Assembly: GCA_000002445.1 (NCBI GenBank)
Contig: AE017150.2
Span: 704,001-768,000, forward strand
Length of the DNA: 64,000 nucleotides
Reading direction: 5' to 3'
Source of the DNA: Trypanosoma brucei
Lineage: Eukaryota
This document shows positions 1-64,000 of this stretch, in pieces (positions within the stretch are counted from its first letter, which is position 1; every line of letters starts with the position of its first letter). The translations under genes were made by a program, and so were the position numbers. A model generated the notes under the pieces. The model was not told the origin of the DNA. It searched no databases and saw nothing but the letters and a program-made list of their open reading frames with translations.

Positions 1-439
1 ACTTTGTTTCTTCCGGTGTGTGCAGTTGTGTGTGGGAAACAACAAGTGAAAAGTTTATTATCCTCACCTCCTTACCACCTTTTGTCAAAATATATGTATA
101 AGACAACAGATTCAAAAATAAAAAAAATCAGGGTGCTGCAGAAGTGCTGAAAAGGGCAATAAGCACACAAAGGGCCTTGGAATGCCCGAAACGGCCACTC
201 ACCAAAAAATGAAACATGCCGTTATATGGTAACTAGCAGTGCAACGTGTTATCAAATATGTCCAAGTTTTCATTTTTCACCTTTAACCGATATGTTTTTC
301 TTTGCCGTTTATCAAATTTGTAATAAAATAAGGAGCGAGAATTCACCCACGGATACAGAGGCGAAAAGAGCGGACGGTAAACCAAATGCTCATGTGGTTC
401 GGGCCCGCCATCCAGCTACGTAGCGCAAGACCTCGGAAC

Positions 440-3118
440 CTAACGCCCTTTTTGTGAAAGAAAGCTATCTGAAAGCAGAACAGCCGAGCCCTTACCACCC
501 CTCTTCTTAACATAACCACTCATTTTCTTATGCCGTTCGCCATCGCTACCATTCCGCAGGAGACGCATGGGTAAGCCACTAGAGGAATAATCTTGTGGTG
601 CGGTAACGCGCCGTGGGCATTGAGAAGGACTATGATGAACCTTCCGAAGTGAAAGCAGGCAAATGGGACAGTTCACGGCGGTGTGCAGCCCTTCGGGGAT
701 TCTGGTGCACTTTGTGTACAAGTGTCCGTACTCACCACATTTAATGCAGAACAAACTCTCTGCGTTAGCACGAATCTGCTCGCGGTCAATACGGACAGTT
801 TGGTCATCGCACGGCACCTCACCATCCACACTGTCGCCTCCAGGGAGCTTGGGACACTGAGAGATGTGATGTTTCCCACTGCAGTACGCACAACGTGCTC
901 TACTTCGATGTAGTTTCGGTCGTTGCTCGTTACGACGCCACGCATGCGGGTTAAATTCCTGAGTAGGAGCAACATTTGGAATTGAAACGATTCCGGCGTC
1001 GCCGTGAGGCGAATCGTTACCTGCTGCAATGGCATCCACTACTTCGTCCAAGGTTGTGATCACAGCCGATTCATTGGATAGTGAAGCCGCTGTGAGAGAC
1101 ATTAAATTGTTGTTATTGACTTTCTCGCACGAACTGTCATCCGATTTAGCTGTTCCTGGAAACAATGGCGGCCCCTGCGGACACACACTCCATACGTGAC
1201 CACTAGCCCCGCAGTAAACGCACACTAATTCACTAACCTCTTCGCTACGAAACCCTGTTAGGCGGCCACTGCTCCACGCTGTCACTAACTCATGCTTCCC
1301 AGGAAGAATTGCTCCCATTCCTTTGTTTAGAACATTACCCTCCTTTTCTTTCCCATGCTGTGGGAGAAGCAGAGTCGAATACGTTTCACAGTCAGAAGAT
1401 GTCCCATAACTAGTGTATAAGAGACGGTCAGCAACGCTTCTACGGTGCGCCTCCGTCAACTCGTCCCCTTCCATGCGTTGCAGAAGATGTTGCACGCCGT
1501 CCACGGTTGGTTCGTGCGCTGAATCAGGAAAATGAACAGCCGCGCACTCCAACCCAGAGCCAAAAACCAGCTGAACGACACGGGTATAACTTCCGCCGTC
1601 AACACGGGCTAATGCTTCCAGTAGAAGCCGATGCCGATATCCATACAACCCCCTGGACTCGTGGTTTTGCAGCTGTGTGGCAACTTCAGTACCTGTCTGT
1701 GTCGGTTCGTCCATGGAGTGCTCCGGGAGTGAGTGCAACAGCAGAGGTCCAGCAACCAACTCCTCTGGAGGCCCCTTCCTCAGGGAATGTTGAACGGCCA
1801 ATGGCAGATTTGCGAGCTTAGAAGGAGGGACGCAGTGCAGCTCCTGTGTGACGTTTGTCATGGCTTCCGCAAGGGAGCGGTCGTTCACGTAATCGTTAAC
1901 AACATAGAGATTAGCCGCGGCGAAGACAGCTTTAATTTCCTCATCCGACATATCATTGGTAGACACTTCGTATAAGCCAAGTTCACACGTTTCGTTAAGC
2001 TTAACCAAACGAAAGTCTAGCCTGAAGGGTTTACCAATAAGCCGACTTACTGTGCGACCCTTATCTTCACCTAATTGCGATACGGGTCTACCCGGGCACG
2101 TAGCGCGGACGTCGAGCGACACACGCAGTCGACAATCGTCACTCAGCCAAGGATGCGCCTCCAAAACGTCACCTCCTTGTAGCGACATCCGCCGGCAAAC
2201 ATTACAATTACGTTCCTCCTGCAACTGCGATGTCATGATGGGGCCACTACTCAGTTGCGCCGTTGGTGGCACTAGAAAAAGTTTTTTGAGCCGCTCCTGT
2301 TGCTCAATGGCACAATGCATGTCCGACGGCATGTGCACAGCACTGAGGTATCCTGTCACAGTGCCATGACGGAGTAACGACGCGTCTTGGATGCTGTAAA
2401 ACCCGCCAGACAGTAGCGGTTGCGGTTGTGCACAAGGTGGAAGGAATCCCCCAAGCAATATACCACTTTCATTACCTCCAAATTCACCACTGTTCCGCTC
2501 CTCTGCGAATTGTCTAACGTATGGATTCTTGAACACACGACCGCTTGCCTCTTTTAACACCTCAACTTGTTGAATTGATTGCCGCACACGGACAGAGACA
2601 CATGGCGGAAGACGGCAGAGCACCCGATACACATATCGCACGAGGTTCAAACGATGACAATTCCGAAGAAACATAAATTCCTGGGGGCAGCACGCAACAA
2701 GCGTGGTTCCCTTTCGCTGAGCCGTGATCGAGTTGAGTTGATCGGCTGAAGCGTACCGTGTTAGTGCGGGATGAATGAGTGGCAGCGCAATCCGAGGCCT
2801 GCCACAGCCCGGGGACAGTAAGTCTGTCAAACGTGTGAGAAGCGAGTCGCTCACATCGGCTGGTGACACGGGGGGAAGGGACTGCGGTGATGCGGAGAAG
2901 AGACGCGAGGCACTGCCACCGTAATCCGAAACACTGCCATTAGAACCGTTATCAGGGATATTGCATCCTGACAACTGGGATTTGGCAAAGTAGGGTAAGC
3001 CGCAAGGCTTGTACGCAGCAACAAGTGGCGATGTACGGCTTTTCACAACGCCATGGGGACCAACGGGCAACGTGCTCTGGTTGAGTAACCGCAGCGGCCG
3101 TGGCACTCGTTGTGACAT
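440..3118 (-). CDS. Hypothetical protein (about 892 aa) with three C-terminal CCHC zinc knuckles (C-x2-C-x4-H-x4-C), likely nucleic-acid binding. The N-terminal two-thirds has no recognised domain.
   Basis: Long minus-strand ORF 440..3124. Its first 'M' is a TTG codon, so the first ATG at 3118 (MSQRVP...) is taken as the start. Knuckles: CVYCGASGHVWSVC, CAYCSGKHHISQC, CIKCGEYGHLYTKC. A polypyrimidine tract lies on the coding strand upstream. Confidence 0.6.
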   Translation of the reverse strand: MSQRVPRPLRLLNQSTLPVGPHGVVKSRTSPLVAAYKPCGLPYFAKSQLSGCNIPDNGSNGSVSDYGGSASRLFSASPQSLPPVSPADVSDSLLTRLTDLLSPGCGRPRIALPLIHPALTRYASADQLNSITAQRKGTTLVACCPQEFMFLRNCHRLNLVRYVYRVLCRLPPCVSVRVRQSIQQVEVLKEASGRVFKNPYVRQFAEERNSGEFGGNESGILLGGFLPPCAQPQPLLSGGFYSIQDASLLRHGTVTGYLSAVHMPSDMHCAIEQQERLKKLFLVPPTAQLSSGPIMTSQLQEERNCNVCRRMSLQGGDVLEAHPWLSDDCRLRVSLDVRATCPGRPVSQLGEDKGRTVSRLIGKPFRLDFRLVKLNETCELGLYEVSTNDMSDEEIKAVFAAANLYVVNDYVNDRSLAEAMTNVTQELHCVPPSKLANLPLAVQHSLRKGPPEELVAGPLLLHSLPEHSMDEPTQTGTEVATQLQNHESRGLYGYRHRLLLEALARVDGGSYTRVVQLVFGSGLECAAVHFPDSAHEPTVDGVQHLLQRMEGDELTEAHRRSVADRLLYTSYGTSSDCETYSTLLLPQHGKEKEGNVLNKGMGAILPGKHELVTAWSSGRLTGFRSEEVSELVCVYCGASGHVWSVCPQGPPLFPGTAKSDDSSCEKVNNNNLMSLTAASLSNESAVITTLDEVVDAIAAGNDSPHGDAGIVSIPNVAPTQEFNPHAWRRNEQRPKLHRSRARCAYCSGKHHISQCPKLPGGDSVDGEVPCDDQTVRIDREQIRANAESLFCIKCGEYGHLYTKCTRIPEGLHTAVNCPICLLSLRKVHHSPSQCPRRVTAPQDYSSSGLPMRLLRNGSDGERHKKMSGYVKKRGGKGSAVLLSDSFLSQKGR

Positions 3119-3606
3119 GGCCAAAGATCACTAATTGTTTTTGGCAATTTAACTCCCTCCAGGGAACAAGGTTCAATTGACTCGCAGCACCTTATTCATG
3201 CAGACAAACTAATGTTGAGGACACAGTGACCGACCTTCGGTAGTGACAACGAAAGTAGAGTGTGGAATAGCCCGCGGCACAACAAAGGAACCCAACAAGG
3301 CAAAGCAGTTTTACAAGTAGCGAGAGAAAGAAAGAAACCAGCTCCTCCACATTACTCAACCATCTCTTCCCTGTTCCTTCTCCCCACCAAATCTCCCACT
3401 ATGTCCCATGTTAGAAGCAAAGCGCACACAACCTTCACTCATACCAACACTCATTTTTCACGTGACCACGCAAGCCGCCTCCGCCCCCCCCCCCCCCCCA
3501 CACACACCCCGAACACCGGTCGTGCTTGCCCACGTCCATCCAAAAGTAGTAGGGCACCTAACTAAGCCTCTTCAACTTCCTTTCACCACCGCACCGTTTG
3601 CACCGA

Positions 3607-5418
3607 TTATTGAGCCTCTGCAACCCAGAAGCAACTGCGATAACCATCGAAAACGAGCGGCCGCTGTATGGGCACCCGTCGGTGTTGCAAAAGTTTTATA
3701 CACTCTTGTGCTGCCGCCGCACCCATAACACCTGCCGTTGGAAAGGGTTCGCCACAGCCGCATCGCGCAACCTCCATGCACGCTTTCCTCATGAGACACT
3801 CATCGACTACTTTATCACTTCTACCGCTTTCGTTTAGTATTCGCTCTCCAACGATACGTATCAACTCCTCTCCATCACTCATCCACAACAGGGTATCATC
3901 CTTGTCGCCGTAGTGCACGCGACCATTTAAGGAATCCAATAAGCCAGGCCATCTTCCAAACATTTCCTCAAAGCAGCGTGCCCCCAGTAAAGCGGCGTAC
4001 AACATTACAGTGAATTGCTCGCTAGCATCAACACAATCCGAGAGATAACGTTCAAAGGATTCCCGCTGCAGCAACTCGTGAGAGTCGATATCGAGAGAGG
4101 GCGAAAACGTGGTTAGCTGCAGCGTCCAGATATTCTGGACAAGCGACCTTGTCAACGCGCTAACCTCAGTTTCCAACCCTGTTTTCTCCCCCACCAACAG
4201 TGCTGTTGATGCTGCGGTATCTGAAGTAAATTTGCCACCCATCACATTAGAGGCATTAATTGCCTCCATTGCATAACCTTGCACAACACAACAGTCATCC
4301 TCCATCTTGTTGTTGTAAATGGAACGAAGCTCTCGGTACCATTGTGTTGTTGTGTTAATATCTGGAACAAACCCGCAAAATGGTGGTACTCCATTATTTT
4401 CGGCAATAAACCTGTTGATACCATACAACACAGCCCAGGTGATGGGAGGTACGCCGCTCACCGGGAATCCTCCGCTCCAGTCAATAAAATGACCGTTCGC
4501 ACGGGGATCCCTCAGTAATTGTTCAAGAGATTCAGAGAGGCACATTGGGCGGTTAAGTATCATACGGCAGTTCTCCATTGCTTCATGGACTCCATCAGGA
4601 GGACGGTCTGAGAGGTACGGAAGTGATGACACAGCAGTGCGGAGGGTATCATAATCCGCTTTACTGCACGGTATAAATTCCGCATTCTCCTTATCACAAC
4701 GTAGACACTGGAGCGCATGATAAATCATCGCAATCCACGGCAAGTGGCCGTAGCCAGCGGGATCGGTACGGTACAAAACCTCATCTCTCGGATCATGCGC
4801 GTCGAGCCAACTGCGCAACTCAGGAAATGGATTGAATAAGCGAAGGTCTGCCACGCGCATTTCCTGCTTTGGTTCAGCATGAACAACGAGACGCTCCCGG
4901 TCCTGTATTTGAATGATGCCAGATAAACCACACGTTTGAACGTACATAAGCGGTATACTCCTCAAAGAGGCACTTTTAAGATGATCTGCCAGGCGTCGGA
5001 GGTGGGTAGCCGGAAGACGAGGCGTAGCCACAATGAGCGTAGGGAAACGTCCTACAAAGTCTCTTCCTCCAGAAGTGGATGAAATAAACGAATCGCTCCA
5101 CTCGACACAGGATTGTACACAGGCAGTACCACTACTATGAGGGTTCAATTCACACAGTCGCTTCACCAACACTTCTGATAAAGGTTTTCTTGCTGCGTAA
5201 TCGCTCAGTTCCACAAAGTAATTATTACCCAATGTATCTGCATCTACAAACGAGCCGTCCACCAGCGTGAAAAAGCCAAGCCCGGGTAGTATCATGTTCT
5301 TAAGCATTTCCACGGCGGTTGCAGTTGCCCCAAGTACCACCACGTGTGACTCCGCTAACGCCATTTGTCCCGCATGTCCCCATAGTCGCAGCTGCCTGTC
5401 ATATTTTTCATTACTCAT
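3607..5418 (-). CDS. ThiF/ubiquitin-like-activating-enzyme E1 family protein. Most like the NEDD8-activating enzyme regulatory subunit (APP-BP1/ULA1); an AOS1-like protein is the alternative.
   Basis: An N-terminal 'YDRQLRLWGHAGQ' motif is followed by a Rossmann-like 'VVVLGATATAVEMLKNMILPGLGFFTLVDG' segment typical of E1 adenylation-domain folds. The length of about 603 aa fits ULA1 better than AOS1. The ORF-track start is TTG; the ATG at 5418 (MSNEKYDRQ) is used. Confidence 0.5.
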   Translation of the reverse strand: MSNEKYDRQLRLWGHAGQMALAESHVVVLGATATAVEMLKNMILPGLGFFTLVDGSFVDADTLGNNYFVELSDYAARKPLSEVLVKRLCELNPHSSGTACVQSCVEWSDSFISSTSGGRDFVGRFPTLIVATPRLPATHLRRLADHLKSASLRSIPLMYVQTCGLSGIIQIQDRERLVVHAEPKQEMRVADLRLFNPFPELRSWLDAHDPRDEVLYRTDPAGYGHLPWIAMIYHALQCLRCDKENAEFIPCSKADYDTLRTAVSSLPYLSDRPPDGVHEAMENCRMILNRPMCLSESLEQLLRDPRANGHFIDWSGGFPVSGVPPITWAVLYGINRFIAENNGVPPFCGFVPDINTTTQWYRELRSIYNNKMEDDCCVVQGYAMEAINASNVMGGKFTSDTAASTALLVGEKTGLETEVSALTRSLVQNIWTLQLTTFSPSLDIDSHELLQRESFERYLSDCVDASEQFTVMLYAALLGARCFEEMFGRWPGLLDSLNGRVHYGDKDDTLLWMSDGEELIRIVGERILNESGRSDKVVDECLMRKACMEVARCGCGEPFPTAGVMGAAAAQECIKLLQHRRVPIQRPLVFDGYRSCFWVAEAQ

Positions 5419-6847
5419 ACAAATCGCAAACAAAAAAGGACGATAACTGTGATGGTGCTGGCGCCGAGCGGTGACTGGGGAAGGTGATCTCCCTTTTTTG
5501 TATGGACCTGAGTATATATTTTTTCCAAAAATTTTTTGACGACTCGTTTCCGCTTTTCACACCTCTCCCCCTCCCTCCACCACCAGCAAAAACAAAAAAA
5601 AAACACCGCTACAGGGGGGGGGGATGTAAATTAGCAACAGGTGAAGCAAGAGTAATAGTTAAGATATGAGAAACAGAAGAGACCATTAATGGGTAACGGA
5701 AACGGACACGCGTAAGCTAGAAGTCGGGCATATATACAAATGGTGTGGTAAACCACGTGCAATATCTGTAGGCGTGAAATAAGCTCGAGTTGTGTAAAAA
5801 CTGATACAGAAGAATGTGCTGCACAACGAGTGGCATCTAGTTGCTTTCGTCTTTCCTTTCTCTTCCTTTAGACATAACCAGTTCTTGCAATCTGAACAAT
5901 TTTTTCTCCCTTCGTTTCATTTTCATTTGTGAGTGGCACACAACAAAAAAAGTGTTGAGCTTTAAAATGCGCACGCAACTGTACACCGGTTAACACTTTC
6001 CTCCTCCAAACTATAATTGCTATCGCTGATGTTACTGCGCTCCTTCTCTCCACATAATGCCTTTTCCCCATTTTCTTTCTCCTTTTCCCTCTTTTATCTT
6101 TCCTTCAGATGCACCCACACAACTTTGTATGAAAATTTGCATTTGTGTCATTGCGTAGACAATACGCACACGAAACAGTTACGCACTAGTGAACCCTCAA
6201 ATAGCAGTGATTTCCTCCTTACCTACAGTTACACAGTTGGAAAACGGGAGGTCTCCCTCGAGCCTTCCCTTCTTCCCCTCCCTTTTGCTTTCTTTTTCTT
6301 TTTCTTTTTCTCTTTTCCTCTTCTCTCACTCCTCATCACTAGACGAGTTTGGGAATGACAGCCACAATATACATGCAACAGAAAGGACGAAATGAAGAAT
6401 AGTAGACAAACAAAGCGCAGAAAAGAAAAAAAAATCAACACACTAAAAAAAAAAAAGAAACAACTCCCCCTTCCTTTTTCCTTTTTTTTAAAAAAAAGAG
6501 CAAGCACGACGTATGCCAGCCAAATTGCACAAAAAAGGGGGTAAGTTAGATAGAACGATAAACCACGCGTGGAAGGCAAAATTGTGATGGTATTTTGCTT
6601 CGAACATCTAATACATAAACATATAAATATAAGAGCAGGGAGGGTAGGGCAAACGTGTGTCAAAGTGGCAACCATCTGACGTGTGTGCACAGTTTGGTAT
6701 AGACAAATGAACGAAAGAAGTAAGAAGGATAAATGAAAGTAAGAAAAAGAAAAGGAAGCTCAAGTCATCACGTCTAACGAAAGGATCAGCGCCACATGGT
6801 ACGAAAAATAAAACAAACACGGAATGAAGTAACGATACACCCCCCTA

Positions 6848-9800
6848 TCAATTCTTCTTCGGTGATATCGATGGTGATTCAGGAGGTGACAAGCAGATAA
6901 TATTGTTATCATTCTGTGAGTAATATTGTTGACGATGAATCAGAGCGAGTCTTTTGGAGTTGGTGCTGCTTCCACGCTCGTGATCTATGTTCAGCGTCAG
7001 CGTAGGTGGGATTATACCCTCTGCATTTACATTTAACCTGGGACGCCGCTCAGAATTAACATCAAAACGCCGAATCGCCCTTTCGAACTTATGACGGAAG
7101 TTACTCGTGAACATCGTATCATCAGCGGCCTCCTCCTTGGCCACATTTTCTGATAAACCCCTCACACTGCACTCGGAGCAAATGACACTATTATTAGTTA
7201 CCTGGAAGTACGCGTCTGATATGCTATTCGCACCACACAGTTTGCAGCGAATACATTGTGGATGGAAATGCAATTTTCCGGCTTCGACACGTGTGACGGC
7301 GTCAACGGGACAGCCACAGTAAGCACACCCGACGTGAATCTCCTCAACAACGTGGATAGGACCCGTATAGTTGAGGGAAACACCGTTGCGAGCGCGAAAG
7401 ACAGAGTATTCTTCGGCGGGAGTTAAATTAAGGGGGTTGCGAACCCTCTGTATAACGTGAGGACCGTAATAATTTTCGTAAAGGAGACCTTTCCTTTTTC
7501 TCCTGACATGCTTGCCCACCGTTCCAGCTGCGGGTTGGTGCTGAGCAGATGCTAACACCTCCTGTTTCGCAGGCTTATCCCCTTTGCTCTTTTCCAATGT
7601 CCGTTGTGGCTCCTTCCCCACATTCGGTGTGAGATCCTTCTTTTCGGAGGGATTGACAGCGGCGCTCTCCACCCTTTTCGGTCCGTCGGCGCTGGCATCC
7701 TTCGGCAATGCAAGTTCCTTTGCCATACCACCCGGACCCGCCGTCTGGGCCCTTACTCCTGCATCTGAGTGTAAAGGAGTTGGTGTAGTGGCGCTCGTTT
7801 CCGTCTCTTTCCGCTCTGGAAATCCACTACCTTCCGTATTTTTCACATCATCCTCTCTGCTACTAACTACCGCGATATCCTGTTCACCCCGGGCGCCTCC
7901 AGAAACTCCAGCGGAACCAACAGTATTGACCACTTCATCATATTCAACAACCGGGGGATTTTCTCCACTCGGAGCCTCAAGGGTCTTAATATCATCAACA
8001 GCCCCAGCGGAGGCAATTGCGTCAGTTTCTACTCCAGTAACCTCAGCAAGAGGAGCCTCAGTGTTGTTGGCGGCCCGCTCGCTCTCTAGGTCCTTGAGCA
8101 CCTCTACAGCTTCGTGGGTAGCTTTGTTTTTGTCTACGGCCTTTGCGTCATTATCGACCTCGATACCACCGGAGGTTATTGCACCATCAACTACACTGTC
8201 ATCCCTAGTCGTGTCTGCTTGGTAAACAATCTCAGACTCCTCTACCACAACGGCAGATTCAGTGCCATCAACGCTAATTGTAACCTCGGCTCCCTCGATA
8301 ACTTCTGTGGCTTCCACAGTCTCAGTGGCATTGAGAGCCTCAACAGCTTCTGCAACTTCTGTGGCTTCCACAGTCTCAGTGGCATTGAGAGCCTCAGCAG
8401 CTTCTGCAACTTCTGTGGCTTCCACAGTCTCAGTGGCATTGAGAGCCTCAACAGCTTCTGCAACTTCCATAGCTTCGACAGTCTCAGTGGCATTGAGAGC
8501 CTCAGCAGCTTCTGCAACTTCTGTGGCTTCCACAGTCTCAGTGGCATTGAGAGCCTCAGCAGTTTCTGCAACTTCTGTGGCTTCCACAGTCTCAGTGGCA
8601 TTGAGAGCCCCAGCAGTTTCTGCAACTTCTGTGGCTTCCACAGTCTCAGTGGCATTGAGAGCCTCAGCAGTTTCTGCAACTTCTGTGGCTTCCACAGTCT
8701 CAGTGGCATTGAGAGCCCCAGCAGTTTCTGCAACTTCTGTGGCTTCCACAGTCTCAGTGGCATTGAGAGCCTCAGCAGTTTCTGCAACTTCTGTGGCTTC
8801 CACAGTCTCAGTGGCATTGAGAGCCTCAGCAGCTTCTGCAACTTCTGTGGCTTCCACAGTCTCAGTGGCATTGAGAGCCTCAGCAGCTTCTGCAACTTCT
8901 GTGGCTTCCACAGTCTCAGTGGCATTGAGAGCCTCAGCAGCTTCTGCAACTTCCGTGGCTTCCACAGTCTCAGTGGCATTGAGAGCCTCAGCAGTTTCTG
9001 CAACTTCTGTGGCTTCCACAGTCTCAGTGGCATTGAGAGCCTCAACAGCTTCTGCAACTTCCGTGGCTTCCACAGTCTCAGTGGCATTGAGAGCCTCAAC
9101 AGCTTCTGCAACTTCCGTGGCTTCCACAGTCTCAGTGGCATTGAGAGCCTCAACAGCTTCTGCAACTTCCGTGGCTTCCACAGTCTCAGTGGCATTGAGA
9201 GCCTCAACAGCTTCTGCAACTTCTGTGGCTTCCACAGTCTCAGTGGCATTGAGAGCCTCAGCAGCCTCTGCAGCTTCCGTGGCTTCCACAGTCTCAGTGG
9301 CATTGAGAGCCTCAGCAGTTTCTGCAACTTCTGTGGCTTCCACAGTCTCAGTGGCATTGAGAGCCTCAACAGCTTCTGCAACTTCTGTGGCTTCCACAGT
9401 CTCAGTGGCATTGAGAGCCTCAGCAGCTTCTGCAACTTCCGTGGCTTCCACAGTCTCAGTGGCATTGAGAGCCTCAGCAGTTTCTGCAACTTCTGTGGCT
9501 TCCACAGTCTCAGTGGCATTGAGAGCCTCAGCAGTTTCTGCAACTTCTGTGGCTTCCACAGTCTCAGTGGCATTGAGAGCCTCAGCAGCTTCTGCAACTT
9601 CTGTGGCTTCCACAGTCTCAGTGGCATTGAGAGCCTCAGCAGCTTCTGCAACTTCTGTGGCTTCCACAGTCTCAGTGGCATTGAGAGCCTCAGCAGTTTC
9701 TGCAACTTCTGTGGCTTCCACAGTCTCAGTGGCATTGAGAGCCTCAGCAGCTTCTGCAACTTCTGTGGCTTCCACAGTCTCAGTGGCATTGAGAGCCTCA

Positions 9801-10563
9801 GCAGCTTCTGCAACTTCTGTGGCTTCCACAGTCTCAGTGGCATTGAGAGCCTCAGCAGTTTCTGCAACTTCTGTGGCTTCCACAGTCTCAGTGGCATTGA
9901 GAGCCTCAACAGCTTCTGCAACTTCTGTGGCTTCCACAGTCTCAGTGGCATTGAGAGCCTCAGCAGCTTCTGCAACTTCTGTGGCTTCCACAGTCTCAGT
10001 GGCATTGAGAGCCTCAACAGCTTCTGCAACTTCCGTGGCTTCCACAGTCTCAGTGGCATTGAGAGCCTCAGCAGCTTCTGCAACTTCCGTGGCTTCCACA
10101 GTCTCAGTGGCATCATCTGCTTCAACAGTTTCTGCAACTTCCATAGCTTCGACAGTCTCAGTGGCATCATCTGCTTCAACAATCTCTGAAACTTCCATGA
10201 TTTCTACAGTCTCAGCGGCATCAGTGGTTACATTGTCTGTTCCGTAGCTTTTTTTTTTAATTTCTCCAATATGATTTTCTGTATTTGTGCCACAGATGCT
10301 TCCTGGAACTTGGTGTGTTTCAGTGGTATCTGAGCTCTTGATTGCTTCAATTGTCTCGTTTTCTTTAGGGTCCATGGGTGGAGAGGCAGTTTCAAAGTTT
10401 CGTTCGTCATTTAGTGTCACGCAATCACTTGCGTCGATACCTTTCCTGGTATTGGCAAGATCAGGAGGAGACGATATGTCGTGGAGATTAACTTCATCCT
10501 CCTCAGCATTTGTGTCGGGCGCACCTTCTAAGCTTTCAGGAAAACTTCCACGACTCGAAGACA
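6848..10563 (-). CDS. Acidic tandem-repeat protein with a C-terminal LIM-type zinc finger. It carries about 33 repeats of an 18-aa unit (ATETVEATEVAEAAEALN and A/V/T variants).
   Basis: ORF 6848..10594. The annotated first codon is GTG, and an in-frame ATG at 10563 (MSSSRGSF) is the likely start. The C-terminal region around 7160-7330 encodes CAYC-x17-H-x2-C-x2-C-x2-C-x18-C-x2-C, which matches the LIM consensus exactly. Confidence 0.7.
8290..10230 (-). repeat. 54-bp tandem repeat array of about 33 copies within the coding sequence. The central copies are near-perfect and the copies at both ends are degenerate.
   Basis: The period-54 unit ctcagtggcattgagagcctcaRcagYttctgcaacttcYgtggcttccacagt is directly visible. 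All three frames are open on both strands across the array, which produces the spurious ORFs 8114..10189(+), 8262..10247(+) and 8242..10182(-). Confidence 0.9.
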
Positions 10564-11418
10564 TTACCACCGCTTCAATATGCGAATGCGGCACTATCTA
10601 GTACGGGAGCCGAGCGAAAAGTATATCTAAATACTGTGATGGTTGAACTAAGTGTGGTGGGTTCCACGGGAGGGAAAATTTAACATTAAGATGATCCGGA
10701 GTGAACGTGCATTGAAGGATGCTGTAGCAAGAAACCACAGTTTCAGGGATTTTTTTTTAAAGGCTGAAACCATACCTGACTCCTTTTCGCTTGTCTGGTG
10801 CGACGGTTGGTAACAAGGTGTAGTACGTACACACACCAAACAGAGCTCTATGGCTGGGAAGTAGACGACATGAGGAACGCGGTCACAGAACAAAACGCAC
10901 CCCACAATGAGTAAAACCGTAAAATGTAAAATGATCTGTGCTGAGATTAATTGACCAAGAAAACATTATAAGAGAACCTGTGAGCCCTTAAATCTCTTTC
11001 ATTGCTCTAATTTCTCACTTTTATTCCTTTTTGCATTTTAATACATAGTTACTTCTTTCTTCTTGTACCAACTCCAGGAGCTGAACCGCGTAAGGTCTAA
11101 AAACTAATAGTTTGTTTCCACTGCTGCAGTTTCACCTCCCCATCATATTTTTATCTTTGTTTTACGTTAGCCTCATTTTTTTCTTTATGCCCTCTGATGA
11201 CCATCCAGTTTGCACACCTCAGTTAGAAAGGTGCACTCCCCTAGTCACCTGCAGATATCGAGCCTTTCTGATCCATTTTGCCCTGTCCTGCTACTAATGT
11301 ACATCACCATGCGGACGCCAGCGGTAACATTTGCCTTACTCCCAACAAAAGTCACCGTCTTCTCATGCTACAGCTGCTCTGTTTTCCAGTGCCTAAATAC
11401 CGCACGGTACGGCACAGG

Positions 11419-14013
11419 TTATGTGGTCGCCTTTCGAACTACATCCTCCAACTCACGTTCTTGTTCCTCCAGAGACAAGTTCATACTACTGTAGTACTGA
11501 CCGATAAGACGAAAGACCGTGACATCACCCTTCTCATCGCCTACCACAACAGCAGGGGCATCTTGTTCAGCGAATAGCACCGCGGTGAGGCGTCGCCTGT
11601 CCACATATTGCACACGAGAGGTAGGATGAATGGATTCGGCAATGGACCAAAATTCGACACTTCCTTGTGCACTTACGGTGGCAAAACTTGTAGAGTTTGC
11701 GTAGGACCACGCCACATCCTGCACCGCATCCTGGTTGGGACTGTCAAACGTCAGCACTTGTGCAGATTGACCAAGGCGATAAAGACGAGAACTCCAGTCA
11801 GCCGAACAAGTTAGAAAATAGTTGTCACTGTATGGAGACCACCGCACGCGATACACTAGCTCAGAGTGGGGGGCATAGTCTAGTTCGTAGTTCTCTGTCT
11901 GACTCTTGTTGCATTGATGCACGGAACCATCTTCCGTACCAACTACATACACACTTCCATCAGCTGGACAGACATCAAAGCACATACCACCACATTGCCG
12001 TGAAAAAAGCGCTTCACATCTACGTCGTTGCGTCGGCATTTTCAGACCCGCAGGAGCGCCATCTTTTTTACCATTCAGGACGCCGCTCGACTCAGCGGCG
12101 AACGCAGACTCTGATGCGGCACCGTGCTGCCTCTTGAGGTTCATAAGATCAGGAGCCACACGCTCAATGGTTTTACCGACAGCCCACTGTACAACACGAC
12201 CATCGCCGGATATGGAAAGGAGGAACTCTCCTCGCTCCTTCCGCCGCGCCACCCATTTCAGCTCCCACACCGCCCCAGTGTGCTGACCGCTTGTGAGGGT
12301 GGTTTTGATAGCGGGGATATTTGTGTCCTTTCGTATGTCATAAATAACGATGCGCCCCTCCGTATTTCCGACCGCAAGAAGACTCGGATGCTCGTCGGAA
12401 AAGGCAATGGAGGAAACACCAGCTTCGGAGGAAAGTTGAATAACGCGCTCAGGAGCAAGAGGATTCTTGAGCGACCAGCAACATACAATACCACCATGAA
12501 ACATGTGTGGGGCATCTAACATTTGAGTCTCTTCGTCATGATACGCGCTGTAACCCACAGCAAGAATGTCGGTCTCTTTGCAATTCCACGCCATACAGGT
12601 TACCTCGCGCCGCTTTGTGATGGGCGATCGAAACGTCCATAAGGCCCTCACATCTTCAGGCAACTTCACTGGTGGCACTTCCGCCTTTTGTGCAACTGCT
12701 GCAGCAGAATCGTCGACCCCAGCTGTCTGTTGATCATTCTGCTGCTCTGCTTCTTTATTATCATCCGTAGTTGCAGAGTTCATGTCGTCTGAATCAGGTC
12801 CCATCAGACCTGACGTTGCCGCTTCCTCCTTCCTTACCCGACAAGCTTCTGGATCCATTACTATCCCTCTATAGGAGAGCTGCACCTCTTCCATGGTATT
12901 CTGCACGACTACGCGCTCCATCACGCGCAGGGTTGACATGATCGTGTCCGAAAACATCCACGCCACTGACTGTTGGGATGTACTTGCATTACTAGGATCT
13001 GTTGTGCGCTCGGAACCCGTATCCTTTCCGGTATCCGAGGGGTCCTCAACAAGTTCTACTTCCTCCTCCTCCTCATCCGCGGTTCCCTCTTGGTCTTCGT
13101 CATTTGTATCATTTTCGGCAAAATGCGCAAACGCGTCGCGAAGCATCCACGGTGTGACTTGTAACCCACCAGAATTCTTTTTGGACGGAGGCTGTATGGC
13201 AGAGTGAATAGACTTTTTCGGTGGCGCAAACGTCCAGGAGCCCTTCACCTGAAACCGCGTCCCCTCGTCCACACGTTTTGCCTCAACCAACTCGGCATAC
13301 GCTTTGTTGCGCTCTAAAACTTCGTTTAACTCAGTCGGCCGATCGTTTGGAACTACTTCATCCTGGTGCATGTAGAGCATGATCGTTGGGGTTTCGTGAA
13401 GCACAACAGTTGTTTTTTCCTCTAACCACTCGCGGCGCTGCTCCCGAGTGAGCACCTGCGTCGCGTCGCCGCGGCCGTGACCATCCCACGACGTGTGTGG
13501 CGGCGCGTCAGCCAGCGGACCACTTCCGGCTGCTCGAGCGGAACCGGTGGTTGTGCTCGAGAGGCGGTGATCAATTGAAATACTCGTGAGTGAGGACGAC
13601 GCAGTGAGGAATCCGACTTGAGATTGATTTGCCCCTTCTCCCGTGGATGGAATTGGAACAACATCAGCAGAAGCATTCAAGGCAGATGACTGAAATATGG
13701 AGTTGGAGTCGGGAAGCATTGCTTGACTTACAGACGTCGTTATCTGACCGCTTGTGTTCTGACTAAAGGGGTGACGCGGATCGTGCGGAGCTCCGCTACC
13801 AGCCCTTTGAAGTGGAAGCGGTGTACGGTCAACGCCATTGTCCAGAACGTGAATTGCTGCTTCTACTTCCTTTTTTGAGTCCGTTGAGCGCCGCCTGCCT
13901 TCCCCTTTACCCCGACGGACGTGGGAACCTCTCACCGCGCTACGGTCACTGCCGCCCCGGCGGTGTCCGCCCGTGGTTGACATTTGGTTTCCACTCGAGG
14001 AGCCATTTTTCAT
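11419..14013 (-). CDS. WD40-repeat protein that resembles a dynein intermediate chain. It has a long disordered S/G/T-rich N-terminus and a C-terminal beta-propeller.
   Basis: ORF 11419..14367. The first 118 codons translate an F/S/L/P-rich polypyrimidine tract and are unlikely to be coding. The first ATG at 14013 (MKNGSSSG) is preferred. The segment 'VTCMAWNCKETDILAVGYSAY...GGIVCCWSLKNPLAPE' resembles the conserved first WD blades of dynein intermediate chains, and several WD-like repeats follow. Confidence 0.45.
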   Translation of the reverse strand: MKNGSSSGNQMSTTGGHRRGGSDRSAVRGSHVRRGKGEGRRRSTDSKKEVEAAIHVLDNGVDRTPLPLQRAGSGAPHDPRHPFSQNTSGQITTSVSQAMLPDSNSIFQSSALNASADVVPIPSTGEGANQSQVGFLTASSSLTSISIDHRLSSTTTGSARAAGSGPLADAPPHTSWDGHGRGDATQVLTREQRREWLEEKTTVVLHETPTIMLYMHQDEVVPNDRPTELNEVLERNKAYAELVEAKRVDEGTRFQVKGSWTFAPPKKSIHSAIQPPSKKNSGGLQVTPWMLRDAFAHFAENDTNDEDQEGTADEEEEEVELVEDPSDTGKDTGSERTTDPSNASTSQQSVAWMFSDTIMSTLRVMERVVVQNTMEEVQLSYRGIVMDPEACRVRKEEAATSGLMGPDSDDMNSATTDDNKEAEQQNDQQTAGVDDSAAAVAQKAEVPPVKLPEDVRALWTFRSPITKRREVTCMAWNCKETDILAVGYSAYHDEETQMLDAPHMFHGGIVCCWSLKNPLAPERVIQLSSEAGVSSIAFSDEHPSLLAVGNTEGRIVIYDIRKDTNIPAIKTTLTSGQHTGAVWELKWVARRKERGEFLLSISGDGRVVQWAVGKTIERVAPDLMNLKRQHGAASESAFAAESSGVLNGKKDGAPAGLKMPTQRRRCEALFSRQCGGMCFDVCPADGSVYVVGTEDGSVHQCNKSQTENYELDYAPHSELVYRVRWSPYSDNYFLTCSADWSSRLYRLGQSAQVLTFDSPNQDAVQDVAWSYANSTSFATVSAQGSVEFWSIAESIHPTSRVQYVDRRRLTAVLFAEQDAPAVVVGDEKGDVTVFRLIGQYYSSMNLSLEEQERELEDVVRKATT

Positions 14014-14654
14014 ATTTGTACTTACTTTGTTTTCCTTTTTTTGCTTTATCCCCCTCTCCACAGCTTTGCAATATAGGTGTGCGTTTCTGTATTTGCCCTT
14101 CGTGAACTTTAAGTGCAATGCCTCCTTCCACACTGTTGTCCCTCCCAGCTGTATCCTCTCTTTGCTTGTCGGAAACCGTTGAAAGATGCAACGACGTTGA
14201 AAATTACCCGCCCTCCATGATGTAATGAGCGAGAAGAAGGGGAAGAAAGGGCACGAAACAATCGCAAAAAAAAATATAGGTAAAGAAAAAGGTGAAAATA
14301 CATACAAATGCGGTAATAAAGAAAAAAATAAGGAGCTAGACAAAGATGATCCACCATTATACCCCACCGTATTTAAAAATACAGTTTATTTTCAACTTTG
14401 GGTGAGAAAGTGAGAAAACACAACGCAAAAAAGAGAGGAATGTACAGACACAAGCGCAACAGTTCCACAAACGTGACAGTAACCATGGAATCCCATCGCA
14501 AAATTTTCCTCCTCTCTCCTCTTTTTATATGTTCTAACTTCCTCACCCCGCTCGCGTACACTTCCGCTTCCATTTGAATGCTGCGAGCCAACAAGGGAAA
14601 CTTCTCCCGCCAGGAGGCACTACAGGGACGTACCACACATACGTGAAGTATTAG

Positions 14655-15467
14655 TTAACTCGTCGCGAACTCACGTACGGGCTCCACATTATACACTTGA
14701 TCTTCCGGACCAACAAAGGAAGAGATGTCCACGAATTGTACTGGAACCTGGAAATTGGCAAATGAGAATTTCCTCGCCTCATCCAGTGACAGTTCATGTG
14801 AACGACAGCCATGCGTTGCGGCGTTCCTTCGTGATTTGTTACCCGAACCTACGGCAACCCCCGACGCATTTACAATACTCTCGAGCCGCTGCACGCCGCC
14901 GTGGCGGGTGCTCAAGCAGTGCGTTATTTCCTTCTCGAGCAGTTTCTGCACAGCCTTTGCGGAGTAGCTCGTCAGTTCATCACGTTTCGTGCACGCAATC
15001 AACACACTTTCCACGCCGAAAAATTCAGTGGAAGAAAGGACAGCAACTATAAGCTCTGCCACAGCTTCAGCCCCCTCGTGGGGGTCTTGAATAGTGACTG
15101 CGTCAACAACAAACACAACCTTCTTTACTTCTTCAAGAGCTCGCATGAGGGACTCGCGCAGGCGGCGGTGTCCGGGGAAGTCAATAATTGTCACACCACT
15201 TGATTCCGATCCTGCGGTGGGATCCTCATTTTCGGCTGCAGACGCCAGCCGCATCACGCCCCTGTTGGGTTCCATACTTGTGCGCACTTGCACACGTTTT
15301 CGCGCCACCAGCTGCGCAAACAATGTTGTTTTGCCACTACCAGTGAGGCCAACCAACAGCACGGAGCGAGAGCGTCGTCGTGTGGTTCCTCGGACCGCGG
15401 AAAAGAGGGTGGAGATGTAATAGGCAACGAGGAGCGCCACAATGATTGTGACGGCAATTAAAAGCAT
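14655..15467 (-). CDS. Signal recognition particle receptor beta subunit (SR-beta)-like Arf-family small GTPase with an N-terminal transmembrane anchor.
   Basis: The ORF-track start is GTG. The in-frame ATG at 15467 gives MLLIAVTIIVALLVAYYISTLF, a transmembrane helix, followed by the G1 motif LLVGLTGSGKTTLF and a DFPGH G3 motif. Both the architecture and the DxPGH motif are characteristic of SR-beta. Confidence 0.55.
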   Translation of the reverse strand: MLLIAVTIIVALLVAYYISTLFSAVRGTTRRRSRSVLLVGLTGSGKTTLFAQLVARKRVQVRTSMEPNRGVMRLASAAENEDPTAGSESSGVTIIDFPGHRRLRESLMRALEEVKKVVFVVDAVTIQDPHEGAEAVAELIVAVLSSTEFFGVESVLIACTKRDELTSYSAKAVQKLLEKEITHCLSTRHGGVQRLESIVNASGVAVGSGNKSRRNAATHGCRSHELSLDEARKFSFANFQVPVQFVDISSFVGPEDQVYNVEPVREFATS

Positions 15468-16003
15468 CTCCACCAGTAGATTTCTGTCCTCGTCTTTGCT
15501 TCCTTTTCTTTTTCGTTTCTCCACTCTTCCTCTCTCTACACACTGTTAACAGCCTTTCCTTTTTTTCTTTTCTGTTTCCCTTCTCACCTCTTTTGTGTCA
15601 CACCAAGTTTCTGCGGAGCACCCTCTACTGTTTTTTTCTCTTTGCTTCACGATCGGTGTCTGCTCTTCCCCTTATGCGGTGACGCGTCCGTTATCCGCTT
15701 CACTTAAATGAACAAATAGTTGCGTTATTAATGAAGTAAGTAACACCGATCTAATGAGCTGGTGCAGTATATAAGAAGTGTGTTTTGCCTTTTTTTTCTT
15801 TTTTTAAATATATTTGAAGCAAATTTTGCAAACCAGCCTTTCACAGAAGAATGTGATATATAGAAATGCGGTCCGCGACGAATTGGGGGAAGAACGATGA
15901 AAAGAGAAAAGAAAACGAGAACAGACAACAAACATATGATAGTGTCGAGACAGAAAAAAAGTTATGGATGTCATTAAAATCAAATGAAAGGTTGCACATG
16001 GTG

Positions 16004-16010
<7 letters not shown>

Positions 16011-16046
<36 letters not shown>
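16011..16046. repeat. (CA)n dinucleotide microsatellite of about 18 units in an intergenic region.
   Basis: Directly visible: cacacacacacacacacacacacacacacacacaca. Confidence 0.95.
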
Positions 16047-16048
<2 letters not shown>

Positions 16049-16226
16049 TACAAAAGGAAACGACAACCATTTATGGGACACCAGAACTCACCCCACAAAA
16101 TGTTATTCGCACAAAAAAAAATTGTGAAAATATGTAAATTAATAAATCTGACTGAATTCGATGTGAACTTTGTTTTTCTTCCCTTTTTTGTTTTTTATTT
16201 TACGTACGTGTAAGTGAGAACTGATA

Positions 16227-17636
16227 TCAGTTTAGTTTCTCATAAGTTTTGCGAACGGTTTCTTCCAAGGACTCATGTGATGGCATCTTCGTCGTGTCGC
16301 CATACACAGTGAATGTGAGTGGCTTTTTTATCATATCAGCGCAAACACGTTTCAAGTCATCCAATGTTATGTTGCGTGTTCCTTCCATTGTTTCCGTGGC
16401 TGTTATTATGTGATTGTGCACAACCAAGTTGAAACCCATATCAGAGAGGAGTTGTTCTCTCCCCTCACCTAGCAATATGAGCTGCGAGCGGAGTTGATTC
16501 TTCGCCATTTCTAAATGCGTGGGACTAACCCGTTGGCAAATAGACGCCGCTTGATATATCATTACGTTAAGAAGCGATACAACGGCCTGATGGGGGGCAG
16601 TACCATAAAGCCCAAACAATCCGCCGTCACTATACCACGCAGTGATGCATTCTAGCCCATGTAAGAAACCTTCCCTATTAAGCACCTCACGGAACAACTT
16701 TGTCTGCATCCCTTTACCAGGACCACCGGAGCTAAACGATGTGCCCCCGCCAAGAAGTGTTTGAATCACACTTATGTTGTAATAATCCGGGTGGTTGATT
16801 GGTACGCCCTGAAAGAAGAGAGCCACATGACTCAAACTCTTCTCTTGAAACTTATTCACGCTTTCTGGAGCCTCCGTGCGGTGGACCAAACGACTGCCAC
16901 CCGTATAGGGGTAGTAACCGGGTTGCAGCTGCGGCATTGCCTGCACCGCTACGTCTGCATTGTTGAACCGCAACAACTTCTCCACCTCTTCAGCAAACGA
17001 CTTGTGATCGGCCACTCCCGTCGCGGCTAGTACGGTACGCTCTGGACGTGTGCAGGCGCTGTGGAATGCCGTAAATTTCTCCAACGTAAGTTTGTCGAGT
17101 TCTTCCTTTTTTGGATTGAGGGAATGTCCCAGACCTTTACCGTTCCATCCCGCTTCATGGACAAGCTCAAAACATACACTGGTAGCGTCACGATCATATA
17201 ACAATGTTCGCTCGTGTGTTTTCTCCTTTGCAATGCGAAACTCCTCCTCATTTCGCGTGGGGTGGAGGCACATGGCGTTAAGAAGCTCCAACCCATCACG
17301 CTGGTGGTATCGCGGCAGCATGAGAATAACGGAGAGAGCTTCTTTATTATTCGTCACCTTAAAAGCGTTACCGAGGCCACTCAATGCTTGGCTGATCTCA
17401 CGGCTAGTATAAATTTGATTATCACGTAGCGGAAGGGCTTCAAACACCGCAGCAGCACCAGCGTTGTCAGGACTTTCAAACTTGGCACCATTCAGCATAA
17501 AGAGTCCCATACCCGTGACTCCATTACCATCATCGCATGTGAGCACACGCAAACCATTGGTGAGTGTTGAAAGTGAATAATTGTCTTTTATGACTGTTTT
17601 GGCTATGCCTAAACGTGGAATACAATGACGCAGCAT
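16227..17636 (-). CDS. M16-family (pitrilysin-like) inactive peptidase, the mitochondrial processing peptidase alpha subunit.
   Basis: ATG start confirmed at 17636. The M16 fold is present, but the HxxEH zinc motif is absent and 'AAAVFEALPL' sits in its place. A glycine-rich loop 'LGGGTSFSSGGPGKGMQTKLFREVLN' is diagnostic of alpha-MPP. The N-terminal MLRHCIPRLGIAKT resembles a mitochondrial presequence. Confidence 0.75.
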   Translation of the reverse strand: MLRHCIPRLGIAKTVIKDNYSLSTLTNGLRVLTCDDGNGVTGMGLFMLNGAKFESPDNAGAAAVFEALPLRDNQIYTSREISQALSGLGNAFKVTNNKEALSVILMLPRYHQRDGLELLNAMCLHPTRNEEEFRIAKEKTHERTLLYDRDATSVCFELVHEAGWNGKGLGHSLNPKKEELDKLTLEKFTAFHSACTRPERTVLAATGVADHKSFAEEVEKLLRFNNADVAVQAMPQLQPGYYPYTGGSRLVHRTEAPESVNKFQEKSLSHVALFFQGVPINHPDYYNISVIQTLLGGGTSFSSGGPGKGMQTKLFREVLNREGFLHGLECITAWYSDGGLFGLYGTAPHQAVVSLLNVMIYQAASICQRVSPTHLEMAKNQLRSQLILLGEGREQLLSDMGFNLVVHNHIITATETMEGTRNITLDDLKRVCADMIKKPLTFTVYGDTTKMPSHESLEETVRKTYEKLN

Positions 17637-18500
17637 ATTCAGCTTTCTATTGGCTACTTCGGCTTATCACAACCTCCTACGCTAAACGTTGATGAAAATT
17701 TTCACCTTGCCGCTTTTTTTTTAAAAGAAGATACGTTATATCCACCTTTTTTTTTTCGTTGTTTCCCCTCCACCTTTTATATATTTCCCTGTGCTACTTG
17801 AGTGAAGGACAAGACACAGAAATCGTTACTTCGTTTCCTTCTGCACCTCGGACAAGACTACTGATAATACAGAACAATTTGATCAGGTTATTTTTTTTTT
17901 GTGGCAAGCCGATACAACAGTGCGTATCGGCAACCAAATGAATCAAAACCGCCATGAATTTCATCCAAACAAGGAAACAACCAAACAAAAAAAAAAAAGA
18001 GAGAACAACCAACAGAACGAAATAGTGTGGTCATACAATAGCGAAGTGAAGAGCAAGAAGATCAATATTGGTATATTCACGCATCCAGCCAAGTACATAT
18101 ACCTATGGAGATATTCGCATAATTAAATGTGTTCACGCGGACCGAATCCTCCCTTTCCTAAACTTCTTTCTAAAAAAAAAAGATAATGTCAATTAACGGA
18201 ACTCATAATAACAACGACAAATCAGTGAGAGGAGAAAACAAAGTAATTTTAAAAAATATATAGAAAAAACATTTGAATGTAATAGAGCGCTACCACAATA
18301 CAGTACACAGACACCAACAAACGCAGTGCACGCGGATACACGCACGCGATTTAGTGACTCTTCACCTTCGATCCTATTTCACTTATACCTCCCAACTCCT
18401 CCCCCTTCTTTTAAAAAATTTCGTTCCTCGCGTCTCTTCTTCTTTTACCCTCATTCCTTCTTTTCTCTCCCCTTCTCTGCACATAACACTGTCAAATCGC

Positions 18501-20912
18501 TTACGGCCACGTGGAACGAAATGTCTGTTGAGATGACGCCATTTGACGCAGTTCCTCGCAAGGGAGTGGAAACAAGGCATCACCAAAGGTTTTGTTGTAA
18601 ATTCGCATGCGATGCACAACATTCGGAAGACCGAATTTGTCCGCGTAATAACACAGTCCACCCCTCCAAGCAGGGAAACCGTGTCCAAAAGTTGTCGCGA
18701 TATCAATGGCAGATGAACTACTAACCGCCTCCTCACGCAAAAGCATGGCTGCCTCATTCACAGCGGCAAAGAGAATGCGTTCAATCATCTCTTTCCGACT
18801 TATATCACGGCGCATTATCTTTTTCTCACGACACACATCGAGAATCAATAACTCAACATCACGATCCTGATAAGGCCGACGCATAAGCGAGGCTCCTCCT
18901 TTGGACCAAACCCCATACGTGTTCTTCGTGCTATTTGATGCTGAGCCAATCAACCGCTGTCGCCATGCAGCCAAAGACGAAAACAAATCCCCTTCCTCAT
19001 ATGTGTACCAACCCCGCCCTGTCTTTTGTCCAAAATGGCCCATCTCCACCAACCGGCGGTGAATGGTGAAAACATCAGTGGGTGGACAGGGAGAGCGAAC
19101 ACCGCTACATCCCTCTCGAACCCTAAGAGAGTTAAGTATCTGGGACACTACTTGAAGTCCTGCAAGATCCTCCATCGCAAATATGCCTAACCGGAAACCG
19201 AAATGCCTCATCGCGCGGTCGATATCAACAGGAAATGCACCTTGCTCTAACATGGAGAGCGCCTGATAAAGAATCGCAAAGAATATTCGAGAAATAATAC
19301 TGAAGCCAACGTCCCTGGTAAGGATCGTCGCTTTGTGAAATAATCTTCCAACATGAATGGCCCGCTGTAGTGTTGTGTGATCTGTTCGGTACCCCCGTGT
19401 AACTTCAAGGAACGGTACATTATGCACAGGGGGAGCAAAGTACATTCCAACAACCTTTTCTGGCCTTCGTGAAACCTTCACGAACTCCCTGAGTTCGAGC
19501 GAGGAACAACAAGTTGCCAACACACAATGGGGGGGACACAAATCAGTCAACATGGTGAACACCTGCCGTTTAGTGTCCAAATCACCAACAATACACTCCG
19601 CCATGACATCTACATCTTGAAGCACTGTCTGAAGGTCGCCATGATACGGCAAAACTTTCAAATTATTAAGGTACATATTTACACAATCCGCGCTAATATT
19701 GTAACCCAAGGCATCGTTCGGCAGTTCTGACTTTATGACATGAAGCGCATATTCGCACTCATTGTCGTCTTCACCCAAGAGTACCACCTGCGAACCAGCA
19801 CGCAGTGCCATAATGACGATGCCAATGCCAACAACACCGCACCCGACAACAGCCAACTTGCGGAGCCGCTGCTGCTGTAGTCCCGTTCCAGCTCTCACTG
19901 GCAGTGTTGGGAGTGTGTCACTAAGCACAGTGTAGGATGAGCGGAGTAAATGCTGCATTGCATGTGCCTCAGGTGAATGTAGTGTTTGCTTAAATATTCT
20001 CGTCTCCTCTGCAAGACCTTCCTTAAAGGATGCAGAGTTGGTGGCCGCCCGGATTGCCTGCAGGCACTGTAGCGGGGCGCTAACCTCTTTGGGGGCCTTC
20101 TTCGTTATCTCACTTCCCACGCGCCGGAATAAAATAGAATTGTAGAGCATAATGCCCAGCTTCGTCGCATCACAAGAAATGCGTCGCGGTTTGGTCCACC
20201 GCGCGGACAACCGCAGGGCTGCCTCGATGGCACTTTCCAAATTTCCATTCGGATCGGTACAACAGAACGGCCCCTGTGCACTTACTCCATTCACATCTTG
20301 ATCTCGCCTCTCTTCATGGGGTGATGACGTGAGATGATCAATAAGACCTAGACGCAATGCCTCCTTTGCACTCACCTTCCTTCCAGTGCTGATAATGTCG
20401 AGAGCTGCACGCACACCAATCAGCCGCGGCAGTCGCTGCGTCGCTCCACCACACGGCACAATACCCAACTTAACCTCCGGCATACAAAACACGGAAGTGG
20501 GGGAAGCAACCCTATAGTGGGCTGCGAGTGCCAACTCCAAGCCGCCTGAATATGTGATCCCGCTTGTTGCCGCAATAACTACCTTGTCACTTTGTTCTAT
20601 TCTGGTAGTAAGTGACGGCAAGCTGGGGATCCTTACCCCGTTTTCTTTGGTGGTGTCAACCAAGGAGGCAGCAAAATCATTAATATCGATACCACAAGAA
20701 AATGCTCCACCCTCACCGGCGATTATAATACACTTCACAGAGCTATCATTATCGGCCTCGTTGAAAAAGTGTAGAAGCGCGGCCCGCATGTCTACCGTTA
20801 GCGCGTTCAGCAGCTCATGGTGCAATATGAGAACCACCGCATCACCACGGCGCTGCAGATGGCAAAAGCGACGGAAACCAACGTGGCTTGATATGGTTTC
20901 CAAGCGACGCAT
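18501..20912 (-). CDS. Bifunctional enoyl-CoA hydratase/isomerase and 3-hydroxyacyl-CoA dehydrogenase (trifunctional-enzyme alpha-like), probably mitochondrial.
   Basis: The ORF-track start is TTG, and the ATG at 20912 (MRRLETISSHVGFRRF, presequence-like) is preferred. A crotonase fold sits at the N-terminus (GEGGAFSCGIDINDF). The central region carries a Rossmann motif VVGCGVVGIGIVIMA and 3-hydroxyacyl-CoA dehydrogenase C-terminal-like helices. There is no C-terminal PTS1. Confidence 0.8.
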   Translation of the reverse strand: MRRLETISSHVGFRRFCHLQRRGDAVVLILHHELLNALTVDMRAALLHFFNEADNDSSVKCIIIAGEGGAFSCGIDINDFAASLVDTTKENGVRIPSLPSLTTRIEQSDKVVIAATSGITYSGGLELALAAHYRVASPTSVFCMPEVKLGIVPCGGATQRLPRLIGVRAALDIISTGRKVSAKEALRLGLIDHLTSSPHEERRDQDVNGVSAQGPFCCTDPNGNLESAIEAALRLSARWTKPRRISCDATKLGIMLYNSILFRRVGSEITKKAPKEVSAPLQCLQAIRAATNSASFKEGLAEETRIFKQTLHSPEAHAMQHLLRSSYTVLSDTLPTLPVRAGTGLQQQRLRKLAVVGCGVVGIGIVIMALRAGSQVVLLGEDDNECEYALHVIKSELPNDALGYNISADCVNMYLNNLKVLPYHGDLQTVLQDVDVMAECIVGDLDTKRQVFTMLTDLCPPHCVLATCCSSLELREFVKVSRRPEKVVGMYFAPPVHNVPFLEVTRGYRTDHTTLQRAIHVGRLFHKATILTRDVGFSIISRIFFAILYQALSMLEQGAFPVDIDRAMRHFGFRLGIFAMEDLAGLQVVSQILNSLRVREGCSGVRSPCPPTDVFTIHRRLVEMGHFGQKTGRGWYTYEEGDLFSSLAAWRQRLIGSASNSTKNTYGVWSKGGASLMRRPYQDRDVELLILDVCREKKIMRRDISRKEMIERILFAAVNEAAMLLREEAVSSSSAIDIATTFGHGFPAWRGGLCYYADKFGLPNVVHRMRIYNKTFGDALFPLPCEELRQMASSQQTFRSTWP

Positions 20913-22264
20913 CTCGTAGCTGTGTATCTTTGCTCTTAACAAATAAATGGCAGGAACAGCCAGAAGCGGTGGTCAAAAAATGAGCCGCTACACCCCTCGT
21001 GACACACACACACACAAAAAAAAAAAAGACAGGTGAACATGAAAACCAAATAAAGAACATGTAATCAACCGAAAACAGTACACTACAGAGTCTGACGTAT
21101 CAACGAACTCGGCTTACATTACCAAAAGGAAGAAAAGTACAATGATGTTATGGAATCATTGTGTGGAAGGGTGGCCGCACACACGCGCGAACAAAAAGTT
21201 AAATTTCTACCGCCAATCAACCTCCGATCCCACAGATTTCCGCCCTTCACGTTGCGTCCTTTAAATCCATTGTTTCTCACTAACAACGCGTCATCGTACC
21301 TGCGAGCGATAAAAAAATAAATGTGTAAAATGTCGCCGCCAACTCAAGTCATGATGATGCGTCCACATCATTGATTACTTCTCCACACAATTTTATAATA
21401 TATCTTCCATTCATTAAAGGAATTTAAACTGTCACCGTTTCGATCTCAACACAGAAGTTCCTCGCCCTTCTACCTCCATTACTACCCCCCATCACAAAGC
21501 CACTGCATTTTTCATCATCTCACTATAATACCCTCTTGTCACGCATTTTCACCACTACTGCACCGTCCGAATTCCCTTCGTATTAAACTCACCGGTACCA
21601 GACAGATGGTGGAGAAAATGATAATAACAACAAAAGTTAGGTAACAAAACGACCGAAGAGATGACACTATTTGGGTAAGTCGGTCGGTGAAGGGAGACGG
21701 AACTTCCAACAGCGCGTGACGGAGAGAAATAGGTTGAACTGGAAGATTTAGGACAGCCTTTTCTTGCATCCAACTCTATTTCTGTAAATATGTATATGTT
21801 ATCGCAGGTGCGTGCACCTCAGTGGTAACAGGTTCAGAAAAATGACTGGGTGATATCAATGAACATCAGTACACCAACGTACAACACCAGTAACAACAAT
21901 TAAACAAACAAAGGGAGGTTAGTAGCGAAACTTCACCCATACCGTTTCCAAGGGACATCAACACACTTAGATGGACTTGCAAAGAATTGAAATGATGAAC
22001 ACTATGTCTCCTGCACAGCTCCTTCCACCTGAAACCCCAGTAATATATTGAGGAGTCGAAAGTGGCGGGGGTGGTTGGAGAATGGTGCTTCTCACCTATT
22101 CCCTCCCGCTTTCTTTCCTTTTTAGCCTCCACGGTTATTATCACTTTGTACTTCCCGTGTTGCATCGTACCGGTGGCACAAACAAGGGAGGAAGGAGAAA
22201 ATAGCTCCAGGAGCACCAATCCCGTATCTGAAGATCAAACGCAACTTATCCCCTTCAGTCATCG

Positions 22265-24454
22265 TTAAAAGCGTTTCATTTGTCCATGACCTTGACAAAC
22301 ACGCCAGTCCCAAGGACAGTCGTTCATCAACCCTGGATACAACAGCCCAACTTTTTCCATCTTAACTAAGTCAAATCTCCTCCTCACCTTCTTACCAGGC
22401 ACATCGTCCTTCAATTCGTTACCTCCATGAGGGGAAATACCTGCCGTTGGGGAGTTGACTCCATTTTCGCTTGCATTAGTCTCAGGAGGCAACAAATACG
22501 TATCCAACAGTACCTTCAGTGCTCGACAACCGCTCACCTGAGACATCATTTCTTCCGCGGCATCTAGTTCCAGTAGCTCCGACAAGGCAGCAATTTGTGC
22601 GAATAACACTTGTGCAAACGGGTTGATAGAGGTGGGCGATGCTAAGCATGAAGGTGATGTCGCTGACGGCAGCACAACGCGTTGCCTCTCAAGCTGAAGC
22701 AATAAGCATTTGTGAAGTTGCTTGCGTATATCCTCAACATTATGTATGTGTTCCCGCATAAAGCGAAACAGTGGATAAACATGCAAGGCCGCCCGTGTGC
22801 GTTGTGCTTTGGGGACCAGCAGGTGACCAACCGTCGGTGGCGCCATGCGGACACGCGTTGATCCTGCAGGCCTGGTCGAGCAGCCTGCGTTCGGTTGAAC
22901 TGGTTGATATCCCTTTGTAACAAGCACAATGAACTTACGATACATATCTGTTGCCTCTTCTGTCCCGCCAAGGAGCGCCAGGCTGGGAGCTAAATATATC
23001 AGGCATCTCGGGCTCTCCACCATCAGAACAGAATTAAGGTGAAAAGTCAACAGCTCACGCCACCAGTCGGCACTCCCACACACACCTACTGACCGTTGGC
23101 GTATGAGGTCTTCCGCTAGTCGATGAAAGACAAGATCCGTGCAACTCCGAAGAATATCAAGATAAACCGTTTCCGAAGGACGTATTTCCGACTGTGAAAA
23201 GGAGGGAAGCGTGGAAGAGCCATTTGGGTCCGCACCCCACCCTTGTGTCGGATTTTTATGCTGACCCGCAACCGCTCGCGCTTCGTCGTCATGAGCTTGC
23301 AAAGAAAGCTCGAGGTCCAAGAGCCACTGCAGCACAAACTGAATGAGTTCATTGCGGTACAATAGCATCCTGTTATTCTGCACAAACGTATCGGTAAGAC
23401 GGGCGACACCGGAGGTACGACCACTAATCGATCCACCAAGCGCATCATCTGTACCGGAACGCATGCTTTGGCTGGCATCGCTAAGATCTGCATCGCTACT
23501 CGACAAAAACGGAGCCTTCAGTCCAGTAGAATGTCGTTGCTGTTGAGGATGGCACGCGCTCGGAGAGGCAAAACTCCCAGCATCTGCACTACTCCCATCA
23601 GAGCGACACAGAGATGCATCCCGAGAGGAAGTTTGCTGTGTGTCATACCCGCATCCACCAAGTTTACTTTCTTCCTTGCATCGAGCACTACCATTCGCAC
23701 TATGCCCAAGCATGCTGATCTCTCCACCGCTAAACGGAGAGGCTAGGGGTATATGTGCCTCAAGTGCGAGGTGAAGGAAGAGGGCGATAGAAATCGTGTG
23801 ATGCCTCTTCTCTCCCCACCTCCACCGAGGCACAAGAAAGCGCACACACGTATTCAATACATCCAAAACCACAGTGCCATCATAATTGACCGCCACAGCG
23901 TTTATGAGACGCATGATGGTATCTGCTGGAACCATGCGCTGCGCACCATCCGCCACAGGCGAGCGAATACGGAAAGGTTTCATTGCAACCTCTAACACAC
24001 CACGAACAGCTTGCACGGATTGTTCCATCAGCAGCAAACAAACGCGTTCGAAGCCCACTTTAATTCGATCGTGCCAACGCGTGATCTTCCGCATGTCATG
24101 GCGGTACCCGTCTCGGCTGTACACCTCCAATCCCATAGTTTCCCGTGACTCGAACACCCTCCACCACGGTAGCGTATGAAGCACGCCAAGAACCAAAAGA
24201 CGGAGTTCAGTGAGTGCCCCCTTTGAAAAGTTTTTGTTTTCGATGCATTCCTTCACCCAAACGTAAGCGTCGTCCAGCCACTCACATATTTCGCGGTCCT
24301 TTTGCTCAGCTAGCGATGTACGTCGTAAGATATCGAAAAGGACCTGTTGTTGCGCAGCGAACTCACTCCTGTCTTCACTACGCAACGAAGGAAATGACTC
24401 CCCCTTCTGCGCGGAAAGTGTAGGAGAGTTTGAAAATGAGCGCTCTCGCTTCAT
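22265..24454 (-). CDS. Hypothetical protein, 729 aa.
   Basis: Long ORF with a confirmed ATG at 24454 and non-repetitive, protein-like composition. I recognised no domain by eye. Confidence 0.6.
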   Translation of the reverse strand: MKRERSFSNSPTLSAQKGESFPSLRSEDRSEFAAQQQVLFDILRRTSLAEQKDREICEWLDDAYVWVKECIENKNFSKGALTELRLLVLGVLHTLPWWRVFESRETMGLEVYSRDGYRHDMRKITRWHDRIKVGFERVCLLLMEQSVQAVRGVLEVAMKPFRIRSPVADGAQRMVPADTIMRLINAVAVNYDGTVVLDVLNTCVRFLVPRWRWGEKRHHTISIALFLHLALEAHIPLASPFSGGEISMLGHSANGSARCKEESKLGGCGYDTQQTSSRDASLCRSDGSSADAGSFASPSACHPQQQRHSTGLKAPFLSSSDADLSDASQSMRSGTDDALGGSISGRTSGVARLTDTFVQNNRMLLYRNELIQFVLQWLLDLELSLQAHDDEARAVAGQHKNPTQGWGADPNGSSTLPSFSQSEIRPSETVYLDILRSCTDLVFHRLAEDLIRQRSVGVCGSADWWRELLTFHLNSVLMVESPRCLIYLAPSLALLGGTEEATDMYRKFIVLVTKGYQPVQPNAGCSTRPAGSTRVRMAPPTVGHLLVPKAQRTRAALHVYPLFRFMREHIHNVEDIRKQLHKCLLLQLERQRVVLPSATSPSCLASPTSINPFAQVLFAQIAALSELLELDAAEEMMSQVSGCRALKVLLDTYLLPPETNASENGVNSPTAGISPHGGNELKDDVPGKKVRRRFDLVKMEKVGLLYPGLMNDCPWDWRVCQGHGQMKRF

Positions 24455-25161
24455 TAACTCACTCCCACACCGTACGTGCCTACCTTTCGACTAATAGTTG
24501 AGCCGCAATGGGCACGCAAACACAAAATTAATGGACCGAAAACAATAATAACAATAATGTATGTACGAACGCCCGTTTGTTTGTGTGTTTCTGCTTTAGC
24601 TCCCCGTTGTGGTGCCTTCGGAATTACAAATAGCGAAACGAGAACAGAAAACCTCACGGGAAAGATTAAATGCATAACAGGGATAAAAGACATGGCCACA
24701 TGAACCGCACACAATTTTAAAAAGATATTAAGAGGTGAAATAAACAACAATGATAGAAACAATTTTGAAATGAATAAAAAACTCACACGTTTTAGAGGGA
24801 TGGTAGCTTGTCCAAGAGCGGCATTCCCATCCCATCTGAACTGCAAGTGAAGTTAAATAGAACCAAATATCAGCAACAAACACAGCGGCACAACTCAAAA
24901 GAAAAAATAGACAAACAAAAAATCTACTGCCACAGCCCTGGTCCACAAAGAAATAGCAACAATAATAGTAGAAGACAAAAATCACAACAAACGTCAAACC
25001 TCTTCCTCCTCCCTTCACCACCGCCTTGGGTAGTACAGCAACAATAAATGAAGAGTAAAAAAAAAAAAGTTGTGTTACGAAATTTTCCTTGACGTAAAAA
25101 CACAACAGAATGTCAACAGTTGAAACAAAGCGAAGGATATTCACAAAAGGTAAAACAGCTG

Positions 25162-26121
25162 TTATGATATATGTGACAAATGTTCTTCTGTGGCGGGGGT
25201 GGCGGTGGGTCGTTTTGTTTTTCCGTTGACCAAACGAAGATGAGTTTCCAGCGCACTCAAGAACCAATAATGAATTTCATTCACGTCATCAATTCGGCGG
25301 ACGGTTCCTCGGACACACGTCACACCGCCACAGGAATCGACGGGCAACGCCGTTCTTTTTCGGGGTTCAACATTATTTGATGTGGAGGAGATGAAGTCCT
25401 GCATACCCTTCACCACACGACACGCATCCTTTGAAATATCCGCGAAGGTGAGGCGACCCACCACAAACACATAATCATTTTCCTGTACCTCGCAATTGCA
25501 ATCGCATAATTCAGGCCTGTCTTGGAGATCGGAATCACCATAAAGCATTGCTTCTGCCGCTAAAGTTTCTGTTGTGCGGTCATCTTTTCGCAGAGAACGC
25601 GCTCCCTCCCCATGTGGAGCACATGCGCCATGTGCTGCGTTTGTAACATCACATTCATTATTATGTTCTTTTAACTGCGAGTCGTATTGTATCACAGCAA
25701 TCATACCCGTATTATCTGAGACCAACATCGCAGTATAATCTCTAGCTGCATGACTCTCAGCCGTTGTGACTCTCTCACATCTCACAACGCGGCCGCTGAA
25801 ACATATCGCTTCGCACGGGCAACCGTCGATCATGACAGTCGACACACCAACACGTGGCGCGCGGAGCAGTTGTGATAAAAAAACCGGGCGTTGTGGCCGG
25901 TACTTGTGTGGTGCAGACATGTTTCCCGCTGAAATGCCGGTGTTATGGTGGTCGGCGCCATTACCGCTTTTCAACAAAGCTTCCCAATTTCCATGAGAAG
26001 TGGCCATAAAGCAGGGGTCAGTTTTTATATGTGTGGACTGAGCGAAGCGAGTGGCATCACATTGACCAGTGGTGACCTTCTCATTAGGCATATTGAGAAA
26101 ATGAAAGGCCACAGACTTCAT
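25162..26121 (-). CDS. Hypothetical protein of about 320 aa. The start is uncertain and the protein may have an OB-fold-like C-terminal half.
   Basis: ORF 25162..26310 starts at TTG. The polypyrimidine tract on the coding strand maps to + coordinates 26192-26214, so the start should lie downstream of it. The first ATG after it is at 26121 (MKSVAF), with an alternative at 26091 (MPNEKV). Confidence 0.4.
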   Translation of the reverse strand: MKSVAFHFLNMPNEKVTTGQCDATRFAQSTHIKTDPCFMATSHGNWEALLKSGNGADHHNTGISAGNMSAPHKYRPQRPVFLSQLLRAPRVGVSTVMIDGCPCEAICFSGRVVRCERVTTAESHAARDYTAMLVSDNTGMIAVIQYDSQLKEHNNECDVTNAAHGACAPHGEGARSLRKDDRTTETLAAEAMLYGDSDLQDRPELCDCNCEVQENDYVFVVGRLTFADISKDACRVVKGMQDFISSTSNNVEPRKRTALPVDSCGGVTCVRGTVRRIDDVNEIHYWFLSALETHLRLVNGKTKRPTATPATEEHLSHIS

Positions 26122-26191
26122 GATTATGTGTCTTTGTACTTGTACTTGACATATCGGCATACAAACCGCGTTAATTGATACGGTGTATATC

Positions 26192-26214
26192 AAAAAAAAA
26201 AGAGAGAGAAGAAA
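26192..26214 (-). promoter_or_regulatory. Polypyrimidine tract on the coding strand (polypurine on +) upstream of the 25162..26121 gene. It is a candidate trans-splicing/polyadenylation signal.
   Basis: The + strand caaaaaaaaaagagagagaagaaag becomes a CT-rich run on the minus strand just upstream of the candidate ATGs. Confidence 0.45.
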
Positions 26215-26704
26215 GTCGATGGACACGTGATTTAGTACTTGTGGCATTAGCATATCTAACACCACCATATACTTGGTGAAAAAGTTAACAGGTGCGAGGA
26301 GAACAAACAATGCATACGAAGGTTTCTCTCTTCAGGCACATAAGCACACTGATAAAGACTAACAGTGCATCAGTTGTATTGATAGCGCCGGTGGCAGAGT
26401 ACGTCTGACAAGTGGTGAGACGGAAGGAAGAAGGGGGGAAAGCTGCGTATCATCAAAATATATGAAATAAAGTGAACGGGCGCGGTCCACAATTTGGCAC
26501 GCAGTTCCGGGTATAATGAGTTAGCTCAAATGAGCAAGCACCCTTTGTTAGGAAGGTGACACATCAATAAAGGGGGGGGGAACAAGCGAAAGTGCAAATC
26601 GCCCTCTTACGTCCTCTTCAGATTATCTATCATTTCTATAGACCAAAAACAACAGCAACAAAAAAAAAATAATAATAATAATATATCATTTATACCATCC
26701 TCCG

Positions 26705-29212
26705 CTACGATGCAGAGGGACTTGTACGGGTGTGGAGGGGTTTTAAATGCAACGACACGGGGAACTGTGTTATCGGTACATCTCTCACGACAGAAGTCCT
26801 TCCCTGTATCCCTTCCTTTTTTCCACCATCGCTGGTACGAGCCGAATCACCATAATTCATCCTTCGCACCTTTTCAGTTTCCTCCTCATCGCCCTCCCGA
26901 CCGTCGCGTTCCTCTTCACTGGTGATTGTATCTGAAGAACGTGCCGACTGACCTAATTGACATTCAATAGGCCGACTATAAAACCAATTCTGCGCTTGTC
27001 TCATTAATATCACCATTTCATCGGCAAAAAACAATGACTTCTGCACGGTTATCTCTACACAATTTTGAACCATAGAGCGGTGCAGTTGGTGCATAGAAGA
27101 GAGATGGTTGGCCAAAATTGAGTTCATTCTGTGTGAAAGAATTACCTCGGACATATGATCCGTCGCCTTTTCGAGAACAGCTATTTGTGCGTTGCTCTCG
27201 CGCAGGGCCCTTTCCGCCTCACCGCGGCGCTGTATTTCTTTGCGCAGCCGCTTCATCAACTCCTCCCGCGAGAGAGCGGCAAACTCAATCATGCCATTGT
27301 CAACCGTATGTAGGCAAAAAGGTAAGTCATTGCTCATTGTCAGAATGCTTTCTTGTTCCTTCCTCGTTTGAGCCATCTGCAGTTGGCCGTCACCTGAATC
27401 TCTTAAAACACTCGGGCTTGTGGCAGTCACCGCCCGCTCCCTGAAGGTACCAGACACTTCGTGAGGGTATATTGTCAACCGCGGGACTTTGTCCAGTTTT
27501 CCCTCGAAGTACTGCATGAGAATATTATCCGCGTCTTTTCCACCACATAAAAATACACTAGGTTGTACCCCTTCTTTATTTTCCATGTTTTTAGGATATA
27601 CATTCGTGGCAGTCGCAGCCGTGACTGCCTTGCCTTCACCACTATCTCCGTCCGAATGGCAGCGCGTACCGTCCGCTGTTGCGGAACTCGCCGACACCAA
27701 GACGTCATGATTATGGATTCTCTTTAATCGATATGTCACCGCACGCTCGATCATTTTATCCAACGCCCTACTGCCGCGTTCTCGAGCCTCCGCAACGAGT
27801 TCCTGACGCCGCTTTTCATGTTCCTGCACAAGTTGCCCATCCTGCGGTGTGGCAACAATTAACGTGTCCTTCCTACATTGTCTGGAGTCCAACAAGGGGG
27901 ATAAACGCTCATTGGGATGAAGTGACGTACTACGTGATGTCACAGCACCCAATTCTGGAATAGTCCACTGGTGCTCGCTGATGACAGCGTGCCCGTATGT
28001 GCTGTGCTCATGGTCATCAACACCATTACCGCCATTTGGTGGAGGACCTTCCACAGCATTCTTATGGGACAAACCAGTGTAACCGAGCATATGCAATTGC
28101 TTTCTCAGCCACTCTAGTTCTCTTTCATAAAGGTGACGTTCCTCCAAATCCGAGGGTGTTTTAATAGAACCTCGAACGTTTCCATCACATGAGGCGTGGC
28201 CCTCCACCCTTACGTACGATTCAACCATTCCAATCATTCGTTGAAGAATACTGACACGGGTTTCCAGCGGACATTCTGCAAAAGTTTCCGCCCCTTCATT
28301 ATCCAACTTGGCTTCTGACGCGAGAAAATGTATGAGAGACTTATATGACCTCAAAAAGCAAATAAACAACGGTGTCCGGGCTGCTGCCATTCGGTTCCCC
28401 TCATTGGCTATGCGCAACACCTCTTCGTATGGCGCATTGAGTAGAGAATCACATACGTCGCCACACCTCCTACATAAGGTAAGGAGCGAGATGGTGGTGG
28501 AGTGTGTTGTACTTCTATCGTTTGCTTGCAATAGATGCGGTCGTGCACGTGCTACGATGGGGCGCCTAAAGATATTTGGTGCATTTAACCATCCAAGCGC
28601 ATTACTGCACGGCGCCCCGCACAGCCAACATGAGTATGATGACGACGATGATGATGATATATTGGTAGGGAATGACCCGTTCACCTCGTCCCCACCGTTA
28701 CCTGCGTGAGGACTCCACTCCATTGTCGTAAGATGTTTGATTTCTTCATTTAGTCCATCGATACTTGCACTCGCATTATCCAACTCAATACTCTCCGCCA
28801 TAGTTCTGTGACTGCGAAGGATGTGCGTGAGACGCTCCTCAATGGCGGAACTGCCATTGTGTCGATCCCCCTTTCCACTGAACGAATTACCTCCATACGC
28901 GGAAGCTTCATCACACCTGCCGACGTGGTCACTTTTATCACTAATCACAACGTTTCGTTTGGAAGTTCCGTGCGTGCAGGTAATTGTGCGCGGGGATCCG
29001 CTCCTCGGTAGGAGATGACGCAGCGGCGTGCCCACGGGTTGCTGCATGATGGAACTCACACCATCAAATGAATTCTCGCTGATGAAACCTTGAGTTGTTG
29101 TCTCCTTGCCTTGGTGAGGTGGAACTGCAGCCTTCCACGCGATGAATGGGCTGAAGGCTTGAGTTAATTCCTGATACATTTGCTCCACGTCATTATTCGG
29201 TGTGGAGCTCAT
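26705..29212 (-). CDS. Hypothetical protein of 835 aa with a C-terminal coiled-coil segment.
   Basis: ATG confirmed at 29212 (MSSTPNNDVEQ). Long ORF with normal composition. A heptad-like region (EELMKRLRKEIQRRGEAERALRESNAQIAVLEKA) sits near the C-terminus. Confidence 0.6.
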   Translation of the reverse strand: MSSTPNNDVEQMYQELTQAFSPFIAWKAAVPPHQGKETTTQGFISENSFDGVSSIMQQPVGTPLRHLLPRSGSPRTITCTHGTSKRNVVISDKSDHVGRCDEASAYGGNSFSGKGDRHNGSSAIEERLTHILRSHRTMAESIELDNASASIDGLNEEIKHLTTMEWSPHAGNGGDEVNGSFPTNISSSSSSSYSCWLCGAPCSNALGWLNAPNIFRRPIVARARPHLLQANDRSTTHSTTISLLTLCRRCGDVCDSLLNAPYEEVLRIANEGNRMAAARTPLFICFLRSYKSLIHFLASEAKLDNEGAETFAECPLETRVSILQRMIGMVESYVRVEGHASCDGNVRGSIKTPSDLEERHLYERELEWLRKQLHMLGYTGLSHKNAVEGPPPNGGNGVDDHEHSTYGHAVISEHQWTIPELGAVTSRSTSLHPNERLSPLLDSRQCRKDTLIVATPQDGQLVQEHEKRRQELVAEARERGSRALDKMIERAVTYRLKRIHNHDVLVSASSATADGTRCHSDGDSGEGKAVTAATATNVYPKNMENKEGVQPSVFLCGGKDADNILMQYFEGKLDKVPRLTIYPHEVSGTFRERAVTATSPSVLRDSGDGQLQMAQTRKEQESILTMSNDLPFCLHTVDNGMIEFAALSREELMKRLRKEIQRRGEAERALRESNAQIAVLEKATDHMSEVILSHRMNSILANHLSSMHQLHRSMVQNCVEITVQKSLFFADEMVILMRQAQNWFYSRPIECQLGQSARSSDTITSEEERDGREGDEEETEKVRRMNYGDSARTSDGGKKEGIQGRTSVVRDVPITQFPVSLHLKPLHTRTSPSAS

Positions 29213-30511
29213 GCCTCAAAGGATGACACCTACCACAACCTCTGATGATTCACGAAAACAAGTTAAAAGTTGTGCTAGAAATTTCTAGCACCTCAAAAAG
29301 TGTTTGAGAGAAACTTTTCTGCCTCTATAAAGTAGAAAAGGTTAATATGATAATGAAGAGCTATGATGGAAGTGATAACAAAAATAATAATGATAGTTAT
29401 CCCGCTACGGTCGTTTGATTTCACTTGTCGGTTGTTGGTGATGAGCCTCTATGTGCTTTGGAACCCTATAGAGGGAAAATAAGAGAGCTAAGCGTAATGG
29501 AGAAATGAATGGAGAGCACACGAGAAGAAATAATAGCGCACGCGATTCATACGTATGGAACAGAATCAAATGTTTTCCCTTCATACAATGTCGAAAAGGA
29601 GGAAGCGGGTTTCCCTAACGGAAGAGAAAGCCGTACGGAAGATGAAGAGAATTAGGCATAACTGTCACATCCAATGTGGTATTCGTATCCACACATCCAC
29701 ACACACAGAGAAAGAGTAGAACACGGTTGGAAAGAGAGAGAGAGAAAAGGGAAAACACACACAAAAAAATTAAATCATCAGATCCTCGCCCGTCTGTCTT
29801 ACCTCTTCTCTGTGCCGTCAACTATCACAATGCAAAGTTTTTTTTTAATTATTATTATTACTTTTTTTGACTTCAATAACAAACAGATGCTTCTGGAGCT
29901 TCCCTTTTCGTCTTTCCCCCCTCTCTCACTTCACTTCAGTTCATCTCCTTTCCTGAGTTTATTAAATTTTATATTGTCACTGTTGTGAAATTTGTACCTC
30001 CTTTTCTTTCCTCCAAAATTTATATGGTTATATATTATTTATTTTCGTAACGTACCACAACATCTACACATGAAGGAATCTTAACAAATATGGAAGAAAT
30101 ATAAAATAAAAGGAACACAAATCAAGAATTGTACGAGGCACACTAAGAAGAAATAAAACAAAGTGAAAATATGACAAAACAAAACAAAACAAAAATTTTG
30201 AAATAAGGAGAGGAATAAATAATGAAAGAAATATATAAGAAGGAATAGGGAAATGGTTGGGGTTTGATATATTCATACATATGTACGTGTGAACGAGTTG
30301 TTTTGGTGGCAGTGCTTCAATGCACGCGAATACAAACCTGAAAAGGAAGAAAATAACGACAAAAACAACGGCATGAAATCAAGAAGAAAACAAAAAGATA
30401 TAATAATACAGGGCCAAATCAAAAAGAAAAAAGAGGAGGATGGAGAAATGAGCACGAAAACACATGACAGCACTAAAAAAAAAAAGAAAAAGAAGAGAAA
30501 TTACACTTCTT

Positions 30512-30514
<3 letters not shown>

Positions 30515-30548
<34 letters not shown>
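30515..30548. repeat. (AT)17 dinucleotide microsatellite inside a 3.6-kb AT-rich intergenic region.
   Basis: Directly visible: atatatat... over 34 bp, flanked by poly(A)/(GA)-rich sequence. Confidence 0.95.
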
Positions 30549-30552
<4 letters not shown>

Positions 30553-32854
30553 CCCCTTCCTCCCTAAGCACACCTTACTCAACTCGTACCTGTTGTAAGA
30601 AAAAAGTTTTTTTTTAAAAAAATCTTTCTCTACAAACAAAACACCCAAAAAATGAAAGCGAAGAGTGATGCCGTTGTAAAAAAATAAAAAGGAAAAATAG
30701 AAATAGAAATAGAAGCGCAGAAACCGTTAAAGGGGAAAAGGAAAAAGGAAAAAGGAAAAGCAAGCGAAGAAAAAGAAGCTGCTTCTATCCATCTATCCGT
30801 CCATTCATTCATCATAACAGAAATTTTGTGTTTGAATTTGTCTGTAAAGGTGACTGTGAGGAAAAGGGAGAAAAGTAACAAATTCACCCATACGAAGTAA
30901 TTGAACCACCTTCCTCCCTACACACATACACCAAACAATAAAAAAGGGGGGAGAATACGCGCGTTCAATACAAAATAAACAAATAAATAAATATATATGT
31001 ATATTTACGTTCCTGTGTTTATCTATTTTTACTTATCCATCTTTTCCCTCTTTTTTTTAATTTATACTCAACAAAAACCAACAAATATGAATAAATAAGG
31101 GAATGTCTGCATACACTAGCGTAAAAATAAAGAATAAATCAAAAAATGAGCGAGATGTCTGTGGGAAGGAAGGGGATTTTTTAAAAAAATCTCTCTCTAT
31201 CTCTTTTTTAAAAAAAATAATTGAATGGACACTGCTGCAAAGTGGCGGCGCAAGAAAAAACATCGAGCCGTTCACTTTCTTGAGAAAAACGAAAATAGAA
31301 AATACGCGCAACCTCACAAGAAACACAAAAAAAACCTGCCGGCGCTAACACGTCACCACATATTTGATGTAGCGAAACGGAAATATACGGCAACAACCAG
31401 ACCAAAATAATAAAAGTAAAAAAGAAAATAAACGGAATGAGACGGTAGAAATGGGTTTCGCACAAACAAAGAAACAAAAAAAACTCCAAAAATCGGGAAA
31501 ATTGAACCGACAAAAAAAATAAGTGAAGGAATGAGTTGAGTCGAGAGAAAAAGGAAACGCGTTCGGATGGGAATGCAATAAAACTGATGGTGGAAAATGA
31601 CGGCTCCGTTCATTATAAAAAATAACCTTTGGCTCAGTATTACTGAAGCAAAGTAGTGATAAAACTCGGAACCGTACGCCAGCAGCTTACTACTTTCATG
31701 CGCTACGGAAAACCTTCAGGAATTTTCTTTAAAATAGGGGGAAGGGAAAGAAAAAAGTAATAATAATTAACGCCCATACTGACAAGGTACGAAAAACATG
31801 TAAAAATAAATGCCTACACAAGTAGAGTTAAATATATTATAATTGCTCAAGTATGTTGAGAAAAATGTTTTGGTATTTTGATTTTGACTTTGAGAAAACA
31901 AAACAAAAGAGTTTCACTCACTCATCGCTGCGTCGCCAACCACGGTCTTTTCCTCTTCCCATTCCTCCACTCTTTCCTATTGTGAACTTCAAACATCATC
32001 ATTTTTCCTCTTTTTTTTTCCTTCGGGGGTGATTTGCTTCTTCTTCTTTAATTTACTGTTTGTCACCTTTAGATAAAACGGTCATGCAGCGACTCGAAAC
32101 TGGAAACTGATAGAAAAAATCAATGTATGAAAGAAATAAATAAATGATATATAAACATATATATAATATTTATTACGATAAAACAAGAATCCATATTAGT
32201 TTAAATTCATTACTCTACCACGGCCGCAAGCGTATATAACTCATATACCAAAACAGAAACAAAATAACGTAAATAAAATAATGGAGGACAGCAAAATAGT
32301 ATCCTTTCCTCATTGGAAAATAAAATAAATATTTATTTACTTATGTTTATTTATACTTACCTATAGTAATAATAATGATAACAATAATAATAATAATAAT
32401 GAGCCGTTTCAACAAAGAGAGGACATAAGCATCAAGGAAAAAGCGCGTTGATGGAGTATGTAATAACACAATTGTTTGTAAAACGTCTATCTCCACCAGA
32501 TCCTCATCCGCTTCCTCTCCTCGTTGCGGTGAAGCTTCAAATGTTCCTTCTCTCTTTTTCTTTTCCCTTCATTTGCTTCATGTCAGCACTGCTAATGTAT
32601 GTGTTTGTATGTGCGTTTTTTTCTTTCCTTTTCTTTACTGTCACTGATAAGCCCCCGCATGAAGCACACGATAAAAATGCGCAAATAACCAGCCATACTT
32701 ATATATTAATTTTTTAACCAAACGGGAAACACGAACACAATGTTCTCATTTGATATCCATTCCTTTGTTCCCTTCAAGGACGCCGATACCGAAACGTTCA
32801 CATCCATTCACCAGAGAGTTTAGCTTTACCTAAAGGGAAATAAACACACACTAA

Positions 32855-35800
32855 TTACTTTCTTTTTCCATGCGCTTCAGAAGATGGGGGATATGGAATA
32901 TGCGCAGGGTGATAATTGGATCCCCCTTCCATCGATGGTTTTGTCTTGCCACGTGCGGATGAAATGCCAATAAAGTCAGCGATATTGCCCGTGATGAGGT
33001 TCACTCTCTCGTCCATATTGTCCTGCTGCGCGCTTGTACCCTTTCTACGTATGTTTCCCTCATTAACTGTTGAATAACTCGATACCACTCTACGCCTTAC
33101 ATCACGGGATCCAGTGATGCTCTGCCTATTGCCATGTGTATCACCCGGCATTTCTTTTGCTCCCACTGATTTGCGTGGAGCCTTTGCTGAACTCCCAGTG
33201 CTTCCTTGAGCCGACACTGACACTGACACTTGACTATTGGAATTTACTATCCGGCGCTTCCCCGTCACGTACGCCACTTGCTGAGGTGGTGATGGATGGT
33301 CCTTTGCTTTGAAGGCCGGCACTGCCTGTAACCGAGATAGCTGGTAAAGGTTTTTGCAACTTTCGGAAAGACTGGTGGAGTTCTGCCGAGAGTTTCGACC
33401 CACCTCTGAAGCAGAAACCGTAGAACTTCTTCCTTGAGTCGTCGTCGGTGTGCTACTCTGCCGGTTGGAAGGCCGCCCCGCATCACCCCGGCCGTACATT
33501 TCATTGGGGAACATTTTGTTACCGCTTGTGGTAGCGTACACCGTGTTAATTCTTTGGAGAGTTGGTTGGCCGACTGATGCAGGAGGGGGTGAACGAAGCG
33601 TCTTTGGCTCATATCGGCGTTGTTGTTGTTGTCTCGGGGTGAACGGGGCAAGGTGGTGACGCTGGTCCTTCGCAATGTTGGGAAGTATGGTTTCATTACT
33701 TGTGTGCACAACAGGGCCGCCAACATGAGGAAAGGCAACGAAATACGCCTCCCCAGAGAGTAAAAAAGGTGCCGGAACCCCCTTGTTGGTAGAAGAGTCA
33801 CCACGCGGCTCCACTACTGTTGAACAATGGGGGGGAAATGGAGCTTCCGTCACCATTCGACCGGTGTCAAAAACAGTGGCTGACACGTGGCCAGGTTTAC
33901 TAGGCGAGCGCATGCTGACGGGTTCCCTTTGCTTCCGTTTACTGCTCTCCTTTCCCTTCATGGTGGATGGGGTCGAGGATGCCAAGCGCTCGTATGCCTC
34001 GGCAGCATCAGTCGGAGTTTTTCCAAATGTGGTTAAAGCTCCTTCAGTTGACGTTGGTGATGCCTCCGCATTTACGTCCGTCCCCGCTCCTGTGCCCAGT
34101 TGGTATTCATGGAGAGCCCCAACGGTCTCTTTGCCGTATGTTGTGCGTTTGCTGGGCGGAACGCACTCGAGGTCGCGGGAAATCGACAGCTCCTTATGGC
34201 TTTCCCGCACGCACTCCTTTTCCTTTGTGGGTATCGTCTTTGTCGGATGCGCGATAACGGGGGAAGGGTTAGAGCCACATGAAACATCCGCTTGTCGTCC
34301 TGGAGATGAAGTCATCCCCGGCTGTGACCCGGCCTCCGCACTCGGTGTTGTTGGTAGCAGCTCCACGAGGGTATTTTGTGGCGATGACTGGTCGCAGTCC
34401 GTGCCGCTTCTCAGCGTGGCCACGGGGCCGTTTCGTCCCTTTTTTCGCTCTCCCTCTTTGGTAAATGACGGCACAGAAGAGATGACTACCGATGATGTGT
34501 TTGACTTGGATGATTGCAACATCGCCACGGATGTTTCAAAGGGTTTGCGATCGTAAGCGGTTTCTACTTCCATAGGTTGCTGCGAGATGTGTTTAGAATC
34601 CGTGACGGATTTACCACACACAGTGGACAATGATGGGTGTCGCGTGGAAGTAGGCTGTTCCAAGGCTGGAAGCCCCGGTGCGTGTGCCGGCTCACAAAAA
34701 TTTCTATTAACGTTTTCGATAGGACGACTCCATTTGGTATCGGTTGCGCCGTCACCATCGATACTCTTGTTGTGACTAGAGGTTGGTGTGACTTTGTCAC
34801 ATACAGGAATCCGTACCGCCGGCTGTCCGTTTTGGGCTTCCTTCGCATTCCCGGACCCAACTATAGCCTTTACTCTAATACTCGACGTCGCACGCGGCGT
34901 GGCAAGCTTTTTAATGGGGTTGCCGCCCCTTGCCGGGGTATTAGATCTCTTGTTGGAGGCAGTCGAGTTTGACAGGATGAAGGGTTGCTTGAATATACGG
35001 TGCTTCAGCGCCTCTTCTGCGGTAGCACGACTCTCTGGATCATACACGAGCATCGATGCAATGAGGTCGCACAACTCGGTATCACCGGGAAGTAACTCAG
35101 CCAAGGTTCTGCTGCGCATCCTCCCCAAAATAACGTCGTCGCAATCACGAAGGAAATTTCCGTTTTGATCAAAGAAAGATCGTGAATTCTTGGACCTACG
35201 CCTGAACAAGTCAGGAAGGGGACCAAGGCACCTTTCCATGAGCTGCAGATGTGTAAGATCATCACGAACATCGAACAGACGTCGACCTATTGCCAATTCA
35301 AAGATGATACACCCAACGCTCCACATATCTGCAGGATGATACCACGGGTTCCCAAGCACAACCTCTGGAGCACGATATGGACGGGTTGTGATGAGGTCTG
35401 AATCGAGATGATCCATTCGCCAGAGGGATGAGCTTCCAAAATCACACACCACCCAGTTATCACCAATACTACTCTTTGAGGTTGTTATGTTCTCGAGAAG
35501 GATATTTTCCGGTTTTAAATCAGTATGCACCATTCGGCAGTCAATATGTATAAACCGACATGTCTCCAGAAGAGAGTGTGCAACCTGCACTACCTTTTCC
35601 CGTGTTACAACACCGTTAGCGTAGCCGAGGCGTCGCTCTCGCAGCGAGGGGCCATATATCTTCATCACAAACACTGGGTAGCCCTTCCACTCAAAAAACT
35701 CTAACATCTGGCATACCGAAGCTCTACCATTCTTTTTCTGAGATAGTATCTGCAACATTTCCTGTTCAAAATACGCATCGTTCTTGTATTCCTTCTTAAC

Positions 35801-35968
35801 AACTTTCACCGCAACCGGCTGTCGTCTGACTCCACCAGCCTTTGGCGTACCGAAGCAGTAATACACCTTGGAGAAGTTTCCACATCCAACCTCCTCCAAA
35901 ACCTCAAAGCGGTTGTCAATCAAATCGCCGGCGCTTAGCTTCAGATGTTCACCCTTCGAGGGTGACAT
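32855..35968 (-). CDS. CMGC-group serine/threonine protein kinase, LAMMER/CLK-like, with a roughly 700-aa S/T/P-rich low-complexity C-terminal extension.
   Basis: ATG confirmed at 35968. Kinase motifs present: glycine loop VGCGNFSKV, VAVK lysine, HTDLKPENILL catalytic loop, DFGSS, and APE (RPYRAPEVVLG). The LAMMER-like helix reads 'THLQLMERCLGPLP'. The kinase domain is N-terminal and the remainder is serine/threonine/proline-rich. Confidence 0.8.
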   Translation of the reverse strand: MSPSKGEHLKLSAGDLIDNRFEVLEEVGCGNFSKVYYCFGTPKAGGVRRQPVAVKVVKKEYKNDAYFEQEMLQILSQKKNGRASVCQMLEFFEWKGYPVFVMKIYGPSLRERRLGYANGVVTREKVVQVAHSLLETCRFIHIDCRMVHTDLKPENILLENITTSKSSIGDNWVVCDFGSSSLWRMDHLDSDLITTRPYRAPEVVLGNPWYHPADMWSVGCIIFELAIGRRLFDVRDDLTHLQLMERCLGPLPDLFRRRSKNSRSFFDQNGNFLRDCDDVILGRMRSRTLAELLPGDTELCDLIASMLVYDPESRATAEEALKHRIFKQPFILSNSTASNKRSNTPARGGNPIKKLATPRATSSIRVKAIVGSGNAKEAQNGQPAVRIPVCDKVTPTSSHNKSIDGDGATDTKWSRPIENVNRNFCEPAHAPGLPALEQPTSTRHPSLSTVCGKSVTDSKHISQQPMEVETAYDRKPFETSVAMLQSSKSNTSSVVISSVPSFTKEGERKKGRNGPVATLRSGTDCDQSSPQNTLVELLPTTPSAEAGSQPGMTSSPGRQADVSCGSNPSPVIAHPTKTIPTKEKECVRESHKELSISRDLECVPPSKRTTYGKETVGALHEYQLGTGAGTDVNAEASPTSTEGALTTFGKTPTDAAEAYERLASSTPSTMKGKESSKRKQREPVSMRSPSKPGHVSATVFDTGRMVTEAPFPPHCSTVVEPRGDSSTNKGVPAPFLLSGEAYFVAFPHVGGPVVHTSNETILPNIAKDQRHHLAPFTPRQQQQRRYEPKTLRSPPPASVGQPTLQRINTVYATTSGNKMFPNEMYGRGDAGRPSNRQSSTPTTTQGRSSTVSASEVGRNSRQNSTSLSESCKNLYQLSRLQAVPAFKAKDHPSPPQQVAYVTGKRRIVNSNSQVSVSVSAQGSTGSSAKAPRKSVGAKEMPGDTHGNRQSITGSRDVRRRVVSSYSTVNEGNIRRKGTSAQQDNMDERVNLITGNIADFIGISSARGKTKPSMEGGSNYHPAHIPYPPSSEAHGKRK

Positions 35969-36065
35969 ATTTAGTTCTTTTCACGTAACGCGATAAATAG
36001 CGAAAGTTCTGCTAATAATAACAGTTTTTAATAAAGACGATAATAAATAATAATAATAATAATAA

Positions 36066-36090
36066 TGCCACTGAAAAAAAAAAAGAAAAA
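36066..36090 (-). promoter_or_regulatory. Polypyrimidine tract on the coding strand about 100-120 nt upstream of the kinase ATG. It is a candidate splice-acceptor signal.
   Basis: The + strand tgaaaaaaaaaaagaaaaacacc is a T/C run on the minus strand. Confidence 0.45.
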
Positions 36091-37128
36091 CACCGCGGTA
36101 GAATGTGTAAAAGAGAAAGGTCCGTAACAAATATACAAAGAAAAATTTATATATATTTGTACGAGAGTACACCGCGTCCCCCTCACTGGGTTAACTAAAT
36201 TGTTGTAAGGTGTCGAAAATAAAGACACCACCACGAAAGGAAAAGAAGTCAAAGATGGGAGAAAACAGGAGAAGAGTGATTCAAAAGTTGTGAATTGCAT
36301 TAACGAACGTGAAGCACAGAGAAAAAGAAGATGCAGACGGCGCCCCCAACCCAACCCAATTCACTCCCCAAAAAGGAACGGGCAGTGGTCAAAAAGGAGA
36401 AGGAAAGGAAACAATAAAATAAAACCACGTTTTCTTCATGCAAACATGTATAAAATCATGAGGTTATCCACTCTCACGAGACGCTTACTTGCGGAGTTTG
36501 CACCCTCACATGCTCATGGGTTCATACATTGAACACCTCCACGCCCACAACAGAGATCTGTCAACGAGGAAAGTTCGGGTAAACCTCACTATCACCCAAA
36601 TGGAATCCTCGAAAAAACAAAACAAAACAAAGAAACAACCATACAGTTTTTTAAAAATCTTCTTTGGAGAAACGTGCCCGAGCACGGAACACAATAAATA
36701 TCTAATGTGCTCATTTCCATTCCCTCCCCCTCGCGCAGTTGGGCTCAATACTCCTTGGCATACAACTGGCACTCGCTAAAATAGTTGCCCTCGATGACAA
36801 AAAGAAAACAACAACAAACAAACAAACAAACAAAGTTTAAATAGAACAAAACAACTAACTGATACGGATATACATAAGAGTAGTCGTTAATGGGGGGGGA
36901 AAGAATGAGAAAAGAGAGGGAAACTTTAATAATTTTTTCCTTGTTGTTTCCTTTTTACTCCGCTGCGCTTTCAGCACATCACATTAGTTTCACTTCCTCT
37001 CCCGAAACGATTAACGCACTGGTTCTTTGTCAATAACGATGTCCCAACTTAAACGCTAGTGCAATTCATATTTCTCCTCAAACATCGAGTAGGTGAACAC
37101 ACCCGCACACGCCAATACCCCTAACATA

Positions 37129-38706
37129 TTAAAGACGCGAAGCCTCAACATAGCGGGGAACGGCGCCCTTCATTTCCTCGGACGCCCTCGATGCAAAGCG
37201 GTCTTGGAAGCTCTTCTGGAACATGGTGACAAGTTCTTTCGTCGTCTCGTTGAACTGCTTCAGGTCCGTCCAAGCTTTGCGGGGGTTCAACAGGCTTGCG
37301 GGCACGTTCGCAACCCTCTTAGGAATGTGAAGGCCCCATCCGGGATACACTTCATAATCCGCCTGGTCAAGTGTACCGTCATGAATAGCATCAATGATGG
37401 CACGGGTGACGCGCAAAGGCATGCGCTTAGCCCCGCGGTCAGCACGGCCGCCTGCATAACCCGTGTTCAGCAGCCAAACGCGGCTATTGTGCTTTTCCAT
37501 CTTCTCAGCCAGTTGCTGGCCATAATGAGTGGCATGACGAACAAGGAATGGCCCACCGAAGCACGAGGAAAAAATGGGGCGAGCGACGCGAGCGCTTCCT
37601 GCTTCCACACCAGGGACGTTAGCCGTGTAGCCCATCACGAACCAGAACATAGCTTGAGCACTCGTTAGGCGTGCCACGGGAGGCATCACGCCAAAGGCAT
37701 CGTTCGTCAAGAAAATGATGTTCTTCGGGTGGCCCGCAACAGCCTTCGAAAGCGCACCGTCGATGTGCATGAGAGGGTAGGCAACGCGGGTGTTTTTGCA
37801 GATAGATTCATCATTAAAGTCAATTTCATGGGTTCTCCTGTCAAGAGTACAATTCTCGGCAACAGCGCCAAAGCGCACAGCCTCATAAATATCCTTCTCG
37901 GTTTCGGGGTTCAAACCAATCGCCTTAGCATAGCACCCGCCTTCAATGTTAAACACACCACGGTCCGTCCACACATGCTCGTCATCGCCAATGAGGTTGC
38001 GGCGCGGGTCCGCAGAGAGAGTCGTTTTGCCGGTTCCGCTGAGTCCAAAGAAGACCGTCACGTCACCGCTCTTACCCACGTTAGCGCTTGCATGCATGCA
38101 TAAGTGTCCCATGCGTGGCATCAATTCAAACATCACAGTCAGAATACCCTTCTTCATTTCACCAGCGTACTCTGTCCCAAGAATGACCTGTTCGCGGGTC
38201 TTAAAGTTCAGGGCCACTGACGTTGTTGAGGTAACACCGGGGACCGTCGGATCAGCCTTTGCCTCTCCGGCGTTGTAGATGACATAGTCCGGTTCACCAA
38301 AACTCTGCAGCTCCTCTAACGTAGGCACAATTAGCATGTTGCGCATGAAAAGTGCGTGGTAAGGGCGGGTCGTGTACACGCGCACCTTCAGGCGGTACCG
38401 TTCATCGTGGCCGGCAAAGCAGTCCATGACGAACAGGTGTTTGCAGGTGGCGAAGTAATCCTTTGCGATTGTCTTCAGTTTCTCAAATGATTCTTCGGTC
38501 AGCTTCATGTTTACGCTGCCCCAGTCCACATTGTCAGTAACGTCAGTGGTGTTTACAATACGCTTGTCGCGAGGAGAGCGGCCAGTCTTTGCGTATGAGC
38601 GTACGCTCAGGGCGCCACGAGCCGTCAGTTGGGAGTCCTTTTCAAGCTTAAGAGCCCACTCCACCAACTCGGGGGCGGTGAGATTCTTGTGAATTATAGG
38701 AGCCAT
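37129..38706 (-). CDS. PEPCK: Phosphoenolpyruvate carboxykinase (ATP-dependent), glycosomal, with a C-terminal SRL PTS1 signal.
   Basis: The ORF-track start is TTG. The ATG at 38706 gives MAPIIHKNLTAPELVEW..., 525 aa. ATP-PEPCK signatures are present: the kinase-1a loop 'GLSGTGKTTLS', plus 'YAGEMKKG' and 'FNIEGGCYAK' motifs. The protein ends ...RYVEASRL, a canonical PTS1. Confidence 0.92.
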   Translation of the reverse strand: MAPIIHKNLTAPELVEWALKLEKDSQLTARGALSVRSYAKTGRSPRDKRIVNTTDVTDNVDWGSVNMKLTEESFEKLKTIAKDYFATCKHLFVMDCFAGHDERYRLKVRVYTTRPYHALFMRNMLIVPTLEELQSFGEPDYVIYNAGEAKADPTVPGVTSTTSVALNFKTREQVILGTEYAGEMKKGILTVMFELMPRMGHLCMHASANVGKSGDVTVFFGLSGTGKTTLSADPRRNLIGDDEHVWTDRGVFNIEGGCYAKAIGLNPETEKDIYEAVRFGAVAENCTLDRRTHEIDFNDESICKNTRVAYPLMHIDGALSKAVAGHPKNIIFLTNDAFGVMPPVARLTSAQAMFWFVMGYTANVPGVEAGSARVARPIFSSCFGGPFLVRHATHYGQQLAEKMEKHNSRVWLLNTGYAGGRADRGAKRMPLRVTRAIIDAIHDGTLDQADYEVYPGWGLHIPKRVANVPASLLNPRKAWTDLKQFNETTKELVTMFQKSFQDRFASRASEEMKGAVPRYVEASRL

Positions 38707-39767
38707 TGTGTTATGATTGGGCAATACACAACGAAATATATAAGTATAAGAACGTAAAATGTTAATTGTTGAAGACGGCTGTAGAGGCTATCTTTGAAAC
38801 TTTATCTCCTACTTATATGCTTACTGTTCTCTTTTGTTATTGTCTTGTTCGCTAGTAGATAATCTATGAACAGCAGTAAAAAATAAGGGAAACGGAAACG
38901 AGCAGTTTGAAACATATGGAACAGAGGAAAGTTGATAAAGGGGACACCACACACCACCACCGCGATACCGTACCATTGGGTTTCTATGACATGCTCAAAA
39001 CTCTCGAGCCACATAAAAAACATGTGCCTTACACCAAAACATCAAAATCTTGAAAGGGAGATGAGAACAAATGAGTAAGAACGATGTTAAGTTAATACAT
39101 ACACTCACCCAAACATTACCCTAATATAACATTACCACCGCAAAAACATGTAACACAGTTCAGAAACATGTTTTGAATATCAAGCCATACAACATTGGTG
39201 CCGCACCCTGCTTCGTTAGACAGACCCGCCATCACCCATATAAAATCAAACGAAGTATTACAAGAAGAACAAAGAGTATATGACTACCCACACGCATGCC
39301 TCTTTGATTTGGATTATGGATACGTTCCGCAAAATGAAACTCATCCCAAAAATATTTTTAAAAAGGCCGTATTCTACTGAAGAAATTGCTGCGCATTTCC
39401 CAGCGGTGCCTTCTGATCTTCTTCCACTTGTCTCCACCAGCTTCTATGAATTTATGCTAACCAATTACACATGTCATCCTTTCAAACTATAAACAGCAGG
39501 AAAAGACGAACAGACACTCATTGCCTTCATGCACTTGTTATCAGCGATCATAAACATACCGTTTCCTTCCTTTAACTCATTCGATCCTGCAGATTCTGTG
39601 AGTAAACAAATTTGAACGAAGTTGGCGCTCACGCTCACTCCACTTTTGGTCACCGTAAATGAAGTCAGGAGAATATTACCGGGAGGGATCATTTCTAGGT
39701 GCATGTGTAGATGAACTGCACACTTTATGCACTAATAACAGGTTTGAAGTACTTACCTGGCATCTCC

Positions 39768-42700
39768 TCACGAGACCGCATTGGCTGAACGAGACCTTTT
39801 CCTTGTGCTACGTATGTCCATGACTTGCCGTACCTGTCGCTGTGTTTGTTCAGTGATTCTGGAATGATGTGATGACTCAACGGACAAGCTCACCCTCTCT
39901 CTGGTGGTTCTTCCTGCACCTAGCACAGGTGACCCCCGAATTTGCTGTTCCGGTGGGCTGCTGTGTTGTGCCACTTCTGATGACACACGACCACCATAGG
40001 TTACAACCCTTGTCTTGGCATATCGAAGCTCGTCCTCCAGACCTTTCTTATCGCCCTGCAACTTCTGAACTGCGCTTTCAAGTTGTAAGGTCTTCCTTGA
40101 TGCATTCTCCGCATCTTGTGCCGCCTTGGCCGCATCTTGTTCATACTGGTCAAGTTGTTCGTCCTTCTGTACAAGCTCATCCTGCAGCCGTTGAACCTCC
40201 TCATCCTTTCGTTGTAGAGCTTTTTCAAGGAACGTAACGCGCGCCTGCGACATGCGAATACGCGCTTCATCCCCCTCCACAACGGCCTTTTGACGAGAGG
40301 AACCGCTTTGCCGTTTTGGGGAACCACTCGTCGATGCAACCTCCTCGCGGAGTGTTTGCACCTGAGCCTCCATCAGACTGAATGCTTTCGCCAGTTCCTC
40401 AGCTTGCTGCCTGGCCGCAAGTTCACCCTCACGTTTCGATGCCTCCAGTGCGGAGAGTTTATTGCGGCTCGCTTGCAACTGTGCGGAGAGCGAGTTGTTC
40501 TGCTGTTTCAACCGACTAACTTCCTCACCTCGCTCACGACCAAGTTCATCGACCCTCTCGGTGAGAGTACGACGCTCAGCTATGAGTTCTTCACGTTGCT
40601 GACGCATTTCCACCAACTGTTGACGAATTTCATCTAAATCTTCCAGATACGCATTTGACTGCGACGAATTCTGTTCCAATGACAAGAGAAGTTCCTCTTG
40701 ATTGGATTCCAACTGACGGCAAGTTTTTCGGCAGAGCATTAGATCTGCGTGAAGGCTTGATATTTGTAGAAACTGGGCGAGATCTACAGCCTCTAAGTCC
40801 ACCGGTTCCGCCCCCACAGAACTCACATCAACGGAACCATCCACACCTAATACACTGTGCGCGCCACGAACGTCCTTTGCCCGAACAAATTGTTCCAACC
40901 GCTGGCACTCCTTCTGCAATTTAACTACTTCCAGACATTTTCTTTCCAAATCTTGCTCTAGCCGAACATTGCGCTCCTCCAACCTCCTCCTCGCATCATT
41001 AGAGCGATCAACGGATCTTCTTGCGACAATAAGTTCCGTCACGCAACCCTCACTCCTACGGTCATAAAATTCTTCAAAACCACGCTTCGTAGCGGAAACT
41101 TGAGCATGAAGTTCATCCACAACCCGAGACAACCTCTCAACATCTGCACCAACAGCACCATCACTATCCCCCACTTTACCATTCAAAGAAGAAACACTAT
41201 CCACAAGCAAACGATTACTAACCAAAACTTCATCTTTTAAAAAAGATATTTCCTCAACACTCCTCTCCAGCTTCTCCTTTGCTGTACGGAGTTCCTCCTC
41301 AAGTGTAGAAACACGTTCCTCCATCTCAGTTGCCTTTTCTAAAGCAGCTTCCCGTTCCTCAGCAAGTCGCTCAAGTGCTACTAAAGCAGATGCCAATTGT
41401 GTACCAAGATCCGTATCAGCATTCCTTACAGCAACATCAGACACAAGAGCAGCTCGTGCATTGCCATCCTTGTCAGACTGTGAGGTGCGTACACGAACTC
41501 CAGCGGCATTCAACTTATTCGTTAGCTGTATGATCTCTTCTTCTGCTTCACGAAGACGTTGTTGCGTGTGTTGCAATTCTGTTGTGAAAGCTGCCACAGT
41601 TTGTTCAGGTGTTGTACCGTAACTCTCCAAACGGGAAACAGTTTCCTCAAGTTGCGTAAGTTTTGTCACATGTAGCTCACGTTCTGCAGACATTTTCTTC
41701 GTGGTTGAGTGCGCTGTACGGAGTTCCTCCTCAAGTGTAGAAACACGTTCCTCCATCTCAGTTGCCTTTTCTAAAGCAGCTTCCCGTTCCTCAGCAAGTC
41801 GCTCAAGTGCTACTAAAGCAGATGCCAATTGTGTACCAAGATCTGTATCAGCATTCCTTACAGCAACATCAGACACAAGAGCAGCTCGTGCATTGCCATC
41901 CTTGTCAGACTGTGAGGTGCGTACACGAACTCCAGCGGCATTCAACTTATTCGTTAGCTGTATGATCTCTTCCTCTGCTTCACGAAGACGTTGTTGCGTG
42001 TGTTGCAATTCTGTTGTGAAAGCTGCCACAGTTTGTTCAGGTGTTGTACCGTAACTCTCCAAACGGGAAACAGTTTCCTCAAGTTGCGTAAGTTTTGTCA
42101 CATGTAGCTCACGTTCTGCAGACATTTTCTTCGTGGTTGAGTGCGCTGTACGGAGTTCCTCCTCAAGTGTAGAAACACGTTCCTCCATCTCAGTTGCCTT
42201 TTCTAAAGCAGCTTCCCGTTCCTCAGCAAGTCGCTCAAGTGCTACTAAAGCAGATGCCAATTGTGTACCAAGATCCGTATCAGCATTCCTTACAGCAACA
42301 TCAGACACAAGAGCAGCTCGTGCATTGCCATCCTTGTCAGACTGTGAGGTGCGTACACGAACTCCAGCGGCATTCAACTTATTCGTTAGCTGTATGATCT
42401 CTTCTTCTGCTTCACGAAGACGTTGTTGCGTGTGTTGCAATTCTGTTGTGAAAGCTGCCACAGTTTGTTCAGGTGTTGTACCGTAACTCTCCAAACGGGA
42501 AACAGTTTCCTCAAGTTGCGTAAGTTTTGTCACATGTAGCTCACGTTCTGCAGACATTTTCTTCGTGGTTGAGTGCGCTGTACGGAGTTCCTCCTCAAGT
42601 GTAGAAACACGTTCCTCCATCTCAGTTGCCTTTTCTAAAGCAGCTTCCCGTTCCTCAGCAAGTCGCTCAAGTGCTACTAAAGCAGATGCCAATTGTGTAC

Positions 42701-45700
42701 CAAGATCCGTATCAGCATTCCTTACAGCAACATCAGACACAAGAGCAGCTCGTGCATTGCCATCCTTGTCAGACTGTGAGGTGCGTACACGAACTCCAGC
42801 GGCATTCAACTTATTCGTTAGCTGTATGATCTCTTCTTCTGCTTCACGAAGACGTTGTTGCGTGTGTTGCAATTCTGTTGTGAAAGCTGCCACAGTTTGT
42901 TCAGGTGTTGTACCGTAACTCTCCAAACGGGAAACAGTTTCCTCAAGTTGCGTAAGTTTTGTCACATGTAGCTCACGTTCTGCAGACATTTTCTTCGTGG
43001 TTGAGTGCGCTGTACGGAGTTCCTCCTCAAGTGTAGAAACACGTTCCTCCATCTCAGTTGCCTTTTCTAAAGCAGCTTCCCGTTCCTCAGCAAGTCGCTC
43101 AAGTGCTACTAAAGCAGATGCCAATTGTGTACCAAGATCTGTATCAGCATTCCTTACAGCAACATCAGACACAAGAGCAGCTCGTGCATTGCCATCCTTG
43201 TCAGACTGTGAGGTGCGTACACGAACTCCAGCGGCATTCAACTTATTCGTTAGCTGTATGATCTCTTCTTCTGCTTCACGAAGACGTTGTTGCGTGTGTT
43301 GCAATTCTGTTGTGAAAGCTGCCACAGTTTGTTCAGGTGTTGTACCGTAACTCTCCAAACGGGAAACAGTTTCCTCAAGTTGCGTAAGTTTTGTCACATG
43401 TAGCTCACGTTCTGCAGACATTTTCTTCGTGGTTGAGTGCGCTGTACGGAGTTCCTCCTCAAGTGTAGAAACACGTTCCTCCATCTCAGTTGCCTTTTCT
43501 AAAGCAGCTTCCCGTTCCTCAGCAAGTCGCTCAAGTGCTACTAAAGCAGATGCCAATTGTGTACCAAGATCCGTATCAGCATTCCTTACAGCAACATCAG
43601 ACACAAGAGCAGCTCGTGCATTGCCATCCTTGTCAGACTGTGAGGTGCGTACACGAACTCCAGCGGCATTCAACTTATTCGTTAGCTGTATGATCTCTTC
43701 CTCTGCTTCACGAAGACGTTGTTGCGTGTGTTGCAATTCTGTTGTGAAAGCTGCCACAGTTTGTTCAGGTGTTGTACCGTAACTCTCCAAACGGGAAACA
43801 GTTTCCTCAAGTTGCGTAAGTTTTGTCACATGTAGCTCACGTTCTGCAGACATTTTCTTCGTGGTTGAGTGCGCTGTACGGAGTTCCTCCTCAAGTGTAG
43901 AAACACGTTCCTCCATCTCAGTTGCCTTTTCTAAAGCAGCTTCCCGTTCCTCAGCAAGTCGCTCAAGTGCTACTAAAGCAGATGCCAATTGTGTACCAAG
44001 ATCTGTATCAGCATTCCTTACAGCAACATCAGACACAAGAGCAGCTCGTGCATTGCCATCCTTGTCAGACTGTGAGGTGCGTACACGAACTCCAGCGGCA
44101 TTCAACTTATTCGTTAGCTGTATGATCTCTTCCTCTGCTTCACGAAGACGTTGTTGCGTGTGTTGCAATTCTGTTGTGAAAGCTGCCACAGTTTGTTCAG
44201 GTGTTGTACCGTAACTCTCCAAACGGGAAACAGTTTCCTCAAGTTGCGTAAGTTTTGTCACATGTAGCTCACGTTCTGCAGACATTTTCTTCGTGGTTGA
44301 GTGCGCTGTACGGAGTTCCTCCTCAAGTGTAGAAACACGTTCCTCCATCTCAGTTGCCTTTTCTAAAGCAGCTTCCCGTTCCTCAGCAAGTCGCTCAAGT
44401 GCTACTAAAGCAGATGCCAATTGTGTACCAAGATCCGTATCAGCATTCCTTACAGCAACATCAGACACAAGAGCAGCTCGTGCATTGCCATCCTTGTCAG
44501 ACTGTGAGGTGCGTACACGAACTCCAGCGGCATTCAACTTATTCGTTAGCTGTATGATCTCTTCTTCTGCTTCACGAAGACGTTGTTGCGTGTGTTGCAA
44601 TTCTGTTGTGAAAGCTGCCACAGTTTGTTCAGGTGTTGTACCGTAACTCTCCAAACGGGAAACAGTTTCCTCAAGTTGCGTAAGTTTTGTCACATGTAGC
44701 TCACGTTCTGCAGACATTTTCTTCGTGGTTGAGTGCGCTGTACGGAGTTCCTCCTCAAGTGTAGAAACACGTTCCTCCATCTCAGTTGCCTTTTCTAAAG
44801 CAGCTTCCCGTTCCTCAGCAAGTCGCTCAAGTGCTACTAAAGCAGATGCCAATTGTGTACCAAGATCCGTATCAGCATTCCTTACAGCAACATCAGACAC
44901 AAGAGCAGCTCGTGCATTGCCATCCTTGTCAGACTGTGAGGTGCGTACACGAACTCCAGCGGCATTCAACTTATTCGTTAGCTGTATGATCTCTTCTTCT
45001 GCTTCACGAAGACGTTGTTGCGTGTGTTGCAATTCTGTTGTGAAAGCTGCCACAGTTTGTTCAGGTGTTGTACCGTAACTCTCCAAACGGGAAACAGTTT
45101 CCTCAAGTTGCGTAAGTTTTGTCACATGTAGCTCACGTTCTGCAGACATTTTCTTCGTGGTTGAGTGCGCTGTACGGAGTTCCTCCTCAAGTGTAGAAAC
45201 ACGTTCCTCCATCTCAGTTGCCTTTTCTAAAGCAGCTTCCCGTTCCTCAGCAAGTCGCTCAAGTGCTACTAAAGCAGATGCCAATTGTGTACCAAGATCT
45301 GTATCAGCATTCCTTACAGCAACATCAGACACAAGAGCAGCTCGTGCATTGCCATCCTTGTCAGACTGTGAGGTGCGTACACGAACTCCAGCGGCATTCA
45401 ACTTATTCGTTAGCTGTATGATCTCTTCCTCTGCTTCACGAAGACGTTGTTGCGTGTGTTGCAATTCTGTTGTGAAAGCTGCCACAGTTTGTTCAGGTGT
45501 TGTACCGTAACTCTCCAAACGGGAAACAGTTTCCTCAAGTTGCGTAAGTTTTGTCACATGTAGCTCACGTTCTGCAGACATTTTCTTCGTGGTTGAGTGC
45601 GCTGTACGGAGTTCCTCCTCAAGTGTAGAAACACGTTCCTCCATCTCAGTTGCCTTTTCTAAAGCAGCTTCCCGTTCCTCAGCAAGTCGCTCAAGTGCTA

Positions 45701-48700
45701 CTAAAGCAGATGCCAATTGTGTACCAAGATCCGTATCAGCATTCCTTACAGCAACATCAGACACAAGAGCAGCTCGTGCATTGCCATCCTTGTCAGACTG
45801 TGAGGTGCGTACACGAACTCCAGCGGCATTCAACTTATTCGTTAGCTGTATGATCTCTTCTTCTGCTTCACGAAGACGTTGTTGCGTGTGTTGCAATTCT
45901 GTTGTGAAAGCTGCCACAGTTTGTTCAGGTGTTGTACCGTAACTCTCCAAACGGGAAACAGTTTCCTCAAGTTGCGTAAGTTTTGTCACATGTAGCTCAC
46001 GTTCTGCAGACATTTTCTTCGTGGTTGAGTGCGCTGTACGGAGTTCCTCCTCAAGTGTAGAAACACGTTCCTCCATCTCAGTTGCCTTTTCTAAAGCAGC
46101 TTCCCGTTCCTCAGCAAGTCGCTCAAGTGCTACTAAAGCAGATGCCAATTGTGTACCAAGATCCGTATCAGCATTCCTTACAGCAACATCAGACACAAGA
46201 GCAGCTCGTGCATTGCCATCCTTGTCAGACTGTGAGGTGCGTACACGAACTCCAGCGGCATTCAACTTATTCGTTAGCTGTATGATCTCTTCCTCTGCTT
46301 CACGAAGACGTTGTTGCGTGTGTTGCAATTCTGTTGTGAAAGCTGCCACAGTTTGTTCAGGTGTTGTACCGTAACTCTCCAAACGGGAAACAGTTTCCTC
46401 AAGTTGCGTAAGTTTTGTCACATGTAGCTCACGTTCTGCAGACATTTTCTTCGTGGTTGAGTGCGCTGTACGGAGTTCCTCCTCAAGTGTAGAAACACGG
46501 TCCTCCATCTCAGTTGCCTTTTCTAAAGCAGCTTCCCGTTCCTCAGCAAGTCGCTCAAGTGCTACTAAAGCAGATGCCAATTGTGTACCAAGATCCGTAT
46601 CAGCATTCCTTACAGCAACATCAGACACAAGAGCAGCTCGTGCATTGCCATCCTTGTCAGACTGTGAGGTGCGTACACGAACTCCAGCGGCATTCAACTT
46701 ATTCGTTAGCTGTATGATCTCTTCCTCTGCTTCACGAAGACGTTGTTGCGTGTGTTGCAATTCTGTTGTGAAAGCTGCCACAGTTTGTTCAGGTGTTGTA
46801 CCGTAACTCTCCAAACGGGAAACAGTTTCCTTAAGTTGCGTAAGTTTTGTCACATGTAGCTCACGTTCTGCAGACATTTTCTTCGTGGTTGAGTGCGCTG
46901 TACGGAGTTCCTCCTCAAGTGTAGAAACACGTTCCTCCATCTCAGTTGCCTTTTCTAAAGCAGCTTCCCGTTCCTCAGCAAGTCGCTCAAGTGCTACTAA
47001 AGCAGATGCCAATTGTGTACCAAGATCCGTATCAGCATTCCTTACAGCAACATCAGACACAAGAGCAGCTCGTGCATTGCCATCCTTGTCAGACTGTGAG
47101 GTGCGTACACGAACTCCAGCGGCATTCAACTTATTCGTTAGCTGTATGATCTCTTCCTCTGCTTCACGAAGACGTTGTTGCGTGTGTTGCAATTCTGTTG
47201 TGAAAGCTGCCACAGTTTGTTCAGGTGTTGTACCGTAACTCTCCAAACGGGAAACAGTTTCCTCAAGTTGCGTAAGTTTTGTCACATGTAGCTCACGTTC
47301 TGCAGACATTTTCTTCGTGGTTGAGTGCGCTGTACGGAGTTCCTCCTCAAGTGTAGAAACACGTTCCTCCATCTCAGTTGCCTTTTCTAAAGCAGCTTCC
47401 CGTTCCTCAGCAAGTCGCTCAAGTGCTACTAAAGCAGATGCCAATTGTGTACCAAGATCCGTATCAGCATTCCTTACAGCAACATCAGACACAAGAGCAG
47501 CTCGTGCATTGCCATCCTTGTCAGACTGTGAGGTGCGTACACGAACTCCAGCGGCATTCAACTTATTCGTTAGCTGTATGATCTCTTGCTCTGCTTCACG
47601 AAGACGTTGTTGCGTGTGTTGCAATTCTGTTGTGAAAGCTGCCACAGTTTGTTCAGGTGTTGTACCGTAACTCTCCAAACGGGAAACAGTTTCCTCAAGT
47701 TGCGTAAGTTTTGTCACATGTAGCTCACGTTCTGCAGACATTTTCTTCGTGGTTGAGTGCGCTGTACGGAGTTCCTCCTCAAGTGTAGAAACACGTTCCT
47801 CCATCTCAGTTGCCTTTTCTAAAGCAGCTTCCCGTTCCTCAGCAAGTCGCTCAAGTGCTACTAAAGCAGATGCCAATTGTGTACCAAGATCCGTATCAGC
47901 ATTCCTTACAGCAACATCAGACACAAGAGCAGCTCGTGCATTGCCATCCTTGTCAGACTGTGAGGTGCGTACACGAACTCCAGCGGCATTCAACTTATTC
48001 GTTAGCTGTATGATCTCTTCCTCTGCTTCACGAAGACGTTGTTGCGTGTGTTGCAATTCTGTTGTGAAAGCTGCCACAGTTTGTTCAGGTGTTGTACCGT
48101 AACTCTCCAAACGGGAAACAGTTTCCTCAAGTTGCGTAAGTTTTGTCACATGTAGCTCACGTTCTGCAGACATTTTCTTCGTGGTTGAGTGCGCTGTACG
48201 GAGTTCCTCCTCAAGTGTAGAAACACGTTCCTCCATCTCAGTTGCCTTTTCTAAAGCAGCTTCCCGTTCCTCAGCAAGTCGCTCAAGTGCTACTAAAGCA
48301 GATGCCAATTGTGTACCAAGATCCGTATCAGCATTCCTTACAGCAACATCAGACACAAGAGCAGCTCGTGCATTGCCATCCTTGTCAGACTGTGAGGTGC
48401 GTACACGAACTCCAGCGGCATTCAACTTATTCGTTAGCTGTATGATCTCTTCCTCTGCTTCACGAAGACGTTGTTGCGTGTGTTGCAATTCTGTTGTGAA
48501 AGCTGCCACAGTTTGTTCAGGTGTTGTACCGTAACTCTCCAAACGGGAAACAGTTTCCTCAAGTTGCGTAAGTTTTGTCACATGTAGCTCACGTTCTGCA
48601 GACATTTTCTTCGTGGTTGAGTGCGCTGTACGGAGTTCCTCCTCAAGTGTAGAAACACGTTCCTCCATTTCAGTTGCTCTTGCTAGTGTAGCATCGTGCT

Positions 48701-50711
48701 GTTCTGCTAGCTGTGTTAGGGCTGCCAAGGCGGAGGATAACTGTGTTTTCAATCCGGCATTATATGTTCTCAGTGATCCTTCTGTATCATTTGGTGTTAA
48801 ACTTCCACTTCTTGTTGTACTTGTTGAGCGGCCCCGAGCTCCAGCCGCATTCAGCTTATTCGTTAGTTGCACGTTCTCTTCCCCTGCCTCGCGAAGGCAC
48901 TTCTGTGTGTGCTGCAGTTCCGTTTTCAGTGCTTCTATGACTTCTGTTAAACCTTCTTCTGTCATCTTGTGCTTGATTATGGCTTGTTCGTACTCGTCAT
49001 TTTGAGCTGACGACAATTCCTTGTTATTCCCTGTGGCATTGTGACCGCTATCGGCTTTTTGTGGTTGGTTTAGTTTCTCATGTTGCACATTTGCAGTAAT
49101 ATATTGCGAATCATTTCCTGACCTTGATGGCATCTGTGTCTCTCTTGTCACTAACTCTATTGATTCCTCTTTATTCCCGCCTTGTGGAATGTTCTTTTCA
49201 CCGCTTATGGAGCCTGATATTTGTATTTTTTCTCTGAGTTGATGATGAAAGTTGTTGATCACATAGCTATCTTCGGTGATCCTTTCTTGAGCAGTCTGCA
49301 GTTGGTTTTGTGTGTGGGAAAGGCTTTTCGTTAGTTCTGCAGCGTGTTCTCTCGATTTCTGAAGGGCGGCCTCTAGTTGCTGCTGAAGATTTTGGAGGTT
49401 AAATATTTCTTCGCTCGCTTTTTGGAGCAGGATGTCCTTCGCTTCTCCTTCCCTACGGAGCAAGAAGAACTGCTGTTGAAGTGTGTGCTGTTGTAGTTCC
49501 AGCATTCTGTACACTTCATCATCGTTGTTTGTATTTGTGTCTGTTTTGTTCTCGTCTGTTGTCTCCATTTGTGTGTCAGGTGCCCCACGTTGTACTGCTT
49601 GCTCAGTTTTGCGCTGTAGTAGTTGTGAAGTAAGATCCTCAATCGTCCTGTGCTGTTCGTCACACATTTCCTGCAATTGTTCCTTTTGCTCCTGCAGTGC
49701 GGTGTTTTGTTGGTGAAGGTTGTTTCGCGCTTGTATTGCTTCCCTAAGGCTTTCTTCGTAGTCTTCACGTTCTTTTCGAAGAAGCTGCTGTAGATCCGTT
49801 ATCTCTGTACGTGTCACCTGTAACAGGTACCTTGATTGCGCCAATTCCTCTTCATGACTCGTGTTTTCACTTTTCCCCATTTCTGCAGCGACAGCGTGGT
49901 GCCTAATACACTCACGTTCCCTTTCAAGCTCTTTAGTTAGCTCCAGAAGTTCTTCCTCAAGTTTTTTGTTCTTCTCTTCAAGCGCACTTATCTCTTGACG
50001 GCCAACATGTCGTTCACCTCCAGATGGGACATATTTGCCTTGTGAATTTACGGACACTAGCTTATCCCTAAGCTGTCGCACCTCCCCTTCCGATTCGTCA
50101 AGTTTTTGACGCAGTTCTTCGTTTTCTCGCTTGCAGCGGTATATTACGTCGTTGCATGCACTATGCTCGCGCAAAAGGCAATCAAAACGATGATTTTTGT
50201 CCTGCAACTCACGATGGAGGCGTGCAGCCTCATTTTTGTAGTCATCACGCAACTGATACGCACGGCTAAGGGTATTATGCACATGAGTCATATCTCCCTC
50301 CAAGCGATTTGTGTACTCCATGCGCTCCTCCTCTGACATGTCCGCCAAGCCCCGACGCCCAGCGAAGATGGTGGGGTGCATTCCCATAGGAGCAGTTTGT
50401 TTGGAGCTGAGAAGCGGCATTATGCTGGGTTCCTCACGTGACATGCCGACGAGTGCAGAATTAGTCAGCAACCCCGTAGGAGATGGTAAAGGATTGTTGA
50501 GACGAGGTATGGAATCCGTTGCGGCCAATCCTCGCACATTAATTGGTGCCGCCAGCCGCGGTGTGAGCAGCGGCGGTGTCTCATGTGTCAAACCTCCTTG
50601 GATGCTGCTGGCGCTTCGGTTGCTTCTCACATGCCCAATATTTTCGGGTGGTGGAGTCCACGTTCGTGTGAAGAAACCGGGGTACCGCCGTGCGTCCCCA
50701 GCAGAAAACAT
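39768..50711 (-). CDS. NUP-1: Giant coiled-coil protein of 3647 aa with about 17 tandem 144-aa repeats. It is consistent with the kinetoplastid lamin-like nucleoskeletal protein NUP-1.
   Basis: ATG confirmed at 50711. Heptad-rich E/L/R/K/Q composition runs throughout. A central array of near-identical 432-bp units encodes ...EERVSTLEEELRTAHSTTKKMSAERELHVTKLTQLEETVSRLESYGTTPEQTVAAFTTELQHTQQRLREAEEEIIQLTNKLNAAGVRVRTSQSDKDGNARAALVSDVAVRNADTDLGTQLASALVALERLAEEREAALEKATEM.... The size, the 144-aa period and the copy number match what I recall of the published description of T. brucei NUP-1. Confidence 0.75.
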   Translation of the reverse strand: MFSAGDARRYPGFFTRTWTPPPENIGHVRSNRSASSIQGGLTHETPPLLTPRLAAPINVRGLAATDSIPRLNNPLPSPTGLLTNSALVGMSREEPSIMPLLSSKQTAPMGMHPTIFAGRRGLADMSEEERMEYTNRLEGDMTHVHNTLSRAYQLRDDYKNEAARLHRELQDKNHRFDCLLREHSACNDVIYRCKRENEELRQKLDESEGEVRQLRDKLVSVNSQGKYVPSGGERHVGRQEISALEEKNKKLEEELLELTKELERERECIRHHAVAAEMGKSENTSHEEELAQSRYLLQVTRTEITDLQQLLRKEREDYEESLREAIQARNNLHQQNTALQEQKEQLQEMCDEQHRTIEDLTSQLLQRKTEQAVQRGAPDTQMETTDENKTDTNTNNDDEVYRMLELQQHTLQQQFFLLRREGEAKDILLQKASEEIFNLQNLQQQLEAALQKSREHAAELTKSLSHTQNQLQTAQERITEDSYVINNFHHQLREKIQISGSISGEKNIPQGGNKEESIELVTRETQMPSRSGNDSQYITANVQHEKLNQPQKADSGHNATGNNKELSSAQNDEYEQAIIKHKMTEEGLTEVIEALKTELQHTQKCLREAGEENVQLTNKLNAAGARGRSTSTTRSGSLTPNDTEGSLRTYNAGLKTQLSSALAALTQLAEQHDATLARATEMEERVSTLEEELRTAHSTTKKMSAERELHVTKLTQLEETVSRLESYGTTPEQTVAAFTTELQHTQQRLREAEEEIIQLTNKLNAAGVRVRTSQSDKDGNARAALVSDVAVRNADTDLGTQLASALVALERLAEEREAALEKATEMEERVSTLEEELRTAHSTTKKMSAERELHVTKLTQLEETVSRLESYGTTPEQTVAAFTTELQHTQQRLREAEEEIIQLTNKLNAAGVRVRTSQSDKDGNARAALVSDVAVRNADTDLGTQLASALVALERLAEEREAALEKATEMEERVSTLEEELRTAHSTTKKMSAERELHVTKLTQLEETVSRLESYGTTPEQTVAAFTTELQHTQQRLREAEQEIIQLTNKLNAAGVRVRTSQSDKDGNARAALVSDVAVRNADTDLGTQLASALVALERLAEEREAALEKATEMEERVSTLEEELRTAHSTTKKMSAERELHVTKLTQLEETVSRLESYGTTPEQTVAAFTTELQHTQQRLREAEEEIIQLTNKLNAAGVRVRTSQSDKDGNARAALVSDVAVRNADTDLGTQLASALVALERLAEEREAALEKATEMEERVSTLEEELRTAHSTTKKMSAERELHVTKLTQLKETVSRLESYGTTPEQTVAAFTTELQHTQQRLREAEEEIIQLTNKLNAAGVRVRTSQSDKDGNARAALVSDVAVRNADTDLGTQLASALVALERLAEEREAALEKATEMEDRVSTLEEELRTAHSTTKKMSAERELHVTKLTQLEETVSRLESYGTTPEQTVAAFTTELQHTQQRLREAEEEIIQLTNKLNAAGVRVRTSQSDKDGNARAALVSDVAVRNADTDLGTQLASALVALERLAEEREAALEKATEMEERVSTLEEELRTAHSTTKKMSAERELHVTKLTQLEETVSRLESYGTTPEQTVAAFTTELQHTQQRLREAEEEIIQLTNKLNAAGVRVRTSQSDKDGNARAALVSDVAVRNADTDLGTQLASALVALERLAEEREAALEKATEMEERVSTLEEELRTAHSTTKKMSAERELHVTKLTQLEETVSRLESYGTTPEQTVAAFTTELQHTQQRLREAEEEIIQLTNKLNAAGVRVRTSQSDKDGNARAALVSDVAVRNADTDLGTQLASALVALERLAEEREAALEKATEMEERVSTLEEELRTAHSTTKKMSAERELHVTKLTQLEETVSRLESYGTTPEQTVAAFTTELQHTQQRLREAEEEIIQLTNKLNAAGVRVRTSQSDKDGNARAALVSDVAVRNADTDLGTQLASALVALERLAEEREAALEKATEMEERVSTLEEELRTAHSTTKKMSAERELHVTKLTQLEETVSRLESYGTTPEQTVAAFTTELQHTQQRLREAEEEIIQLTNKLNAAGVRVRTSQSDKDGNARAALVSDVAVRNADTDLGTQLASALVALERLAEEREAALEKATEMEERVSTLEEELRTAHSTTKKMSAERELHVTKLTQLEETVSRLESYGTTPEQTVAAFTTELQHTQQRLREAEEEIIQLTNKLNAAGVRVRTSQSDKDGNARAALVSDVAVRNADTDLGTQLASALVALERLAEEREAALEKATEMEERVSTLEEELRTAHSTTKKMSAERELHVTKLTQLEETVSRLESYGTTPEQTVAAFTTELQHTQQRLREAEEEIIQLTNKLNAAGVRVRTSQSDKDGNARAALVSDVAVRNADTDLGTQLASALVALERLAEEREAALEKATEMEERVSTLEEELRTAHSTTKKMSAERELHVTKLTQLEETVSRLESYGTTPEQTVAAFTTELQHTQQRLREAEEEIIQLTNKLNAAGVRVRTSQSDKDGNARAALVSDVAVRNADTDLGTQLASALVALERLAEEREAALEKATEMEERVSTLEEELRTAHSTTKKMSAERELHVTKLTQLEETVSRLESYGTTPEQTVAAFTTELQHTQQRLREAEEEIIQLTNKLNAAGVRVRTSQSDKDGNARAALVSDVAVRNADTDLGTQLASALVALERLAEEREAALEKATEMEERVSTLEEELRTAHSTTKKMSAERELHVTKLTQLEETVSRLESYGTTPEQTVAAFTTELQHTQQRLREAEEEIIQLTNKLNAAGVRVRTSQSDKDGNARAALVSDVAVRNADTDLGTQLASALVALERLAEEREAALEKATEMEERVSTLEEELRTAHSTTKKMSAERELHVTKLTQLEETVSRLESYGTTPEQTVAAFTTELQHTQQRLREAEEEIIQLTNKLNAAGVRVRTSQSDKDGNARAALVSDVAVRNADTDLGTQLASALVALERLAEEREAALEKATEMEERVSTLEEELRTAHSTTKKMSAERELHVTKLTQLEETVSRLESYGTTPEQTVAAFTTELQHTQQRLREAEEEIIQLTNKLNAAGVRVRTSQSDKDGNARAALVSDVAVRNADTDLGTQLASALVALERLAEEREAALEKATEMEERVSTLEEELRTAKEKLERSVEEISFLKDEVLVSNRLLVDSVSSLNGKVGDSDGAVGADVERLSRVVDELHAQVSATKRGFEEFYDRRSEGCVTELIVARRSVDRSNDARRRLEERNVRLEQDLERKCLEVVKLQKECQRLEQFVRAKDVRGAHSVLGVDGSVDVSSVGAEPVDLEAVDLAQFLQISSLHADLMLCRKTCRQLESNQEELLLSLEQNSSQSNAYLEDLDEIRQQLVEMRQQREELIAERRTLTERVDELGRERGEEVSRLKQQNNSLSAQLQASRNKLSALEASKREGELAARQQAEELAKAFSLMEAQVQTLREEVASTSGSPKRQSGSSRQKAVVEGDEARIRMSQARVTFLEKALQRKDEEVQRLQDELVQKDEQLDQYEQDAAKAAQDAENASRKTLQLESAVQKLQGDKKGLEDELRYAKTRVVTYGGRVSSEVAQHSSPPEQQIRGSPVLGAGRTTRERVSLSVESSHHSRITEQTQRQVRQVMDIRSTRKRSRSANAVS
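41270..49000 (-). repeat. 432-bp tandem repeat array. About 17 near-identical copies span 41270-48700, and one diverged copy lies at about 48700-49000.
   Basis: Identical antisense ORFs recur at 41701 + n x 432 in the ORF track. The copies differ only at a few SNP positions, such as gatcCgtatc versus gatcTgtatc and ttcTtctgc versus ttcCtctgc. Confidence 0.95.
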
Positions 50712-50847
50712 TTAGTTGACCACTTCTTAATGTGATCCTGACTCCTGCTGTCGCTGTGGCTATTTCAACGCTTCTCCTTATTGTTGTCTGTTTGTGTATT
50801 TGTATGTGCTAACCCTTTCGATTTCCTTCGTCAAAATGAACGAATAA

Positions 50848-50890
50848 ATGAGAAAAAAAGGATAAAAGAGAAGAAAAAAGGAAAAGACTA
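50848..50890 (-). promoter_or_regulatory. Polypyrimidine tract on the coding strand about 140-180 nt upstream of the NUP-1 ATG. It is a candidate trans-splice acceptor signal.
   Basis: The + strand atgagaaaaaaaggataaaagagaagaaaaaaggaaaagac is a long C/T run on the minus strand. Confidence 0.5.
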
Positions 50891-51906
50891 GTTGAAGTTT
50901 TCTCTCCCCCTTGTCTGCCTATATATATATATATATTTAAAACTTTGACGATTAAGTCAATATTCCAAATTAGTGTGGAGTCCTCACCGGCATCAGGCAT
51001 TCCACTATGCTTCAGCCCATCCTCACGAACTATTCATCATTTTTTTTTGTTACTTTGATCTTCCTCCTGCCATTTATGAAGTATTAATCCACACAGGGTG
51101 CTGTGAAGTCTGGCCGTTACATTTACTACATGATAATATAGCGAAACGAAGGGTGGCGAGATTTTTTGAACAAATGAGAATATCGCCTAGAGGTTTCGAA
51201 ACCGAACATTGTAAAGGTCGAAGGATTCGGTCCATTGGTTCGTATCTGTGAGACAAAGTTTGGTGATGGAACCGGAAAAAAAAATACAAAGTAGAAGGAT
51301 GAAAAACACTCCCTCACATACGGCTACAAAAATATGCTTGTATGCGTAAAAATAAATAAATACCAGAACTCTTCGGAGTATGTGGCATCCATTTTTAAGC
51401 GCATCATTCAACTGGGCACTATTATTACGATTCCGCTCAACTCACCACATCGCCGGTTAGCCGATCAGCGTTGTTTTGTGAGAGTTCGTAGGCGCATATA
51501 CATGCGAGTGACCGTAAAAGAAAATAAAACGAGCGATAAAATGAAAAAAAAAAGGAAAAACAATTAAAAAGGAAAGCCCGGTATTTCCTCATCCCACTTT
51601 GTGCAGCACTTTCTCAGTGTAAAGACCAGTCCGGTTGAGACTGTTGTGTAATAACTTAGTGCGGGGAAATACCTTAGTTTTAGTACCCTACCTTACACAC
51701 TGCATGTATCTCAGAAGAAACGAGATCACACACTTCCGCAAAGCCTATAACCCATTTTTCTTCATGTTGGTATCCATCACAAAAAGCACACTCGAGTAAA
51801 CACGCTCACGTACCGCTATGACTCTCAAACGCATAGATACACACGTACAAACCTTCCCCCTTAGTTTCTTTTTCTTTTTTTTTGTGTGTGTGTGCTATTT
51901 CGTCCC

Positions 51907-53010
51907 TTATCGCGAGGCTCCATGCTCAACAATCATAATATCACCATCTTGCATGGTGTATGTGGCATCCACATAGGCCATTTTAAGCTCTGCCGCCTCG
52001 AGATTTGGTTGTTCAATAAATTTATCCCATGCCATTATTTTTGCCCGGTGAAAGTGCTGCTCCATGTCGGAGTGAATTTCGCCACTAGCCTCTTTTGCCG
52101 TCGCTCCTACGCGTGTGGTCCAGCCGTGAGCCATCTGCGGACCAATTGTGAAGAAGGACTGCAGTCGTAGTAGTTTATAGGCCCGGCGCAGTAGCAATTC
52201 GCCATGCGGTGTATCTACTCCATATTCTTTCAAAAAGAGAAGCCGCTCCTCGCGGGAGTTAAGTTGAGATGTTTGCTCTTCCAAAGAAGCGCACACACGA
52301 CACGTCCGTTCAGAGCCAAGCGCACTCTCAACCATATGCGTGTAGCGGTTTCCACTCGCAATAGTCGATTCATCTGTATTAAGAACAAACATCATGGGTT
52401 TGGCGGAGAGAAGATTGTACTGCTGTAAAATCTGACGCTCTTCGTCAGTCTTCAACGACATATCCGCCGCAGGTTTGCCTTCCTGCAACCATGATACGAC
52501 GCGTTGGCAAATCACCAGTGAGGGATCTCCAACCTTTCGTATCTTCGCTTGCTTACTAAGAATTTTTTCCATTGCTTCCAGATCCGCCAGCACCAGCTCA
52601 TTTACAATAGTGCAGACATCTTCCAGTGGCGTTGGTGTACCGAATCCATCTCTAGCGCTCTCAAAGCAACGCACCATATGCAAAAGAATGGTGCATGGCC
52701 GAATATCACTGAGAAACTTATTTCCAAGACCTGCGCCTTTTGACGCCCCCTCAATGAGGCCCGCCACATCCGCGAGGTCGATCTCGACGTCAACAATTTT
52801 ATGCGCCCCGCTAAAGGTTGCCAGCCGGCGCAGCCGATCATCCGCAACAGGGACGCGGGCAAGGTTGGCGTCTATGGTACAAAATGGGAAATTTCCTGTT
52901 TTTGCCTGCTGACTGCAGGTGAGGGCATTAAACAGAGTAGACTTTCCAACATTGGGAAGGCCAATGATTCCAGCACCACGTCGCCGCAGTTGCAATGACG
53001 AAGTGTGCAT
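51907..53010 (-). CDS. Obg-like ATPase of the YchF/OLA1 family (GTP-binding protein).
   Basis: ATG confirmed at 53010. The G1 motif is GIIGLPNVGKSTLFNALT and the G3 motif is DVAGLIEGAS. A YchF-specific 'NLLSAKPMMFVLNTDE' replaces the canonical NKxD. The C-terminal TGS-like region reads EIHSDMEQHFHRAKIMAWDKF. At 367 aa the length is typical of YchF. Confidence 0.8.
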   Translation of the reverse strand: MHTSSLQLRRRGAGIIGLPNVGKSTLFNALTCSQQAKTGNFPFCTIDANLARVPVADDRLRRLATFSGAHKIVDVEIDLADVAGLIEGASKGAGLGNKFLSDIRPCTILLHMVRCFESARDGFGTPTPLEDVCTIVNELVLADLEAMEKILSKQAKIRKVGDPSLVICQRVVSWLQEGKPAADMSLKTDEERQILQQYNLLSAKPMMFVLNTDESTIASGNRYTHMVESALGSERTCRVCASLEEQTSQLNSREERLLFLKEYGVDTPHGELLLRRAYKLLRLQSFFTIGPQMAHGWTTRVGATAKEASGEIHSDMEQHFHRAKIMAWDKFIEQPNLEAAELKMAYVDATYTMQDGDIMIVEHGASR

Positions 53011-55932
53011 AAATCACACAAACACCACGCACCTGATACGATTCTAGTTGTTGTTGCTTTTTTTTTTGAGTGATAATTCGATATGAGGAACTAAAGAGAG
53101 AAATATCAATGAAGTTTTAAATGGGATGTTTGTAGTTTCCGGTAATATGTGGTCCCTCTCTCACCCTTTTCCCCCGCTGTATGTATGTATGTATGTACGT
53201 GTTTGTGTTTGTCTACATGATTGTGAGAACATTCATTTGAGCATTAACGAACAATGAGAAATGGGGGTAAGGAGAGAATGATAACAACACAAGGGCAGTG
53301 AAATGGCAACACATCTTAAGACGATGTGCATGTGTGTGGTCCAATACCGATGAGGGATTTATATATATATTTTTTTACCGAATACAAAAATATAAACGGA
53401 GGCATATGCATGTGATGAGGTGTACGTATTCCCATATACACCTTATCACATGAAATGGGCAGCTTGTGTGAGCGTGTGAATAGCGGTAATAACTCACTTT
53501 AAGGGAAGTAGAGATGAAGGCAAGAGAAGGCGAAAAATCTGAATTCAACAGACACACGCCTGCATACAGTTAAGCTTGGCACATACATACACACATCGAA
53601 AGTATGACATATGTTTATGTATATATAAATATATATATTTATATTGGCCCCCTATGTATTGAAAACGCACTTCGCACACACACAAACAAACAAAACTCAA
53701 AAAAAAAACAGAAAAAGAAGCATCCGACGCCATAATTGGATAAATACGAAGAAGAAGAAGAAGAAAAAGGAAAACAACATATTCACACACCATTTACATC
53801 ATTTGCATCCCCTTCGTGCTCCGCATCCTCCTTTACGAGCAACACAAAAAAGGAGAGCAAAATATAAAAAAAAATGACCATCGCAATTTCTCTTCCCTTG
53901 TCTTATAATAATAATAATAAAGACTAATTAACTTTTCTCCATCATTCATTTTCTCACGTAACCGTACGAAACAAATCACAAAACCGAAACAACACAATTT
54001 TCCACACGTGGATCGAAAGATCCTTGCGGCCAACGAATACAGAACAACAAAAGTAACAACGCAACCAAAAGACGCTTAAAATAAATAATAATAATAATAA
54101 ATATTTTTGTTTACTTTTTATTTTATTTTTTTTTCGAAGAGAAAGCAAGGAGGAAGTGATAGGGAGAGGGGAGAAGGGAAAGAAAAAAAAACAAACAAAA
54201 CAAACAAACAAACAAACACCTTCTATGGGGTAGGGAAATTTACTAATTACATTATAATAATTTACAATTATAACACGGAATTAATGAAGAAACTTTTGGT
54301 TTTATTAAATACGTTTTTTTTCTTTTTTGCCTTGTTTCCTTCTGTATCCTTTTTTTTCTTTTCTTTTCGTCTTTGTTTTTATCTCTTTCTCTTTCTTTTT
54401 TTTTCCTTTTCTTTATTTGCAGAAGCTGACAATGTTGAGGTGAGGCAGTGTCAAAAAAGAGATGGTTAAAAACAAAAAGAAAAATAAACAAGAAAGGCTT
54501 ACATATTTATAATTTTGCTCCACCATTGGGCTTTCTCCAACCAACAAACAGGGGGGGAAAACAAATGTACATACATCATAAATGCGTATACATTTAGATA
54601 TAAATATAAATATATATATTTATGTTAGTGTGGATGTGGATGTGGGCATGTGTGTATATATGTATATAAATACTTTGTAAATTGAATGGAAAAAAAATTA
54701 GTGGACCAGCGACAAGGTAATAATAGTAATAATAATAATAATAATAATAAACAAAAAAGAAAAAGTGACAACAGTTTGGCAAACGTACAGTCGCGAAGAG
54801 TTTCTCTTACTTCATTTTTGCATATTTTTTTTTATAAAAAAAAAGAGAAGAAAAGAAAAGAAAGAAAAAAAAGACAAAGCAGTAAATGATAGTCGCCGGT
54901 AATAAAAGAGAAAGTTAAGGGTTTGGTGGACATAAAAAAAAAAAGTAAGAAAAAGAGAACTTAAAAATCAACAATAACAACAATAGGACAATTGCCTCAA
55001 ATACAAACAAGAATCACAAAAAAAAAAAGAAGAAGGGAGGATCAGGTAAGGTGGTAAGGAAAACAAATGGGAGGGAAAAGATATATAAAAAAGAAAAAAC
55101 TAAAGACACAAATAAAAACAAAAAAGTAATTAAAAAGTGGAAAAACTGTTTAGATTTTTGCCTACATATAAAAAGAATAGAAAAAGGAAAGCAGAAAGGT
55201 AAAATAATTCACAAAATGGTTTCAACATTACCGTGTGGCTGCTCAAAAAACAGAATAGTCAAACGCTGCTACCCCTTAGGGGTGGTAAATTATATATATA
55301 TATATATATAATGGGGGACTGCATATTTCATCCATTCCTTCTTCTTTAAAACAAAGTCAGAAAAAAAAAAAGAAGATTCATTTGTATCGGGCTGACAACT
55401 TTTCTTTCTTTTTTGTTTCTTCCTCTTCAGAAATTATTGGTGTTGCATCCCTTCTTCTCATGCCTTCTTTTCCCTATTTTTTCCCCTTGTGATTTGCACT
55501 TTTTCCCTTTTTTTTTCTTGATTGGTTGCCAGCAGCTTAGAAGGGGAAGAACATGGTACAAAAGTGTTTAGTTTTTTGTTCATTCGTTCAATAACATAAA
55601 TTTAAATACCGCAAAAAAAAAAACTTCTCTGTGTCTCGAACGGCGTAACGCCGTCTCCTCTTTTTTTTTTAAATTTTTTTCCTTTCATTTCACGCTCCCT
55701 CATTTATTATTATTAATTTTTTTTTTGATTCATCTCCGTCTTTCCGTAAACATTTGAATCGCCCTTCTCCCACGAATACGGAAGTGCCTTTGCTAATTGC
55801 AGCAGCAGCAGCATTTGGAGTGACCTTAAGGTCGACCAGCATATCAACAGAAATAATTTATCAATCAACCAGATACAAAACACAAACAAACACAAACAAA
55901 CACATATATATGTACAAACAAATATGATGGTT

Positions 55933-58900
55933 TTAATCAAGTGCTAGCAACAGTTCATCCGGTTCCTCACCATCGTAAACAACCTCCTCCACAGGATTTT
56001 TCAGCACCGCTCCCGTGGCTAATCGCACATCATTTCCTGATTTGAGCGAGGCGCGGTAGGCATCCATGGCCTCATCTGCTTCAATGCCACATCTAGAACC
56101 AATCCAAATGAAAACACGATGCGATGGAGAACTTCTCCCATCCTGCTCAAACCCACTGCTGGAACGCGGAAGAATAATGACATAAGCGCGCTCTGCTTCC
56201 ATATCGGTGGCATCTATAATATCACGCACAGGGGTTCCAGTAAAAGGGTAAGCGAATATTTCCATTTCATGGCTCACTGGCGTTGTACCCCCAGCCTCAC
56301 GCTCAGCTACTCCTTCATTCTTTTCCTCTTGATAGCTCTCTACTGTATGTTCGATTGGTTCATTGCGACGTGGTTGTAACGACCGATGACTTCCCACCCG
56401 TGCACTCGATGCCGCAAAGCTCCGTCCGGTGGGTTCCCGTGGCGTTGGTGCGCTTTTGCTCTTCCCTACATCCAATTTTCCTAGATCACGTTGTTGCTCC
56501 TTCTCACGAAGACGCTTGTGACCCGACATGGCCTGTTTCTGTTGCTTCACTTCTGCTACATATTTGGTGAAAAGCTCCACCATATCGCTACGCGATAACA
56601 AACTATCCCAGCAGGAGTCATGCACTAACGTAATAGTCAAGCGCCTTAAAGTGCCGCAGCTGGTCTCCCCCCTCTTGTACACATTACTATCAACAGCAGA
56701 TACAACCTCTGCAGGGGTCAGTAAACATTCAACGGGGTGCTGTAGTGGTGGAAGAGGCGTATAAGTTATGCATTCACCTTTATTATTCACCGTGGTCTTT
56801 ACTGCGCCATGGTAAAAGCTATACTTAACAAACTTTTCCCACTCTTCTTTGGCCTGCTGTCCAATGGCAGGAGCACATTCCGGTCCTACGAAAAAATGTG
56901 AAACAGTACATGGCTCTTGTGATCCACCCGGTGTCGGGCAGCCACTTAACAAGAAACCATAGCATAACCGAGGATCCATGGCAAACTCGTCACACTTATC
57001 GTCCAAAACACGCACAGACTGATTCATGATGTGAACGCCCTCTTCACTTCCGTTCTGCTGCTCTTTTTGACGACGGAATACCAACGCCAGACGGTAGGAG
57101 AAGGGAAATAGATAATCGGGATATGGCACGTATGCATATGCCTTGTCAAGGACAGGTCTTGCCAGCTGGTCTTGCCAAAGCAGTAGGCTCACGTAGAAAC
57201 CTGGATTAGGACTGCAAACCGTTCTACGCGCGCGAACGTAATCATACGCCTTTTCATAACATAACCCTTCATACCACATGACATATGCAATAACAAACGA
57301 ACATGACCGTGAAACGCCCTGATGACAGTGAACGAATGTCTTTCCCCCATTAAGGCGTGCCTCCTCAATATATTGGTTCACAACAGGGAATAGCGAGAAG
57401 ATGGGCTCGTCAGGAGAATCGCTCACATTTAGGCGAAGATAGCTGAAGATATCCTCATGGGCGTTTTCAATGGAGAACGCAACGGTGTTCACGACGGACG
57501 TGATACCTTTTGCCAGTAGTTGGGAGCGATCCCTCGCTGCCTCCTCACCTCCCACAAAAAGCCACGGAAGAATTTCCGTCGCTTCCGGTGATAACGCCTT
57601 TAGTTTCTGCAGCTTTTCCTCTGTTATGCGTATTTCGTCGTGCTCAGGATTAATCTGCGAATCATTCAGGCCGCCGTCACCCGCTTGCTGACGCAGTGCC
57701 CCATCCAGTCGAAGGGCGGATATGACGGGGAATCGCGGTGACATGAAGGATGAGCTCTTTGGCGTAAGGCATGGAGATGCTGCAGAGCTCGGTCCACGCT
57801 CACTCCCTACCTGAGAATTAGCAGTCCGGTTGGGAAACCGAGCTGTGAAAGGAAGTGGGCTCTCCTTCACGGCGCCCCCGGCATCGGTAACCGATTGCTT
57901 AGAGCGTATTGTTTCTAAAGGTGGCAGCTTCCTCGCGCTGTTCTCCACATCTGGTCGAGCTCCTGTTATAGGCGGTATCAAACAGTTTGAAAGCTTTGTC
58001 GTAGGGAGTGGTAAGGGATCCCCTTTAAGTTTCTGCTGCTGGTACTGTTCAAATGAATATAACACGGCACCCTCCTGGCGCTTTGACTTTCCGCGAGATG
58101 AATTCTCCTGCGACCTGCCGCCGGTCGGTGTGGTCCCCAGCACTGAAGCAGTTGGCGCCGGCTTTCGAAGCGAGAGCAGCGAACGAAGGATTGCATTTCG
58201 CTGGTATTCCTCTCCCATAAACGATGTGCGGCGTGATGGCCGTCGGCTGCCCACTACGTCACCTATGCTAGCGCACAACGAATCTTCCCTTCCACATGCT
58301 GCAGCTTCTTTCTCACCACGGCTGGGGTTGCAGTTAAAGAATAAACATTGCAAGGTCTCCTTGCTGTTAATAAGAGCTTGCTCCAAGCGTCCTGCGTGGA
58401 CGGCAGCGACTGCAGCAAGAGAAGGATGGGCCCTAACACCGTTGAGTATATAAATGCTATAGTAGTAATTGTAACCATCTCCACATTCCGTACCGCAGCC
58501 TGCGCCACGAGAGAAGAGACGAGCACCAGCATGCGAAAGCGATGCGGGGGGCTTGCCAATATTTGTAGAAAACGGGGTAGCAAGACCTCTAGGCGTGAAC
58601 ACATCCGACAGCACGGAAGCCCACGACGGCGAAACATCGTTCCAGCGCCAGTTCATGTCACAGTCTTTTAACGGATACTCAAGCGTTCGGGGCGTAAACA
58701 TGTTTGGGGATCCCAACGTTGCTTTTCCGGTCGGGGCATTTCGTGGTGAGACAGGTTGTCGTTGCACTTGAACAAGAACATACACCCGTGTATCATCTAG
58801 CTCAATTTTTGCCTGAGAGAGATCCATCGGTAGAGCAGAAACATGCGACGGGTCAAAGCGCGCGGCAGCCCCATTAACTGACGCCGAGGAATCGCGATGA

Positions 58901-59062
58901 CGAAATGTAAAGGCCTTCAGATTGTTTTGAAATTTCGAGAAGTGGTCCACCGCCACAGGCGAGACGTCATATGCGAGGTGCGACTTGGACACCCTTTGAG
59001 GAATAAGGATTATATCATCCAACGTGAAGGGAACCACATCCGTGCATAAGGCAGCACCCATG
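55933..59062 (-). CDS. Large dual-specificity protein phosphatase of about 1043 aa. The catalytic domain is central and the flanking regions are unassigned.
   Basis: The ORF-track start is TTG, and the ATG at 59062 (MGAALCTDVV) is preferred. The catalytic signature 'VHCHQGVSRSCSFVIAYVMW' (HCx5R, with the serine after the arginine) lies in a DSP-like domain context (...EILPWLFVGGEEAARDRSQL...). The active-site cysteine and arginine are intact. Confidence 0.75.
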
Positions 59063-61110
59063 GGGGCCGCAAGCAAGAGGTGTTAAACAAAGTCAATGAC
59101 AATAACAGCGGTTCCCCGCAGTGCCAAATACAGGGATTTTACACCAGTAGTGAAAAGGCACACAACTATGAAGTCACTAGCTGGGGCCAGTCAACAGGGG
59201 ATCGTGTACAAAGAAAACCCTCTTGTACGCGTATACGCCCCCAATGCTAACGTTGCAAGCGTCTGGTTGTCTATCCTCCTCCCTTCCCCAGGTTTCTTTC
59301 AAGCTCCAACAACGCAATTATGTATTTTATCTTATTCACCTACTTCCTTTCTCCCACTTACACCTTTTTCCTGTAACTGTTTTGGTTCGAGCTGCTTGTT
59401 TGCTTGGTACTTCTTTTGTTGTTATTGTTGTTTTGTGCTCGCTTAGATACTCTCTCCGCTTTCCTATTGCTCTTGTAGACTCACACCGAGCAACTGTAAT
59501 TTATGTTTTAAACACACAAAGTAATAATAATAATAATCAATGGTAAGACGCAAGGAAGATGAAGTTAACAGAAAGCAGAAGCACATCAAGTGTAAACGTA
59601 ATAGAAAATGAAGTTCAACAACACACAAATATACATGAGGAAACAAAAAAATAATATAATTGTTTGAAGTGTGGAACCACGGCATATGAAGTGGGGAGAT
59701 AGCAGAACCCCGAACCGGTACTGTCCCCTGTCACACCACCACAGCACCCACATGAAGGTAGTGGAAAGGGTTTTTGTTGTTGATTTTGCTTTTGTTCGAA
59801 GAAAAGGAAAAACATATAATAACAATCATTAGTGAGCGACACGACAGCCATACAAATGCCGAGTAGAATAAATCTAGGTGACAAATTTTCGTCATGCGTC
59901 GGAAACTGAACAAAAAAACGGCATGACACATAGATACACAGATATATGTATGTAAACAGCGTGAAATAATAATGAAGAGCATGGCGAAAATGAAGAAGCA
60001 TAACCGACATCGAGTTGAAGCAGCTTCCAATTTCACATCAAACTTCAAACCCGCAAGTGTATTCATTTTCACCCATCATTCAAATCACTGCCACACACAA
60101 ACACACAAAGGCACTAGGCAAGGGCACATTATCTTCGGGGTGAATAAGAAAAAGAGGATGGTGGAGAGGCATGGTAAAGTGTAATAAATGACGAGGATGG
60201 AGATGAGAATGTGTTACGCTATGAATCGCACAACTATGAAATTACACAACACCAAACAATCGCCGAATGGGTTTGGTATTAAATGCGACATCTCCGCGTC
60301 AACCCTGTAAAAATAACTTCACAAATCATCCTTCAAACAGTCACTTCAACTCCCACCGCGGCTTTTCCCTGCGCGACTCCGCGCCTTCATAATATTCATC
60401 GCAATTAGTCATTGATTCATATTTCTCTCCATTCCCCCATCCACCTAGGAATTCACATATTTTCAGCAACTTGCCTATCAAGTTGGCCAAACAACTTTGC
60501 TCCATTTCTTCCGGTAGACTCTTCAATCAAATCACTGTAACAGGAGTGTTGACTCCCACCAAGTGGAAATATGCGCCTCGCATAAAGGGAAGCAAAAAGT
60601 AAAGAAAAAGCAAAAGACAGGTATGATTTCACTCCCTCAATACATGTGTTTTCCCCTCCTTCGTTACTTTTATAAACGCCTCACATGCCGTATAATTTTT
60701 ACTATACATCAATAGCGCTGTGATTATTTGCTCCATTTTCATTTTTACAAAAAAAAAAGACAAAAAAGTTGCCAAGTGGAGGGGACGGATAGTCATTACT
60801 CCCTGGCTTCTTTTTTTTTTTTTGCCTCAAACAATCACGCCAGCTTCAAACACAGTATACATCAATACGCTACCGAATACCCGCCTGAAAAACTTTTATA
60901 CTGCATAACCACACACGTACACATACCCAGTGGTATGGTCATAGGCAGAAGTCAAAGAAGTTACTGAAGTTCAATTAAGTGTGTACGCGCTCCCCCTCCC
61001 CCCATATACAAAATGGGAACTACAACGCAAATACGGTCACTGTAGCAGTGCAACAACTTTTTTTTTAAATAAAAAAATATAAAAAAACCATCACACCCAA
61101 CTTTTGTGTT

Positions 61111-63399
61111 TCAATCATCTTCATCACAGGGTGCCACGTAGTTGATTGGGAACAACCCTGTGCGCTGGTTGCACACACCTTTCAACCAACCCTCTTCCTG
61201 AGCACGACTTACGCACACAATCACTTCCCCTTCATCAAACGTTAGCTCATCTGGTGCTCGCGCCTTGTATGGATACAAAGCGCGCAATGAACGTCCCTCG
61301 ACCCGCAGCACATCGTTTATGCCAAGCTGAACACCATGTGAGGCAGTACTTGCATCACCGCCAACTCCATCACCCATTTCTTCAAGTGAATTTCTGCGAG
61401 ATGAAACTAGATGAGACGGTTTAGCAGACAGTGTAGCAGCTGCACGATCAGGCTCCTCACCGCCAGCGCCATGTGTGCCAGGAACCTTTTGATGTCCTGG
61501 AAGGGGATGCGTTACTGCCTTGGGGTACGATGCCGATGGGGAACCTGCGGAAGGTGTGTCGTTGAGCCGACGATCTAAAAGAGCACCCACCTGACGCTGC
61601 AGTGGAGTTCGGTATTTGGCCTCAAGCATAGGAAGTTGAGTACGTCTGTAGGAGGCACGTTCGCTGTTCTCCTGCTCAATAGCAGCACGGATCTGTAAAA
61701 GTGTCTTTTCCTCTTCGACTTTCACCTTCTCATCAAACGTTGTAGACGGTGTTACCTTCTCACGGTAATCCAGAATAGTGGAGTGACGGTTCAAATTAAC
61801 CTTCTTCGCTATTTCGCTCGGGTGAACGTACTCTACGCCCGCAAAGCGGAGCGAGGAGAGTGTGGGCTCGATGTCCTCACTCGCTTTATCTAAATTCGCA
61901 CGAATAGCCACAATTTGATGCCCTAGTTCCCTTCGTTTTAGCAGCAGTATTTTGTTTGCCTCGACGTACTTCTTAGCATTGACATCTAAGGATTCAGTAT
62001 GTAGTTCCTTCTTTATTTCGTTGTCCCGTATCTCCTCATCCAATTGCATCAGGCGCCGCTCCTTGCGATAGAGGTACCGACTTGCGGCGAGGTAATAATC
62101 CGAGTAGCGTTTGAAGTGATGGCTCTGTATCGCACGAAGCATCTCACTGAATGTGTTCTGCCGCTTGTCGACCTTGGATGCGATAGTGTCACAACCATCA
62201 AGAACAAAGTTATTCAATGATGTGGCGAGATCCTTAGCCTTTATTGCATTAGTAACAATATTCTGCAACTTCTGAGCATGTTCCGATACCGCTTTGAGAA
62301 ACGACTCGTGGCCGCTTCGACGTCCAGCCTCTCGCTCTTCCATCTGAAGTCGCCGTTCAATTTCTTTACGGCGCTTCTGTGCCAGCTTCGAAAGCTCGAC
62401 TTGGCACTGCTGCATTTCCCTAGCCAGTTCGAACATACGATTCCACACACCCTGCTGCTGCTCCCTATTTTTCTGAAGAAATTCGTCAGACAGACCACGA
62501 TCCGTTTCGTAACGTTTACGTTGATGTGTATCATCGTTGTTGTAATTCTCAATCTGTTCCTTTATCTTTAAAAGATCTTCTTCGCATGCTTCGATTTGTC
62601 TGTTTTTTCCTTCAATCACCGCTGTGATATCTTTATCAGCCATACGAAATATGGCCCAGCGCTGTCGCCTATCATTCACGCGAGATTCGACGTAATGATT
62701 TGTAATGATGGGATATTGATCGGTAATAAGCTGGAGAATGCGTTCGTATATCTTAAGCTGCCTCTCGGAAATCTCCTCCGCTAGAGCCATTTCACCGTTG
62801 GAAATACTCGCTTCAAGCAGTTGCTCACATTTGTCAACATCAGGGGAAAGAACTTCAATGGTATTTTGAAACTCGGCGAGCGAGCCCAGCAAACTGCGCG
62901 CATTGCTGCCCTCGCGTAGTTTAACTCGGAGGGCATTTGAAATGAACCCCAACTCACGCGGCTCAAACACAACACTACTAAGCTCGGCTTCGCACTGTTC
63001 AATAAAGCGTTTCTGCTTCGGGGTGATGAAGGGTTGCGTTTTGAGCAGTTGAAGAGAAGAAACTGCGTGAACCACTTCGGGGATAGTCGCATGCTGTTCC
63101 GTGTCCGCACCTGAAGAGGATATGTTCTTTACATCCAAGTGTAAGTTGCAGTGTTTAATAACTGTCTTGCTACACCAGTAATTACCAGACTCTACCGAAA
63201 TGTTCTGCTGAAGTTCAGCTAATTTTTGATCACAGATCTCAAACTGCAGGTCAAGTTCCGTAATAGTGGATTCAAGCCAGGAGATAACCTTCTCGTGAAA
63301 CGCCTCATCGGAGAGAATGTCCTTCAGTTTATCCTCCTCTTGTATATAAATGTGCTTGTTCCTCTGAAAGAGGGTAGTTGATTGAGCTGATTGCGTCAT
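61111..63399 (-). CDS. Coiled-coil protein of 762 aa with a C-terminal SH3 domain. It may be a paraflagellar-rod component of the PFR5 type.
   Basis: ATG confirmed at 63399. Most of the protein is predicted alpha-helical/coiled coil. The last roughly 60 aa, 'ALYPYKARAPDELTFDEGEVIVCVSRAQEEGWLKGVCNQRTGLFPINYVAPCDEDD', show the SH3 hallmarks ALYPY, DELTF, W-x-G and NYV. The paraflagellar-rod assignment rests only on my recollection that a trypanosome PFR protein on chr2 carries a C-terminal SH3. Confidence 0.7.
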   Translation of the reverse strand: MTQSAQSTTLFQRNKHIYIQEEDKLKDILSDEAFHEKVISWLESTITELDLQFEICDQKLAELQQNISVESGNYWCSKTVIKHCNLHLDVKNISSSGADTEQHATIPEVVHAVSSLQLLKTQPFITPKQKRFIEQCEAELSSVVFEPRELGFISNALRVKLREGSNARSLLGSLAEFQNTIEVLSPDVDKCEQLLEASISNGEMALAEEISERQLKIYERILQLITDQYPIITNHYVESRVNDRRQRWAIFRMADKDITAVIEGKNRQIEACEEDLLKIKEQIENYNNDDTHQRKRYETDRGLSDEFLQKNREQQQGVWNRMFELAREMQQCQVELSKLAQKRRKEIERRLQMEEREAGRRSGHESFLKAVSEHAQKLQNIVTNAIKAKDLATSLNNFVLDGCDTIASKVDKRQNTFSEMLRAIQSHHFKRYSDYYLAASRYLYRKERRLMQLDEEIRDNEIKKELHTESLDVNAKKYVEANKILLLKRRELGHQIVAIRANLDKASEDIEPTLSSLRFAGVEYVHPSEIAKKVNLNRHSTILDYREKVTPSTTFDEKVKVEEEKTLLQIRAAIEQENSERASYRRTQLPMLEAKYRTPLQRQVGALLDRRLNDTPSAGSPSASYPKAVTHPLPGHQKVPGTHGAGGEEPDRAAATLSAKPSHLVSSRRNSLEEMGDGVGGDASTASHGVQLGINDVLRVEGRSLRALYPYKARAPDELTFDEGEVIVCVSRAQEEGWLKGVCNQRTGLFPINYVAPCDEDD

Positions 63400-64000
63400 T
63401 TACCTGTTAGACTCTCTGTGCCTGTTGTTCTCTTTTCCTTCTGCCTTAATTTATTAGTAATATCTAATCCAAACGTATTTGATACACCCACTTGCTTCTA
63501 ACTATGACTTTTTCCCACCCCTTATATTGATTGTTCCCTTTTTCCTCTTCTTGTCTCTACTCTATTTCTTTTCTCATTGGAGTGAATAAACAGTATTTGA
63601 ATTATTTAAAAAAAACGTGTTCGAGGAGAGAAAAGTAGGGTAGTAGTTCCTTTTTGTTTTTTTTCCACCGTATGAAGAGTGAACAGAGTAAAAAAAAACC
63701 TGACACCAATAATGCACATGCACAAAACGGAGATAGGTACAACTTAACTGAATGCATCCTCTCGGTATATACATGCTTGTGTGAATTTTACTGTGTGAAC
63801 ACTAACAAGTTGCAAAAACGAAAGTAAACAAACAAAAAAATGACGAAACGTGGGTAGCAAGCAAAAGTTAAAATTACTGAGCGGCTAAGTCGCGAAATGA
63901 TGTCATCTTGAAAGCAGGGATCGCTCCCACTTGTTCACTTTCGTATGCTCCCCGCCATTAATAAGAGCGCCGAGTACTGTATCACTTAGATCGTTGAATG

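What the first reader, a model, noticed from the sequence alone, without database searches (positions are those of the whole stretch)
6848..10563. Acidic 18-aa tandem-repeat protein ending in a canonical LIM zinc finger
The C-terminal region matches the LIM consensus exactly: CAYC-x17-H-x2-C-x2-C-x2-C-x18-C-x2-C. As far as I recall, LIM domains are rare or poorly documented in kinetoplastids. Here one is fused to about 33 copies of a highly acidic repeat (ATETVEATEVAEAAEALN), and the N-terminus has no signal peptide. The repeat varies non-synonymously in a patterned way, with A/V/T at two positions giving AAE, AVE, TAE and TAG forms. This architecture is unusual and could be a cytoskeletal or scaffold protein.
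Basis: partly seen in the sequence, partly recalled or inferred. Interest (0 to 1): 0.65.

Follow-up and report, generated by a model that had tools for sequence, protein, structure and literature searches.

The report
Known trypanosome flagellar LIM protein (IJAP2)
This is a real gene for a flagellar-skeleton protein of Trypanosoma brucei whose C-terminal LIM zinc finger is already annotated and partly built into a published cryo-EM structure of the flagellar microtubule doublet, so only its long, variable acidic repeat array remains unexplained.

Summary
It carries 33 canonical and 3 degenerate 18-aa acidic repeats, and a perfect LIM spacing at residues 1080-1132.

The LIM reading also holds:
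- Pfam LIM scores at its threshold (23.5 vs 22.9 bits).
- All 39 relatives hit LIM, and all eight zinc ligands are invariant.
- A family profile and a confident AlphaFold model hit only LIM structures.

It is not new. The window is T. brucei TREU927 chromosome 2. The protein is identical over its full length to chain 0q of PDB 9E5C, the T. brucei 96-nm doublet-microtubule repeat, where about 97 C-terminal residues are modelled. Its 429-aa L. tarentolae orthologue is chain 4L of 9Y6S, listed as IJAP2 (T. brucei orthologue Tb927.2.4050), an external microtubule-associated protein with 96-nm periodicity. Deleting IJAP2 in L. mexicana left growth, swimming and flagellum length normal.

The repeat array is specific to T. 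brucei. I count 36, 27 and 13 units in brucei, gambiense and equiperdum, and none in T. congolense, T. vivax or Leishmania. It looks like a recently amplified, weakly constrained version of an acidic disordered N-terminal tail that is common among the trypanosomatid orthologues. Interest is low.

The parts
6848..10564 (-). Complete CDS (1238 aa plus stop) of the T. brucei LIM zinc-binding domain protein. It is the orthologue of L. tarentolae IJAP2 and is listed as Tb927.2.4050.
   Evidence: ORF list and translation. The sequence is identical over 1-1238 to PDB 9e5c chain 0q. The orthologue table is in the supplement of PMC12637542.
10220..10564 (-). N-terminal non-repeat acidic region, aa 1-115. 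Net charge is -15, with no signal peptide.
   Evidence: Between T. b. brucei and T. b. gambiense there are 6 non-synonymous and 3 synonymous differences in aa 1-133.
8276..10219 (-). Tandem array of 36 units of 18 aa (aa 116-763), consensus ATETVEATEVAEAAEALN. Net charge is -182 with no basic residue. Glu falls at every third position, and each unit is built from three 6-aa sub-units.
   Evidence: TRF 8300-10167, period 54, 34.6 copies, 96% matches. Unit table. Charge and the period-3 hydrophobic moment. An 18-bp sub-period is seen in the T. b. gambiense copy.
7436..8275 (-). Low-complexity linker, aa 764-1043, net charge -17. It is not conserved outside T. brucei.
   Evidence: No alignable counterpart exists in the orthologues, whose conserved region starts at about aa 1044.
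7328..7435 (-). Conserved pre-LIM motif, aa 1044-1079: TPAEEYxxFRxRNxVxxNYxGPxxVVEExxV. G1068 and E1074 are invariant.
   Evidence: Family alignment A1. pLDDT is 75-87 in the alignment-based model.
7163..7327 (-). LIM domain, aa 1080-1134. Zinc ligands are C1080, C1083, H1101, C1104 in the first finger and C1107, C1110, C1129, C1132 in the second.
   Evidence: Regular expression. Pfam PF00412 at 1080-1134. Ligands invariant in 39 sequences. pLDDT 94-97. Foldseek hits to LIM structures.
6851..7162 (-). C-terminal tail, aa 1135-1238. The model predicts a long helix at about aa 1138-1173 (pLDDT falls to about 60-80 from aa 1149) and the conserved motif LxxRQQxYxQxDxN at aa 1207-1220 (nt 6905-6946).
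   Evidence: Alignment. Model secondary structure gives helices at residues 120-155 and 184-200 of the 220-aa query.
11419..14013 (-). Neighbouring gene: axonemal inner-arm dynein intermediate chain DNAI4/IC138 (Tb927.2.4060). It was used to identify the locus by synteny and is not part of the protein.
   Evidence: Identical to PDB 9e5c chain 5l. Exact match to XP_951616.1 of T. b. brucei TREU927. The pairs LtaP33.2860/2870 and Tb927.2.4060/4050 are adjacent in both species.

Best explanation
The ORF is the Trypanosoma brucei orthologue (listed as Tb927.2.4050) of the trypanosomatid axonemal protein IJAP2, an external doublet-microtubule-associated protein that recurs once per 96-nm axonemal repeat.

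**Anchor (partly shown, partly inferred).** The conserved C-terminal part of about 195 residues is the ordered part. It comprises a pre-LIM motif, one LIM double zinc finger, a helix and an RQQxYxQxDxN motif. Some 97 residues within the last 220 are built in the T. brucei cryo-EM model. I infer that this module docks the protein on the doublet, with the LIM domain acting as a protein-protein adaptor as LIM domains do elsewhere.

**Acidic tail (inferred).** Everything N-terminal of the anchor is acidic and poorly conserved. It is apparently not ordered in the maps: only 97 of 1238 residues are modelled, and all of them lie in the last 220. I infer that it is a flexible tail projecting from the doublet.

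**Repeat array.** In T. brucei alone this tail has been inflated by tandem amplification of a 54-bp unit through unequal crossing-over or gene conversion. The result is a polyanion of about 650 residues (net charge about -182). Its copy number differs between subspecies, and its sequence variants are a few unit haplotypes copied in blocks.

**Function.** The orthologue is dispensable for growth and motility in cultured L. mexicana. The most likely role is therefore a minor structural or accessory one, and the repeat expansion is probably nearly neutral.
For: **Identity**
- The protein is 100% identical over 1238 aa to 9e5c_0q.
- 9E5C is titled 'Cryo-EM structure of 96 nm repeat of microtubule doublet from T. 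brucei flagellum'. The modelled chain has 97 residues, all aligning at 100% identity inside the last 220 aa.

**Orthology**
- 9y6s_4L (429 aa) matches at E = 1e-30, and its sequence equals L. tarentolae GET92022.1.
- The supplement of PMC12637542 lists IJAP2 as LtaP33.2870, 429 aa, 96-nm periodicity, under 'External MAPs', with T. brucei orthologue Tb927.2.4050.
- The adjacent gene is IC138, Tb927.2.4060 / LtaP33.2860.

**LIM domain**

**Selection between T. b. brucei and T. b. gambiense**
- In aa 865-1238 there are 0 non-synonymous and 5 synonymous differences.
- In aa 1-133 and 764-864 together there are 12 non-synonymous and 5 synonymous differences.

**Acidic tail is common among trypanosomatids**
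- Of the 19 trypanosomatid-type relatives P0007-P0025, 17 have an acidic N-terminal region (pI 4.0-5.5, net -4 to -37). P0017 and P0019 have short, slightly basic ones.
- The C-terminal module is basic in 18 of them (pI about 8.9-10); P0015 is near neutral at 7.2.

**Array is T. brucei-specific and variable**
- 36, 27 and 13 units in TREU927, DAL972 and T. b. equiperdum.
- The T. congolense (446 aa), T. vivax (405 aa), T. grayi (406 aa) and L. tarentolae orthologues have no array.

**Unit variants**
- Four recurrent polymorphic sites exist, three non-synonymous and one synonymous. That ratio is about the neutral expectation.
- Blocks such as (AAE AAE TAE)x2 and (TAE TAG)x2 recur.

**Function**
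- L. mexicana IJAP2 deletion: growth, motility, cell shape and flagellum length normal, speed 9.1 um/s.
- The C. fasciculata orthologue CFAC1_210037100 is 423-fold more abundant in swimming cells than in attached cells.
Against: - I could not read the T. brucei structure paper (Xia et al. 2025; not held). I also could not inspect coordinates. The exact binding site, the contact partners and whether zinc was modelled are therefore not verified here.
- 'IJAP' is not defined in the text I could read. Reading it as 'inner-junction-associated protein' is my interpretation.
- Copy numbers come from genome assemblies, which can collapse tandem arrays.
- The null phenotype is from Leishmania promastigotes in culture and from a protein without the array. 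It says nothing direct about T. brucei or about the repeats.
- The T. brucei C-terminal module is nearly neutral (pI 7.9), unlike most orthologues.
Confidence: 0.85

Rival explanations
1. The acidic array is a functional, T. brucei-specific addition. It would be a polyanionic brush or tether anchored every 96 nm on each doublet. It might buffer divalent cations, repel or space neighbouring structures (paraflagellar rod, neighbouring doublet, intraflagellar-transport trains), mimic the glutamate-rich tubulin tails, or span one axonemal repeat as a helix.
For: - The reading frame is strictly maintained over 1.9 kb, with 182 acidic and no basic residues.
- Glu falls at every third position in every unit.
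- The array is kept, at different lengths, in three T. brucei subspecies.
- By arithmetic, 648 residues as an alpha-helix at 0.15 nm per residue would be about 97 nm long, close to the 96-nm repeat.
Against: - Copy number varies almost threefold between subspecies (36, 27, 13), which argues against a ruler.
- T. congolense, T. vivax and Leishmania lack the array yet have the same axonemal repeat.
- Unit polymorphisms show a neutral-like ratio of non-synonymous to synonymous changes.
- Flanking non-repeat parts evolve with pN/pS of about 0.5-0.9.
- The helical hydrophobic moment is low (0.35 at 100 degrees), and with no positive charges an isolated helix is unlikely.
- Only 97 of the 1238 residues are built in the cryo-EM model, and all of them align within the last 220 aa, so the array is not modelled.
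Confidence: 0.12
2. The zinc module is not a true LIM domain but another two-zinc module (RING, PHD, B-box or a zinc ribbon) that happens to fit the LIM spacing.
For: The Pfam LIM score of the T. brucei sequence alone is marginal: 21.3 bits on the full-length protein and 23.5 bits on the fragment, against a cut-off of 22.9.
Against: - No RING, PHD or B-box model scores even at E <= 10.
- All 39 relatives hit LIM, best 2e-30. Other zinc models appear once each at E > 0.004.
- The family profile finds only LIM chains in the PDB (CRP1 2e-10, EPLIN 3e-7, LIMD2 4e-7).
- Nearly all non-self Foldseek hits listed are LIM domains; the two exceptions are full-length MICAL1, which also contains a LIM domain.
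Confidence: 0.02
3. The long array is an assembly artefact, and the real gene is a short one like those of other trypanosomatids.
For: Tandem arrays with 96% unit identity are hard to assemble. The three assemblies give three different lengths.
Against: - An array of the same unit, in frame and at the same position, is present in three independently assembled genomes.
- Units carry distinct, ordered variants rather than a collapsed consensus.
Confidence: 0.02

Closest known systems
T. brucei 'LIM zinc-binding domain-containing protein', PDB 9E5C chain 0q (96-nm repeat of the flagellar doublet microtubule, released 2025-03-12)
   Same: It is the same protein, identical over all 1238 residues.
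   Different: Nothing differs. Only about 97 C-terminal residues are modelled there, so the repeat array has no structural description.
Leishmania tarentolae IJAP2 (LtaP33.2870; PDB 9Y6S chain 4L; L. mexicana LmxM.32.2640)
   Same: It is an orthologue. The pre-LIM motif, LIM domain, post-LIM region and RQQxYxQxDxN motif are shared (E = 1e-30, about 40% identity over 180 aa). It has the same neighbour gene (IC138) and an acidic N-terminal region.
   Different: It is 429 aa with no tandem array. Its N-terminal net charge is about -12, against -214 in T. brucei. Its C-terminal module is clearly basic (pI 9.4 against 7.7-7.9).
Classical single-LIM and LIM-only cytoskeletal adaptors (CRP1/MLP, EPLIN/LIMA1, LIMD2, FHL, PINCH)
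   Same: The LIM fold and ligand pattern are the same. These are the best sequence-profile and fold matches outside the family. They also act as protein-protein adaptors on the cytoskeleton (established knowledge of the family).
   Different: Those proteins work on actin, adhesion or transcription complexes. This one sits on an axonemal microtubule doublet. Its family-specific pre-LIM and C-terminal motifs are absent from them, and the family was found only in Euglenozoa and in unassigned environmental sequences.
Tandem-repeat cytoskeletal and flagellar proteins of trypanosomatids. From my own knowledge these include T. cruzi FRA and T. brucei GM6 and MARP, known mainly as B-cell antigens.
   Same: All have long, nearly identical in-frame tandem repeats within an intracellular cytoskeletal protein, with copy number varying between strains.
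   Different: No sequence relationship was tested or is claimed. Antigenicity of this array is unknown.

Membership tests
LIM domain (Pfam PF00412) | Ligand spacing C-x2-C-x16-23-H-x2-C-x2-C-x2-C-x16-21-C-x2-(C/H/D) | tested here: met
   There is a single match at aa 1080-1132, with spacers of 17 and 18 residues.
LIM domain (Pfam PF00412) | Score at or above Pfam's gathering threshold (22.9 bits) | tested here: met
   - The C-terminal 220 aa score 23.5 bits (E = 6.8e-5). The full-length protein scores 21.3 bits, just below the threshold.
- All 39 of 39 family members match, best 2e-30.
- The family profile hits PDB LIM chains, CRP1 at 2e-10.
LIM domain (Pfam PF00412) | All eight zinc ligands conserved in orthologues | tested here: met
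   C62, C65, H83, C86, C89, C92, C111 and C114 of the 220-aa query (add 1018 for full-length numbering) are invariant in 39 sequences.
LIM domain (Pfam PF00412) | LIM fold (two sequential zinc fingers made of beta-hairpins, with a short terminal helix) | tested here: met
   The alignment-based AlphaFold2 model has pLDDT 94-97 over the domain, with strands at 75-77, 80-82, 101-103 and 109-111 and a helix at 112-116. Foldseek hits include LMO2, FHL2, EPLIN, CRP, LIMD2 and TRIP6 at probability about 1.0.
LIM domain (Pfam PF00412) | Binds two zinc ions | not testable with these tools
   This needs the coordinates or density of 9E5C or 9Y6S, or metal analysis of the protein.
IJAP2 / Tb927.2.4050 (trypanosomatid axonemal doublet-associated LIM protein) | Sequence identity or orthology with the chains built in the doublet-microtubule structures | tested here: met
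   The protein is 100% identical to 9e5c_0q over 1238 aa. It matches 9y6s_4L at E = 1e-30, and the profile matches at 1e-75.
IJAP2 / Tb927.2.4050 (trypanosomatid axonemal doublet-associated LIM protein) | Conserved synteny next to the IC138/DNAI4 gene | tested here: met
   The upstream ORF 11419-14013 is IC138. The same order is found in T. b. gambiense. LtaP33.2860 and LtaP33.2870 are adjacent in L. tarentolae.
IJAP2 / Tb927.2.4050 (trypanosomatid axonemal doublet-associated LIM protein) | Physical location on the outside of the doublet microtubule with 96-nm periodicity | not testable with these tools
   This is taken from the PDB entry title and the supplementary table of PMC12637542.
RING / PHD / B-box zinc modules | Significant match to the family model, or a cross-braced fold | tested here: not met
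   No such Pfam hit at E <= 10 for the T. brucei protein. One weak Sina_RING hit (E = 0.0044) occurred in 1 of 39 relatives. No such chains appear in the PDB profile search, nor among the 50 Foldseek hits listed.
Plasmodium histidine-rich protein (PF05403) / LED repeat (PF20854) | True homology rather than shared composition | tested here: not met
   Both hits (85.3 and 54.8 bits) fall on the Ala/Glu/Thr repeat array. The array contains no histidine: all His residues lie at positions 28-98 and 817-1210. I judge these hits to be compositional artefacts.

The most novel reading that the evidence does not exclude
The T. brucei-specific array has a function of its own. About 650 residues of pure polyanion (about -182 charge) would be tethered once per 96 nm to each doublet. 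It could act as an electrostatic spacer or brush, or as a divalent-cation sink, that tunes the unusual T. brucei flagellar beat or the relation of the doublets to the paraflagellar rod. Copy-number variation would then be a tunable parameter between subspecies.
Probability: 0.1. Interest if true: 0.5.

Novelty: already known. Interest (0 to 1): 0.15.

Why it matters
It matters little as a discovery. The gene, its LIM annotation, its place in the axoneme and a knockout of its Leishmania orthologue are all on record.

Three small additions come from this work:
- A family definition. The pre-LIM motif, one LIM domain and the RQQxYxQxDxN motif are found in trypanosomatids and unassigned environmental sequences. 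Related three-LIM euglenid proteins share the pre-LIM motif but lack the C-terminal motif.
- The observation that an acidic, unstructured N-terminal tail is common among trypanosomatid orthologues.
- The observation that T. brucei alone has blown this tail up into a copy-number-variable tandem array. That array could serve as a strain marker, or as a candidate repeat antigen, if anyone cared to test it.

Tried and rejected
- **Word-indexed protein search.** The search for homologous proteins with the C-terminal 250 aa gave no hit. The exact protein is not in that collection. The exhaustive HMMER search did find the family.
- **Single-sequence AlphaFold.** The model of the C-terminal 220 aa was useless (pLDDT 33). 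The 39-sequence alignment fixed this.
- **Text searches.** Searches for '9E5C', 'IJAP2', 'Tb927.2.4050' and 'LmxM.32.2640' found nothing relevant in main texts. Xia et al. 2025 (PMC12165780) is not held. Doran et al. 2025 does not mention the protein.
- **Pfam Plasmodium_HRP and LED_rpt hits.** I rejected both as compositional artefacts of the Ala/Glu/Thr repeats.
- **Amphipathic helix or coiled coil.** The hydrophobic moment peaks at 120 degrees (period 3, Glu every third residue) and not at 100 degrees.
- **96-nm helical ruler.** I considered this because 648 aa x 0.15 nm is about 97 nm. I set it aside because copy number varies (36, 27, 13) and other trypanosomatids have no array.
- **Patterned non-synonymous variation as a sign of selection.** There are only four recurrent variable sites, three non-synonymous and one synonymous. 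That is what neutral change would give, and the variants are spread in blocks by unit duplication.
Full report
**1. What is in the sequence**

The minus strand carries an ORF at 6848..10594, measured from a GTG. The first ATG is at 10564 and gives 1238 aa, starting MSSSRGS.

Tandem Repeats Finder reports a 54-bp unit with 34.6 copies, 96% matches and score 3400 at 8300-10167. At protein level:
- There are 35 units containing TETVE, preceded by one degenerate AAETVE unit.
- The array (aa 116-763) has 182 Asp/Glu and no Lys/Arg.
- The whole protein has net charge -213.

The LIM regular expression matches once, at aa 1080-1132.

**2. Is it a LIM domain?**

Yes. The evidence comes from five independent checks.
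- **Pfam.** PF00412 covers aa 1080-1134. It scores 23.5 bits (E = 6.8e-5) when the C-terminal 220 aa are scanned, and 21.3 bits on the whole protein. The gathering score is 22.9. On its own this is borderline.
- **Family search.** An exhaustive HMMER search of 1.84 billion representative proteins found a family of about 39 relatives. All 39 hit Pfam LIM, best 2e-30.
- **Conservation.** In their alignment the only invariant columns are the eight zinc ligands plus G1068, E1074 and R1092.
- **Profile against the PDB.** Apart from the two axonemal chains, a profile of the family finds only LIM domains: CRP1 at 2e-10, EPLIN at 3e-7, LIMD2 at 4e-7.
- **Fold.** AlphaFold2 with the alignment gives pLDDT 94-97 over the domain. 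Nearly all non-self Foldseek hits listed are LIM structures.

No RING, PHD or B-box model scored. Zinc binding itself could not be tested here.

**3. What the protein is**

A sequence search of the PDB shows that the protein is identical over all 1238 residues to chain 0q of 9E5C. That entry is titled 'Cryo-EM structure of 96 nm repeat of microtubule doublet from T. brucei flagellum' and was released on 2025-03-12. The modelled chain has 97 residues, and they lie inside the last 220 aa.

A 429-aa homologue is chain 4L of 9Y6S, the L. tarentolae 96-nm doublet repeat.

The supplementary chain table of that study (PMC12637542) lists, under 'External MAPs', IJAP2 as LtaP33.2870, 429 residues, periodicity 96 nm, with T. 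brucei orthologue Tb927.2.4050. It also lists IC4/IC138 as LtaP33.2860 / Tb927.2.4060.

In the window, the next gene upstream (11419-14013, minus strand) is IC138. It is identical to 9e5c_5l and to XP_951616.1 of T. b. brucei TREU927. The window is therefore TREU927 chromosome 2, and the finding is Tb927.2.4050.

UniProt and NCBI already name several orthologues as LIM zinc-binding or LIM-domain proteins.

**4. Function on record**

In the L. mexicana deletion screen of the same study, the IJAP2 mutant had normal growth, motility (9.15 um/s), cell shape and flagellum length.

In Crithidia fasciculata the orthologue CFAC1_210037100 is 423-fold more abundant in swimming cells than in attached, short-flagellum cells. 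Other axonemal proteins behave the same way.

**5. Anatomy of the family**

The conserved part starts about 35 residues before the LIM domain, with the motif T-x-x-EE-x3-FR-x-RN-x-V-x3-Y-x-GP-x-x-V-x-E. It runs through the LIM domain and a predicted long helix. It ends in the motif L-x2-RQQ-x-Y-x-Q-x-D-x-N.

- Trypanosomatid members (Trypanosoma, Leishmania, Angomonas and unnamed assemblies) mostly precede this module with a poorly conserved acidic region of about 100-400 aa. Seventeen of 19 are acidic (pI 4.0-5.5, net -4 to -37); P0017 and P0019 have short, slightly basic regions.
- The conserved module itself is basic in 18 of 19 (pI about 8.9-10).
- Short environmental relatives of about 200-280 aa have no N-terminal extension.
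- Euglenid proteins (Ploeotia, Rhabdomonas) share the pre-LIM motif and carry further Cys-rich LIM-like repeats in place of the C-terminal motif.

**6. The repeat array**

The array is confined to T. brucei.
- Unit counts are 36 in TREU927 (1238 aa), 27 in T. b. gambiense DAL972 (1076 aa, L001:13452-16682) and 13 in T. b. equiperdum (824 aa).
- T. congolense, T. vivax, T. grayi and Leishmania have no array.
- Within TREU927 only four sites vary in more than one unit: nt 24 (synonymous, 10 units), nt 37 (A13T, 12), nt 41 (A14V, 10) and nt 44 (E15G, 2).
- Variants recur in blocks, such as (AAE AAE TAE)x2, AVEx4 and (TAE TAG)x2. This is the signature of unit duplication and unequal exchange, not of selection on residues.
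- The unit is itself three 6-aa sub-units (ATETVE, ATEVAE, AAEALN) with Glu at every third position. The hydrophobic moment peaks at 120 degrees and is low at the helical 100 degrees.

Between T. b. brucei and T. b. gambiense, the last 374 aa show 0 non-synonymous and 5 synonymous differences. The regions flanking the array show 12 non-synonymous and 5 synonymous differences. The anchor is constrained and the acidic parts are not.

**7. Most likely mechanism**

The C-terminal module is the ordered, docked part on the doublet. Its being built in two cryo-EM models is shown. The identity of the contacts is inferred, because I could not inspect coordinates or read Xia et al. 2025.

The acidic N-terminal part is a flexible appendage, inferred from composition, lack of conservation and absence from the model. 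The T. brucei array is a recent, copy-number-variable amplification of that appendage and is probably close to neutral.

A functional polyanionic brush, cation sink or ruler cannot be excluded. As a helix, 648 aa would be about 97 nm long. Against this stand the threefold variation in copy number, the absence of the array from sister species and the neutral-like variation.

**8. Verdict**

Its orthologue is dispensable in culture. Interest is low. The only open point is what, if anything, the T. brucei-specific acidic array does.

Noticed in passing
window 41281-48677, within ORF 39768..50711 (-): This is a second and much larger tandem array: a 432-bp (144-aa) unit, 17.1 copies, 99% identical, TRF score 14689. 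It lies inside a 3647-aa ORF. Pfam gives only coiled-coil or low-complexity noise with no domain-level stretch, and no PDB chain matches at E <= 1e-10.
   Followed up: partly
window 11419-14013 (-): The gene next to the LIM protein is the inner-arm dynein intermediate chain DNAI4/IC138 (Tb927.2.4060), another component of the 96-nm axonemal repeat. The adjacency is conserved in T. b. gambiense and L. tarentolae (LtaP33.2860/2870). In trypanosomatids this most likely reflects conserved polycistronic gene order rather than co-regulation.
   Followed up: partly
window 1-64000: Every long ORF that looks like a gene is on the minus strand, consistent with a single polycistronic transcription unit. 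These include ThiF-like 3607-5433, SRP receptor beta 14655-15524, M16 peptidase 16227-17636 and enoyl-CoA hydratase/3-hydroxyacyl-CoA dehydrogenase 18501-20942. The long plus-strand ORFs at 8114-10247 are mirror-frame artefacts of the repeat array.
   Followed up: partly
window 30001-32000 and 54001-56000: Two stretches have markedly low G+C (0.333 and 0.312, against about 0.46-0.53 elsewhere). Both fall in gaps between long ORFs. I did not examine them.
   Followed up: no
P0026-P0041 (environmental and Logan proteins), P0042-P0044 (euglenids): Short relatives of 184-280 aa consist of just the pre-LIM motif, the LIM domain and the C-terminal motif, with no acidic extension; their source organisms are unidentified. 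Euglenid relatives (Ploeotia vitrea, Rhabdomonas costata) join the pre-LIM motif to further LIM-like repeats. The family therefore extends beyond trypanosomatids.
   Followed up: partly

What the first reader, a model, noticed from the sequence alone, without database searches (positions are those of the whole stretch)
39768..50711. Giant lamin-like coiled-coil gene (NUP-1 candidate) with about 17 near-identical 432-bp repeats
A single 10.9-kb ORF encodes a 3647-aa coiled-coil protein. Its centre is a 7.4-kb array of almost perfectly identical 144-aa units. Near-identical tandem repeats of this size are a classic site of assembly collapse and of copy-number polymorphism between strains. The copy number here (about 17) may differ from the published value of about 20 for T. 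brucei NUP-1. The repeat also generates 17 identical 117-aa antisense ORFs that could be mis-annotated as genes.
Basis: partly seen in the sequence, partly recalled or inferred. Interest (0 to 1): 0.6.

Follow-up and report, generated by a model that had tools for sequence, protein, structure and literature searches.

The report
Known trypanosome lamina gene NUP-1
This is the already published NUP-1 gene of the Trypanosoma brucei reference genome, a giant repeat-rich protein that lines the parasite's nucleus as lamins do in animals; its 17 repeats match the main paper exactly, so the finding is correct but not new.

Summary
A 10,944-nt ORF on the minus strand (39768..50711) encodes 3,647 aa. 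It contains 17 near-identical 432-bp (144-aa) units at 41334..48677, each 0-2 nt from the consensus.

The protein is residue-for-residue XP_951625.1 / Q586V1, "NUP-1 protein, putative", T. brucei brucei TREU927 chromosome 2 (Tb927.2.4230). DuBois et al. 2012 describe the same thing: 3,647 aa, 17 repeats of 144 aa, three conservative substitutions, pI 5.07 and an NLS at residues 3633-3643. The reference sequence has always had 17.

- T. b. gambiense DAL972 has an N-gap and about 3 units.
- T. equiperdum OVI has a contig break at the edge of the array.
- A PacBio draft of T. b. equiperdum has 26 units, with 7 single-base deletions that break the frame.

Differences between strains are fixed in every unit of an array, which is concerted evolution. 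The window's array holds 1.7-kb exact internal duplicates, so 17 cannot be confirmed from the sequence alone.

The "antisense ORFs" depend on GTG starts; from ATG they are about 30 codons. They are a by-product of composition.

Lamin membership fails: no Filament or LTD domain and no CaaX. NUP-1 is a functional analogue of lamins, not a relative.

The parts
39768..50711 (-). Complete NUP-1 coding sequence (3647 aa plus stop), identical to XP_951625.1 / Tb927.2.4230
   Evidence: predicted 406.9 kDa and pI 5.07 match the published values
48678..50711 (-). N-terminal domain, aa 1-678. The first ~130 aa are a Pro/Ser-rich head; the rest has heptad periodicity. The literature reports that this domain interacts with NUP-2
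   Evidence: Orthologue hits at 40-41% identity in T. cruzi, T. conorhini and T. theileri; heptad periodicity z=6.7 against shuffles; NUP-2 interaction from PMC8255026
48678..48923 (-). Diverged partial repeat copy (about aa 597-678) at the 5' edge of the array. The 144 aa before unit 1 are 35% identical to a unit, and the similarity lies in this stretch. This edge copy has escaped homogenisation
   Evidence: alignment (TELQHTQ..LREA..QLTNKLNAAG..TQL.SAL.AL..LAE conserved)
41334..48677 (-). 17 full 432-bp / 144-aa units, each 0-2 nt from the consensus
41281..41333 (-). Truncated 18th unit (first 18 aa, ATEMEERVSTLEEELRTA), which merges into the C-terminal domain
39768..41333 (-). C-terminal domain (aa 3127-3647) plus stop codon; helical with heptad periodicity
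   Evidence: 98% identical to the T. b. equiperdum NUP-1 piece and 41% to T. theileri NUP-1; periodicity z=5.5
39783..39815 (-). Nuclear localisation signal, residues 3633-3643 (IRSTRKRSRSA; residues 3633-3647 = IRSTRKRSRSANAVS)
   Evidence: Sequence. [quoted passage not shown]
43702..45428 (-). First copy of a 1,727-bp exact internal duplicate, repeated 5 units (2,160 bp) further along the gene at 41542..43268. It marks either a recent 5-unit block duplication or an assembly ambiguity
   Evidence: the variant pattern of units 7-16 (a b a a b / - ab a a b)
41701..49005 (+). 16 antisense 117-aa ORFs plus one of 130 aa, all GTG-started. A by-product of composition, not genes

Best explanation
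The ORF is NUP-1 (Tb927.2.4230) of Trypanosoma brucei brucei TREU927 chromosome 2, the major protein of the trypanosome nuclear lamina. The sequence shows the following. It is a 407-kDa, acidic, mostly alpha-helical protein with strong heptad periodicity. Non-repetitive N- and C-terminal domains flank 17 near-identical 144-aa units. Each unit is predicted as a ~74-residue helix, a ~35-residue helix, a ~16-residue flexible linker and a short helix. A basic NLS sits at the extreme C-terminus. The published experiments, not tested here, show the rest. The protein forms a stable net under the nuclear envelope. Its termini act as oligomerising hubs that contact NUP-2 and pore components, and the repeat rod acts as a long spacer, up to about 400 nm if fully extended. 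Depletion causes nuclear blebbing, telomere clustering and de-repression of silent VSG and procyclin genes. At the DNA level, I infer from comparing strains that the array is kept homogeneous by unequal crossing-over or gene conversion (concerted evolution). That same process makes copy number labile and makes the locus hard to assemble.
For: Identity: an exact full-length match to XP_951625.1 / Q586V1_TRYB2 on a 1,193,948-bp contig. Tb927.2.4230 is NUP-1 in DuBois Table S1 and in PMC11408851. The published descriptors match exactly: 3647 aa, 17 x 144 aa, three conservative substitutions, pI 5.07, 406 kDa, NLS 3633-3643. [quoted passage not shown] The locus is collinear at 98-99.5% identity with three other Trypanozoon assemblies. 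The flanking genes are in the same order: kinase, PEPCK, NUP-1, YchF GTPase, DSP phosphatase. Structure: the AlphaFold2 model of two units has pLDDT 78.7 and is mostly helical, with one low-confidence linker per unit. Hydrophobic 3.5-residue periodicity gives z = 5.5-8.6 against shuffles in all three domains. Concerted evolution: all 26 units of the T. b. equiperdum array and both complete units in DAL972 differ from the TREU927 consensus at the same three positions (8, 92, 153). Each array also has private polymorphisms (TREU927 224 and 353; equiperdum 183; gambiense 293 and 315). Only the 5' edge unit of TREU927 keeps the other strains' state at position 8. Function: PMC3313915 and PMC8255026.
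Against: Nothing contradicts the identity. Function and localisation are taken from the literature, not tested here. The structure was modelled from a single sequence and as a monomer (pTM 0.46), so dimeric coiled-coil packing is inferred. The copy number of 17 cannot be verified from the window alone.
Confidence: 0.97

Rival explanations
1. The 17-unit count in the window is an assembly approximation. The true TREU927 array, or one of its two alleles, has a different number of units, for example about 20 or more.
For: The array contains exact internal duplicates of 1,727 bp (5-unit shift), 1,556 bp (8-unit shift) and 1,295 bp (3-unit shift). These are longer than Sanger reads, so read overlap alone cannot fix the register. 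Three other assemblies break, gap or differ at this array. An older estimate of 20 repeats is still quoted.
Against: The array carries four singleton variants and an ordered mosaic of two recurrent variants, which a crude collapse would not give. The predicted 407 kDa agrees with the reported '>400 kDa', though gels cannot separate 407 from 450 kDa. Every later study uses 17, but they all rely on this same sequence.
Confidence: 0.3
2. The 26-unit array in the T. b. equiperdum assembly is a mis-assembly, with overlapping long reads joined in the wrong register. In that case there is no real copy-number difference within Trypanozoon.
For: If GCA_003543875.1 is the IVM-t1 draft described in PMC6395869 (which I did not verify), it rests on only 7,508 PacBio RS II reads averaging 8.5 kb, shorter than the 11.3-kb array. 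Seven uncorrected single-base deletions in short base runs (2-4 identical bases) show low consensus quality in the array.
Against: Read lengths in that draft reached 42 kb, so single reads that span the array are possible. The array has its own non-periodic pattern at position 183 and no obvious duplicated block. Both flanks are collinear with the window.
Confidence: 0.35
3. NUP-1 is a highly diverged true homologue of metazoan lamins or intermediate filaments, not an analogue.
For: A weak Pfam Filament (PF00038) match in the C-terminal domain: E = 0.023, 14.8 bits. The layout is head, helical rod, tail with NLS.
Against: The Filament score is far below the 40-bit cutoff and sits among many equally weak matches to generic coiled-coil families such as Tropomyosin, HAUS1 and ATG16. 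There is no lamin tail domain hit at E<=1 and no CaaX box (the C-terminus is ...NAVS). Foldseek found no PDB match at E<=0.001; the best were Rad50, SMC and dynein-stalk coiled coils. The literature also finds no lamin domains.
Confidence: 0.04
4. The repeated antisense ORFs on the + strand encode real proteins.
For: One antisense frame has only one stop per 432-bp unit, leaving 143 codons open.
Against: The ORFs exist only with GTG starts; from the first ATG they are about 30 codons. 8.8% of codon-shuffled units give an open antisense run of at least 117 codons, and the non-repeat parts of the gene show similar runs of 91-141 codons. This is one compositional event copied 17 times. The translation is low-complexity, rich in Ser, Arg, Ala and Cys. 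Every credible gene in the window is on the - strand, as in one polycistronic unit. No antisense genes are called in the three related annotated loci.
Confidence: 0.01

Closest known systems
T. brucei NUP-1 (Tb927.2.4230; DuBois et al. 2012, PMC3313915)
   Same: Everything. The 3647-aa sequence is identical, with 17 x 144-aa repeats, three conservative substitutions and the NLS at 3633-3643.
   Different: Nothing. The window is the reference locus itself.
NUP-1 orthologues in other Trypanozoon assemblies (T. b. gambiense DAL972, T. equiperdum OVI, T. b. equiperdum GCA_003543875.1)
   Same: Collinear locus at 98-99.5% nucleotide identity, with the same 432-bp unit.
   Different: The state of the array: a 101-N gap plus about 3 units in DAL972, a contig break at the array edge in OVI, and 26 units with 7 frameshifting deletions in GCA_003543875.1. 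There are also three fixed differences per unit from TREU927.
NUP-1 orthologues of T. cruzi, T. theileri and T. conorhini
   Same: Homologous N-terminal domains (40-41% identity, E 1e-86 to 1e-93) in all three, and a homologous C-terminal domain (41%, E 8.5e-88) in T. theileri. DuBois et al. report the same three-part architecture.
   Different: Repeat length, number and sequence differ between species while staying nearly identical within each protein (literature). I did not re-measure this.
Metazoan lamins (type V intermediate filaments)
   Same: They work alike: a helical rod protein under the inner nuclear membrane, imported through an NLS, needed for nuclear shape, pore spacing and peripheral silent chromatin (literature).
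   Different: No Filament rod or lamin tail domain above threshold and no CaaX. NUP-1 is about seven times larger. The proposed architecture is hub-and-spoke, not a filament lattice.
Plant NMCP/CRWN lamina proteins
   Same: Another lineage-specific long coiled-coil analogue of lamins (reviews).
   Different: No sequence relationship was detected, and they have no array of near-identical repeats. The comparison rests on the literature, not on a test made here.

Membership tests
Trypanosomatid NUP-1 (lamina protein) | Sequence identity or homology to the reference NUP-1 (Tb927.2.4230 / XP_951625.1) | tested here: met
   Exact full-length match; accession linked to NUP-1
Trypanosomatid NUP-1 (lamina protein) | Non-repeat N- and C-terminal domains conserved in other Trypanosoma NUP-1 proteins | tested here: met
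   N-terminal domain: 40-41% identity to T. cruzi, T. conorhini and T. theileri, E 1e-86 to 1e-93. C-terminal domain: 41% to T. theileri NUP-1, E 8.5e-88
Trypanosomatid NUP-1 (lamina protein) | Central array of near-identical alpha-helical repeats (144 aa in T. brucei) | tested here: met
   17 units at 99.8% identity; helices in the AF2 model; heptad periodicity z=8.6
Trypanosomatid NUP-1 (lamina protein) | C-terminal NLS (residues 3633-3643) | tested here: met
   Residues 3633-3647 are IRSTRKRSRSANAVS. Function was shown by deletion and add-back in PMC3313915 and was not re-tested here
Trypanosomatid NUP-1 (lamina protein) | Single syntenic locus | tested here: met
   Collinear with three Trypanozoon assemblies, between PEPCK and the YchF GTPase. 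Synteny outside Trypanozoon was not tested
Trypanosomatid NUP-1 (lamina protein) | Localisation to the nuclear periphery and lamina function | not testable with these tools
   Literature only
Lamins / intermediate filaments | Intermediate filament rod domain (Pfam PF00038) above the gathering score | tested here: not met
   14.8 bits against a cutoff of 40, E=0.023, in the C-terminal domain only
Lamins / intermediate filaments | Lamin tail (Ig-like) domain | tested here: not met
   No LTD hit at E<=1 in the N-terminal domain, two repeat units or the C-terminal domain. PMC10953052 also says it is absent
Lamins / intermediate filaments | C-terminal CaaX prenylation box | tested here: not met
   The C-terminus is ...SANAVS, with no Cys at position -4
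SMC / Rad50-type coiled-coil proteins | ABC ATPase head domains flanking an antiparallel coiled coil | tested here: not met
   No SMC or Rad50 head family among the Pfam hits at E<=1
SMC / Rad50-type coiled-coil proteins | Significant fold similarity of the repeat to SMC coiled-coil arms | tested here: inconclusive
   The best Foldseek PDB hits are Rad50, Smc and dynein stalk, but E>=0.06 and TM 0.2-0.4, with none at E<=0.001. The model is a monomer built from a single sequence

The most novel reading that the evidence does not exclude
NUP-1 repeat number truly varies within the T. brucei group: 17 units (407 kDa) in TREU927 against 26 units (about 550 kDa, 4,943 aa) in a T. b. equiperdum isolate. 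The array turns over fast enough that strain-specific substitutions, including the T52A change, are fixed across all units. If so, the length of the lamina 'spoke' would be a naturally variable parameter. That would offer a natural experiment on how rod length affects nuclear size, mesh spacing and telomere or VSG positioning.
Probability: 0.5. Interest if true: 0.35.

Novelty: already known. Interest (0 to 1): 0.15.

Why it matters
NUP-1 is important in its own right. It was the first non-metazoan lamin analogue and is tied to the silencing of VSG expression sites. But this window is the published reference locus, so the finding adds no new biology.

The small useful additions are practical:
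- The often-quoted '20 repeats' and the reference '17 repeats' are not independent measurements of the same thing.
- The array is unresolved or different in every other Trypanozoon assembly examined.
- The comparison of assemblies suggests copy-number variation (17 against 26) and shows textbook concerted evolution.

Anyone using NUP-1 size, repeat-directed antibodies, RNAi fragments or tagging constructs across strains should not assume 17 units.

Tried and rejected
1. Exact look-up of the 3647-aa protein in the contig index found nothing on record. I therefore could not fetch the TREU927 annotation around the gene, and took context from the related loci L001-L004 instead.
2. Rout & Field 2001 (JBC), the likely source of 'about 20', is not held. 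The figure is documented only second-hand, through PMC4010787.
3. Literature searches found no report of NUP-1 repeat-number polymorphism between T. brucei strains. A 2026 T. brucei pangenome preprint does not mention NUP-1.
4. Foldseek of the two-unit model against the PDB gave no significant match. It offers no specific support for spectrin-like, SMC-like or lamin-like folds.
5. The Pfam scan gave only sub-threshold matches to generic coiled-coil families.
6. Rfam (gathering thresholds) and ARAGORN found no RNA genes in the window.
7. I rejected the antisense ORFs as genes.
8. I did not run the 1.84-billion-protein representative search, a third homologue search or a second structure prediction. 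The identity was already exact, and coiled-coil queries mostly return compositional matches.
Full report
OBSERVATION

The window has a single ATG-initiated ORF on the minus strand at 39768..50711 that encodes 3,647 aa. Tandem Repeats Finder reports one array inside it: period 432, 17.1 copies, 99% matches, no indels, 41281..48677.

I put the units in the register that begins ATEMEERV. That gives 17 full units at 41334..48677, each 0-2 nt from the consensus. At the protein level 14 of the 17 are identical. The other three carry E>Q (unit 3), E>K (unit 5) and E>D (unit 6). Two synonymous G>A sites recur: unit position 224 in eight units and position 353 in four units.

The array ends 18 residues into an 18th copy. 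It is preceded by a diverged partial copy at about aa 597-678; the 144 aa before unit 1 are 35% identical to a unit, and the similarity lies in that stretch.

IDENTITY

An exact-sequence look-up finds the 3,647-aa product as XP_951625.1 / AAX79640.1 / UniProt Q586V1_TRYB2. It is named 'NUP-1 protein, putative [Trypanosoma brucei brucei TREU927]' and lies on a 1,193,948-bp contig. From my own knowledge, that is the size of chromosome 2. DuBois et al. 2012, Table S1, lists T. brucei NUP-1 as Tb927.2.4230, as does PMC11408851.

That paper's description matches the window point for point:
[quoted passage not shown] - pI 5.07.
- An NLS at 'residues 3633-3643 of 3647'.

I compute 406.9 kDa and pI 5.07, and residues 3633-3647 read IRSTRKRSRSANAVS. 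A 2023 review gives 406 kDa and 17 repeats.

The N-terminal 600 aa hit only Trypanosoma proteins, all named NUP-1 except one unnamed T. cruzi entry (T. b. equiperdum 99%, T. b. gambiense, and T. conorhini, T. cruzi and T. theileri at 40-41%). The last two units plus the C-terminal domain hit T. b. equiperdum NUP-1 (98%) and T. theileri NUP-1 (41%).

Every credible ORF of 200 aa or more in the window is on the minus strand, as expected for a kinetoplastid polycistronic unit. The neighbours are a protein kinase, PEPCK, a YchF-type GTPase and a dual-specificity phosphatase. The same genes appear in the same order in the related loci, and the DNA is collinear at 98-99.5% identity.

THE '17 VERSUS 20' QUESTION

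The literature holds both numbers. The figure 17 comes from the functional paper and later reviews, which all rest on this very reference sequence. The figure 20 appears in a review that cites Rout & Field 2001; I could not read the original. So the window does not disagree with 'the' published value. It is the source of one of the two.

Whether 17 is physically correct for TREU927 cannot be settled from the sequence. The array contains exact internal duplicates of 1,727 bp at a 5-unit shift (43702..45428 and 41542..43268), 1,556 bp at an 8-unit shift and 1,295 bp at a 3-unit shift. All are longer than Sanger reads. The register therefore depended on clone-level constraints. A gain or loss of a whole block, 5 units for example, would leave no trace in the sequence.

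The variant pattern of units 7-16 (a b a a b / - ab a a b, where a is 224A and b is 353A) fits a real recent 5-unit block duplication. An assembly artefact would produce the same pattern.

OTHER ASSEMBLIES

- In T. b. gambiense DAL972 (FN554965.1, L003) the gene is split into 443-aa and 929-aa 'fragments'. A 101-N gap separates them and only about 2.96 units remain. DuBois Table S1 already notes such splits.
- In T. equiperdum OVI (CZPT02000279.1, L004) the contig begins at gene position 9400, which is the 3' edge of the array.
- In the T. b. equiperdum assembly GCA_003543875.1 (CM010673.1; L001 and L002, overlap verified) the gene spans 14,825 bp with 26 full units (TRF 26.1 copies). There it is annotated as six ORFs, because seven single-base deletions break the frame. 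All seven lie in short runs of 2-4 identical bases, which is typical of uncorrected long-read error.

From my own knowledge this assembly is the IVM-t1 draft; I did not verify that link here. The IVM-t1 draft used only 7,508 PacBio RS II reads, averaging 8.5 kb and reaching 42 kb, plus MiSeq polishing. So 26 is plausible but not secure. With 26 units the protein would be 4,943 aa and about 550 kDa.

CONCERTED EVOLUTION

Compared with the TREU927 consensus, every one of the 26 equiperdum units carries the same three differences: position 8 G>A (synonymous), position 92 A>G (synonymous) and position 153 A>G (T52A). Both complete gambiense units carry them too.

Each array also has its own internal polymorphisms: positions 224 and 353 in TREU927, position 183 (T62A) in equiperdum, and positions 293 and 315 in gambiense. 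Only the first, 5'-edge unit of TREU927 keeps the other strains' state at position 8.

Divergence of the repeat consensus (3 of 432 nt, 0.7%) is similar to that of the unique flanks (16 of 2034 nt and 21 of 1566 nt), yet units within an array are about 99.8% identical. This is the classic signature of homogenisation by unequal exchange or gene conversion, with the edges escaping. It also explains the diverged partial copy at the 5' edge. The conclusion is an inference from three assemblies. DuBois et al. had already noted, between species, that repeats are near-identical within an orthologue and diverge between orthologues.

PROTEIN ARCHITECTURE AND MECHANISM

AlphaFold2 on two units (single sequence, pLDDT 78.7, pTM 0.46) predicts the following for each 144-aa unit:
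- a helix of about 74 residues that runs across the unit boundary;
- a 4-residue break at SYGT-TP;
- a helix of about 35 residues;
- a low-confidence linker of about 16 residues (GVRVRTSQSDKDGNAR);
- a short helix of about 11 residues.

Hydrophobic 3.5-residue periodicity exceeds all 500 shuffles in the N-terminal domain (z 6.7), the unit (z 8.6) and the C-terminal domain (z 5.5). The protein is therefore helical and coiled-coil-like, but with a regular flexible hinge once per unit. It is not one uninterrupted rod.

How it works comes from the literature. NUP-1 forms an immobile net at the nuclear periphery. The NLS is necessary and sufficient for import. Knock-down gives nuclear blebs, telomere clustering and de-repression of VSG and procyclin genes. 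The termini oligomerise as hubs, the N-terminus binds NUP-2, and both termini contact TbNup98.

COMPARISON WITH KNOWN FAMILIES

Membership in NUP-1 is met on every feature that could be tested.

Membership in the lamin / intermediate-filament family fails on all three defining features:
- PF00038 scores 14.8 bits against a cutoff of 40, among many equally weak generic coiled-coil matches.
- There is no lamin tail domain.
- There is no CaaX; the protein ends ...NAVS.

Foldseek against the PDB gave no hit at E<=0.001. The top hits (Rad50, Smc, dynein stalk; E>=0.06) reflect generic long helical hairpins. NUP-1 thus works like a lamin but is not one, which agrees with the published view.

ANTISENSE ORFS

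There are 16 ORFs of 117 aa (15 identical) plus one of 130 aa. They arise because one antisense frame has a single stop per unit. All depend on a GTG start; from the first ATG they are about 30 codons.

8.8% of codon-shuffled units give an open antisense run of at least 117 codons. The non-repeat parts of the gene have comparable antisense runs of 91-141 codons. This is one unremarkable compositional event copied 17 times, not 17 independent signals.

VERDICT

The finding is real and correctly interpreted, but it is the published reference gene, so it is already known. The only points with residual interest are the unverified copy number of the reference array, the apparent 17 against 26 difference between Trypanozoon assemblies, and the clean example of concerted evolution. 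All three need long reads or Southern blots to settle; fragment sizes are given.

Noticed in passing
window 6848..10594 (-), array 8300..10167: A second repeat-rich gene. It has a 54-bp unit x 34.6 copies at 96% identity, encoding 18-aa acidic repeats (ATETVEATEVAEAAEALN). A non-repeat region follows, then a Cys/His-rich C-terminal stretch that looks like a zinc-binding, LIM-like motif. The array also creates long spurious ORFs on both strands (8114..10189 +, 8262..10247 +, 8242..10182 -). The Pfam hits (Plasmodium_HRP; LED_rpt, which is below its cutoff) look compositional.
   Followed up: partly
window 41542..45428 (units 7-16 of the NUP-1 array): The array shows higher-order structure. The two recurrent synonymous variants follow a pattern with a 5-unit period (a b a a b / - ab a a b), and there is a 1,727-bp exact duplicate at a 2,160-bp shift. 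This suggests a recent 5-unit block duplication, or an assembly ambiguity.
   Followed up: partly
L003 11431..11637 (T. b. gambiense DAL972, FN554965.1): The ~207 bp directly after the 101-N gap inside NUP-1 match nothing in the window. This is probably misplaced sequence at the edge of the gap in that assembly.
   Followed up: partly
L004 1..1545 versus L002 11769..13284: The two assemblies labelled 'equiperdum' differ in how close they are to TREU927 at this locus. The OVI C-terminal region is 99.94% identical (1 mismatch in 1545), whereas GCA_003543875.1 has 21 mismatches in 1566.
   Followed up: no
window 1..64000: All credible ORFs of 200 aa or more lie on the minus strand, as one polycistronic unit. 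The + strand has C well above G (15,938 against 13,629). There are no tRNA genes and no Rfam matches at gathering thresholds.
   Followed up: yes
window 29213..32854 and 53011..55932: Two long stretches (3.6 kb and 2.9 kb) have no ORF of 200 aa or more. They contain low-complexity tracts, (AT)n and (ATA)n in the first, (TAA)n and A-rich or T/C-rich (polypyrimidine) short repeats in the second. They are probably long UTR or intergenic regions; I did not examine them further.
   Followed up: no
window 61111..63399 (-): A 762-aa ORF combines a paraflagellar rod domain (PF05149, E 1e-105) with a C-terminal SH3 domain.
   Followed up: no

What the first reader, a model, noticed from the sequence alone, without database searches (positions are those of the whole stretch)
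41270..48700. Repeat copies differ almost only at synonymous sites, with two interleaved SNP haplotypes
Across the 17 units the recurrent differences are synonymous. One is ACG/ACA (Thr) inside NADTDLGTQ. The other is GAA/GAG (Glu) inside REAEEEIIQ. The haplotypes are interleaved: the T variant occurs at units starting 41762, 43058, 43922 and 45218, and the C variant elsewhere. Only three singleton amino-acid changes occur, each in one copy: E to Q (REAEQEIIQ), E to D (MEDRVSTL) and E to K (LTQLKETVS). This pattern points to strong concerted evolution by gene conversion or unequal crossing-over together with purifying selection on the protein unit. The interleaving gives usable internal markers for reconstructing the array's history.
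Basis: seen in the sequence. Interest (0 to 1): 0.5.

Follow-up and report, generated by a model that had tools for sequence, protein, structure and literature searches.

The report
NUP-1 lamina gene repeat array

Summary
Window 41281..48668 (minus strand) holds 17.1 copies of a 432-bp unit with only five variable columns. Three are singleton amino-acid changes (E>Q, E>K, E>D).

The ORF (39768..50711, 3647 aa) is an exact match to T. brucei TREU927 NUP-1 (XP_951625.1). DuBois et al. 2012 already describe its 17 near-perfect 144-aa repeats and the three substitutions.

Concerted evolution is supported. A PacBio assembly of T. b. equiperdum has 26.1 units. All 26 carry three differences from all 17 TREU927 units, and its internal polymorphisms are different and all nonsynonymous.

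"Almost only synonymous" is overstated, since three of the five variable sites are nonsynonymous. Purifying selection is not shown by the counts (P = 0.36; pooled 5 synonymous to 9 nonsynonymous, P = 0.25).

The "interleaving" involves four haplotypes. It is confined to the 3' eleven units, and its order rests on a Sanger-era assembly that reads of 700 bp or less cannot resolve uniquely.

Verdict: ordinary and already known, with low interest.

The parts
39768..50711 (-). NUP-1 gene (Tb927.2.4230), 3647 aa plus stop
   Evidence: ORF list and translation. Exact-sequence match to XP_951625.1 / AAQ15880.1, 'NUP-1 protein, putative [T. brucei brucei TREU927]'. DuBois 2012 gives the length as 3647 aa.
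48669..50711 (-). N-terminal non-repeat domain (681 aa)
   Evidence: Boundary taken from the lag-432 identity profile. 99.2% nucleotide identity to T. b. equiperdum, dN/dS 0.85.
48669..49049 (-). Diverged, in-register 'unit 0' directly abutting the array
   Evidence: Local protein alignment to the unit consensus: 52 of 133 residues identical, ending in ...ATE exactly at the array boundary. 71 of 90 nt identical in the best DNA stretch.
41281..48668 (-). Tandem array, 17.1 copies of 432 bp (144 aa), five variable columns
   Evidence: TRF; column analysis.
46077..48668 (-). Units 1-6 (5' in the gene). They carry neither synonymous variant but all three singleton amino-acid changes (47588 E>Q, 46832 E>K, 46500 E>D).
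   Evidence: A terminal variant-free block of 6 or more units has P about 0.0012 under random unit order.
41325..46076 (-). Units 7-17, a mixed block with haplotypes AG, GA, AG, AG, GA, GG, AA, AG, AG, GA, AG. GAA (plus-strand T) at 41541, 42405, 42837, 43269, 44565, 44997, 45861. ACA (plus-strand T) at 41844, 43140, 44004, 45300.
   Evidence: All four two-site haplotypes are present.
39768..41280 (-). C-terminal non-repeat domain (504 aa plus stop)
   Evidence: 98.7% nucleotide identity to equiperdum, dN/dS 0.27.
39783..39815 (-). Residues 3633-3643 (IRSTRKRSRSA), the published predicted nuclear localisation signal
   Evidence: Sequence read; position quoted by DuBois 2012.

Best explanation
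The region is the central repeat domain of the Trypanosoma brucei nuclear lamina protein NUP-1. [quoted passage not shown]

The DNA units stay nearly identical because the array turns over by misaligned homologous exchange between units: unequal sister-chromatid or allelic crossing-over, slippage, and short conversion tracts. New mutations are either lost or spread through the whole array, so arrays in different lineages differ by array-wide fixed changes while each array is internally almost uniform.

The two recurrent synonymous variants and three singletons are mutations caught part-way through this process in the TREU927 array. They behave as near-neutral drift inside the array. They do not by themselves show selection.

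Shown here: gene identity, the variant pattern, array-wide fixed differences, the copy-number difference, and the diverged edge copy. Inferred: the molecular mechanism (unequal exchange versus conversion), and the reality of the exact unit order.
For: Identity:
- Exact match to XP_951625.1 NUP-1.
- The literature describes 17 near-perfect 144-aa repeats, 3647 aa, and three conservative substitutions among repeats.
- The 10-kb flanks are collinear and 97-98% identical to the NUP-1 locus of T. b. equiperdum, with the same neighbouring genes.

Concerted evolution:
- The equiperdum PacBio array has 26.1 units.
- Columns 83 (Leu, synonymous), 144 (T>A) and 431 (Glu, synonymous) differ in all 26 units from all 17 TREU927 units. 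TREU927's two synonymous polymorphisms are absent from equiperdum, which has its own variants: col 174 T/A in 16 of 26, col 216 E>K in 2, col 13 V>A in 1.
- The three visible gambiense units share the three equiperdum states and carry two further changes in every visible unit, D>E and A>T.
- Diversity is 0.0029 and 0.0017 within the arrays against 0.0105 between them, with a minimum of 3 differences between any TREU927 and any equiperdum unit.
- Array-wide synonymous divergence is 2/106.7 = 0.019, similar to the flank dS of 0.009 and 0.029. Theory predicts that fully homogenised arrays substitute at about the single-copy rate, so this is the expected result.
- The edge copy is diverged.
- Another trypanosome orthologue (P0015) has a 157-aa unit whose copies differ by 0-3 residues but which is only 64/137 identical to the T. 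brucei unit. DuBois 2012 makes the same point for all trypanosomatids.

Structure: an AlphaFold single-sequence model of two units is mostly helical, with helices at 2-45, 50-84 and 116-189 and one low-confidence linker at about 85-115.
Against: - The mechanism is not observed directly. With two informative sites, the four-haplotype pattern cannot separate conversion from intra-unit unequal crossover or recurrent mutation.
- The TREU927 unit order and the count of 17 come from a BAC/Sanger-era reference (my recollection of El-Sayed et al. 2003; the paper is not held). The array contains a 1727-bp exact internal repeat. Even with ideal k-mer multiplicities it has 72 alternative reconstructions at 700-bp spans and 40,320 at 500 bp.
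- The equiperdum assembly has six 1-bp homopolymer deletions in the array, so its singletons may also be errors.
- The gambiense array is collapsed behind a 100-N gap, so 'fixed' there means fixed in three visible units.
Confidence: 0.85

Rival explanations
1. One reading: strong purifying selection on the protein unit explains why the recurrent differences are synonymous. Nonsynonymous variants are prevented from spreading in the array.
For: - In TREU927 the two intermediate-frequency variants are synonymous and the three nonsynonymous ones are singletons, giving piN/piS about 0.13.
- Blocks of the unit are conserved between trypanosome species: ELxxTQxRLREAEE, QLxSALxALExLAEERE, ERVxxLEE, TVSRLE.
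- Across the T. brucei group, the four rare nonsynonymous variants lie in predicted helices. Three of the four high-frequency or fixed ones lie in predicted non-helical segments (one-sided Fisher about 0.07, my calculation).
Against: - Site counts fit neutrality: 2 synonymous to 3 nonsynonymous, P = 0.36. Pooled across the T. brucei group, 5 to 9, P = 0.25. Among transitions, 5 of 11 are synonymous against 34.5% expected, P = 0.32.
- The chance that the two synonymous sites are the two commonest of five is 0.1.
- In equiperdum all three internal polymorphisms are nonsynonymous, and one is at 16 of 26 units.
- T>A is fixed array-wide. D>E and A>T are present in all visible gambiense units.
- Nonsynonymous sites are not depleted at cross-species conserved positions: 3 of 8, P = 0.49.
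- Genome-wide, 49% of coding differences between T. b. gambiense and T. b. brucei 927 are nonsynonymous. The array is therefore no more 'synonymous-only' than the average gene.
Confidence: 0.25
2. The interleaved order, and perhaps the copy number of 17, is an assembly product. The variants are real, but their assignment to particular units in the reference is arbitrary or partly wrong.
For: - The longest exact internal repeat is 1727 bp at a lag of 5 units. There are 40,320, 540 and 72 alternative reconstructions at exact spans of 500, 600 and 700 bp, and still 2 at 800-1200 bp.
- Other assemblies of this gene are visibly broken at the array: gambiense has a gap and 3 units, and equiperdum is split into six ORFs. 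DuBois Table S1 notes orthologues split during assembly.
- A later paper quotes the protein at about 450 kDa, against 406 kDa predicted from 17 repeats.
Against: - BAC-based finishing with mate pairs and insert sizing can constrain such arrays.
- The non-random block structure, with units 1-6 free of both synonymous variants (P about 0.001), is not what arbitrary read placement would be expected to give.
- A long-read assembly of a sister lineage shows a comparable mosaic of a two-state site along its array.
Confidence: 0.3
3. The array is simply young. A recent burst of amplification from one unit happened, without ongoing homogenisation, and the few differences are mutations since that burst.
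For: - Very low diversity: 1.25 differences per pair of units.
Against: - Every examined trypanosomatid orthologue has its own internally uniform array.
- Lineages that differ by only about 1% in the flanks already differ by array-wide fixed changes and by nine units. This requires turnover after the lineages split.
- All four two-site haplotypes occur.
Confidence: 0.1

Closest known systems
T. brucei NUP-1 (Tb927.2.4230), lamin-like nucleoskeletal protein (Rout & Field 2001; DuBois et al. 2012, PMC3313915; Padilla-Mejia et al. 2021, PMC8255026)
   Same: It is this gene. The protein sequence is identical, with 3647 aa, 17 near-perfect 144-aa repeats, a C-terminal NLS at 3633-3643, and three conservative substitutions among the repeats already shown in their Figure S1. 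The paper also states that repeats are nearly identical within each orthologue but diverge between species.
   Different: In the passages I retrieved, that paper never uses the word 'synonymous' and does not give the two synonymous DNA polymorphisms, their positions along the array, or a copy-number comparison between T. brucei lineages. Here the comparison is 17.1 versus 26.1 units.
Concerted evolution of tandem gene arrays in T. brucei (Jackson 2007, PMC1855330)
   Same: Same organism and same process. Tandem duplicates evolve in concert, probably by frequent gene conversion, while residual variation persists.
   Different: That survey deals with arrays of whole genes, not with in-frame repeats inside one ORF. 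In an intragenic array every exchange must also preserve the reading frame, and it changes protein length.
Classical concerted evolution of tandem arrays (rDNA, satellite DNA, large intragenic repeats in coiled-coil or surface proteins)
   Same: Within-array uniformity, array-wide fixed differences between lineages, copy-number variation, and diverged edge copies are all seen here.
   Different: Nothing distinctive. This comparison rests on general knowledge and was not tested further.

Membership tests
Trypanosomatid NUP-1 | Sequence identity with the characterised T. brucei protein | tested here: met
   Exact full-length match to XP_951625.1 / Q586V1.
Trypanosomatid NUP-1 | Architecture: N-terminal domain, central array of near-perfect repeats (17 x 144 aa in TREU927), C-terminal domain with NLS at 3633-3643 of 3647 | tested here: met
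   compared with the paper text.
Trypanosomatid NUP-1 | Single syntenic orthologue in related genomes | tested here: met
   The equiperdum and gambiense loci have the same neighbours: a DSPc phosphatase and a YchF-type GTPase upstream, PEPCK and a protein kinase downstream. The flanks are 97-98% identical.
Trypanosomatid NUP-1 | Predominantly alpha-helical / coiled-coil | tested here: inconclusive
   A single-sequence AlphaFold model of two units is about 80% helix, mean pLDDT 78.9. Coiled-coil pairing itself was not tested. The literature reports COILS and CCHMM_PROF predictions.
Trypanosomatid NUP-1 | Localisation at the nuclear periphery and lamina function | not testable with these tools
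   Experimental, reported in PMC3313915 and PMC8255026.
Concerted evolution of a tandem array | Copies are more alike within an array than between arrays of related lineages, with array-wide fixed differences | tested here: met
   Three columns are fixed between 17 TREU927 and 26 equiperdum units. Diversity is 0.0029 and 0.0017 within arrays against 0.0105 between them. The gambiense units agree.
Concerted evolution of a tandem array | Copy-number change between lineages, as a signature of unequal exchange | tested here: met
   17.1 versus 26.1 units. Caveat: this rests on one Sanger-era and one PacBio assembly.
Concerted evolution of a tandem array | Edge copies escape homogenisation | tested here: met
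   In-register unit 0 is only 39% identical at the protein level.
Concerted evolution of a tandem array | Identifiable conversion tracts, or a duplication history read from internal markers | tested here: inconclusive
   All four two-site haplotypes are present. Runs tests are not significant. I estimate the 1727-bp match at a lag of 5 units to be expected by chance about 0.6 times.
Purifying selection on the repeat unit | Significant excess of synonymous over nonsynonymous variation | tested here: not met
   P = 0.36 for TREU927 and 0.25 pooled; 0.32 among transitions. The equiperdum polymorphisms are all nonsynonymous.
Purifying selection on the repeat unit | Conservation of unit motifs across species | tested here: met
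   64/137 residues identical to the 157-aa unit of P0015 and 59 identical to a T. cruzi unit, concentrated in helical blocks.

The most novel reading that the evidence does not exclude
The NUP-1 repeat array may be length-polymorphic and may turn over very fast within the T. brucei species complex. The evidence is 17 versus 26 units, which is +1296 aa or about 190 nm of extended helix, together with array-wide fixation of three changes at only about 1% flank divergence. If so, the length of the lamina 'spoke' would differ by a third between lineages. The published size of 406 kDa and 17 repeats would then be a property of one reference assembly, not of the species.
Probability: 0.5. Interest if true: 0.35.

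Novelty: already known. Interest (0 to 1): 0.15.

Why it matters
The gene is important. NUP-1 is the trypanosome functional analogue of lamins and is needed for nuclear shape, pore spacing, telomere positioning and VSG silencing.

The finding itself adds only two synonymous DNA markers to a repeat structure that is already published. Two points have practical value.
- The reference copy number and unit order should not be taken as established. A long-read assembly of a sister lineage has nine more units.
- The within-array SNP pattern cannot be used to argue for selection.

If the length difference is real, it offers a natural experiment on whether spacer length sets the mesh size of the lamina.

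Tried and rejected
- A homology search with the full 3647-aa protein timed out. Searches with the C-terminal part, the N-terminal domain and a single unit returned few proteins, and no further T. brucei strains.
- An exact-product contig look-up for the window protein found nothing.
- The chromosome II sequencing paper (El-Sayed 2003) is not held, so how the array was finished could not be checked.
- L003 and L004 (gambiense) never appeared in the script folder, so the sequence was read with get_sequence and pasted in.
- I looked for a higher-order repeat or segmental duplication in the haplotype order. The 1727-bp exact match at a lag of 5 units is about what chance gives with two markers, so I rejected it as evidence.
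- Runs tests for interleaving or clustering of each variant were not significant in TREU927 or in equiperdum.
- A test for depletion of nonsynonymous sites at cross-species conserved positions was not significant (3 of 8, P = 0.49).
- A name for orthologue P0015 could not be obtained. It is the UniParc entry UPI000218B3B0, presumably T. congolense or T. vivax, but this is unverified.
- CpG-type mutational explanations for ACG>ACA were considered and not pursued.
Full report
**1. What is there**

Tandem Repeats Finder reports one array at 41281..48677, with period 432, 17.1 copies, 99% matches and no indels. It lies in frame inside the only long ORF of the region, 39768..50711 on the minus strand, 3647 codons. 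Every ORF over 150 aa in the 64-kb window whose frame is not already occupied by a longer minus-strand ORF is on the minus strand, and G+C is 46%. That is the look of a kinetoplastid polycistronic unit.

I cut the 17 full units in the codon register and compared them column by column. This gives exactly five variable columns out of 432.

| Column | Change | Units | Window position |
|---|---|---|---|
| 215 | GAG/GAA, Glu, in REAEEEIIQ | 10 vs 7 | 41541, 42405, 42837, 43269, 44565, 44997, 45861 |
| 344 | ACG/ACA, Thr, in NADTDLGTQ | 13 vs 4 | 41844, 43140, 44004, 45300 |
| 216 | GAA>CAA, E>Q | unit 3 only | 47588 |
| 108 | GAG>AAG, E>K | unit 5 only | 46832 |
| 8 | GAA>GAC, E>D | unit 6 only | 46500 |

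Every factual statement in the finding is therefore correct.

**2. Where the wording overreaches**

Three of the five variable sites are nonsynonymous. The phrase "almost only synonymous" holds only if one counts copy-by-site departures from the consensus, which gives 11 against 3.

The two synonymous sites define four haplotypes, not two. Reading (col 215, col 344) along units 1-17 gives GG x6, then AG, GA, AG, AG, GA, GG, AA, AG, AG, GA, AG. The six 5'-most units carry neither variant, and a terminal variant-free block that long arises in about 0.1% of random orders. All three singleton amino-acid changes sit in that block. Interleaving is thus a property of units 7-17 only. Within that stretch, runs tests show no departure from a random order.

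**3. What the gene is**

The translated ORF is present, residue for residue, in the public protein collection as XP_951625.1 / AAQ15880.1 / Q586V1, "NUP-1 protein, putative [Trypanosoma brucei brucei TREU927]", on a 1,193,948-bp record. DuBois et al. 2012 (PMC3313915) describe the following:

- NUP-1 is a protein of over 400 kDa, almost entirely coiled-coil, at the nuclear periphery.
- It has a predicted NLS at residues 3633-3643 of 3647.
[quoted passage not shown] The sequence at 3633-3643 is IRSTRKRSRSA.

Later work places the termini in hubs and the repeat region between them (PMC8255026; review PMC10953052). A single-sequence AlphaFold model of two units is mostly helical. It has helices at 2-45, 50-84 and 116-189, the last running across the unit boundary. 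It also has a low-confidence linker at about residues 85-115, mean pLDDT 78.9.

The protein part of the finding is therefore already published. Only the two synonymous DNA markers are an addition.

**4. Test of concerted evolution with other lineages**

Homology searches with the C-terminal and N-terminal parts recovered NUP-1 fragments of T. b. equiperdum and T. b. gambiense, and their loci were fetched.

*T. b. equiperdum.* The two loci come from assembly GCA_003543875.1, record CM010673.1. They overlap exactly by 9537 bp and were merged. That assembly holds 26.1 units, nine more than TREU927. Six units have single 1-bp deletions, each in a short homopolymer run. These are almost certainly long-read consensus errors, and they explain why the gene is annotated in six pieces.

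Relative to the TREU927 consensus:

- All 26 units carry A>G at col 83 (Leu, synonymous), A>G at col 144 (Thr>Ala) and G>A at col 431 (Glu, synonymous).
- None carries either TREU927 synonymous variant.
- The array has its own polymorphisms, all nonsynonymous: col 174 Thr/Ala in 16 of 26 units, col 216 Glu>Lys in 2, and col 13 Val>Ala in 1.

*T. b. gambiense DAL972.* The record has a 100-N gap and only three visible units. These share the three equiperdum states and add Asp>Glu (col 284) and Ala>Thr (col 306) in every visible unit, plus one synonymous polymorphism at col 233.

*Diversity and divergence.* Mean pairwise difference is 0.29% within the TREU927 array, 0.17% within equiperdum and 1.05% between them. 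No TREU927/equiperdum pair differs at fewer than three sites. The single-copy flanks of the same gene differ by 0.8% (N-terminal) and 1.3% (C-terminal). Array-wide synonymous divergence is 2/106.7 = 0.019, which sits between the flank dS values of 0.009 and 0.029.

*Edge copy.* Directly 5' of the array lies an in-register, diverged copy (48669..49049), with 52 of 133 residues identical. This is the usual fate of an edge unit.

*Another species.* An orthologue from another trypanosome (P0015, unnamed UniParc entry) has a 157-aa unit. Its copies differ at 0-3 residues, but it is only 64/137 identical to the T. brucei unit.

All of this is the classical signature of concerted evolution with expansion and contraction. 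Jackson 2007 (PMC1855330) documented the same process for tandem gene arrays of this organism.

**5. Test of purifying selection**

The consensus unit has 106.7 synonymous and 325.3 nonsynonymous sites. The counts are as follows.

| Comparison | Synonymous : nonsynonymous | P (excess of synonymous) |
|---|---|---|
| TREU927 variable sites | 2 : 3 | 0.36 |
| All 14 variable or fixed sites in the three T. brucei lineages | 5 : 9 | 0.25 |
| Transitions only (neutral expectation 34.5% synonymous) | 5 of 11 synonymous | 0.32 |

Further points:

- The frequency argument (synonymous variants common, nonsynonymous ones rare) has a chance probability of 0.1 with five sites. It is contradicted by equiperdum, where a Thr/Ala variant is in 16 of 26 units, and by array-wide amino-acid replacements.
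- Genome-wide, 49% of coding differences between T. b. gambiense and T. b. brucei 927 are nonsynonymous (PMC2854126). The array is not unusually "synonymous".
- Nonsynonymous sites are not depleted at positions conserved across species (3 of 8, P = 0.49).
- One weak hint remains. The four rare nonsynonymous variants lie in predicted helices, while three of the four high-frequency or fixed ones lie in predicted non-helical segments (one-sided Fisher about 0.07, my calculation).
- Long-term constraint on the helical blocks is evident from cross-species conservation.

**6. Reliability of the order**

The array contains an exact 1727-bp internal repeat at a lag of five units. I counted the sequences compatible with the exact multiset of k-mers, which is an idealised best case.

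| Exact span (bp) | Compatible reconstructions |
|---|---|
| 500 | 40,320 |
| 600 | 540 |
| 700 | 72 |
| 800-1200 | 2 |
| 1500 or more | 1 |

As I recall it, the TREU927 chromosome II reference is BAC/Sanger based. I could not check how this array was finished. The order and the count of 17 are therefore provisional. The predicted mass from 17 repeats is 406 kDa, while a later paper quotes about 450 kDa. On the other hand, the block structure of the variants is not what arbitrary read placement would be expected to produce.

**7. Verdict**

The object is the well-characterised NUP-1 repeat domain. Concerted evolution is supported and was already stated in the literature at species level. The selection inference is not supported by the cited pattern, and the markers are too few and too uncertain in order to reconstruct a history.

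The only mildly new result is the 17 versus 26 unit difference, together with array-wide fixed changes between T. brucei lineages. This needs confirmation with long reads.

Noticed in passing
window 8285..10167 (minus strand), inside ORF 6848..10594: A second intragenic tandem array: 54 bp (18 aa, ALNATETVEATEVAEAAE) x 33-34.6 copies, 96% matches. Here the recurrent differences between copies are mainly nonsynonymous (Ala/Thr in 11 of 33, Ala/Val in 9 of 33), with one recurrent synonymous site (ACA/ACG, 25/7). This contrasts with the NUP-1 array. The gene was not identified.
   Followed up: partly
L001+L002 merged (T. b. equiperdum CM010673.1), array at merged coordinates 12043..23310: The NUP-1 array has 26.1 units, against 17.1 in the window. 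That is 1296 more residues if both assemblies are right.
   Followed up: partly
L001/L002, units 2, 14, 15, 19, 22 and 24 of the equiperdum array: Six single-base deletions, each in a short homopolymer run, break the NUP-1 ORF into six annotated 'genes' (646, 1876, 509, 365, 221 and 806 aa). These are probably long-read consensus errors rather than a pseudogene.
   Followed up: partly
L004 9691..9790 (T. b. gambiense DAL972 FN554965.1): A 100-N gap is followed by about 200 bp that do not belong to NUP-1 and then only 3 repeat units. The array is collapsed in this assembly and the gene is annotated as two fragments.
   Followed up: partly
window 45861 / 47588 region (unit columns 215 and 216): The recurrent synonymous site (col 215) and a nonsynonymous site (col 216) are adjacent bases. 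Col 216 is hit independently in two lineages: G>C (E>Q) in TREU927 and G>A (E>K) in equiperdum. This may be a local mutational hotspot or chance.
   Followed up: no
window 1..64000: All long ORFs not explained by overlap with another ORF are on the minus strand. The neighbours of NUP-1 match the equiperdum and gambiense loci: a dual-specificity phosphatase and a YchF-type GTPase upstream, PEPCK and a protein kinase downstream.
   Followed up: partly

What the first reader, a model, noticed from the sequence alone, without database searches (positions are those of the whole stretch)
61111..63399. A C-terminal SH3 domain on a long coiled-coil protein
SH3 domains are uncommon in kinetoplastids. 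The last 60 residues of this 762-aa coiled-coil protein match the SH3 hallmarks ALYPY, DELTF, WLKG and NYV. Given the chromosomal neighbourhood, this may be the SH3-bearing paraflagellar-rod protein I recall under the name PFR5. That identification is from memory only.
Basis: partly seen in the sequence, partly recalled or inferred. Interest (0 to 1): 0.5.

Follow-up and report, generated by a model that had tools for sequence, protein, structure and literature searches.

The report
Trypanosoma brucei PFR5 gene, already described

Summary
A 762-aa ORF occupies 61111..63399, but on the minus strand. Its last ~60 residues are a true SH3 domain (Pfam SH3_9 E=9.7e-14, SH3_1 E=2.8e-12; predicted fold TM 0.89, rmsd ~1 Å to solved SH3s).

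The interpretation also holds. Residues 256-549 are a full-length Pfam Flagellar_rod domain (E=1e-105). The protein is 100% identical to T. brucei TREU927 XP_951628.1 on chromosome 2 and 61% identical end to end to T. cruzi 'PFR5' AAV28395.1.

Published work names Tb927.2.4330 as PFR5 and as the only PFR-family member with an SH3. It also reports PFR5 in the flagellar proteome, PFR2-dependent, a yeast two-hybrid hub (PFC3, PFC20, weakly PFC6), and PFR-localised in TrypTag (inner/middle domain group).

What I add:
- The SH3 is the best-conserved segment (70% mean identity, against 12% for the linker).
- Its peptide-binding residues are essentially invariant across 30 kinetoplastid orthologues.
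- The linker has no conserved PxxP, so the ligand is probably in trans.
- The PFR+SH3 architecture goes back at least to prokinetoplastids.

The SH3 ligand remains unknown. Novelty: already known. Interest: low.

The parts
61111..63399 (-). PFR5 coding sequence (762 codons plus stop at 61111..61113); Tb927.2.4330
   Evidence: ORF list; 100% identity to XP_951628.1; gene ID and name from PMC2645819 and PMC2813431
62635..63399 (-). N-terminal helical region, aa 1-255. It is conserved (55% mean identity) and, from about aa 68, homologous to the N-terminal part of PFR1/2-like proteins
   Evidence: Conservation; helices in AF2 model; BLASTP to PFR1/2-like paralogue P0076 aligns aa 68-642 overall at 25% identity, credibly to ~560
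61753..62634 (-). Pfam Flagellar_rod (PF05149) domain, aa 256-549: long helices, 35.7% charged residues
   Evidence: Pfam E=1e-105, full model length; helices H257-325, H333-400, H403-469, H474-519; composition
61582..61752 (-). Post-PFR-domain segment, aa 550-606, with two shorter, weakly conserved helices
   Evidence: AF2 DSSP H555-584 and H599-609; 25% mean identity over aa 550-620
61309..61581 (-). Disordered, fast-evolving linker, aa 607-697, rich in Gly/Ser/Ala/Pro. No PxxP or RxxK motif in T. brucei
   Evidence: pLDDT 30-35; 12% mean identity over aa 621-700, 45% G+S+A+P; motif scan in 30 orthologues
61126..61293 (-). C-terminal SH3 domain, aa 703-758, with an intact canonical peptide-binding surface
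   Evidence: Pfam SH3_9/SH3_1/SH3_2; PDB sequence hits; fold match TM 0.89; Y711, D717, E718, E735, W738, G748, P751 invariant in 30/30, N753 and Y754 in 29/30

Best explanation
The ORF is the Trypanosoma brucei gene for paraflagellar rod protein 5 (PFR5, Tb927.2.4330).

The first ~585 residues form a helical, heptad-rich body. It is homologous along most of its length to the major rod proteins PFR1/PFR2 and contains the Pfam PFR domain. This body builds the protein into the paraflagellar rod lattice (reported: PFR2-dependent, inner/middle domain group).

A disordered, rapidly evolving tether of about 90 residues then holds a canonical SH3 domain away from the lattice. The peptide-binding groove of that SH3 is intact and under strong purifying selection.

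The most likely mode of action is a lattice-anchored adaptor: the SH3 docks a short linear (proline-type) motif of another PFR protein in trans. Candidates are the yeast two-hybrid partners PFC3, PFC20 and PFC6.

Shown here or in the literature: gene identity, domain architecture, SH3 fold and residue conservation, PFR localisation, PFR2 dependence, two-hybrid partners. Inferred: that the SH3 mediates any of those contacts, and the nature of its ligand.
For: Identity: 100% to XP_951628.1 on chr 2. 61% over 760 aa to T. cruzi PFR5 AAV28395.1, against only 25% to a PFR1/2-like paralogue. Gene name, 87 kDa mass and SH3 in PMC2645819 and PMC2813431; computed mass 87.14 kDa. Flanking PEPCK (Tb927.2.4210) and NUP-1 (Tb927.2.4230) lie in the expected order.

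Architecture: Pfam PF05149 E=1e-105 plus SH3 E=1e-13. AF2 shows helices up to ~585, a linker with pLDDT ~31, and an SH3 with block-mean pLDDT 75-90. SH3 fold TM 0.89.

Functional SH3: it is the most conserved segment (70%, against 60% for the PFR domain and 12% for the linker). The residues matching the Grb2 N-SH3 peptide-binding positions Y7/F9/W36/P49/Y52 (mapping by alignment, plus textbook knowledge) are Y709 (Y or F in 29/30), Y711, W738, P751 (each 30/30) and Y754 (29/30). The RT-loop acidic pair D717/E718 is 30/30.

Ligand in trans: T. brucei PFR5 has no PxxP at all, and there is no conserved class I/II motif in the 30 orthologue linkers.

PFR membership: loss from PFR2-RNAi flagella, log2 -1.42. 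TrypTag PFR proteome, inner/middle group, the same group as PFC3. Two-hybrid hub with PFC3 (reciprocal), PFC20 and weakly PFC6.
Against: No experiment links the SH3 to any partner; the two-hybrid work used full-length ORFs. PFR5 RNAi changed nothing in flagellar 2D-DiGE composition except PFR5 itself, so any SH3 client is low in abundance, redundantly anchored or not resolved on gels. I could not retrieve the partner sequences to look for SH3-binding motifs. The AF2 model as a whole is of modest quality (mean pLDDT 66.9, pTM 0.39), so the packing of the helices is not established.
Confidence: 0.85

Rival explanations
1. The SH3 is not a docking site inside the assembled rod. It acts earlier, in the cytoplasm or during intraflagellar transport, for example as a handle for an assembly or transport factor that delivers PFR5 or pre-assembled PFR subcomplexes. 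All lattice contacts, including PFC3, PFC20 and PFC6, are made by the helical body.
For: PFC3 is predicted to form extended coiled coils (PMC8277818), and coiled-coil proteins commonly pair through helices. PFR5 RNAi gives no loss of other PFR proteins. The SH3 is on a long flexible tether that would remain accessible before assembly.
Against: There is no data for any assembly-factor contact. The strong conservation of the SH3 groove fits either role, so this rival is not excluded, only unsupported.
Confidence: 0.1
2. The SH3 binds PFR5 itself, either its own linker (auto-inhibition) or a neighbouring PFR5 molecule (head-to-tail polymerisation). It would then act as a structural cross-link rather than a recruiter.
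For: The linker is Pro-enriched (8.8% P in aa 621-700), and some orthologues carry PxxP motifs there.
Against: T. brucei PFR5 has no PxxP anywhere. T. congolense, T. rangeli, T. cruzi and L. tarentolae linkers also have none. Class I/II motifs occur in only 3 of 30 linkers, with no conserved pattern. The two-hybrid screen reported self-interaction for PFC3 and PFC6 but not for PFR5.
Confidence: 0.04
3. The SH3 is a vestigial or purely structural fold with no peptide-binding function.
For: No ligand is known, and no RNAi composition phenotype was seen.
Against: It is the most conserved part of the protein (70% mean identity), while the adjacent linker drifts to 12%. All canonical ligand-contact residues are invariant or nearly so from T. 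brucei to the prokinetoplastid Apiculatamorpha.
Confidence: 0.02

Closest known systems
T. cruzi PFR5 (AAV28395.1 / Q5XLF1; Clark et al. 2005, as cited in PMC2813431) and its annotated orthologues in Trypanosoma, Leishmania, Leptomonas, Novymonas, Phytomonas and Bodo
   Same: Same architecture (N-terminal helical region, PF05149, variable linker, C-terminal SH3). 61% identity over 760 residues. The SH3 sequence is nearly identical. This is the orthologue: the window gene IS T. brucei PFR5.
   Different: Only the linker differs substantially (length 97-184 aa across orthologues, 12% identity).
PFR1/PFR2, the major paraflagellar rod proteins (PF05149 family)
   Same: Homologous helical body: 25% identity to a PFR1/2-like protein, aligned from aa 68 to beyond 560. 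Same Pfam domain. Located in the same structure.
   Different: PFR1/2-type proteins are ~600 aa and have no SH3. They are the abundant lattice builders, needed to assemble a complete rod (PMC8277818). PFR5 is a minor component whose knock-down changed no other protein in flagellar 2D-DiGE composition.
Adaptor-type SH3 domains of opisthokonts and amoebozoans (Grb2, OSTF1, cortactin, beta-PIX, myosin-I tail SH3)
   Same: Same fold (TM 0.82-0.91, rmsd ~1-1.6 Å, 32-45% identity). Same ALYDY-type motif, RT-loop acidic pair, conserved Trp and the P-x-N-Y motif near the C-terminus.
   Different: The host protein is a kinetoplastid-specific flagellar lattice protein, not a signalling adaptor, actin regulator or myosin. 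Ligand class (PxxP, PxxxPR, RxxK) is undetermined.

Membership tests
Paraflagellar rod protein family (Pfam PF05149, Flagellar_rod) | Significant full-length match to the PF05149 model | tested here: met
   E=1e-105, 353.8 bits against a cut-off of 23.4; model positions 1-287 of 287, aa 256-549
Paraflagellar rod protein family (Pfam PF05149, Flagellar_rod) | Physical location in the paraflagellar rod | not testable with these tools
   Reported in the literature: reduced in PFR2-RNAi flagella; in the TrypTag-derived PFR proteome, inner/middle domain group
PFR5 orthologue group | PFR domain combined with a C-terminal SH3, unique among PFR-family proteins | tested here: met
   Both domains found. 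The other full-length PFR5-type hits share it, while PFR1/2-like hits lack the SH3. Uniqueness stated in PMC2813431
PFR5 orthologue group | Closest similarity to the protein originally named PFR5 (T. cruzi), clearly above paralogues | tested here: met
   61% identity over 760 aa, 920 bits, to AAV28395.1, against 25% and 169 bits to a PFR1/2-like paralogue. In the profile search there is a gap between full-length PFR+SH3 hits (E<=3e-91) and paralogues (E>=4e-68, no SH3)
PFR5 orthologue group | Identity with gene model Tb927.2.4330 | tested here: met
   There was no direct accession-to-gene-ID table, so this rests on three indirect lines. (1) 100% identity to the T. brucei TREU927 chr-2 protein. 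(2) Published 87 kDa against 87.14 kDa computed; published PF05149+PF14604 architecture and 66.5% identity to its T. cruzi hit PWU99485.1, alongside 66% identity here to the 533-aa T. cruzi 'PFR5' P0033, which I take, without accession proof, to be that protein. (3) Flanking genes PEPCK Tb927.2.4210 and NUP-1 Tb927.2.4230 in the expected order
Canonical SH3 domain (PF00018 / PF14604 / PF07653) | HMM match above the curated threshold | tested here: met
   SH3_9 51.4 bits (cut-off 30), SH3_1 46.5 (22.9), SH3_2 32.4 (21.8)
Canonical SH3 domain (PF00018 / PF14604 / PF07653) | Five-stranded beta-barrel fold | tested here: met
   AF2 strands at 704-757, block-mean pLDDT 75-90 over aa 701-760; Foldseek TM 0.89, rmsd 1.0-1.1 Å to 1zlm and 2df6
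Canonical SH3 domain (PF00018 / PF14604 / PF07653) | Conserved peptide-binding residues (ALYDY tyrosines, RT-loop acidic residues, Trp, Pro and Tyr of the P-x-N-Y motif near the C-terminus) | tested here: met
   Y709 (Y/F in 29/30), Y711, D717, E718, W738, P751 (30/30), Y754 (29/30); aligned to Grb2 SH3s
Canonical SH3 domain (PF00018 / PF14604 / PF07653) | Actual binding of a proline-rich or related linear motif | not testable with these tools
   No ligand reported in the papers read; partner sequences could not be retrieved here

The most novel reading that the evidence does not exclude
The PFR5 SH3 is an ancient, dedicated docking socket, present already in the common ancestor of kinetoplastids. 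It tethers a specific regulatory or signalling client to the inner/middle zone of the rod, for example one of the kinases, calmodulin-related proteins or cAMP-pathway proteins mapped there. It may use a non-classical motif, since its closest solved relatives include the RxxK-binding Grb2-C/Gads/STAM group. Loss of that tether would then produce the kind of 'motility defect without ultrastructural change' recently described for other minor PFR proteins.
Probability: 0.25. Interest if true: 0.4.

Novelty: already known. Interest (0 to 1): 0.1.

Why it matters
It adds little as a discovery. The gene, its name, its SH3 domain, its PFR location and its two-hybrid partners have been published since 2005-2009 and were re-confirmed by TrypTag-based work in 2024.

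One question remains open: what does the SH3 bind? The paraflagellar rod is thought to be a platform for signalling and metabolic enzymes that tune motility. PFR5 is the only PFR-family protein with a recognisable modular docking domain, and that domain is the most strongly conserved part of the protein across Kinetoplastea. Identifying its ligand would give one concrete molecular link between the lattice and its cargo.

Tried and rejected
1. Plus-strand reading of the stated coordinates: full of stops; the gene is on the minus strand.
2. Looking for a solved structure of any PFR-domain protein. The profile search of PDB sequences returned only SH3-containing chains among the 60 best of 391 hits. 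Foldseek against PDB matched only the SH3 among the 50 best hits shown. No template for the helical body was found.
3. Intramolecular SH3 ligand: no PxxP or RxxK motif in T. brucei PFR5, and no conserved motif in the orthologue linkers. Rejected as the main mechanism.
4. A PFR gene cluster in the neighbourhood: the neighbours are unrelated housekeeping genes. The exception is a kinase ~25 kb away that is probably the PFR-proteome kinase Tb927.2.4200; I treat this as coincidence.
5. Literature search by Leishmania and T. cruzi gene IDs for knockout phenotypes: nothing functional on PFR5. A Lotmaria paper matched 'PFR5' outside its main text only.
6. Extension of the architecture beyond kinetoplastids. 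The profile search of 1.84 billion representatives found about ten full-length PFR+SH3 clusters. The named ones are kinetoplastid or prokinetoplastid (Apiculatamorpha), and the euglenid Ploeotia hit has a PFR domain but no SH3. The most distant PFR+SH3 protein (P0071, metagenomic) could not be assigned to an organism.
7. A genome-wide count of SH3 domains in T. brucei was not possible with these tools.

Full report
**1. Observation**

The coordinates 61111..63399 contain a single 762-aa ORF with an ATG start. It lies on the minus strand; the plus strand of the same interval is full of stop codons.

Pfam gives three overlapping SH3 models, all above their curated thresholds, over aa 706-758:
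- SH3_9: E=9.7e-14, 51.4 bits against a cut-off of 30.
- SH3_1: E=2.8e-12.
- SH3_2: E=7.4e-8.

The 70 C-terminal residues alone hit 320 distinct SH3 chains in the PDB at E<=1e-3. The best are the Grb2 SH3s at 1.6e-15.

An AlphaFold2 model built on 30 orthologues shows a five-strand barrel at 704-757, with block-mean pLDDT of 75-90 over residues 701-760. Foldseek superposes it on solved SH3 domains at TM 0.89-0.91 and rmsd about 1 Å. The SH3 is therefore real and far beyond chance.

**2. The rest of the protein**

- Residues 256-549 match the whole Pfam Flagellar_rod model (PF05149, positions 1-287 of 287, E=1e-105).
- BLASTP against a PFR1/2-like paralogue (P0076, 608 aa, no SH3) aligns from aa 68 to beyond 560 at 25% identity. 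Essentially the entire helical body is a diverged copy of the major rod-protein design, not just the Pfam core.
- The model is nearly all helix up to about residue 585, with five helices of 46-69 residues.
- A crude heptad test finds 4-6 times more windows with strong a/d hydrophobic periodicity than in shuffled sequence. 'Coiled-coil' is a fair, if untested, label.
- Residues 607-697 are predicted disordered (pLDDT about 31). The aa 621-700 segment is 45% Gly/Ser/Ala/Pro and almost unconserved (12% mean identity across 30 orthologues).

**3. Identity**

- The protein is 100% identical to T. brucei brucei TREU927 XP_951628.1 / Q586U8, 'paraflagellar rod protein, putative', on a 1,193,948-bp contig.
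- It is 61% identical over 760 aligned residues to T. cruzi AAV28395.1 / Q5XLF1, deposited as 'paraflagellar rod protein PFR5'.
- Portman et al. 2009 (PMC2645819) list Tb927.2.4330 as PFR5 with a PFR domain and, 'as previously reported', an SH3 domain.
[quoted passage not shown] The computed mass here is 87.14 kDa.
- The window's gene order agrees with chromosome 2: a protein kinase (probably Tb927.2.4200), PEPCK (Tb927.2.4210), a 3647-aa protein with 17 near-identical 432-bp repeats that fits NUP-1 (Tb927.2.4230), a YchF GTPase, a dual-specificity phosphatase, then PFR5.
- All genes are on the minus strand, as expected for a trypanosomatid polycistron.

**4. What is already known about PFR5 (from the papers read)**

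- It was found in the T. brucei flagellar proteome and belongs to the cohort lost from flagella when PFR2 is knocked down (iTRAQ log2 -1.42).
- In a two-hybrid screen of PFR components it is a hub. It binds PFC3 (reciprocally) and PFC20, and more weakly PFC6. RNAi of PFR5 followed by DiGE showed no compositional change other than loss of PFR5 itself (PMC2766642).
- Its abundance is constant through bloodstream-to-procyclic differentiation (PMC4765897).
- A 2024 preprint from the Sunter laboratory (10.1101/2024.04.19.590284) includes Tb927.2.4330 in a TrypTag-derived PFR proteome. It places PFR5 in the inner/middle domain group, with signal start 2.0 +/- 0.2 um from the kinetoplast, together with its partner PFC3.
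- Cryo-electron tomography of the rod has not resolved individual proteins (PMC8277818). No PFR-domain protein appeared among the best PDB sequence or fold matches.

**5. What this analysis adds**

(a) The SH3 is the most conserved segment of the protein. Mean identity is 70% across 30 orthologues, from T. brucei to Bodo-like organisms, Trypanoplasma and a prokinetoplastid. The comparison values are 60% for the PFR domain, 55% for the N-terminal region and 12% for the linker.

(b) The residues that contact peptide ligands in textbook SH3 domains are invariant or nearly so:
- Y711, D717, E718, E735, W738, G748 and P751: 30/30.
- N753 and Y754: 29/30.
- Y709: Y or F in 29/30.

This argues for a working peptide-binding groove.

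(c) T. brucei PFR5 contains no PxxP motif at all, and the linkers of the orthologues carry no conserved class I, class II or RxxK motif. An intramolecular or head-to-tail ligand is therefore unlikely, and the ligand should be in another protein.

(d) A profile search of 1.84 billion representative proteins found about ten 50%-identity clusters with the full PFR+SH3 architecture. After those came SH3-less PFR1/2-type proteins, and then generic multi-SH3 proteins.
- The named distant members include two paralogous copies in Apiculatamorpha spiralis (Prokinetoplastina). The fusion therefore predates the radiation of Kinetoplastea.
- A euglenid (Ploeotia) hit has the PFR domain without an SH3.
- The most divergent PFR+SH3 protein (P0071) is from an unassigned metagenome contig.

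**6. Mechanism**

The best-supported picture is a lattice-anchored adaptor. The PFR1/2-like helical body incorporates the protein into the rod. The disordered tether of about 90 residues gives the SH3 reach. The SH3 then captures a short linear motif on a partner.

- Shown: identity, architecture, fold, conservation, localisation, PFR2 dependence and the list of two-hybrid partners.
- Inferred: that the SH3 makes any of those contacts, and which motif it reads.

Rivals, in decreasing order of plausibility:
- The SH3 acts before assembly, as a transport or assembly-factor handle, while the helices make all lattice contacts. This is unsupported but not excluded.
- The SH3 binds PFR5 itself. This is disfavoured by the lack of motifs and by the absence of reported self-interaction.
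- The SH3 is vestigial. This is contradicted by its conservation.

**7. Comparison with the known, and verdict**

This is not merely like PFR5: it is T. brucei PFR5. Every defining feature I could test is met (see the membership table). Those I could not test, physical location and ligand binding, are either already reported (location) or remain open (ligand).

Novelty is 'already known'. The finding is a correct piece of annotation, not a discovery. The only open question with some interest is the ligand of the SH3.

Interest: 0.1.

Noticed in passing
window 39768..50711 (-), repeat array 41281..48677: A 3647-aa ORF carrying 17.1 tandem copies of a 432-bp (144-aa) unit at 99% identity. By position next to PEPCK, and from the literature (Tb927.2.4230 = NUP-1), this is the nuclear lamina-like protein NUP-1. 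Its Pfam hits are spurious low-complexity or coiled-coil matches.
   Followed up: partly
window 32855..35968 (-): A 1037-aa ORF with an N-terminal protein kinase domain, immediately before PEPCK. It is probably Tb927.2.4200, a CMGC/CLK kinase that the 2024 TrypTag-based study also lists in the PFR proteome. Two PFR-proteome genes would then lie ~25 kb apart. This is likely coincidence, and the mapping of the ORF to that gene ID was not verified by sequence.
   Followed up: partly
window 6848..10594 (-), with overlapping long ORFs at 8114..10189 (+), 8242..10182 (-), 8262..10247 (+): A 1248-aa ORF with histidine-rich and 'LED repeat' low-complexity hits and a sub-threshold C-terminal LIM match (E=3.4e-4). 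About 2 kb of it is open in several frames on both strands, which indicates a highly repetitive, compositionally biased coding region.
   Followed up: no
window ~29213..32854 and ~53011..55932: Two AT-rich stretches (GC 0.37-0.39, against ~0.47 elsewhere) with no ORF of 200 aa or more. These are unusually long inter-CDS regions (3-3.6 kb) for a trypanosome polycistron. They could be long UTRs or hold short genes or ncRNAs.
   Followed up: no
P0071 (JGI metagenome protein, 1029 aa; not in the window): The most divergent protein found with both a PFR domain (E=1.5e-26) and an SH3 (E=2.9e-11). It has extra N- and C-terminal extensions and is labelled 'DNA-binding FrmR family transcriptional regulator' by its source, which is a clear mis-annotation. 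Its source organism is unknown, so it might extend the PFR-SH3 fusion beyond known kinetoplastids.
   Followed up: partly
window 61111..63399 (-), aa 68-560 of PFR5: Homology to PFR1/2-type proteins begins at about aa 68 and runs past aa 560. This is much wider than the Pfam PF05149 boundaries (aa 256-549), so the Pfam model captures only the C-terminal half of the conserved PFR-family body.
   Followed up: partly
window 63400..63700 (-), upstream of the PFR5 ATG: Polypyrimidine tracts (for example around 63650-63600 and 63700-63690 on the minus strand), followed by AG dinucleotides, lie 200-300 nt upstream of the start codon. This fits a trans-splice acceptor region. The actual splice site was not determined.
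   Followed up: no
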